Origin: an uncultured archaeon
GTDB lineage: Archaea > Asgardarchaeota > Lokiarchaeia > Sigyniarchaeales > SOKP01
DNA: 30,299 nt
NCBI GenBank assembly: GCA_964447495.1
Contig: CAYUTF010000030.1
Span: 1 to 30,299, forward strand
Reading direction: 5' to 3'
Below, piece by piece: positions 1-30,299 of the stretch (position 1 is its first letter; each line of letters opens with the position of its first letter). A program made the position numbers and the translations under genes. Below the pieces are notes generated by a model, which was given only the letters and a program-made list of their open reading frames with translations, was not told the DNA's origin and made no database searches.

Positions 1-258
1 GATAATATTATCGCTGAAATTTTAGATAGAGGGGATTCTTGGGAACATCTTCAAATTTATGATGGTATGATGGATTTAATTGATTCCAAAGAAACAATAA
101 AGAAAAACCTTCTGACCGCGCTGGAAATGTATGGTGAAAGGCTGAAATTTGTTGGTCCCGATTGCGGTTTAGGAGGTTGGCTCCACCCCCAGATTGCTTA
201 TGAATTACTTCATCGAACTCAAAAAGTGATTTCTGAAGTTAGAAAAATTAGTCATTAA
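1..258 (+). CDS. metE: C-terminal part of a cobalamin-independent methionine synthase (MetE-like catalytic domain), 5'-truncated by the window
   Basis: Frame is open from base 1 (DNIIAEILDRGDSWEHLQIYDGMMD...). It contains FVGPDCGLGGW, matching the MetE C-terminal PDCGL Zn-ligand motif. Confidence 0.6.
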   Translation, partial: DNIIAEILDRGDSWEHLQIYDGMMDLIDSKETIKKNLLTALEMYGERLKFVGPDCGLGGWLHPQIAYELLHRTQKVISEVRKISH

Positions 259-310
259 CGCTCATTTCTGTTATTTTTTAAAATAATAATCTTTTTATAG
301 TAAAAATTTC

Positions 311-340
311 ATATATTTATTGACAAGTAAGAGTTGACAA
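311..340 (+). promoter_or_regulatory. Candidate operator upstream of hsp20 (ATATATTTATTGACAAGTAAG plus a second TTGACAA)
   Basis: Near-identical to 1055-1076 upstream of cdc48; TTGACAA occurs twice at a 14-bp period. Confidence 0.45.
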
Positions 341-368
341 AATAAAAAATTTTTCTTGGTGGAAAATA

Positions 369-995
369 ATGGACGATGAATATGATGATTTTATTGAAAA
401 AATAAAGAAATTTTTGAATATAGATTCTGATAGGTTTGATATTGATTTTTTATTTATGCCAGAACCTAATATGGACTTACCATTTAATCCCGATGACAAA
501 AACCTAAAAGGTTTTAAGATATCATATCACTTCAGTGATGGTATGGATAAGCCAGAAATTCGTTTTGAAGGGGATATTGATAGAAAGAAACTACGAAAAT
601 ATCTGAGAAATATTGATTTGTCAAAATATCCTCAATTAAATCAGATGGCAAAAAATCAAAAGCAGAATGTTATTGATGCGAAAGAGCTGTTCTTGGAGCC
701 ATGTACAAATAAAGATGATGAATGCATAATAGAGCCCTTCTCTGAGATAAATTATGATGACAATACTGTGGAAATTATCATAGAGATGCCTGGAATTGAA
801 AAGGGACATATACTAATATCCTCTATAGAAGATGGAGGAAAAGTGAAAATCACTGCTGAAAATGAGTTAAGAAAATTTGTAAAGTTATTTGATTTGCCAT
901 TTAAAGTCAAAATAGGGGATTACGGCCTGGACGTTAATAATGGTGTTACTACGATTTTGTTTCATAAATTACAATCGAATAACATAAAAAATTAA
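369..995 (+). CDS. hsp20: Small heat shock protein, Hsp20/alpha-crystallin family (archaeal type)
   Basis: C-terminal EPFSEI...VEIIIEMPGIEK...FDLP...NNGVTTI resembles the alpha-crystallin domain; gene lies directly upstream of cdc48. Confidence 0.8.
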   Translation: MDDEYDDFIEKIKKFLNIDSDRFDIDFLFMPEPNMDLPFNPDDKNLKGFKISYHFSDGMDKPEIRFEGDIDRKKLRKYLRNIDLSKYPQLNQMAKNQKQNVIDAKELFLEPCTNKDDECIIEPFSEINYDDNTVEIIIEMPGIEKGHILISSIEDGGKVKITAENELRKFVKLFDLPFKVKIGDYGLDVNNGVTTILFHKLQSNNIKN

Positions 996-1054
996 GTAGA
1001 ATAATAAATCAAATAGTAAGGACTATATAGCTAATTTATTAAATAACAATAAAA

Positions 1055-1076
1055 ATATATTTACTTGAGAAGTAAG
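1055..1076 (+). promoter_or_regulatory. Candidate operator upstream of cdc48 with palindrome TTACTT-gag-AAGTAA, abutting the SD (GGTGA)
   Basis: ATATATTTACTTGAGAAGTAAG; inverted repeat at 1061-1075; matches the hsp20 upstream motif. Confidence 0.45.
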
Positions 1077-1089
1077 GTGAAAATTTAGA

Positions 1090-3411
1090 ATGAGTAAATT
1101 TACAGGTAGTTATGATGGTTCGGAAAAAAGGCTAAGAGTGAAGGATGCCTTCAAAGAGGATGCTGGAAAAGGGAGGGTGCGGATTGATCCTAGCATAGTC
1201 ACTGAATTAGCTCTTCGAAATGGCGACGTGATAGAGATAACCCATCCTATAACTAATATGAAAACCGCAGGCTTACTGTATCCGGGCAGACAAGAAGATA
1301 AAGATTCTGGAATAATTCGATTAGAACCCTCTCTTAGGAGAAATTTAGGCGCTTCGGTAGATGATATCGTATCTATTCGAAAAATCGTAGCTGAATTAGC
1401 CGAAAAAATTACATTTGCTGGGTTAAAGCAGGTGGTTTTAGCTAAAGATGCTCAGCAATTATCAACAACCTTAGAGAACAGAGTAGTTACCAAAAATGAT
1501 ATAATTAGTTTTTATAATTGGAGTGGGCGTATAGATCTAATCGTTGTCGATTTCTCTCCTAAAGTTGATGCTGTTCAGATTCATGTTGATACAGAAATTA
1601 TTATGAGCGAGAAAAGTCATAAAGAACTCATTGAAATGGAAAAGTCAAGAGTTTCATATGAAGATATTGGTGGTTTGGAAGAAGAGATCCAGAAAATTCG
1701 TGAGATGATTGAACTTCCTATTCGACATCCAGAACTATTCAAAAGAATTGGAATTGATCCTCCTAAGGGAGTGTTACTTCACGGACCTCCTGGAACGGGT
1801 AAGACCTTATTAGCAAGGGCAGTAGCCTATGAGACAGATGCTCATTTCATAACAATTAGTGGTCCAGAAATTATGAGTAAATTTTATGGACAGAGCGAAG
1901 AGAATCTGAGAAAAATTTTTGATGAAGCAAAAGAAAAATCACCATCGATTATATTTATTGATGAATTAGATTCAATTGCCCCAAAAAGAGGAGAAGTAAC
2001 TGGAGAAGTAGAAAGACGGGTTGTAGCGCAATTACTTTCTTTAATGGATGGTCTTGAAGGAAGAGGAGAGGTTATTGTGATCGGAGCTACCAATCGAGTA
2101 AATGATATCGATCCGGCATTAAGGAGACCTGGAAGGTTCGACCGCGAGATTGAAATCGGAGTGCCTGATACAGATGGTAGACATGAAATACTTTTAATAC
2201 ATACACGAGGTATGCCAATAAATAAGGATGTTGATCTTCGATTAATAGCGGAGAGAACCCATGGCTTTGTAGGTGCAGACGTTGAAGCTCTGGCAAAAGA
2301 AGCAGCTATGCTCGCGATAAGAGAGATTCTTCCTAAGATCGATTTAGACAAACCTATTCCTTTAGAGATTTTAGATAAAATTCGAATTACAATGGAGAAT
2401 TTTCTTGACGCACTGACTAGTATAGAGCCGTCTGCTCTTAGAGAAGTATTAATTCAACAGCCAAGTGAGACATGGGAGGATGTTGGAGGCTTGGAGAATG
2501 CTATTTTACAGTTAAAGGAAGTAATTGAATGGCCATTGAGATATCCCGAATTATATTCCCATTTAGACTCAAAACCACCTAATGGAATACTTTTATATGG
2601 ACCCCCTGGTACAGGAAAAACTTTACTCGCGAAAGCATTAGCGCATGAAAGTGAAATAAATTTCATCTCAGTAAAAGGACCAGAGTTTTTATCGAAATGG
2701 GTTGGCGAAAGTGAAAAAGCGGTCCGTGAGACATTTCGAAAAGCGAGATCTGCCGCACCTTGCATTATCTTTTTTGATGAAATTGATGCTATTGCTGGAG
2801 AAAGGGGTAGATTTGCTGGCTCACAGGTTACTGAACAAGTAGTATCCCAATTACTTACTGAGATGGACGGATTAGAAGGATTAAAAAATGTGATCTTACT
2901 TGCTGCTACGAATCGACCTGAGCTATTAGATGCTGCTTTATTACGATCGGGACGATTTGGAAGGCATATTGAAATACCTATGCCCGATCTTAATGCAAGA
3001 AAAGAAATTTTCAATATTCATCTAAAAAATAAACCAATCGGAGAAGATGTATTTATTGATAAATTAGCTGAAGCTTTTGAAGGTTATACAGGAGCAGATA
3101 TCCAAGCAATTTGTGAAGAAGCAACCTTATTAACTATTAGAAAGAATATCCCTTTAGTTAATGAAAAACTAAAAGAAACAGTCGAAATACAATCTCAATT
3201 AGAGCGTTTAAAGTCTGAAGAAGGTTCCAACTTTGAAAAAATAAAGGAGTTAGAAGGAAAGATTAAAGAACTAAAAATTGAGATGGTTAGCAAAATTTTC
3301 ATATCCCAAAATGAATTCGACGAAGCGATAGAAAAAATCTTAAAAGATGCTGATCTTGCAAAGAGAGTGCATGATAGGACATTAAAAGCGGCAGAAGACA
3401 TGTTTCGATAA
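1090..3411 (+). CDS. cdc48: CDC48/VCP (VAT) family double-ring AAA+ ATPase
   Basis: N-domain, two Walker A motifs (GPPGTGKT), Walker B motifs (IIFIDE, IIFFDE), SRH regions RRPGRFDRE and LRSGRF; SD GGTGA upstream. Confidence 0.97.
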
Positions 3412-3453
3412 AAATAGTTAAAATAATAACAATAAATTTGGAGTGATAAAAAA

Positions 3454-4272
3454 ATGGAAGTAGAAAATGAGAATGAAAATAATCAAATCATAAGTTTAGA
3501 TTCATTATTAGAATTATTAGGAAACTCTACTCGAAGGTTAATTATAGCTAAATTGACTAAAGTCCCTCATTCAGCTCCAGAATTAGCCACTGATCTTGGA
3601 ATTTCTAGACAGGCTGTTCATAATCAATTAAAGATGTTATCTGATTATGGACTTATCGAAATCATCGATTCAGATGACGCAAGAGGTGGAAAGTACCAAA
3701 TAAAAAGCAATATTTCCATCAAAATAGATATTTCTCCAAATTATTATAATATAAAATATACTTCTTCCAATTTCGACGATAAGGATAATTCTATTATCTT
3801 AAAAGATCTTCAATGTGCAAATGATTATTCTAAAATTAAATCTTCAAATAAAAAGGTGAAATTTTTAGGAGATGAGATTGTCAAGATTGAAGATAAACTT
3901 ACTGAATTAGATGGTAAACGACAGGAGTATCTTCATCAAAAGAAATTGCTACTTTTTGAGATTAAAAAGCTTATGAATGAGCAATATCGTCAAAAATTTG
4001 AAGATATGTTAAAAGGTAGGGATCTGAAAGATAAAAGTGTCAAACAGACAATAAATCAAGCTGAAGAAGTATTGTTTACCATGTTTTTTAACCCCAATCG
4101 ATATTTCACTCGGTTTAATGTGGATAAATTGCTTGATGATCTCTTTTTCTCTGGTATGGATATACGGGAGAAAAGTGGACGTTCGGGACCAATCAGAGAC
4201 TTGCTTGAAGATATGTCTCGTTTGATGGGATTCTTGCGTGAAGATGATGAAGATTGGTCTTTTGATTTCTAA
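3454..4272 (+). CDS. ArsR-type wHTH transcriptional regulator with coiled coil, Phr/HSR1-like heat-shock regulator
   Basis: LLGNSTRRLII...ELATDLGISRQAVHNQLKML is an ArsR HTH; heptad-rich middle region; context next to hsp20 and cdc48. Confidence 0.8.
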   Translation: MEVENENENNQIISLDSLLELLGNSTRRLIIAKLTKVPHSAPELATDLGISRQAVHNQLKMLSDYGLIEIIDSDDARGGKYQIKSNISIKIDISPNYYNIKYTSSNFDDKDNSIILKDLQCANDYSKIKSSNKKVKFLGDEIVKIEDKLTELDGKRQEYLHQKKLLLFEIKKLMNEQYRQKFEDMLKGRDLKDKSVKQTINQAEEVLFTMFFNPNRYFTRFNVDKLLDDLFFSGMDIREKSGRSGPIRDLLEDMSRLMGFLREDDEDWSFDF

Positions 4273-4318
4273 TTTTTAGTTTCTTAATACCCTTACGTTA
4301 AAAAAATAGAGGTATCGC

Positions 4319-4819
4319 ATGGATTTATATGGTTTAAAGAAACTGATGCCTGAGATCTTTGAAAAGGTTAAGAGAGACGTGAGAAAGGTCTATAAAAGGC
4401 ATCGAGCGGGTCTAAGTTTAGGATTAGTCGAGATGGGAATGTTTCAGCAAGGTTTTATCGGTGGAATGCATTTCCATCCTGGTACTGAGATTGTTATGAA
4501 TAAAACACCTCTAAAGGTTATTTTAGAAACCCAACCTTATGAAGTTATATGGGCATATACTTATCATATTCTGTTGCATGAATATGTCCACTCTTTAGGC
4601 GTTATCGATGAAAGAAAATGTAGGGAAATAACCTTAAGGATAAGTGAAGAAATATTTAAAGAAACCAACCATCCTGCGGTTATTTTAGCAAGAAAAGGTA
4701 TAGGAGCCTATCTTCCCGACCTTAAGATGGTATACATCCCACCAGAGCAAAAACCGGAGGGAATATCCATCGAATATGTATATGGATTCGATAGTGAAAG
4801 TCAAACTTATTTTTCTTAA
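4319..4819 (+). CDS. Small zincin-like metallopeptidase (HEXXH)
   Basis: ILLHEYVHSLG motif in a 166-aa soluble protein; SD GAGGT upstream. Confidence 0.7.
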   Translation: MDLYGLKKLMPEIFEKVKRDVRKVYKRHRAGLSLGLVEMGMFQQGFIGGMHFHPGTEIVMNKTPLKVILETQPYEVIWAYTYHILLHEYVHSLGVIDERKCREITLRISEEIFKETNHPAVILARKGIGAYLPDLKMVYIPPEQKPEGISIEYVYGFDSESQTYFS

Positions 4820-4861
4820 ACATTTTATGAATTGATAAAATTCTCAAGGTTCATGTATAGA

Positions 4862-5548
4862 TTATGTCGTTTCATATTGTAAAATCCATTTTAAATTATT
4901 TATAATCTCTATTACGCCTTTAGTATCCCTAACATTATTGATAACGGCTTTATATTCACTCATTGAAGAAAGAGTTCCACTTAAGGTAACTATGCCTTTA
5001 CGAACACTTAGATCTACTTTCTTTGCATCAAAATGAACCGAATTTCTCATTGATGTTACTATATTTTTAGTAATTTCTTCATCAGTAATAACCTCATCGG
5101 GTATGATCTTTATTTTATTCGTTACGGACACAACTCCAGATATTTGAGAAGCTAATTTTTGGATCTTATCTCGTTTCCAATATGAATTTACAATTCCCTC
5201 CAAAAGAACTCTACCCTTATTAGTAGATACTTTAACGTCATTAGAATGTAGTTCTGAATTGGCATCTAAAAGGCAAAACATAGCATCTTTAACCTCCTGA
5301 TCCGAGAGTGCTACATAAGAACTAAGAAATTTCACCTCAATATTATTAATTACCGATTTTATACCAGGTACCATTTGCGTTTCAATTTCAGCTAATATCT
5401 TTTCCAGATAAGTTGAAACACAACCCTTTAAGGTAGCAATATCATCATTAATAAAGATTGAAATTTGAGATTCATCTATTTCATTATTCCAAGTTAGCCT
5501 ATCCTTAACAATTTTCTCAAGTTCTTTTACATTTTTTAATTTTTCCAT
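4862..5548 (-). CDS. Triple BON-domain protein (OsmY-like), no signal peptide
   Basis: Three repeats of V(T/L)LxGxV...GVxxVxN(N/K)(I/L) (ATLKGCV..GIKSVINNI; VLLEGIV..GVVSVTNKI; VTLSGTL..GVIEIINNL). Confidence 0.88.
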   Translation of the reverse strand: MEKLKNVKELEKIVKDRLTWNNEIDESQISIFINDDIATLKGCVSTYLEKILAEIETQMVPGIKSVINNIEVKFLSSYVALSDQEVKDAMFCLLDANSELHSNDVKVSTNKGRVLLEGIVNSYWKRDKIQKLASQISGVVSVTNKIKIIPDEVITDEEITKNIVTSMRNSVHFDAKKVDLSVRKGIVTLSGTLSSMSEYKAVINNVRDTKGVIEIINNLKWILQYETT

Positions 5549-5597
5549 AATACTTATGAACCTCTTTTTTATTGATATCTTAATTATTCTTACTTAT

Positions 5598-5738
5598 TCA
5601 ATTATCACATAATGATTTTTCTTTAAGATCTTCTCTAATTTTTTTTTTAGCAAGATGTTTTCTAATATCATTATAGAATTTGTTCCGCATCATGCATTCT
5701 TTGACATTATCATTACAAAAAGTAAAAGTAATTGCCAT
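5598..5738 (-). CDS. Putative 46-aa small protein (MAITFTFCNDNVKECMMRNKFYNDIRKHLAKKKIREDLKEKSLCDN)
   Basis: Hand-translated open frame with ATG preceded by AAGGATGTG; co-oriented just upstream of the BON gene; below the ORF-track cutoff. Confidence 0.35.
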   Translation of the reverse strand: MAITFTFCNDNVKECMMRNKFYNDIRKHLAKKKIREDLKEKSLCDN

Positions 5739-5986
5739 CACATCCTTATATATTTGTTAAATTTTCTCATATTTATCATAAAAATCTTGTAATTTTTATC
5801 TAATTATTATCCAATAATATATCTTTTTCAATAAAACCTATAAAAAAAAAAAGAAAATTAGAATTAATTTATAAAAATATTACAATGAAGATGCTGAGGC
5901 GGTTTTATCTTCCAATAAAATTCAATATCTTTATAAACTATCATAATTATTCATAGATAAAGATTTAATCATAAGAGAGATATAAA

Positions 5987-6277
5987 ATGACTTTAGGAAA
6001 GATACCAATTATATTAGAAAATATAAAAAAAGAAGATTTAGATAAACAGATTTTAAGAACAGCCATCTTAGCTGAGCTAGATGCTATTAATCTTTATGAA
6101 CAAATGGCAAATATGACTGAAAATAAACAGTTGAAAATGGTTCTTTTAGATGTAGCTAAAGAAGAAAAAGAACATGTGGGAGAATTCCAATATCTTTTAC
6201 TTAAACATGATAAGCAGCAAGCAGAAGAATTATTAGAGGGAGAGAAAGAAGTACAAGAACTTTTAGGAAAAGAATGA
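5987..6277 (+). CDS. Short ferritin-like protein, encapsulated-ferritin (EncFtn/Flp) or rubrerythrin-related
   Basis: AELDAINLYEQ...EEKEHVGEF carries the E, Y and EExxH di-iron ligands of two-helix ferritin-like proteins. Confidence 0.85.
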   Translation: MTLGKIPIILENIKKEDLDKQILRTAILAELDAINLYEQMANMTENKQLKMVLLDVAKEEKEHVGEFQYLLLKHDKQQAEELLEGEKEVQELLGKE

Positions 6278-6456
6278 AAAATTTTTAAATAATTTTTATA
6301 AATCCTCATATTGTTTTTTAATGCTTTTTTTTTAAATATAAGACACTCAATCAAACATTTTTAAAATGGCTTCAAATAGAATTTTAAAACCTATAAATTA
6401 CTAATATATGTGAAATTACGTAAAGATTAAAATAAATTTATGATCAAATCTTTGTA

Positions 6457-7446
6457 TTAATCCAATCCAACTTCCTCAATTACATTTCTCAGTTTTTGAG
6501 CAGATTTTTTAAAATTTTCTTCTTCTTTCTTGTTTAGAGCAATTTTTAACACTTGAGATACGCCTGATTTATTTATAATTGCAGGTAAACCTAAATATAC
6601 ATTATTTATGCCTAAAAAATCCCTAATTAGTGTTGAAACAGGCAATATAGTATTCTCATCATTTAAAATTGCTTGTATGATCTGAGCAAGAGCTAAACCG
6701 ATTCCATACGATGTTTCCCCTTTCCGTTTAATAATTTCATATGCTGAATTTCTCACTTCTTCAAATATTTGACTTAACTCTTCTTCCTTGTTACAAAATT
6801 CTTTATTGTCGCACATTACGCAGTAGTCTTTAATTAACATACCACCTATCATTGCACTACTCCATACTGCAAATTCACTATCTCCGTGTTCCCCCAAAAT
6901 GTATGCATGGACATTTTGAGGATTGACATTACACTTTTTTCCTAAAAGGTATTTGAATCGTGCTGTGTCTAATACGGTCCCTGCGCCAAAAACTTCATTT
7001 TCAGACTTTCCTGATATTTTAAACGCAGCATATGAGAGAATGTCGACTGGGTTTGAAACAATTAAAAATTTAGCTGAGGGAGCAAAATCCATTATTTCAG
7101 GTATAATTTTTTCATATAAGTGTAAATTCCCTTTAATTAAATCTATCCTTGTCTCGTTAGGTCGCTGATTTCTTCCAGCAGTAACGACAACTATATCCGA
7201 ATCTTTAATATCGGGATAATCACCCGCATCGATTTTTACTGGTGATACATAAGGTGCACCATGAGATATATCCATAACCTCACCCTCTACTCGTTTTCTA
7301 TCAATATCAACCATTACGATCTGACGCGCTAATCCTTTTATGGTTAAAACATAAGCAAAACGTGTACCAACGTTCCCACATCCAATAATTGCTATTTTTG
7401 GTTTTAAATTAATTGTTTTTTCACCTCTAATTAATTCATGTCTCAT
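6457..7446 (-). CDS. ldh: L-lactate dehydrogenase (true start possibly ATT at 7413)
   Basis: IIGCGNVG Rossmann motif, TAGRNQRPNETR with Gln at the specificity position (Arg in MDH), SNPVD, LDTARF, GEHGDS. Confidence 0.92.
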   Translation of the reverse strand: MRHELIRGEKTINLKPKIAIIGCGNVGTRFAYVLTIKGLARQIVMVDIDRKRVEGEVMDISHGAPYVSPVKIDAGDYPDIKDSDIVVVTAGRNQRPNETRIDLIKGNLHLYEKIIPEIMDFAPSAKFLIVSNPVDILSYAAFKISGKSENEVFGAGTVLDTARFKYLLGKKCNVNPQNVHAYILGEHGDSEFAVWSSAMIGGMLIKDYCVMCDNKEFCNKEEELSQIFEEVRNSAYEIIKRKGETSYGIGLALAQIIQAILNDENTILPVSTLIRDFLGINNVYLGLPAIINKSGVSQVLKIALNKKEEENFKKSAQKLRNVIEEVGLD

Positions 7447-7683
7447 TATTACAACATTTTATTAAAGCAATTTCACTATAAATTAAAAATACTATTTTCA
7501 CCATTCAAACTACAAAAAAAGGCATAAATTTTATGTTATGTTTTCAGCATTTAAATAGATACTAACTAATTTCTATTATAATTAATAGAAGAGTAATCCT
7601 TTTTCGTATCTTATTTATAACAATTAAGCTTATTTGAAATTAAATCATATGAAAATTAGATACGTGTTCAATTTGTAGAAGGT

Positions 7684-8769
7684 GTGATAAAGATTACTTC
7701 TAATTCAAAAGCAGAAAAACCACAAGATATGGAGGATATCATAGAAAAGGATTTAGAAATCGCACCAGATCAATTAATTCTGAATTGGAGATTTAAAGAC
7801 GTAAATAAAAAGCTTACTTATGACATTAAAAAATGTATAGGTTGCAGTTTATGTAAACTTGTGTGTCCAGTCGATGCTATAGAACTTGGACCTATTTCTG
7901 AAATCGCACAAAATATTATTGACGATTCGAACCCAAAACTGTTAATTGATCACGAAAAATGTTGTTATTGCATGCTATGCGCTATAGTATGCCCAAATGA
8001 CGCATTTCATGAAAATATTGAACCTGAAGGGCAAATTAACCTTAAAGAGTATCCTTCTATAGCTAAATTCTTTAAAATTGATATGGAAAAATGTATCGAA
8101 GACAAAAATAATGAAATTTGTAACCTGTGTTTAAGCGTTCGTGAACGTAATAATATCAAGGAATATTACAAAATATCGAAAGAATGTCCCACTAAATGTT
8201 TTACCATAGATTCACCCATAGATGGCGAAGTTATTATAAAGAAAAATATGCTCCATAAATGCGATCCTCAAGGTTGTAAAGCGTGTGTGAATATTTGTCC
8301 CGTCGAATCATTTTATATCCCAGAAACTGCCGAAGATGTAATGAAGTATGGCAAGATCGCGTGCAATGAAGATGAGTGCTTCTATTGTGGTGCTTGTGTT
8401 AATTCTTGCCCCGATGATTTAATTATTGTGAATAGAAAAACTATTCAAATTGAAGACCCCAAAGTAAAGGGAAATTATCCTTGGATTCAAGCATGGATCA
8501 CTAGCATTAAAAAAATCCTCATTGAAACTCTCATTCAAGGAAAAGAACAATTTTCCATTCCAATCATCGAAGAGAAACTTAAGAAAGCAAAAAAGCAAAT
8601 TGAGGAACTAATTCCCCGATTAACAGATTCAGAACGAAAACAATTCGAAGACTTAAATACTAAAATACAAGAAATTCTGAAGTCCCCAAAGATTCGATAT
8701 TGGATTGAAGGTAAAAAAACTGATAAGATCATAAAAGAATTAAAAAAAAAGCTAAAATATTCTTCTTAA
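7684..8769 (+). CDS. Polyferredoxin, multi-[4Fe-4S] protein (FwdF-like); start uncertain (7684, 7693 or 7729)
   Basis: Repeated CxxCxxCxxxCP motifs: CIGCSLCKLVCP, CCYCMLCAIVCP, CDPQGCKACVNICP, CFYCGACVNSCP. Confidence 0.88.
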   Translation: MIKITSNSKAEKPQDMEDIIEKDLEIAPDQLILNWRFKDVNKKLTYDIKKCIGCSLCKLVCPVDAIELGPISEIAQNIIDDSNPKLLIDHEKCCYCMLCAIVCPNDAFHENIEPEGQINLKEYPSIAKFFKIDMEKCIEDKNNEICNLCLSVRERNNIKEYYKISKECPTKCFTIDSPIDGEVIIKKNMLHKCDPQGCKACVNICPVESFYIPETAEDVMKYGKIACNEDECFYCGACVNSCPDDLIIVNRKTIQIEDPKVKGNYPWIQAWITSIKKILIETLIQGKEQFSIPIIEEKLKKAKKQIEELIPRLTDSERKQFEDLNTKIQEILKSPKIRYWIEGKKTDKIIKELKKKLKYSS

Positions 8770-8949
8770 CTTTTGTCAATTATTCCCTAAATCGATAAAA
8801 TACTTGGAATAAACATCAAGGGAAATAGAATCAAAATAAATGGTAAAGACATTTTATAGATACTGCAATTTTCTATTTGTTTTTATAGTTCTTACTAGAA
8901 TTAATCTTAATTATAAGATTAATGTCAAAAATTAAACCCTTGGTTGAGA

Positions 8950-9222
8950 ATGCTAGTTAAAATCAAAATTAAACAAAAAAACAATACCTCTGAATACTCA
9001 ATAGTTATATGGATACAGAGAAATAAAGCATTAGATGTTGATTTAGAACAGCTCTTGAAATTTTTCGAAAAACAAATTGCTTCTAAGAAAGTAAGACATA
9101 TTTATCCGTACTATAAAATCACATCCGATAACCCCGCTATGATGCTCTCTCTGATGTCTAGTATCCAAGAGTTAATCCCGGAAATTTTTTTTAATGATGA
9201 AAATGATATCGAAATTAAATAA
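8950..9222 (+). CDS. Hypothetical protein
   Basis: About 90-aa ORF with coding-like composition; ATG at 8950 (track starts at TTG 8944); no motif recognised. Confidence 0.6.
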   Translation: MLVKIKIKQKNNTSEYSIVIWIQRNKALDVDLEQLLKFFEKQIASKKVRHIYPYYKITSDNPAMMLSLMSSIQELIPEIFFNDENDIEIK

Positions 9223-9385
9223 GAAATACACTTATATCTTGAGTATACTTAGCTTGTCATCTTAAGTTATTTCTAAAATCTTTTTGGGAAATTTGAAATG
9301 GGATAGAATGGTAAATTCAGAGTCTGATTTCAATGAAAATTCCTTTGAAAAATAAAAAAAAAACGTAAAAGTTTTTGATTAAATT

Positions 9386-10711
9386 CTAAGTTTTCTTGAG
9401 CTTTTTACTTAGAATGATTGTTACAAGTGATATAATGCTAAGAAGAAGGAGTAGATTGTATCCGGAAATAGTTGGCGCACGATTAACACATTCATTATTT
9501 TCATATAGATTACCTTCACTAAGTAAATCCTCGTTGAAGCACTTTTCATTTTCAATTAGAGAGTTTCCTGTAATTTTGTTGTTAATGCAGTATATAAAAT
9601 TAATTCCATATTCTTTATTGTGATTTATGTTATTTCCAGAAATTATGCTATTTTCCAAACGATAACAAGAATATCCATGGAGGGTATTATAACTTACATT
9701 ATTCTCTAGGAATAAATTATAATCACAATACTCTAAAAAAAATCCATTATTGTTGTTATAATATACGGTGTTTTCCGAAATGGTATTATTATCTCCTCCA
9801 AATATATATATCCCATCATTGCGATTGTTATTTACCGTATTTCGCTTTATTGTGTTATTGTTACAATTAATCAATGTAATTCCCGTCTCACCGCAAGAAA
9901 GATTTAAATCTTCTATAAATGAACTCCTGCAAGAAGCCAATATTACCTGTCCAGCATTTGTAAAATTATTTGAACCTAAATCTATTTCGTTAGTGTAATA
10001 ATATAAGGGTTTTCCATTGACTAAATTTGTGGTATCGATATTTTGTGAATAATAATTTACAGTATTTCCGGAATATATTTGTAGTCCACATTTTTTCATT
10101 ACATTTCCGGAGACGTTATTATTAACACCATCCAAACGTATACTTGAATAAAGAATATTATCTGAAATTTTATTATCACTACTATGAGATAATAATATTC
10201 CATAACCATCAATGTCGGTTGCGGTGTTACCAGAAATTGTATTACTATTACTATAAAATAAGGAGATCCCATCAAAAGTGTGGGAAGAGCAATTGATATT
10301 TTGTAAGTGGGCATTTTTAACATACTGTAAACTGATCCCATAATATGAATTGTAAACGCTGCAATTTTCAACCTTAAAAAACACATCAGAATTTTCAATC
10401 CATATACACCTTCCCGAACCCCCGCCATCTATTACCAAGTCTTCTATGACATATGGTTCGGAATAAGTACCATTTCCCGTACAATTCCCTGCACTTTTAA
10501 AAGCAGCCCAAGCGGAATTGCCGTCTATATGGATTTTTTCCGATACACCTGAAATTTTTAAAAAATCATGATCGAAATCATCTTTGTAATTAGAAGTTAT
10601 ATCGCGCTCTTTGGCAATAAACCTTAGATTATTAATAAAAAAAGTGGATAAGGCGAAGTTAATTCCTAAAATTATTAGAATTATAATTTGTGTTTTTCGA
10701 TTTGATTTCAT
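9386..10711 (-). CDS. Secreted right-handed beta-helix (NosD/CASH-like) surface protein with Loki-CTERM-like anchor
   Basis: N-terminal hydrophobic segment, GNGTYSEPYVIE cap, GIxL..NNTIxxN repeats, C-terminal ISGY-TM-KKLKKT. Confidence 0.88.
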   Translation of the reverse strand: MKSNRKTQIIILIILGINFALSTFFINNLRFIAKERDITSNYKDDFDHDFLKISGVSEKIHIDGNSAWAAFKSAGNCTGNGTYSEPYVIEDLVIDGGGSGRCIWIENSDVFFKVENCSVYNSYYGISLQYVKNAHLQNINCSSHTFDGISLFYSNSNTISGNTATDIDGYGILLSHSSDNKISDNILYSSIRLDGVNNNVSGNVMKKCGLQIYSGNTVNYYSQNIDTTNLVNGKPLYYYTNEIDLGSNNFTNAGQVILASCRSSFIEDLNLSCGETGITLINCNNNTIKRNTVNNNRNDGIYIFGGDNNTISENTVYYNNNNGFFLEYCDYNLFLENNVSYNTLHGYSCYRLENSIISGNNINHNKEYGINFIYCINNKITGNSLIENEKCFNEDLLSEGNLYENNECVNRAPTISGYNLLLLLSIISLVTIILSKKLKKT

Positions 10712-10886
10712 CCTGATTTCGTCTTAATCTTATATAATCTATTATTGAAAAATTGGACTAATTTAATATTTAATATTTACGATTTTTACTTTTATTTAGA
10801 GATGAATAATTAGAAACATGAATAAAGATAATATTTGGAATATATATCACTCAAGAAATAATTAATCTTTAATATTCTCTTAAGAG

Positions 10887-10960
10887 TGGGAGAGGGGGGA
10901 ATCGAACCCCCGACCCCTTGGTCCCAAACCAAGAATCATACCAGGCTAGACCACCCTCCC
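10887..10960 (-). tRNA. tRNA-Pro(UGG), intronless, CCA not encoded
   Basis: Reverse complement GGGAGGG TG GTCTAGCCTGGTATGAT T CTTGG TT-TGG-GA CCAAG GGGTC GGGGG TTCGATT CCCCC CTCTCCC A folds into a cloverleaf. Confidence 0.95.
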
Positions 10961-11116
10961 GTTATAGAGCGAAAGGTAAAAGGTTAAACCAATGCATAAA
11001 CTATATCTTTTAGAGTAACTAATTTTAATTATCGAAAATAATAAAATTTTTCGATATTTGATAATCTTGATAGGAATATTTCTTGTTTATAATTTTCTTT
11101 TAAGTATGATGGAAAG

Positions 11117-11264
11117 ATGAAATGTATCATAAATCTTCAAAAAATTGGAGAAGTTGCTTCTTCAATATTAATTCGATTAAAGCTGACCTTACACTGGGTA
11201 TTTAAAAACTTCGGGATAAAAGTGGCTATAAATCCAACGGGCTATCCCCTCTAAGATGATGAAT
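11117..11264 (+). pseudogene. 5' fragment of a second archaemetzincin gene (nonsense codon, then truncated)
   Basis: MKCIINLQKIGEVASSILIRLKLTLHWVFKNFGIKVAINPTGYPL*DDE aligns ungapped to the N-terminus of 13350-13907 (24/45 identical); the TAA aligns with CAA (Gln). Confidence 0.88.
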
Positions 11265-11430
11265 CGAGGCTTGCCTTTTTTGTTTTAGATTTTATTCAGA
11301 TAATATCAGTGCTAAAAAAGAAAACTTTATAGCCAAAAATGTCAAATGTAAAAGAATAGTCCTTATTCATTTATAAACGGTAATCGCTCCTTTTTTATTA
11401 ATTTAAAATTTTTTTTACAAATGATATAAA

Positions 11431-13059
11431 ATGAGGATCAAATTCAAACCTATAGTTTTAGGTCTTTTAGTATTAAATCTTGTTGTACTTTCGTTCTGTT
11501 TGATAAACTCTCCAAAATCTTCTCTTAATATGGCAGGGGAATACGAAACTGAACAAGATGGGTTCATCACCGATTTGAAAACATCATCAACTTGGAATTT
11601 TACATCCTTAATCATAGATGACACGGGTGCTACGGGTAATTATACTTGGTCCGAGGCTGTTGCACTTCCTTGGTGTAGTGGTTCTGGTACGGAAGGCTCT
11701 CCTTATGTTATAGATGATATTGCTATTCATGATCAAACGATCACGTGTGGATTAGAAATCAGGAACTCTAATGCTCATTTCCTCATCAATAATAGTGAAT
11801 TTGGATATTGGGTTGGCCAATTTGGGATTGGCATAAAATTAACAAACTGTATTAATGGTAAGTTGGCTAACAACTATTTCAATCGCGTGAATTATAGTAT
11901 CTACTTAGATAATTGTAACTCAACCAATTTAATAAAAAATAAATTTAATGCGGTTTGGGTTAATGCCATCACTTTAAATAATAGCAATAATAACTTAATT
12001 AATCAAAATATCATTCCGAATTCATTCGAATGGGGAATTAGACTAAATGAAGGCTCCACCAATAATATTATCTCAGGAAACATAATGGATTCTAATAATT
12101 GGGGTATTGGAGTTGGTGGTGAGAATAATGAAATCTCAGAAAATGTGTTAACTGATAGTGATTACGGTATTATAATATACGGAAATTACAATAATATATC
12201 AAATAATGACGTTCTGAACAGTTATTATGAAGGAATAGAGTTAACTTCTGATAATAACTTAATTTCAGGAAATACTATAAATGAGAACTATTATGGGCTT
12301 CAGATTTGGGCGGGGAAAAACAATACTATTATAGACAACATTGTTAATCAAAATGAGATTTATGGTATTAATTTATCATATGAAAATAATTCTGTTATCT
12401 GCAACCAAATAAATTATAATATAGAAGATGGTCTCGTCGTTAAATATTTGAGTGATAGTACTATATTTGATAACACGATATCACATAATGGGGGAAACGG
12501 AATATTTTGTGAAGAGGTATCAGATATAGTATTTAAACAAAATTTAGTCTCATGGAATTCGCAAAGAAATGTCTATACATATAAGTGCCACAATCTTACA
12601 TTTGTAGAAAATACATTTGAATCTCATGGGAATGAGATGAATCAATGTAGTAATATTTCAATTTTAGCAAATACGTTTAAAGACGCTTTAATTTTTGTTC
12701 ACCATAGCAACTATAATCTTATTCAAGGAAATACAATGAGTGAAGCAGGAATCTATTTAAGCGATAGCAGTTATAACATGATTACGAGCAATACAATCAG
12801 TGTAGATATGAAGCTTTATGGAATCTCTTTAGAACTCGGTAGTAATAATAATACTATTACTGGTAATACCATAACTTATGAACAAGGTGGATGTTTTTAC
12901 GAGGACACGAGTTGCACAGGTAATATCATTGAAAATAACAGTTGCACTCAAAGAATAATATCAGGATTTGAGATAATCGTGTTATTTTCTATTATTTGCA
13001 TAACTTCTGTTGGTCTAATCGTTATATATAAGAAGAAATTAATGTTTAAGAAATTCTAA
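11431..13059 (+). CDS. Secreted right-handed beta-helix (NosD-like) surface protein with Loki-CTERM-like anchor
   Basis: N-terminal hydrophobic segment, WCSGSGTEGSPYVI cap, many GIxL..NNxIxxN repeats, ISGF-TM-KKK tail. Confidence 0.9.
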   Translation: MRIKFKPIVLGLLVLNLVVLSFCLINSPKSSLNMAGEYETEQDGFITDLKTSSTWNFTSLIIDDTGATGNYTWSEAVALPWCSGSGTEGSPYVIDDIAIHDQTITCGLEIRNSNAHFLINNSEFGYWVGQFGIGIKLTNCINGKLANNYFNRVNYSIYLDNCNSTNLIKNKFNAVWVNAITLNNSNNNLINQNIIPNSFEWGIRLNEGSTNNIISGNIMDSNNWGIGVGGENNEISENVLTDSDYGIIIYGNYNNISNNDVLNSYYEGIELTSDNNLISGNTINENYYGLQIWAGKNNTIIDNIVNQNEIYGINLSYENNSVICNQINYNIEDGLVVKYLSDSTIFDNTISHNGGNGIFCEEVSDIVFKQNLVSWNSQRNVYTYKCHNLTFVENTFESHGNEMNQCSNISILANTFKDALIFVHHSNYNLIQGNTMSEAGIYLSDSSYNMITSNTISVDMKLYGISLELGSNNNTITGNTITYEQGGCFYEDTSCTGNIIENNSCTQRIISGFEIIVLFSIICITSVGLIVIYKKKLMFKKF

Positions 13060-13066
13060 AAACACC

Positions 13067-13083
13067 TTTTTTTTATTTTTTTT
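13067..13083 (+). terminator. Archaeal oligo-T terminator
   Basis: Long T tract immediately after the stop codon at 13059. Confidence 0.55.
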
Positions 13084-13349
13084 AATTGGTTTCTATTCTT
13101 GTTAGAATGGTTTTGTTCAATCTACTTATAGAATAGCCAGAATTTGAATTATTTTTGAGGAAACATTTATGAAAAACGACTTGGAATTCCAATAAGTTAA
13201 GTGCGCAATTTAATTTGCTAATCCTTATAGTAATAGATGTGCCAATCACTATTTTAATATCTGTTTAAAATTTAACAATAAATCAAATATGCTTTGGCAG
13301 ATTATAGAAAACCTAGAATTTATTTTTTTCCGAAGGTTATACTCTATAG

Positions 13350-13907
13350 ATGAAAACAGTTGTTTTTATTCAAAAAATTGGAGAAGTGGATACTTCTATA
13401 CTAATTAGGCTAAAAAAGAATTTATCTTGGTTATTAAAAAAATTTTCATTAAAAGTCGAAATAATCCCAAATGCCTATTCAATTCAAGGTGATGAATATC
13501 TGGAAGCAGAACGCCATTATGATGGGGAATTAATTCTGAAGAGACTTGAAAAAAATTTCAAATCAACAATAAAGAATAAGCTTATAGGGATAATTGATGC
13601 AGATATAAAAGGGACTAGAAAGATCCATCTATTTGGTCTATCAAATTTAAGAAGTTCATGCGCATTAATATCGATTGATCGTTTACGCGGTTCTTATTAT
13701 AATAGTTATGAAGATCAAGCACTATTTGAACTGAGAATTTTAAAGGAAGCGACACATGAATTAGGTCATACATTTGGGTTAGATCACTGTACAAATGAGT
13801 GTGTAATGAAGTATTCAAATAATTTAAATGAAGTAGATAAAAAACCAAAAGATTTTTGTCATATCTGCTCTCAAGCGCTTAAAAAATCTGTTAAGACGGG
13901 AAACTAA
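13350..13907 (+). CDS. amzA: Archaemetzincin family Zn metalloprotease (M54)
   Basis: HELGHTFGLDHC..CVM.YS...FCHIC: HEXXHXXGXXH motif, Met-turn and Cys4 site. Confidence 0.92.
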   Translation: MKTVVFIQKIGEVDTSILIRLKKNLSWLLKKFSLKVEIIPNAYSIQGDEYLEAERHYDGELILKRLEKNFKSTIKNKLIGIIDADIKGTRKIHLFGLSNLRSSCALISIDRLRGSYYNSYEDQALFELRILKEATHELGHTFGLDHCTNECVMKYSNNLNEVDKKPKDFCHICSQALKKSVKTGN

Positions 13908-14914
13908 GGATTTAAGTATCGATCTTTAAATTTTTCATAAAGATTCTCACTAATAGTCATTATCTTTTTGCGATCTTTTATGATATTAATTAATTCAGTG
14001 GGAATGTTTTTCAAACCAAAATAATTTCCCGCTAATGAGCCCCCGATTGCTGCTACGGTATCACTATCTCCTCCTGCAGTGGCTAGTTCGTAAATACATT
14101 CTTCAAATGAGGATAAATGCTTTAAAAAAATAAAGATAGCACACGCGACAGTACTTATCGCGTATGGATGAACAAATGCTCTCCCTAAATACTGTTCAAT
14201 AAAGAAGGGTGATTTTACGCCAGCTTGAGAGAATTTTATCAGTCCCGCTTCCATAGGCATATCAAGATGGTCTTTAACTTTATTCAAAATTGCTGTGAAT
14301 TCCTGCCAAATGCCATCTTGAGAATGTGATAATGGTGTGATTATATATTCAAAAAATTCATTAATAGGAAAATCTATTGTAGGATCTTTATCCATTAGAT
14401 ATGCAATCGCTTTCGCAATGACAAGTGCTCCAGCTGAAGCAGCAGGGTGAGAATGTGTTATTACACTCGATTTTATGGCGGCATGTTCTAATCCTTTAGG
14501 ATCTTTACAATAATATAATCCGATGGGGGAAACTCTCATGGCAGTACCATTTCCTCCTGATTTTGATGCTGCCTCCTCCCATGAGATTCCATATTTGAGC
14601 TTTTGAATTGAAGATATGCATCCAAAACCCGGTCCAATTGGCGGATCATCCAACCAATTTACAAATTCTCGGATAAAATAATCAAGGTTAAATCCAGAAC
14701 CGTTTATGAGTGCTTCTGCAGTGTGAAGGGTTAATTGTGTATCATCTGTATAGGTATAAAATAACTTTTTATTAGTTTTTATAAATTCTTTAAAATCTGT
14801 AAATTGCGAATAAATTTTAATTCGAAGTAATCCTTCAAATGGGTGTCCTAAGGTATCACCGATAGCGACACCAATGAGAGTGCCTTTAAATTTATCTAAG
14901 TAATCAATTTTCAT
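13904..14914 (-). CDS. ADP-ribosylglycohydrolase (DraG/ARH family)
   Basis: GVAIGDTLG, YTDDTQL, GNGTAMR, THSHP and GGDSDT motifs. Confidence 0.93.
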   Translation of the reverse strand: MKIDYLDKFKGTLIGVAIGDTLGHPFEGLLRIKIYSQFTDFKEFIKTNKKLFYTYTDDTQLTLHTAEALINGSGFNLDYFIREFVNWLDDPPIGPGFGCISSIQKLKYGISWEEAASKSGGNGTAMRVSPIGLYYCKDPKGLEHAAIKSSVITHSHPAASAGALVIAKAIAYLMDKDPTIDFPINEFFEYIITPLSHSQDGIWQEFTAILNKVKDHLDMPMEAGLIKFSQAGVKSPFFIEQYLGRAFVHPYAISTVACAIFIFLKHLSSFEECIYELATAGGDSDTVAAIGGSLAGNYFGLKNIPTELINIIKDRKKIMTISENLYEKFKDRYLNP

Positions 14915-15134
14915 AAATACTTGAAATCGATTTATATTATGATGAGATAATATCGAGAATTTTATTTATATTTTTTTTCTTAATTCCAAAATTTTATGGA
15001 GATTATTTTTCGGCTTAATTGTATGAATTTGTTTACTAATTAAGCGAATAATATGACAAGGAATAAGCCTTATAAATGAATATTTCCCATTAATAATTTA
15101 ATTAAAAATTTATCATTCTCTCTAAAGTATTATA

Positions 15135-16034
15135 ATGCAGAAATTGGAAAAATTACAAGATGTTATAACTGCACTTTTAACTCCTTTAAAAGAAGATTTG
15201 TCAATCGATGAGGAAAAATATCGTGAGTTCATCAGATTTCAAATAAAAAATGGGTGCCAAATTTTAACAATGGGAACGACTGGTGAAAGTGCGACGCTCT
15301 CTCATAATGAACATCATGAAGCGATTGACATTACGGTTGATGAGGCTAAAAAAAGCGGTAAAAATCCATTTATATTAGCGGGTACTGGCAGTAATTCTAC
15401 GAAAGAGGCAATCTCCCTTTCCCAATACGCTGAAAAAGCGGGGGCAGACGGTCTGCTCTTAGTTGTACCCTATTATAACAAACCGGTACAACATTCTCTC
15501 ATTGATCATTTTTCTGCGGTTGCTGATTCTGTTAGCTTCCCAATAATATTATATAATGTGCCCAGTCGTACAGGATCAAATTTAGAGCCTAAAACTGTCA
15601 ATCAATTGGCTCGAGCGAAAGATAATATCGTAGGAATGAAGTGTGCAAGCGGAAATATTGATCAAATTACAAAACTTATCAAGATGGTTCCTGATGATTT
15701 CATTGTATTAAGCGGAGATGATGGTATGACGTTCCATATCATGGCTCTTGGAGGAAAGGGTGTTATAAGCGTTGCATCAAATATTATTCCTGATAAAATG
15801 GTCAAGTTCACACAAATGATGAATAAGGGAGATTGGGATGCCGCGAGAGATATGCATTTGGAATTATATGATCTATTTAAAGTATTATTTATTGAATCTA
15901 ATCCAGGACCAGTGAAATATGCTGCTGAGGTAATGGGATTGATGAATAAAAGGATGCGACTCCCTCTTACACCCCCATTAGAAGAAAATCAAGAGGAAAT
16001 CAAAACTGTCTTAAAGAAATTAAAACTTATTTAA
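15135..16034 (+). CDS. dapA: 4-hydroxy-tetrahydrodipicolinate synthase
   Basis: GTTGES, GTGSNST, PYYNKP, YNVPSRTG, Schiff-base Lys (GMKCA), SGDD, NPGPVK. Confidence 0.96.
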   Translation: MQKLEKLQDVITALLTPLKEDLSIDEEKYREFIRFQIKNGCQILTMGTTGESATLSHNEHHEAIDITVDEAKKSGKNPFILAGTGSNSTKEAISLSQYAEKAGADGLLLVVPYYNKPVQHSLIDHFSAVADSVSFPIILYNVPSRTGSNLEPKTVNQLARAKDNIVGMKCASGNIDQITKLIKMVPDDFIVLSGDDGMTFHIMALGGKGVISVASNIIPDKMVKFTQMMNKGDWDAARDMHLELYDLFKVLFIESNPGPVKYAAEVMGLMNKRMRLPLTPPLEENQEEIKTVLKKLKLI

Positions 16035-16070
16035 TAATTACTTTTTAATAAAATAAAGTAAGGGATAAAA

Positions 16071-16892
16071 TTGATAAAGTTACTAATTTTAGGACCGACA
16101 GGTTCTATGGGAAAATTAATAAGTGAGCTAGCTCTGCAAGATGAGGAAATTGATGTGGTTGCTGCTTGCGGAATAGAAAATATTGGTGATGAATTAGGGA
16201 CTCTTGTATCAGTCAAAGATAATAAAAAGGTGAAAGTGAGTGACATTAATGATTTGGAAAATGTTATCCGCGAAACTAAGCCTGATGTCGCAGTAGATTT
16301 TACAATTGCCAAAGCGACTGAGAATAATTGTTTAATTTGTGCTCAAAATGCCTTAAGGTGCGTCATTGGAACAACAGCATTATCCCAAGAATTTCTTAGT
16401 GAATTTGAGAAACTAGTGAAAGTTAATAAAGCCCCTGCGGTTATATCACCAAATATGGCTACAGGAATGAATGTTTTTTTTGAAATCACCAAAAAATTGG
16501 CAAATTACTTAAAAGAATGGGATATCGAAATAATCGAGGCTCACCATAATAGAAAGCAAGATAATTATAGTGGTACCTCTCTTAAAATACTTGACATTAT
16601 TTGTGAGACTATCGGTTGTAAAAAAGAGGAGGTAGCTAAATATGGACGGTCTAAAGGAAAAAGTTTAAGAGAAAAAGGCGCGAAAAATGAAATAGGGATT
16701 CATTGTATCCGTGCTGGAGATATCGTTGGAGAACATATAATCTTATTTGCCGGTTCTGGTGAATATATCGAACTCAAGCATAACGCAATAAATAGATATT
16801 GCTTTGCTGAGGGTGCTATAAAAGCAATAAAGTTTATTGCGAGACAAAAAGAAGGCAAAATTTTTGAAATGAAAGATGTTCTAAATCTTTAA
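16071..16892 (+). CDS. dapB: 4-hydroxy-tetrahydrodipicolinate reductase
   Basis: GPTGSMG, VDFT, GTT, PNMATG, EAHHNRKQD..SGT, RAGDIVGEH, FAEGA; TTG start. Confidence 0.95.
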   Translation: MIKLLILGPTGSMGKLISELALQDEEIDVVAACGIENIGDELGTLVSVKDNKKVKVSDINDLENVIRETKPDVAVDFTIAKATENNCLICAQNALRCVIGTTALSQEFLSEFEKLVKVNKAPAVISPNMATGMNVFFEITKKLANYLKEWDIEIIEAHHNRKQDNYSGTSLKILDIICETIGCKKEEVAKYGRSKGKSLREKGAKNEIGIHCIRAGDIVGEHIILFAGSGEYIELKHNAINRYCFAEGAIKAIKFIARQKEGKIFEMKDVLNL

Positions 16893-16897
16893 TATTT

Positions 16898-17404
16898 TTA
16901 TATTGAGAAATTAATTTTCGGATTAGTTTCAAGTTCATGTTTACATATTTCTGCTTTTTGTTCTAATTCCTCATCAAGATTTAATAACTCCACTAATTCT
17001 AAAGGGGAATCCTCTTTATCACTGCTATTATTTATTATCGGTGATCTACACAGATTTCTTCGATTTATATCAGAACATGTTTGATTAATATTCATCTCAT
17101 TCTTTCTATAAATCTGTGGATACTTTGAACAAAAGTTTCTTTCATGATTATTCGTTGAATTGTCAGAAATTGCGTTTAATTTCAGACTATCATCTGCCTT
17201 TATCATACTAATAGAAGTATAAGGTGGAAAGGGTAAGATTGGTTTAACGCCGAAAAAATCACGGAGAGTATTAATAAGGCGTCTAGGATTAACGGAACAG
17301 CTCAATCTCTTAGAGGATATTTTTATAACACTAGACCCAGAATCTCCTGGGGGATAATCCAAGTGATTTTTGCGTCGGCATGAGCTAGGGGATTTTTCGG
17401 TCAA
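16898..17404 (-). CDS. Hypothetical low-complexity protein; start uncertain, possibly decaying
   Basis: 168-aa ORF filling the gap, with no motif. The frame stays open upstream to about 17476, and an SD (GGAGG) further up is followed by TTG ATT TAA in the same frame. Confidence 0.4.
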   Translation of the reverse strand: MTEKSPSSCRRKNHLDYPPGDSGSSVIKISSKRLSCSVNPRRLINTLRDFFGVKPILPFPPYTSISMIKADDSLKLNAISDNSTNNHERNFCSKYPQIYRKNEMNINQTCSDINRRNLCRSPIINNSSDKEDSPLELVELLNLDEELEQKAEICKHELETNPKINFSI

Positions 17405-17755
17405 AAGTTTAAATAAGTAAGAATTAAAATTTTTAATTATATTAAATCTACATGCTTTTGTATATATATATTTATATTAAATCAATCAACCTCCTACAAT
17501 TAAAAAAGCTTATAGTAGTATAAACTAAAATTGCGAAAAAAACTTTTATGTATTAAAAACTAGTAATATTTATATATAAGTGTTAAAGATAAGCCAATGA
17601 TTTGTAAAGATTAGGTAAAATGAATCAAATTATTGATACATGTAAATAAATAAACAACTTAACAGCTTATAAAGAGCAAAAAGCAATTTAATACTTAAAA
17701 TAAATTACTTGATTTATGTCAATTTATTTAAAAAAAGAAAAAAATAGAAAAAAAG

Positions 17756-19903
17756 TTAGGATTTGAGTCGTTTTCGTACTAAGAGCCCTGAAATAATCCC
17801 GATAAAGCCTAAAAGCAAATATGGGTTAAACCCCGGTATCGCGGGTGGCTCGGGAGGGGGTTCTTCCGTGCTGTCCTTAAATACTTGTACTTGAGCAGCC
17901 CCAATCATCCCCGCAGAATTGTTCGCATAGAAAACAATGGTGATGATACCATCCGACAGTGCAAACCATGCAGCCTGATTAAGCGAACCCGTTAAGCTAC
18001 TTGCTGAATGATTAGTCAATCCCCCATCAAATGTGTACCAGATGGACTCGTATGGACCCGTAATGGAAAGAGTGTAACTGGGGGCATTTTCGCCTATAAT
18101 CTGACTGTCAGTCGGAGAATTTATGGTAATATCAGGTGTTGGTGGTTGTGGTCCATCGGATGGACTCTTAACCACAATTACAGAGTTAGATCCGATATTG
18201 TCCGTATCATCCCTCGCATAAAATCTAATTGTCACTGGACCGTCAGATATAGCGTTCCAGGCTGTTTGATTGATGGTCCCGGTGAGAGATGTAATCGTAT
18301 AATTATTTGCACCATTATCAATCGTGTACCAGAACTCGTCTAAGTTGGCTTCATTAATTGTTATATCAAAGATAGGCGCATTATTAAATTCTTCACTCGC
18401 AGTTGGTGAGACGATTGCGATAATAGGGGCAAGGATGTCTTTTCTAACTGTTACTTCCGCTTGCTCTATATTGTTTGCTGTGTCATTCGCGAAGAAAGTA
18501 ATCGTAACCGTCCCATTTACGAATTTATCCCATTCGTTTTGGTCAATCCCTCCAGAAGACTCAAGGATTTTAAGATTTGTTAGGCCTCCATCAAGGGAAT
18601 ACCAGTTTGAATCTATATTTTCATCAACAATGGTGATATTATAATCTGGTGGATCTGTTCCATAGAGTACATTTTTTAGAGGGGAATGAACCTTGATATC
18701 AGGTAGAAATCCATCCGTTTGATGAAATAGAAACACATTTTCTCCATAGTTGTTCATACTTCCTCCGACAATGTATTGACCGTTTTGAGAAATTGCGGTG
18801 GAAGTCACCCAATCACGGCTATCGTGAGTCCACATAGGAACGGAACTAGTACGATTAAAAAAATGAAGCCCATAAGAATTTTCTGTCCCAACTACAATAT
18901 AATTGCCATGTTTAGAAATAGCTACTGTTGGATCCAAGCCATGAAATGATATTGGTCTAATAGCGGAATTATACCATAAAGGTATGGGGCTTGATCGATT
19001 AAAGAGATAAACACCATTTCCAGCACCAACAATAATATAATTTTCGTCAGCAGAAATTGCTATTTTTCCATCAGTGTGCCCCGTTGAGTAATTCCATAAC
19101 GGTATATTATTAGATCTTTCAAGAAGATAAAAATTAGTGTCTCCACTGTAAGCGATAATATATCTCCCGGTGGAAGAAATTCCGACTGAAGCAAAATTTG
19201 CTGGGGATGTGAAAGTCCATAATGGTGTAGAGTTGCTTCGGTGAAAAAAATACAAATCATTACAACATCCACTCCCAACAATATAACTTCCATCAGAAGA
19301 AATTCTTATAAAATCAACAATATTCTTTGTGGTATATTCCCATATTGGAATCGGACTAGTACGATTGAATAAATAGATTTTGCTGTCTTCGCTTCCTGCA
19401 ACAATGTAAGACGCGTCAGCTGAAATGGAAACTGAACAGATATTTCCACCTGTAGTGTAATTCCAAATTGGAACATGACTCTCCTTTCCAAACAAATACA
19501 CATTTTTATCACGCGATCCTGCTACGATATAACTCCCATTAGACGAGATAGCAACCGTAAACACAGAATCGCCGGTAGTATAGTTCCACAATGGAGTCGA
19601 ACTATTTCGATTAAATAAATAGATTTGATTGTCATATTCCCCTACCACGACATATTGTCCATCGTCAGATATATCAACTGAATTAACTTGGCGATTCGCC
19701 GTAAAATTCCACAGAGAAGTTGAACTTGAAGTATGTAATTTAGCTAATGGTTGATATTCCAGAAGTGCATTATGTGAGATATTCTTTCTTTGATTTTGAA
19801 TACCTATATTTGAAGAAAATAGTAGCCCATGAAATAATGTAATAGTACATGAAAATAACAAGAGGAGAAAAAAGTAATTTTTGATTTTTTTCATTTTTAT
19901 CAC
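17756..19903 (-). CDS. Secreted 8-bladed beta-propeller (WD40/PQQ-like) with 3 Ig-like repeats and Loki-CTERM-like anchor (likely ATG start 19894)
   Basis: Eight ~41-aa repeats (P(L/I)WxY...V.IS.xGxYIV.G...YLF), three ~90-aa WY(S/T)xDGG..FYAN repeats, PPAIPGF-TM-RKRLKS. Confidence 0.9.
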   Translation of the reverse strand: MIKMKKIKNYFFLLLLFSCTITLFHGLLFSSNIGIQNQRKNISHNALLEYQPLAKLHTSSSTSLWNFTANRQVNSVDISDDGQYVVVGEYDNQIYLFNRNSSTPLWNYTTGDSVFTVAISSNGSYIVAGSRDKNVYLFGKESHVPIWNYTTGGNICSVSISADASYIVAGSEDSKIYLFNRTSPIPIWEYTTKNIVDFIRISSDGSYIVGSGCCNDLYFFHRSNSTPLWTFTSPANFASVGISSTGRYIIAYSGDTNFYLLERSNNIPLWNYSTGHTDGKIAISADENYIIVGAGNGVYLFNRSSPIPLWYNSAIRPISFHGLDPTVAISKHGNYIVVGTENSYGLHFFNRTSSVPMWTHDSRDWVTSTAISQNGQYIVGGSMNNYGENVFLFHQTDGFLPDIKVHSPLKNVLYGTDPPDYNITIVDENIDSNWYSLDGGLTNLKILESSGGIDQNEWDKFVNGTVTITFFANDTANNIEQAEVTVRKDILAPIIAIVSPTASEEFNNAPIFDITINEANLDEFWYTIDNGANNYTITSLTGTINQTAWNAISDGPVTIRFYARDDTDNIGSNSVIVVKSPSDGPQPPTPDITINSPTDSQIIGENAPSYTLSITGPYESIWYTFDGGLTNHSASSLTGSLNQAAWFALSDGIITIVFYANNSAGMIGAAQVQVFKDSTEEPPPEPPAIPGFNPYLLLGFIGIISGLLVRKRLKS

Positions 19904-19907
19904 ATCG

Positions 19908-19975
19908 TGATTTTTGTCAAAATCGTTATTAAATATTTAAGTCTAGCTTCTATTTATAAATATTTTAAAAAAAGA
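19908..19975 (-). promoter_or_regulatory. Promoter module copy 1 (TATA-like TTTATAAATA; TAACGATTTTGACAAAAATCA)
   Basis: Aligns over ~70 bp with 23710-23780, upstream of the paralogous surface gene. Confidence 0.65.
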
Positions 19976-19989
19976 AAAAAAGGGAAAAA

Positions 19990-22900
19990 TTAGGATTTTA
20001 GGCGCTTTCGAATCATCATAATCGAAATCACACTGATCACTCCTATAACCAAGGAAAGATCGTAACCTGGAATTCCGGGAGGTGGGGTAGATCCCTGTGA
20101 ATTTTTGGTAATCATTATTGAATTTTGACCAATATTCCCTAACTCATCTCTTGCATAAAAAGTGATGGTAACTTGTCCATTTGGTAGGGAGTCCCATGCA
20201 CTTTCGGATATCGGACCACTGAGTTCCGTAATGGTGATATTGGTGACTCCTCCATCCAGCGAATACCAATAGGATTCCAAGTGAAACTCATCGATTTCAA
20301 TCAAATATCCTGGGGCATCATCTAGAAACTCTTGGTTATCTTCAGGTGCTATTATGGTGATTATAGGACTTGTGGAGTCTTTATATATTGTTATTTCAGC
20401 AAAATTTTCATTAGAAAATGAATCATTAGCATAGAACCGAATGGTTATTAGTCCATCTAAGGCAGTGAACCATTCTGATGCATCTAATGTTCCGGATAGC
20501 TCTGAAAGTGAAGCGTTGGTAACCCCTCCATCGATTGTATACCAAAATGAGTCTAAATTAGGCTCGGTAATGTTAATATTGTATGTTGGAGGACCAGAGA
20601 AATATTCATCCATTAAAGGCGATATAATAGTAATATACGGACTAGTTGTGTCTTTATTGATGTCAATTTGATAGTTAAATTCATTTCCAGCGAAGTCTCT
20701 TGCATAAAATGTGAGATTTACTATTCCGTCAGAATGGGCAGTCCATTCATCTTGATCAATGGTTCCATTTGCAGTGAAAGTGATATTTGTGACACCTCCA
20801 TCTAAAGTATACCACATAACATCAAGATTCGCATCATATATATTTACCGTGAAATTTGGCGCTGCTTCTCCGAACGCTTCACCTTCTGTGGGAGTAATTA
20901 AGTTTATCGTGGGAACTATCGAGTCTTTGATAATACTTATAGAAGATGAATTGATACGTCCGAAAGTATCATTTGCATAGAATACAAGTTCTATAATTCC
21001 ATCGCTTTGAGCCATCCATTCAGTTTGATCGATTGTTTGATTAGATGTAAATGTTATATTTGTCAAACCTCCATCTAGTGTATACCATAATGTATCTAAA
21101 TTGACCTCGACTATCTCAATTGTGAATTCTGGAGCTTCTAAAGGAAAATTTTGATTTGATGTAGGGGAAATAATATTAATTTGAGGTGGAATAGTATCTT
21201 TTCGAAGAGATATCGTAATCGTTCTAGTATTATCCAAGGTGTCATTAGCATAAAATTTTAATGTTATAGGACCGTCTGGTAAAACAGACCACGTCGATTG
21301 ATCTATAATCCCTGTTAATCCACAGGAAATATTTGTCAAATCATTATCTAATGAATACCAGACATTATCAAGATTACTTTCGTTTACGATTAAAGAGAAC
21401 TCAGGAGCAGTGCCATTAATTATTTCTCCATTAAGAGGGGTTACTACAGAAATATAAGGTGCAAGAATGTCTTTGCGTAAAATTACTTCATTAAATCCTA
21501 CATTATTTAAGGTATCATTTGCCCAAATTTTTAGAATCACTGTACCGTTTCCTATCTCATTCCATATTAAGGGATCAATGGAACCCGTCCATGTATTATT
21601 AGAAGTACTATATGTTGCATTATATAAACTGTACCATCGCTCTGAAATACTATTGATATCACTGAAACTCACACTCACAATTGGAGCATTTAGTCCTACT
21701 AACTCCATCGGACTTGGATCATTTATTTGGATATTTGGTGGAAAGATATCCTTCCATACAACTGCTTTTTTGGTTCCAATATGACCTAATGTATCATTTG
21801 CGTAAATGGTAATAATTAAAGATCCATTTGATATTAAATCCCAAATATTTTGCTCTATATATCCTAACCAGGTTGAATTATCAGTTATGTGAGTGCTGTT
21901 TTCTAATCGATACCATATATCATCTATTCCATCAGGATCACTCGTAAAAATACTAATCCCACTTGGAGCGGATTTTCCGAATATATCTCCTTCATTTACT
22001 CCTAATATTGATATTTGTGGTCGACCTATAGAATCTTTTATAACTTTGACTACATTTGAATTTTCCCAACCCTTACTATCATTAACATAAAGGTGAATCC
22101 AGACATCTCCATCATTCATTAGATCCCATACACTCTGATCAATAGAACTTAAATAGGTATAATTTTGTGTTTGGGTAAGCCCATCATCTAAGTTATACCA
22201 TACTGTATCTGCTATCCCCCGCGAAATGTCGTAAGTAATTTCCGGAGCTGTTGTATTAATATAATCATCTGTGGAAGGTGAAATTATAGTTATTAATGGA
22301 GAATCCCACCATCTTGGATTTTGGTCTTGAATTGTTATTGTGGGATTGTATAAGGTTTGAGCTGTATCTCCATATCCATCATCGTTAGCGTCTTCACCAC
22401 TGTAATAGGAGAAATAGTTATAATTCCATGAATTAGCATTATACACACTTGTCCTTTCATCTATAGCAGCATTTCCAATTATGGTATTATAGGTAAACGA
22501 TCCTGGGTAAGTGGCATGATCATCAAAAGAAGTGATGTAAATATTATAATTAGTGTTTCCAGACACAGTATTATTATAAAATTCTAAATTACGTCTGGGG
22601 GAATACTCATCAGGATGATATATGCCATATCCATCATTATTACTTATAAAATTATCAGATACCATCGTATCATGATCAACTGCTACTATAATTCCATGAT
22701 CGCCATTATTCTCAACAATGTTCTCATCGATTGTGGTATGTTCTGCCCAGAATATTTGAATCCCTCTATCACCGTTTCCGGTGATATTATTATTTCGGAT
22801 ATTTACAGTGTTTGCAAATGAACCATCTAATACAGAAATACCGGCTCGAGAGTTAAATTTAACATTATTATTATTAATACCGAGGAAGTTTGTGCCACTT

Positions 22901-23697
22901 GTACCTGTAAAATAGACCCCTGCACGATTATGTGAAATATTGTTGCGTAAAATAGCATTATTAGAACCACCATCCCAATATATACCACCTCCATTTACAT
23001 AACCAGCTCCTGTATTATAACTTATCGTATTATCTTCTATATCACAGTTATTACATCCCGTAAATTGAAGTCCATTCCCGTCGTTATTGCTAATATTGTT
23101 TTCTAAAACATTATAACTGTCACTGTAATATAAAATTACACCTCCATAATTCGAAGTGATGTTGCTCCATCTCACTGTATTAAAACTGGAAGAGGATAAA
23201 TAAATCGAATAGTCGTTATTATCATGAATATTACAGTCTTGAACGACGATTGCATTACTTCCACTCTCAATTCGAATTGCGTTATCGTTATTGTATAGTT
23301 CACAATCTTCAATAATCCCCGAATCGGTGTTATAGATCCCTATTGCATATGAGTTTGCATTATAGATTGTACAGTTGCGTATTTCGAAGTCCCAAGTATT
23401 TGAATTTTCTATTAAAATTCCAAATGTATTACCCGTACAATCAAGAGATACATTCTCAATAATATACTTCGAAAAAGTTGAGTCCCATTGAATCCAGTCA
23501 TAAGCAGCTTCTGAAGATGACCAATTATTATCAATATGGATAAAATTAAAATCATTTTCATTCCAAAAGCCAGAATTTTTTAGATTTAGAGTAGTGTCTC
23601 GTTCTTCATTCCAAATTTGCTGAAAATAATTATAATGACCTACTAAGCTTAAGAGTACAATTATTATGAAGCTAAAGCTAATTTGTTTTTTATTCAT
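19990..23697 (-). CDS. Large secreted beta-helix (NosD-like) protein with 8 Ig-like repeats and Loki-CTERM-like anchor
   Basis: N-terminal hydrophobic segment, beta-helix repeats, DANDDGYGD Ca-binding-like loop, eight P.I.IISP...WY.LDGG...FYANDT repeats, PPPGIPGY-TM-RKRLKS. Confidence 0.92.
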   Translation of the reverse strand: MNKKQISFSFIIIVLLSLVGHYNYFQQIWNEERDTTLNLKNSGFWNENDFNFIHIDNNWSSSEAAYDWIQWDSTFSKYIIENVSLDCTGNTFGILIENSNTWDFEIRNCTIYNANSYAIGIYNTDSGIIEDCELYNNDNAIRIESGSNAIVVQDCNIHDNNDYSIYLSSSSFNTVRWSNITSNYGGVILYYSDSYNVLENNISNNDGNGLQFTGCNNCDIEDNTISYNTGAGYVNGGGIYWDGGSNNAILRNNISHNRAGVYFTGTSGTNFLGINNNNVKFNSRAGISVLDGSFANTVNIRNNNITGNGDRGIQIFWAEHTTIDENIVENNGDHGIIVAVDHDTMVSDNFISNNDGYGIYHPDEYSPRRNLEFYNNTVSGNTNYNIYITSFDDHATYPGSFTYNTIIGNAAIDERTSVYNANSWNYNYFSYYSGEDANDDGYGDTAQTLYNPTITIQDQNPRWWDSPLITIISPSTDDYINTTAPEITYDISRGIADTVWYNLDDGLTQTQNYTYLSSIDQSVWDLMNDGDVWIHLYVNDSKGWENSNVVKVIKDSIGRPQISILGVNEGDIFGKSAPSGISIFTSDPDGIDDIWYRLENSTHITDNSTWLGYIEQNIWDLISNGSLIITIYANDTLGHIGTKKAVVWKDIFPPNIQINDPSPMELVGLNAPIVSVSFSDINSISERWYSLYNATYSTSNNTWTGSIDPLIWNEIGNGTVILKIWANDTLNNVGFNEVILRKDILAPYISVVTPLNGEIINGTAPEFSLIVNESNLDNVWYSLDNDLTNISCGLTGIIDQSTWSVLPDGPITLKFYANDTLDNTRTITISLRKDTIPPQINIISPTSNQNFPLEAPEFTIEIVEVNLDTLWYTLDGGLTNITFTSNQTIDQTEWMAQSDGIIELVFYANDTFGRINSSSISIIKDSIVPTINLITPTEGEAFGEAAPNFTVNIYDANLDVMWYTLDGGVTNITFTANGTIDQDEWTAHSDGIVNLTFYARDFAGNEFNYQIDINKDTTSPYITIISPLMDEYFSGPPTYNINITEPNLDSFWYTIDGGVTNASLSELSGTLDASEWFTALDGLITIRFYANDSFSNENFAEITIYKDSTSPIITIIAPEDNQEFLDDAPGYLIEIDEFHLESYWYSLDGGVTNITITELSGPISESAWDSLPNGQVTITFYARDELGNIGQNSIMITKNSQGSTPPPGIPGYDLSLVIGVISVISIMMIRKRLKS

Positions 23698-23709
23698 ATT
23701 ATAATTAAC

Positions 23710-23780
23710 TGATTTTTGTCAAAAAAAATCGTTATAAAAGAATTAAGGCAAGCTCTTATTTATAGTTATTTTAAAAAAGA
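23710..23780 (-). promoter_or_regulatory. Promoter module copy 2
   Basis: tgatttttgtcaaaa(aaaa)tcgttat...aagctcttatttatagttattttaaaaaaga aligns with 19908-19975. Confidence 0.65.
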
Positions 23781-23834
23781 GAATAAAAATTGTTTATTCG
23801 AATGTTAAAGCAGTAGAAATTTAAATAAAAAAAA

Positions 23835-24251
23835 TTATTTAAAGAAATTTATTATCAAATCCCAATTACCTTGAAATTGAGAAATATCGCTTAGATTGAT
23901 ATATTTTTCCTTCCAAATTTGACTAATATGTTTACTCTGAACGATATAATATATAGGTTCGTTTTCATCCTTCCATTCGATAAAGATAAAAATAAGATTT
24001 TCACTGGGTTTAGGTTTTGATTTAACAACAAACGCCGAATTTTTATATCTAGCTGAAGATTTTACTTGTATGCTTAAAGTCCTAGTACCGTCGATTGTTG
24101 CTAAAATATCCACATTTGCTATCCCTTCTTTCATTAATCCTGCTGAAATTCCAAATCTGCTTAATTTTGCGCAAACTAGATATTCACCCGCATCCCCAAC
24201 TAGTTTTGAACTTAAATCTTCTCCAAAAATATTCTTCCCTTTATTAGACAT
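23835..24251 (-). CDS. Small PD-(D/E)XK superfamily nuclease
   Basis: GDAGEYLVCAKL...NVDILA...SIQVKS has the E / D / QxK catalytic pattern. Confidence 0.78.
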   Translation of the reverse strand: MSNKGKNIFGEDLSSKLVGDAGEYLVCAKLSRFGISAGLMKEGIANVDILATIDGTRTLSIQVKSSARYKNSAFVVKSKPKPSENLIFIFIEWKDENEPIYYIVQSKHISQIWKEKYINLSDISQFQGNWDLIINFFK

Positions 24252-24408
24252 AAGTATATCAATTTTGTTTTATTGGTAGATTTTTATACTAATTCGAATA
24301 TAAAAACTCCGACATTTTATTAAAATAATCATTTGAACTCTCGAATTGTTAAAATGCATATTAAAAACAATTAGTGGGTTCTCTTCAAAATTGTCTTTTA
24401 TCATGAGA

Positions 24409-24590
24409 CTATCAAATGAAAACTTGAGAAACTAGTAAAAGATTTAAATACTACAGTAGAAATCGAATTGAAACATCAAGCTCATAATCGCTATTGTTTT
24501 GCTGAAGGAGCAATTAAAGCCATTAAATTCATTGTGCAAGCAAACGAAAATAAAATTTATAGTACTGATGAAGTTCTGGGATTAGTTTAG
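24409..24590 (+). pseudogene. dapB: Collapsed remnant of a second dapB
   Basis: 24462-24590 encodes IELKHQAHNRYCFAEGAIKAIKFIVQANENKIYSTDEVLGLV*, matching the DapB C-terminus (22 of first 24 aa identical). 24424-24436 TTGAGAAACTAGT also matches internal dapB 16405-16417 (EKLVK). Confidence 0.9.
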
Positions 24591-24595
24591 AAAGT

Positions 24596-24737
24596 GAGAT
24601 AAAATTATAAGGGTATCTCAGAGCAGATCAGTATTATCATCAATCTGATAAACTCAAATTTCATTATGCCAACTCTTCATTTAGAATGAATAAAGGGTAT
24701 CCAGTCCTTAAACATTCTTATTTTATAATTTTATCTC
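24596..24737. mobile_element. MITE-like 142-bp element bounded by perfect 15-bp inverted repeats
   Basis: GAGATAAAATTATAA (24596-24610) and TTATAATTTTATCTC (24723-24737); GT dinucleotide on both flanks. Confidence 0.35.
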
Positions 24738-24797
24738 GTAATAAATAAAACTACCACAGTTTTTATCTTTTTTTATTAGAAATAGTATAGTAGCTAT

Positions 24798-26111
24798 TTA
24801 CTTAAGATGATCTGGTATTATTTGGCTCTTTAATAAATCATCGTAGGTTTCTGCTTCTCGAATTGTATATGATTTTCCATTGGAAAGTAAGATCTCAGCA
24901 GCTCTAGGACGAGAATTATAAGAACTGCTCATTGTGTATCCATATGCTCCAGTATCAAGTATTGCAAGATAATCGCCTTCTTTTAACTCCATAAACTCTC
25001 TTTCTTTTCCAAGAATATCGCCGGATTCACATATTGGGCCCACAATGTCGTATTTCATCGTTGCACTCTTCTCTGTTTTAATACATGGAATGATATGATG
25101 GTAAGAACCGTATAACGTAGGTCGGATTAATGTATTGAATCCTGCATCAACTCCTGCGAATTTTTTATAGCCATTATCCTTAATCGTGTTGATTTGAGTT
25201 ACTAAAATTGTTGATTCTGCAGTTAGAAATCTTCCCGGTTCGATTTTTAGAGTTGGAGTTCCAATATTGCCCTTCTTAATCAACTCAATAAAAGGTTTAA
25301 AAACAATATCCTTATATAAATCTAAATTAAAAGGTTCTTCATTGGGGCGATATGGAATTCCTAAGCCTCCTCCAAAATCTACGAAATCAAATTTAATCTC
25401 TAAAACGCTAGAAATATTTTCTATTATTGCTAAATATTTTTCTATTGCTTTTTCATAATTCATTACATCATTTATACCCGAGCCTATATGAGTGTGAATC
25501 CCAAACCGTTGAAAACCAATCTCTTTAGCTTGTTTATATGCTTTAACAATCTGATTTTCTAATATCCCAAACTTAATTTCTTTTCCTGCGGTAATATCAT
25601 GAACATGATGACCTGCTCCAAATTCAGGATTATATCTAAAAGAGATTATCTCTTTTTCTTTTCCCAAATTTTCATAAATTTGTTTTACTCTTCGCAATTG
25701 ACTTAGACTATCTAAATTTATAGTAATATTAGTCTTAATTGCAAATCTAAAATCATCGTCTGTAAACATATTTCCCGTATACATTATCTTTTCTGGAGGG
25801 ATTCCCGCTTTCAAGCATGAGCGAATTTCTCCTTGTGAAGTACAATCGAAATAAGAACCCTCTAACTCTAATATTTTTAAAATACTCAAGTTTGAGTTAG
25901 CTTTTACCGCATAATGGATTTTATAATGATCATATGCAGATTTTAATATCTCATTAATTTCCTTAAAACGATTTCGAATAATTCCCTCATTAGTAATATA
26001 AGTCGGAGTCCCATATAACAATGCGAGTTCCTTTACGTTTACATTAGAAAAATATAACTGATTCTCTTTGTATTCTAATTCTTTTCTTTTTAACCAATTA
26101 ATATAATCCAT
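24798..26111 (-). CDS. lysA: Diaminopimelate decarboxylase
   Basis: YAVKAN (PLP Lys), HIGS, DFGGGLG, EPGRF, GPICESGD, GAYG..MSSSYNSRP. Confidence 0.96.
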   Translation of the reverse strand: MDYINWLKRKELEYKENQLYFSNVNVKELALLYGTPTYITNEGIIRNRFKEINEILKSAYDHYKIHYAVKANSNLSILKILELEGSYFDCTSQGEIRSCLKAGIPPEKIMYTGNMFTDDDFRFAIKTNITINLDSLSQLRRVKQIYENLGKEKEIISFRYNPEFGAGHHVHDITAGKEIKFGILENQIVKAYKQAKEIGFQRFGIHTHIGSGINDVMNYEKAIEKYLAIIENISSVLEIKFDFVDFGGGLGIPYRPNEEPFNLDLYKDIVFKPFIELIKKGNIGTPTLKIEPGRFLTAESTILVTQINTIKDNGYKKFAGVDAGFNTLIRPTLYGSYHHIIPCIKTEKSATMKYDIVGPICESGDILGKEREFMELKEGDYLAILDTGAYGYTMSSSYNSRPRAAEILLSNGKSYTIREAETYDDLLKSQIIPDHLK

Positions 26112-26132
26112 TTTTTTAACTCTCTATATTAT

Positions 26133-27014
26133 TTAAAACTCTATCTTGTCAATATAGCCTGTAAAAACCTTTATGGCAGGACCCTCCATAAACACTTCCT
26201 TCCCGTTGTAATGAATTATTAGATCTCCTCCATCATTATGGATAAGGATAGGAGTATTTTTCTCAAACAATCCTAATATCGTTCCCACAACAACTGCCGC
26301 ACAACTACCTGTCCCACATGAGTTGGTTATCCCAACACCTCTTTCAAAGACTCGAACGTTTGCTTCCTTTTTTGAAATGATTTTTACAAATTCTACATTA
26401 GTTTTTCTTGGAAAATGCTCATCTGACTCAATATTAGCCCCATATTTATTCAAATCAATATCAGATATTAAATTTTTTGTAAAAATAACCGCATGGGGAT
26501 TTCCCATCGAAACTGCTGAAAAATTAAAGATTTTATCCAATACAACAATTTGCTCATTTATACATTGAGAGGGATAATCATCTAATTCGACGGGTATTTG
26601 TTCACAATCTAATATTGGTTTTCCCATATCGATCTTAACAGTTGAAACTGTATTGTTAGTAATATTTAATTGTGCTATATTTATCCCCTTAAGTGTCTCG
26701 ATGGAGATCTCTCCCTTTTTGATAATATCATGCTCATAGATGTATTTGCTAAAGCAACGGATACCATTCCCGCACATTTCAGCTTCAGAACCGTCATTAT
26801 TAAAAATCCTCATTCGAATATCCGCTTTTTGGGACTTACATACATAAATTAATCCGTCAGCGCCGATAGAAAAATGAGGCGTACATAATAATTTCGCAAG
26901 CTCATTCATTTTTTCCTCGGGAATTTTATACTTAAGATTATTGATTAAGATATAATCATTCCCTAATCCATGATACTTCTCAAATTCCAAATCTTCGGTA
27001 TTATAATTGTTCAT
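26133..27014 (-). CDS. dapF: Diaminopimelate epimerase
   Basis: KYHGLGNDY, IGADG, EMCGNGIRC, MGNPH, NVEF, ERGVG.T.SCGTG. Confidence 0.97.
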   Translation of the reverse strand: MNNYNTEDLEFEKYHGLGNDYILINNLKYKIPEEKMNELAKLLCTPHFSIGADGLIYVCKSQKADIRMRIFNNDGSEAEMCGNGIRCFSKYIYEHDIIKKGEISIETLKGINIAQLNITNNTVSTVKIDMGKPILDCEQIPVELDDYPSQCINEQIVVLDKIFNFSAVSMGNPHAVIFTKNLISDIDLNKYGANIESDEHFPRKTNVEFVKIISKKEANVRVFERGVGITNSCGTGSCAAVVVGTILGLFEKNTPILIHNDGGDLIIHYNGKEVFMEGPAIKVFTGYIDKIEF

Positions 27015-27194
27015 TAAATATAGAATAATATTTTATTTTGTTGAATTACATATAAAAATTGATTCTTAATTGAAAAAAATTTCTAAAGATAGTCAGCATC
27101 ATTTATGACTCTCAAAAATATTTAAACTTTAAAATCTTTTATACACTAAGTTATTTTAAAAATTTTTATTAAAAATCATCTTAATACGATTACA

Positions 27195-27716
27195 ATGAAA
27201 TATACACTCATTACAATTGGTTTATTACTAATACTCGGTTTTATTCCCGTAGAAGTGGATATAGATTATCAACACATAGATAATGTGAACGAAGGAATAT
27301 CAACCTTCTTTCTGACGAGCCTTGATGCGGGAGAAAATATCGAAGTGAATATTACTCATACAGGGACTGGAAATTTTACCTTATTCCTCTTCAATCAACG
27401 ACCAATCTATTCTTATGTCAAAATTGATAAAAGTCTTGATAAAGAAATATTTACTGTTGCGATAAATTATAGTTTAGATGATAATCCATATATCAATTAC
27501 ACTGTCGCAGAAACTAAATTATATTATATCCAAATCATATTGCTCAATAGTGGTCCTGATACCTTCTTTTTATATTGTAATCGTGATCTATCAAGATATT
27601 ACATCCCAAGTATTCCCGGATATCAAATATCTATTATCACCGTCTCAATTATCAGCGCATTAGCGCTCCTCCTTATACTTTATAAAAACAAAATGAAACG
27701 AAATAAGCATTCTTAG
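27195..27716 (+). CDS. Small secreted beta-sandwich-like protein with Loki-CTERM-like anchor
   Basis: N-terminal hydrophobic signal; C-terminal IPSIPGY-TM-KNKMKRNK. Confidence 0.78.
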   Translation: MKYTLITIGLLLILGFIPVEVDIDYQHIDNVNEGISTFFLTSLDAGENIEVNITHTGTGNFTLFLFNQRPIYSYVKIDKSLDKEIFTVAINYSLDDNPYINYTVAETKLYYIQIILLNSGPDTFFLYCNRDLSRYYIPSIPGYQISIITVSIISALALLLILYKNKMKRNKHS

Positions 27717-27895
27717 ACAGTTTTATTAAATTTCGCTACCAATGTCAGAAAACGAACATTGGGGATATTTAAATCATTTCCATTTTCATTAATTTTAAAT
27801 TTCATTTAGCAATAGCTAAACTATCAAAATAGTAAATATAATAACCAAAGTGATTCAAAATTTCATTTGATGAAATCAGTAAAAAATTAGCTAAA

Positions 27896-29050
27896 TTGAT
27901 GAAAGAGACTGAGGAAATTGAATTACAGGATGTCGACCTCTTTGCCGAGTATTTGGAATTCCAAATGCTTCCAAGTATCGTACAAGCTGCTGCCCAAGCA
28001 GTTTTACCAGGCATTGGAAAGGCAGAATGGACTCCCACCAAATTCTCCCTTGATTTGGAATTTCCCGGAAAGATTCAAACTATTGAATTTGTCCGTTCAA
28101 ACGGGAAAAGAGCTGTAATCGGTGGAGAAATGGTGCCTCCCTTCTTCAATTTTCTTGGTTTAGATAAAAGAAACCCCCATCCTCCATTAGTTACGTATGA
28201 TGTGTTTGATATGGGGGCTAAAATGATGTTACCGAAACCTATCAAACAAGAATATAGCGATGTATTAGCAAATCCTCCTCAATGGGCAAAATTTGCTGTA
28301 GATAAATTTGGTGCAGAATGCATTACCTTTCACTCATTAGAAATTGACCCAGGTATGGGAGACGCACCCGTTTCCCAATCTGTAAAATATTTAGAGGACA
28401 TCTTGCAAGCTGTCGATGTTCCTGTCATTATTGGTTGTTCGGGTAATAAAGAGAAGGACGTTGAAATGTTTAAAGCGACGGCAGCAGCAGCAGAGAGCGA
28501 GGTATTGATGCTTTCGGCAGCGGATAAGGCCACATGGGAAGATGTAATCCCTCTAGCGGTCAAATACGATCACAACTGCCTCCTCTGGACCAGTCTGGAT
28601 TTAAATAATCAGATAAAAATGAATAAGGATGCTTTAGAATTAGGTTTACCCCCAAATCGAATCGTGATGGACCCCACTTGTGCCACCTTAGGTTATGGAA
28701 TGGAATATTCTTTTAGTATTTACCAGAGAATGCGAATCGCGGGATTATTAGGAGAAACAGACCTAGCTTATCCGATAAGTGGCGGTACAACGAATGCGTG
28801 GGGTGCCCGTGAAGCATGGATGAGTGAGAAGCAAGCACCTGAGTGGGGTCTACGCCAATACAGGGGACCTATATGGGAAGTAATCAATGCTCTTTCATTG
28901 AGTCTTGTAGGATTAGATTTAGCTATGATGTTCCATCCAATCGCAGCAAAGCACGTGAAGGAAATAACAAAGCAATTTTTTGGGGAAATTCCTAAAGTTC
29001 TTGAAGACAAGGGCTATTATGACTGGGTTTCAGCAAAGCTAAAACGTTAA
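27896..29050 (+). CDS. cdhD: CO dehydrogenase/acetyl-CoA synthase complex delta subunit (corrinoid Fe-S protein small subunit); start may be ATT at 27860
   Basis: VIGGE..PFF, DVFD, QAVDVPVIIGCSGNKEKD, IVMDPT..LGYGMEYS, NAWGAREAW, MMFHP. Confidence 0.94.
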   Translation: MMKETEEIELQDVDLFAEYLEFQMLPSIVQAAAQAVLPGIGKAEWTPTKFSLDLEFPGKIQTIEFVRSNGKRAVIGGEMVPPFFNFLGLDKRNPHPPLVTYDVFDMGAKMMLPKPIKQEYSDVLANPPQWAKFAVDKFGAECITFHSLEIDPGMGDAPVSQSVKYLEDILQAVDVPVIIGCSGNKEKDVEMFKATAAAAESEVLMLSAADKATWEDVIPLAVKYDHNCLLWTSLDLNNQIKMNKDALELGLPPNRIVMDPTCATLGYGMEYSFSIYQRMRIAGLLGETDLAYPISGGTTNAWGAREAWMSEKQAPEWGLRQYRGPIWEVINALSLSLVGLDLAMMFHPIAAKHVKEITKQFFGEIPKVLEDKGYYDWVSAKLKR

Positions 29051-29054
29051 TTCA

Positions 29055-29076
29055 TTTTTTTATTATTTTTTTTTTT
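29055..29076 (+). terminator. Oligo-T terminator after cdhD
   Basis: Long T tracts directly after the stop codon. Confidence 0.55.
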
Positions 29077-29105
29077 GAATCTCTTTTGCAAACAACTCGT
29101 ATTTA

Positions 29106-29438
29106 TCAAAAATTTAGAAATGAAGTAAATTTTCGTCCTTGAGCTTCAATAATACATTCTTTACCTCGTGGGCTTATAATTATAATAGCTTTATCTAGAA
29201 TCTCAATAGGGATGCCTTCTTTTGGCAGCACATTATGAAACCAATCAATAATGGATTTATAGTATCTCTTTATATAATCTTCTCCTGAATCAGGGGTAAA
29301 GATACCTGTTTTTAAATCAATAATGATTTCATATTCAGGAGTATAATGATAAAATGGGTCTACCATATATTCTTGGGAATCTTCAGAGGATTCTCTTAAT
29401 ATTTGGTTAACAACTGATTTTAATCTGTTTAATTTCAT
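29106..29438 (-). CDS. Hypothetical protein
   Basis: 110-aa ATG-initiated ORF with globular composition; no motif recognised. Confidence 0.65.
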   Translation of the reverse strand: MKLNRLKSVVNQILRESSEDSQEYMVDPFYHYTPEYEIIIDLKTGIFTPDSGEDYIKRYYKSIIDWFHNVLPKEGIPIEILDKAIIIISPRGKECIIEAQGRKFTSFLNF

Positions 29439-29557
29439 ATAAATTGCTTAAGTTTAATTTCTTGTTTTCTCTTTTTTTATAATATATTCATAAGTAATAT
29501 ATATTCTATTTATGTATACTAGAATGAATAACGTAATTTAATACGGGGGAAATTAGA

Positions 29558-29665
29558 ATGAAATTTATGGGTATATATACTTTAATTCTCACAATCATAG
29601 GAATGTCAGCCCTATTTGTTTTAGGCTTCGCCCTTATATTTTTTGCCAGCTTGTTTTTGTTCTAA
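29558..29665 (+). CDS. Putative 35-aa single-pass membrane peptide (MKFMGIYTLILTIIGMSALFVLGFALIFFASLFLF)
   Basis: Hand translation; GGGGGA upstream of the ATG; almost entirely hydrophobic. Confidence 0.3.
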   Translation: MKFMGIYTLILTIIGMSALFVLGFALIFFASLFLF

Positions 29666-29815
29666 TTAGATTTCTTCTGATAATCTTTCTTCCCTCGTAT
29701 TTCGTTGAATAATACTTTTATTTTCTTTTGTTGAAAGTTCAAATTAACTGTTTTTTTTCTAATTCCTTTAATAACTAGCAAGTCTACGATTTCGGAAATT
29801 ATAAGCTAAAATAAT

Positions 29816-30111
29816 TTAAGTATAAGAATAGATATCAAATGGAATGTTCTTTTTTTCAAACCATTCTTTAAATTCTGAATCATCCTTAAAACACTCTTTT
29901 ATTAAATTTAATAAAATCGAAGAGACTTTATAGCTTTTACCGTTATCCAATATTCATGATCGAAATCACCAAAAAATTCTTTCACTGATTGACCACAATC
30001 GTATCCTGAAAGAACCAGATCACCATTATCCTTAACTTCAACAACAAGACTATGGTGTTCATCTTCTTTTGTCCTATAATTATAAATTGTAATTTTTTTC
30101 ATAAATCTCAT
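29816..30111 (-). pseudogene. Frameshifted hypothetical gene
   Basis: After ...EYWITVKA an alternative frame continues KVSSILLNLIKECFKDDSEFKEWFEKKNIPFDIYSYT* to 29816, consistent with a single-base loss near 29931. Confidence 0.6.
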
Positions 30112-30210
30112 CAAATTTTAGGAGTTAAATAATATTGTCCTTAATAGGCATAAAAATCATTTTTACTTGTCAAATTTATGGAAAAATGGTTATAAAAACC
30201 AAGAAAATTC

Positions 30211-30299
30211 CTAATATTGCTTCAGATAAATCGAAATTATGTCACCATCCTCAATTACGTGATCGAGGTTATCAAACTTTTGACCAGGGTGTTTAGCAG
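30211..30299 (-). CDS. C-terminal TGS domain of a DRG/OBG-family GTP-binding protein (partial)
   Basis: Hand translation AKHPGQKFDNLDHVIEDGDIISIYLKQY* resembles the DRG TGS terminus SAKxPGQxVGLDHVLEDxD(I/V). Confidence 0.8.
   Translation of the reverse strand, partial: AKHPGQKFDNLDHVIEDGDIISIYLKQY

Follow-up and report, generated by a model that had tools for sequence, protein, structure and literature searches.

A putative surface-gene island lies between a chimeric dapB and a displaced dapB relic in a Lokiarchaeial contig

Results

The window, that is the whole stretch of DNA that we analyzed (30,299 nt), comes from a metagenome contig of 31,771 nt and carries a dap gene cluster interrupted by an island of 7,569 bp, which separates the stop codon of an intact dapB from the larger of two pieces of a dapB relic (Table 1). 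This confirmed the arrangement proposed in the first-pass annotation, in which about 7.5 kb were bracketed by an intact dapB and a broken dapB 3′ end. Scans with four profile libraries found no integrase or transposase domains in the ORFs or spacer ORFs of 16893-24461, and the profile-library scans of the island found no excisionase, phage or plasmid genes either. Apart from the diverged dapB copies we found no att repeat or direct repeat at the borders, nor a tRNA flanking the island, the sole tRNA of the window being located 6 kb from it. The earlier description of the island as recombinase-free thus stands with regard to integrases, transposases, att repeats and flanking tRNAs, but a DNA enzyme is present in the form of a PD-(D/E)xK nuclease.

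Table 1. Coordinates of the genes and features at the dapB/lysA locus, in positions of the window.
Feature	Position	Strand	Evidence and remarks
dapA	15135-16034	+	Pfam DHDPS, E 2.8e-90; left flank, resident
Intact dapB	16071-16892	+	DapB_N and DapB_C; TIGR00036, E 6e-75
dapB codons 1-138, resident (L014-clade) part	16071-16484	+	Nearest proteins, tree, informative sites
dapB crossover interval, codons 139-159, conserved WDIEIIEAHH stretch	16485-16547	+	Informative sites
Codons 160-273 of dapB plus stop, F-type and foreign, with motif DNYSGTS and tail FEMKDVLNL	16548-16892	+	Nearest proteins, tree, sites
Spacer	16893-17755		Holds a doubtful 168-aa ORF (16898-17404, -)
Gene of 715-aa WD40/beta-propeller protein	17756-19903	-	Cargo
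Gene of 1235-aa beta-helix/Ig-like protein	19990-23697	-	Cargo
Gene of 138-aa PD-(D/E)xK nuclease-fold protein	23835-24251	-	Cargo
Relic piece 1, dapB codons 112-118 (EKLVK)	24424-24442	+	19-nt match to L014 dapB
Relic piece 2, codons 233-274 of the resident dapB plus stop	24462-24590	+	tblastn, DapB_C, TIGR00036
Conserved structured element, native 3′ neighbour of the dapB stop	24593-24745		Resident right flank, outside the island
lysA	24798-26111	-	Pfam; right flank, resident
dapF	26133-27014	-	Pfam; right flank, resident

Next to the intact dapB, the 860-bp spacer (16893-17755) showed no similarity to any compared locus and none of its stop-to-stop ORFs matched Pfam; its 168-aa ORF had no match in Pfam, NCBIfam, PHROG or PADLOC, and its Atlas recognition of 1092 fell within the range of shuffled sequences. 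Of the two large cargo proteins, the 715-aa one contains WD40 and PQQ_2 domains, and its closest relative in the database shares 73% of residues across 79% of the query, with all others at 47% or less. The 1235-aa protein matches Beta_helix (E 6.6e-62) together with NosD, Big_3_3 and Big_13, and the 5′ and 3′ flanks of its gene resemble those of the WD40 gene with 72-79% identity (families D8, D9, D12 and D14). Both have a signal-peptide-like N-terminus and a tail made of PGF or PGY, a hydrophobic stretch and RKRLKS (PGF...RKRLKS in the 715-aa protein), which scored 19.5 bits (715 aa) and 18.4 bits (1235 aa) against Loki-CTERM, both just below the cut-off of 19.9. These traits predict that the two are secreted, exposed surface proteins with a Loki-CTERM-type anchor.

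The 138-aa protein matches phrog_29029 (E 7.2e-21), ThaI at an E value short of the family cut-off (1.7e-4) and PD-(D/E)xK/DUF4365 clusters in the Atlas (0.95-0.96). Its AlphaFold2 model (pLDDT 93.5) has the homing endonuclease I-Ssp6803I as best fold in the PDB (TM 0.62, E 1.6e-5, 17-20% identity), and the nuclease domain of SPARDA, Hjc resolvases and PvuII are about as good. All 54 relatives conserve D48, Q62 and K64, and the third catalytic position is thus an invariant Q and not D/E. The model and the conserved residues point to a small nuclease-like protein of PD-(D/E)xK fold.

Next, we studied the two halves of the intact DapB. Residues 1-150 are nearest to the database protein P0043 (77.3%) and to the DapB of locus L014 (74.0%), both of the L014 (L) clade. 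For residues 160-273 the closest proteins are P0005 and P0011 (86.8%), which belong to a different class of alleles that we call F-type. The relationship inverts in the other half: L014-clade proteins show just 62-66% identity to residues 160-273, and P0005 and P0011 only 65% to residues 1-150, where F-type proteins in general range between 61 and 67%. Congruently, the window falls inside a set (98*) with 13 L-clade rows in the tree of residues 1-150 and inside a set (99*) with 29 F-clade rows in the tree of residues 160-273. For residues 160-273, the AU test rejected a grouping of the window with the L clade (p 0.025); for residues 1-150 the grouping with F received a p of 1e-56, in a test that is unfair because the F rows do not form one group there. 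Among 36 clade-informative sites, those up to site 144 are ordered L,L,F,-,L,L,L,-, with sites 34, 59, 133, 136 and 138 of L-type and site 60 of F-type, and those from site 160 onward comprise 23 F-type, 3 L-type and 2 neither (Fisher p 0.0015 for 5 L/1 F before vs. 3 L/23 F from site 160). Since the last L-type site is 138 and the F-type run begins at 160, the crossover search along dapB suggested in the first-pass annotation places the switch at codons 139-159. Our results thus describe the intact dapB as a chimera of a resident-clade part (residues 1-150) and a part from another Lokiarchaeial allele class (160-273). The idea that a whole dapB arrived with the cargo has to be narrowed to approximately codons 160-273, with residues 1-150 being resident, whereas the role given to dapB as a homologous anchor stands.

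Chimeras of this kind are not peculiar to this island. Six other DapB pairs that we profiled show a switch in identity between the 121-150 and 151-180 windows, near residue 155, and discordant halves are common in the compared set. The distances of the two halves correlate with an r of only 0.17 across 9,045 pairs, a value that may be depressed by the selection of the 120 DapB relatives through similarity to a chimeric query. The canonical D(A/S/V)PSGTA is found in 80 of 137 DapB sequences and DN(Y/F)SGTS in the other 57/137. As chimeric DapBs are common, the one described here could predate the island or have arisen apart from it. A more far-reaching proposal would be that two anciently diverged C-terminal forms of dapB are repeatedly re-assorted near WDIEIIE-HH, so that the 3′ part would move, as a portable arm of homology, together with any surface-gene cassette behind its stop, and that the adjacent PD-(D/E)xK nuclease may trigger the exchange; we consider this rather unlikely.

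At the far border, tblastn aligned DapB with relic piece 2 in frame at 24462-24584 with 28 of 41 residues identical, followed by one further codon and a TAG at 24588-24590. This piece matches positions 83-121 of 121 of DapB_C (Pfam, E 2.7e-9) and the final 40 positions of TIGR00036 (231-270 of 270, E 1.2e-8), ending at the stop. In the 24 codons 233-256, relic and intact gene encode the same residue 22 times, in 13 cases through different codons, which reproduced exactly the counts given earlier. Overall, the relic and the intact 3′ end share 64.2% of their nucleotides, with a dN of 0.32 and a saturated dS. On the other hand, the relic matches P0043, P0055 and P0057 in 38/41 residues and L014 in 36/41, with 85.4% nucleotide identity, dN 0.069 and dS 0.75 against L014, rates which indicate that purifying selection acted on it until recently. 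P0043 and P0055 are the closest proteins for the relic as well as for the N-terminal part of the intact DapB, so the two point to one original gene. The two 3′ ends fall in different clades of the trees, in agreement with the separate evolution claimed for them in the first-pass annotation.

The internal deletion of the relic that had been proposed was borne out by its first piece, which lies 38 nt upstream of the second and shares its frame. It matches nucleotides 335-353 of L014 dapB in 18 of 19 positions (blastn E 2.6e-4) and the intact copy in 17/19 by count from the sequences; with a length of just 19 nt, the piece may stem from either the donor or the resident dapB. Outside dapB and the relic, the 29,299 positions of the plus strand of the window hold no other start than 24424 of a 19-mer with one mismatch or less to L014 dapB, and both pieces plus the spacer between them make up a single unbroken 56-codon ORF with an ATG at 24420. 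This match is thus more than chance.

Two further explanations were weighed against these data. The presence of two dapB-derived stretches in the same orientation within 8 kb could reflect an in-place duplication of dapB with later divergence and decay of one paralogue, but the two 3′ ends belong to different, well-separated clades, dS between them has reached saturation, against 85% identity of the relic to its L014 orthologue, and related loci have a single dapB (see below); this origin is barely conceivable. A metagenome contig could also be a chimeric assembly that joins two co-occurring strains inside the conserved dapB, and the left switch does lie where conservation is high enough for strains to have long k-mers in common. 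However, at the right junction codon 233 abuts unrelated island DNA with 6 nt or less in common, a join that a k-mer assembler would not create; were the left join false, the displaced relic would still remain beside the island; and several further database proteins are DapB chimeras whose switch falls in this window too. We therefore consider an assembly artefact very unlikely.

Then, we compared the flanks with L014, the nearest locus, with an overall DNA identity of about 76-82% to the window. Window positions 10887-16863 are collinear with L014 4822-10793 and positions 24461-27019 with L014 10696-13252, in such a way that L014 10696-10793 matches both dapB 3′ copies. Nucleotide homology resumes exactly at 24462, with 82.5% and then 86.4% identity as opposed to 44.7% immediately upstream, and continues through the collinear lysA and dapF (75.8%; 67-83% along the genes), whose products are 75% (LysA) and 79% (DapF) identical to those of L014 vs. 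60-74% for other loci. Between the relic and lysA lies the structured element (nhmmer E 7.6e-38, one copy in the window), which we found in 15 of the 19 Asgard loci examined, full-length in 13 of them, with 71-87% nucleotide identity and a terminal 13-pair stem that shows compensatory changes. This continuity shows the relic to be the resident dapB allele, still contiguous with its native downstream DNA, and its closeness to the L clade fits the displaced resident allele of the first-pass annotation.

On the left side, the dapA product is 94-95% identical to three database proteins and then 83-84% identical to P0125 and P0126, evenly along the protein; these two are encoded on contigs equal in size to those of the L-clade DapB proteins P0043 and P0078 (3371 for P0125/P0043). 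We therefore regard dapA as resident, with the crossover lying inside dapB. Further upstream, positions 11322-14166 are mostly 85-96% identical to L014, except for a divergent patch at 12217-12666 (65-80%), in comparison with 61-83% outside this region, a pattern that would be explained by a recent recombination with the L014 lineage near dapB.

These identities bear on the reverse polarity, in which the F-type chimeric dapB and the island would be the old residents and the relic, the element, lysA and dapF would have been imported from an L014-like donor, with an illegitimate join at the left end of the import. With DapB mosaics so common, a resident dapB could combine a 5′ part of L-type with a 3′ part of F-type, and L014-lineage imports do occur nearby (11322-14166). 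Nevertheless, two events are required where one is enough; both flanks, the dapB 5′ part and the relic all point to the L clade; and the right flank shows ordinary divergence from L014 instead of the 85-96% of most of the recent import. We regard this polarity as quite improbable.

Finally, we examined the dapB/lysA site in related loci. As the first-pass annotation had suggested checking, an empty site is seen in relatives: dapB directly adjoins lysA in 10 of 16 informative loci, and the remaining 6 contain other cargo. L003, L007, L008 and L011 carry 1-2.6 kb of unrelated cargo, namely an alpha/beta hydrolase gene in L003, a PAS histidine kinase gene in L008, a CAAX-type protease gene in L011 and a 2.6-kb insert in L007; in L009 and L015 other genes follow dapB and lysA is not reached. 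The dapB/lysA junction is a hot spot for varying cargo. Two complete ancestral dapB genes, the situation that would have spoken against a replacement, were not found in any relative: the 17 loci with a full-length dapB (17/17) have one each. None of the island genes is present in the 19 Asgard loci, apart from a WD40-repeat similarity in L019, and none of the best relatives of the WD40 protein is encoded on a contig equal in size to those of F-type DapB.

Free-standing homing endonucleases produce mosaic flanking genes. The location of the nuclease gene only 170 bp from the relic, the resemblance of the mosaic flank to a co-conversion tract and the nearest solved folds (I-Ssp6803I, then Hjc resolvases) would agree with a process like intronless homing, in which the PD-(D/E)xK nuclease cuts in or near dapB of genomes that lack it, and repair from a donor copy brings in the island and converts the 3′ part of dapB along with it. 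Free-standing homing endonucleases have been reviewed for T4-type phages (PMC2988022). Nonetheless, the low identity to I-Ssp6803I is matched about equally by restriction enzymes and the SPARDA nuclease domain, the Q at the third catalytic position is invariant, the protein has no phage match, and clean homing would leave no relic. Moreover, none of the 19 Asgard loci has a homologue of the nuclease close to dapB; the six other cargo loci lack similarity to the island genes, and the 11 cargo ORFs scanned in L003, L008, L009, L011 and L015 matched no nuclease family. Taken together, a nuclease-driven origin seems highly improbable.

Discussion

Our results are probably best explained by a flexible surface-gene island that was put into the convergent dapB/lysA junction through dapB-anchored recombination without a site-specific recombinase. 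The incoming DNA, from another Lokiarchaeial lineage, would have consisted of the 3′ part of an F-type dapB from approximately codon 160 and, right behind its stop, the ~7.6 kb formed by the spacer, the genes of the two Loki-CTERM surface proteins and that of the PD-(D/E)xK nuclease. A homologous crossover in the WDIEIIEAHH stretch fused the resident 5′ part with the foreign 3′ part and preserved a full-length dapB. The resident 3′ end was pushed 7.6 kb downstream rather than replaced, where it persists as the two-piece relic, still attached to the native element, lysA and dapF. The event regenerated an intact dapB, as selection for lysine synthesis would require, and such selection may explain why only this kind of event is seen. 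As the donor locus is absent among the 19 Asgard loci, it is by parsimony that we assume a joint transfer of the F-type segment and the cargo.

The right-hand join is less simple, as homology stops abruptly at 24462 and the resident codons 119-232 are missing. Since codons 112-118 of the relic overlap the resident-type part of the intact gene, part of dapB would have been duplicated, so that piece 1 favors a duplication over a simple deletion. Such a duplication fits Campbell-type insertion-duplication, which results from the single crossover of a circular DNA: a circle carrying a dapB fragment may have recombined once, after which codons 119-232 would have been deleted from the useless copy. 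As in that model, a full-length hybrid gene lies on one side and a truncated copy on the other, and homologous recombination alone suffices; unlike in the model, no circular intermediate or replicon gene is seen here and the truncated copy has lost codons. The join may alternatively have been made by homology-facilitated illegitimate recombination (HFIR) of a linear fragment.

Regarding site-specific integration, e14 and phage 21 integrate into icd of Escherichia coli, where the icdC pseudogene is found (PMC13626634). As described there, an insert supplies the 3′ end of an intact metabolic gene, a displaced 3′ pseudogene lies at the far border and the copies differ largely synonymously, a picture so alike that the island could be the remnant of an integrative element with a replacement gene 3′ end and an integrase since lost. 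In contrast with those elements, we found no integrase, excisionase, phage or plasmid gene here, no border repeat and no common core, with only ATCGAA (6 nt) identical at 16767 and 24462. The boundaries differ too, the foreign part starting from approximately codon 160 and the relic from codon 233 or 112; the cargo is made of ordinary chromosomal surface genes, and other lineages have unrelated single genes at the same site. Such a remnant has little likelihood.

The dapB-anchored insertion has closer counterparts. Replacement flexible genomic islands are described as exchanged by homologous recombination (Lopez-Perez, Martin-Cuadrado and Rodriguez-Valera 2014, PMC4033161), with the cell-wall island of Haloquadratum walsbyi as an archaeal example (PMC4535781). 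The island shares with those accounts a fixed site between conserved genes, a gene content that varies among lineages, genes for exposed cell structures (predicted here), the absence of an integrase and a boundary gene with a burst of mostly synonymous divergence, here the dapB switch and the saturated dS between the two 3′ ends. It differs from the islands described there in an unclean exchange that displaced the resident gene end and kept it as a relic, in a boundary gene whose protein is visibly chimeric, built from two allele classes that diverged deeply, in that the lineages compared are about 77% identical in DNA rather than strains of one species, and in its Asgard host.

The second counterpart is the “C-terminal displacement” by HFIR in Rhs and T6SS effector loci (PMC5361080, which cites de Vries and Wackernagel 2002, Prudhomme 2002, Meier and Wackernagel 2003 and Jackson 2009). 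As in that account, there is one conserved anchor, the other end would be joined without homology, and the old 3′ end was pushed downstream and persists as an orphan. Compared with the loci treated there, the anchor is a housekeeping enzyme gene and not a polymorphic toxin gene, no orphan immunity-type gene was kept, and part of the anchor gene (codons 112-118) is apparently duplicated, unlike in HFIR of a linear fragment.

By these analogies, the island would represent an ordinary microbial mode of surface-gene exchange in an unusual lineage. Asgard mobile elements have been described as site-specific and integrating at tRNA sites (PMC8813620); our searches for dapB in “Lokiarchae” or for Loki-CTERM found no paper, and no title among the matches listed for Asgard recombination and islands deals with this case. 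The locus is a concrete case, resolved to the base, of genes passing between Lokiarchaeial lineages through homologous recombination. Given that its two halves often have different histories, dapB is a poor phylogenetic marker in Lokiarchaeia. Finally, these archaea would diversify their surface-protein repertoires at hot spots of fixed chromosomal location, much as bacteria and haloarchaea do, a variation that bears on virus and partner recognition.

The dapB/lysA site in the window and in its relatives

The window is normal chromosomal DNA of a Lokiarchaeon (Promethearchaeota), with genes for CDC48, an HTH protein, malate dehydrogenase, ferredoxin, tRNA-Pro and several beta-helix surface proteins besides dapA, dapB, lysA and dapF. 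The intact dapB is separated from lysA by 7.9 kb, at whose far end lies a displaced dapB 3′ end, here called the relic; we refer to the cargo between the two as the island. Intact gene and relic share 64.2% DNA identity, with dS saturated. Over codons 233-256, 22 of 24 residues are identical and 13 of these 22 use different codons, exactly as the first-pass annotation had counted. The second short relic piece that it described was also recovered, as an in-frame 19-mer (24424-24442) with 18/19 bases equal to codons 112-118 of dapB in L014, the nearest fetched locus; it is the sole such match in the 29,299 plus-strand positions of the window outside dapB and the relic. Together with an 18-nt spacer, both pieces form an open 56-codon frame starting with ATG (24420-24590), which is a predicted ORF.

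Features of the dap locus and its surroundings (window positions)
Feature	Position	Strand	Remarks
441-aa beta-helix/NosD-like protein	9386-10711	-	Loki-CTERM-like tail; beside tRNA-Pro
tRNA-Pro	10886-10960	-	
Intact dapB	16071-16892	+	
dapB 3′ fragment (main piece of the relic)	24462-24590		28/41 residues identical to the intact copy; matches the extreme end of DapB profiles
Conserved element, ~155 nt	24593-24745		Directly 3′ of the dapB stop; also in loci L001-L008, L010-L014, L016 and L017
lysA	24798-26111	-	

For comparison, species-representative genomes were scanned with a DapB alignment, which gave at least 600 pattern matches; the 80 loci retained from these included 19 from Asgard archaea (numbered with L). 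All fetched loci among these matches carry the canonical D(A/S/V)PSGTA motif and none is F-type, the other Lokiarchaeial DapB allele class (DNYSGTS in the C-terminal part, tail FEMKDVLNL). Their common gene order is M54 peptidase, ADP-ribosylglycohydrolase (minus strand), dapA, dapB, lysA and dapF (both minus strand), a small Loki-CTERM protein and cdhD. The empty site anticipated by the first-pass annotation is present: dapB stands directly next to lysA in 10 of the 16 loci with sufficient downstream sequence, across a gap of 218-298 bp that the conserved ~155-nt element fills. Six loci hold other content behind dapB, namely an alpha/beta hydrolase (L003), a PAS histidine kinase (L008), a CAAX-type protease (L011), a 2.6 kb insert (L007), more than 10 kb with transporters (L009) and a kinase fragment (L015). 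Given these six occupied sites and the 10/16 empty ones, the dapB/lysA site is a recurrent insertion point. The inserts of the six loci contained no dapB relic at E up to 0.1, bar one weak antisense match (E 0.076). No island gene was found in the 19 Asgard loci listed, except for WD40-repeat similarity in L019, and a blastx search with the spacers, run against every ORF in the window and the Asgard loci, gave no traces of donor genes.

The conserved element occurs in 15 of the 19 Asgard loci listed, 13 times at full length, with 71-87% nucleotide identity, a higher conservation than that of the genes around it. Its ends form an AU-rich stem of 13 pairs that shows compensatory changes in L016, and it also contains a central hairpin that varies and a GGG/CCC hairpin. 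Judged by eye, the A/T column in TCAG(A/T)GCAG covaries with the T/A column in CAAC(T/A)CTTCAT, L016 not fitting. Rfam gave no match to the element at gathering score, and its weak matches were archaeal C/D-box sRNAs on the minus strand at 24616-24671 (sR44, E 0.19; sR2, E 0.29). The element may be an undescribed sRNA gene.

The intact dapB combines two allele types

Residues 1-150 of the intact DapB are closest to the L clade, the DapB type of L014 (77.3% identity to the database protein P0043 and 74.0% to L014), and the same proteins reach 62-66% in residues 160-273. This second part is closest to the F-type proteins P0005 and P0011 (86.8%), while F-type proteins are 61-67% identical in residues 1-150. 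Among 36 clade-informative sites, those up to residue 138 are L-type, except site 60 (F-type) and site 95 (neither); site 144 is neither, and from residue 160 onward 23 sites are F-type, 3 L-type and 2 neither (Fisher p 0.0015). Partition trees placed the window in a set marked 98 with 13 L rows for residues 1-150, and in a set marked 99 with 29 F rows for residues 160-273. For the latter residues an AU test rejected the grouping of the window with L (p 0.025); the AU result for the window with F on residues 1-150 is not meaningful, as the F rows are not a single group there.

A wholly foreign dapB had been suggested by a tree of residues 1-232, which put the window among F-type rows. That signal came from residues 160-232 and was corrected by splitting the gene.

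The intact dapB thus appears to be a chimera of an L-type 5′ part and an F-type 3′ part. As L-type sites precede it, F-type sites follow from residue 160 and the separate trees are concordant, the crossover is placed in codons 139-159 (16485-16547), within the conserved stretch WDIEIIEAHH. The first-pass annotation was right to name dapB as the anchor, since the crossover lies inside this gene. Its proposal that a whole dapB arrived with the cargo does not hold: a 3′ segment arrived, and residues 1-150 belong to the L014 clade.

The resident allele and its flanks

Two blocks of the window are alignable to L014, 10887-16863 to its positions 4822-10793 and 24461-27019 to 10696-13252; because these L014 blocks overlap, the last 98 bases of L014 dapB match both window copies. 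On the right side homology to L014 starts exactly at 24462 and extends across relic (82.5%), conserved element (86.4%), lysA and dapF, while the 117 bases upstream of 24462 are at 44.7%. Of its 41 residues, the relic has 38 in common with P0043, P0055 and P0057 and 36 with L014, compared with only 22-28 for the listed proteins with the FEMKDVLNL tail. Against L014 its dN is 0.069 and its dS 0.75, so it evolved as a working gene end until fairly recently. These L-clade residues and the flank homology bear out the earlier claim that the relic is the resident allele, which is still in its place. Behind the intact dapB, the window contains no second copy of the conserved element.

The dapA gene is resident as well. 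Window DapA has relatives at 94-95% and then P0125 and P0126 at 83-84%, with identity even along the protein; the contigs of these two are equal in length to contigs that encode L-clade DapBs. A left crossover in dapA was considered because window DapA looked mosaic relative to L014, breaking near residue 80, and nucleotide identity dropped at 15367. It was rejected, as L014's own dapA is aberrant and the even ~83% identity to P0125/P0126 speaks against a breakpoint in the window. In L014 dapA (9077-9973), residues 81-200 are at 60-72% to the window where other relatives reach 70-100%, and L014 DapA is overall closest to that of L003 (84.3%), which suggests a recombinant dapA in the L014 genome.

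Further upstream, most of window 11322-14166 is at 85-96% DNA identity to L014, apart from a patch at 65-80% (12217-12666). This segment covers the genes for a NosD-like surface protein and the M54 peptidase together with the 3′ part of the ADP-ribosylglycohydrolase gene, inside which identity falls sharply at ~14167; outside the segment it is 61-83%. The pattern suggests that the segment was exchanged with the L014 lineage by homologous recombination, recently and in a separate event. At 9237-10886 the window has 1.65 kb where L014 has ~110 bp between aligned blocks, a second surface-gene indel; in a Pfam scan its 441-aa ORF matched beta-helix domains only. A 2.8-kb block (4820-7615) encoding a BON-domain protein, an EncFtn/rubrerythrin-like protein and a malate/lactate dehydrogenase has no counterpart in L014, where one flanking alignment ends at 3174 and the next begins at 3185.

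Cargo of the island

Two island genes encode predicted secreted proteins, both with Loki-CTERM-type tails, one a WD40 beta-propeller and the other a beta-helix with Ig-like domains. Despite the differing proteins, their non-coding upstream and downstream modules (families D8, D9, D12 and D14) are 72-79% identical (19880-19981 with 23682-23787, and 17714-17776 with 19951-20010), which suggests common regulatory cassettes. The best relatives of the WD40 protein lie on contigs that match none of the F-type DapB contigs in length. A 168-aa ORF in the spacer behind the intact dapB is probably not a gene. The 138-aa island protein is predicted to have a PD-(D/E)xK nuclease fold: 255 relatives match it with E no higher than 0.001, D48, Q62 and K64 are invariant in an alignment of 54 sequences, and its structure model (pLDDT 93.5) best matched the homing endonuclease I-Ssp6803I (TM 0.62), SPARDA nuclease domains, Hjc resolvases and PvuII among solved structures. 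It had no tblastn match in a phage collection, and PADLOC matched none of the island proteins.

The absence of an integrase, already claimed from the first reading, was confirmed, as integrase, transposase, phage and defence-system profiles matched none of the ORFs or spacer ORFs; a site-specific recombinase is absent. The island borders carry no att-like repeats, and the only tRNA in the window is 6 kb off. Base composition was unremarkable and uninformative, the GC3 of the island genes (0.22-0.31) falling within the window range (0.19-0.37).

A probable replacement island formed by homologous recombination

Relative to its relatives the window carries an insertion, with a homologous crossover within dapB and a resident dapB 3′ end that was displaced, not replaced. 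The F-type dapB segment and the cargo would have arrived together. Since relic codons 112-118 are also present in the resident-type part of the intact gene, some of dapB was presumably duplicated. A single crossover by circular DNA carrying a dapB fragment would leave a complete hybrid gene at one end of the insert and a truncated copy at the other, exactly the layout seen here; codons 119-232 would later have been lost from the truncated copy. Alternatively, a linear fragment could have entered by homology-facilitated illegitimate recombination, a model put forward for T6SS and Rhs loci in which 3′ ends have been displaced (PMC5361080). A chimeric assembly at the left dapB switch would also join two allele types in one gene; we consider it very improbable, and the right junction could not come from k-mer overlap.

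By either the circular or the linear route the island is a replacement flexible genomic island, a class exchanged via homologous flanks and typically encoding exposed structures (PMC4033161). It looks similar to the e14/icd architecture but departs from it on three counts: integrase, core sequence and coincidence of boundaries (PMC13626634). The phenomenon belongs to a known kind, and the earlier interpretation was partly right.

Probable recurrent exchange of DapB halves

Across 135 DapB sequences (9,045 pairs), gathered with a chimeric query and mostly metagenome predictions, distances in residues 1-150 show a correlation of only r 0.17 with those in residues 160-273. At most 10% difference in the first part goes with at least 28% in the second in 83 pairs, and the reverse holds in 17. 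In six pairs inspected, identity switches between the windows 121-150 and 151-180; P0009 and P0108, for instance, drop from 83-100% identity to 37-67% at the switch. The C-terminal part takes the form DN(Y/F)SG(T/S)S in 57 of 137 sequences and D(A/S/V)PSG.. in 80; all 17 aligned loci have the latter and the window the former. These DNYSGTS-like and DAPSGTA-like forms appear deeply diverged, and the two halves of Lokiarchaeial DapB, as seen in proteins P0002-P0120 and loci L001-L017, seem to have largely independent histories. The low half-to-half correlation and the switch position common to the six pairs argue that the window crossover exemplifies a point at which recombination recurs, and this repeated swapping of dapB domains is the lead with the most promise.
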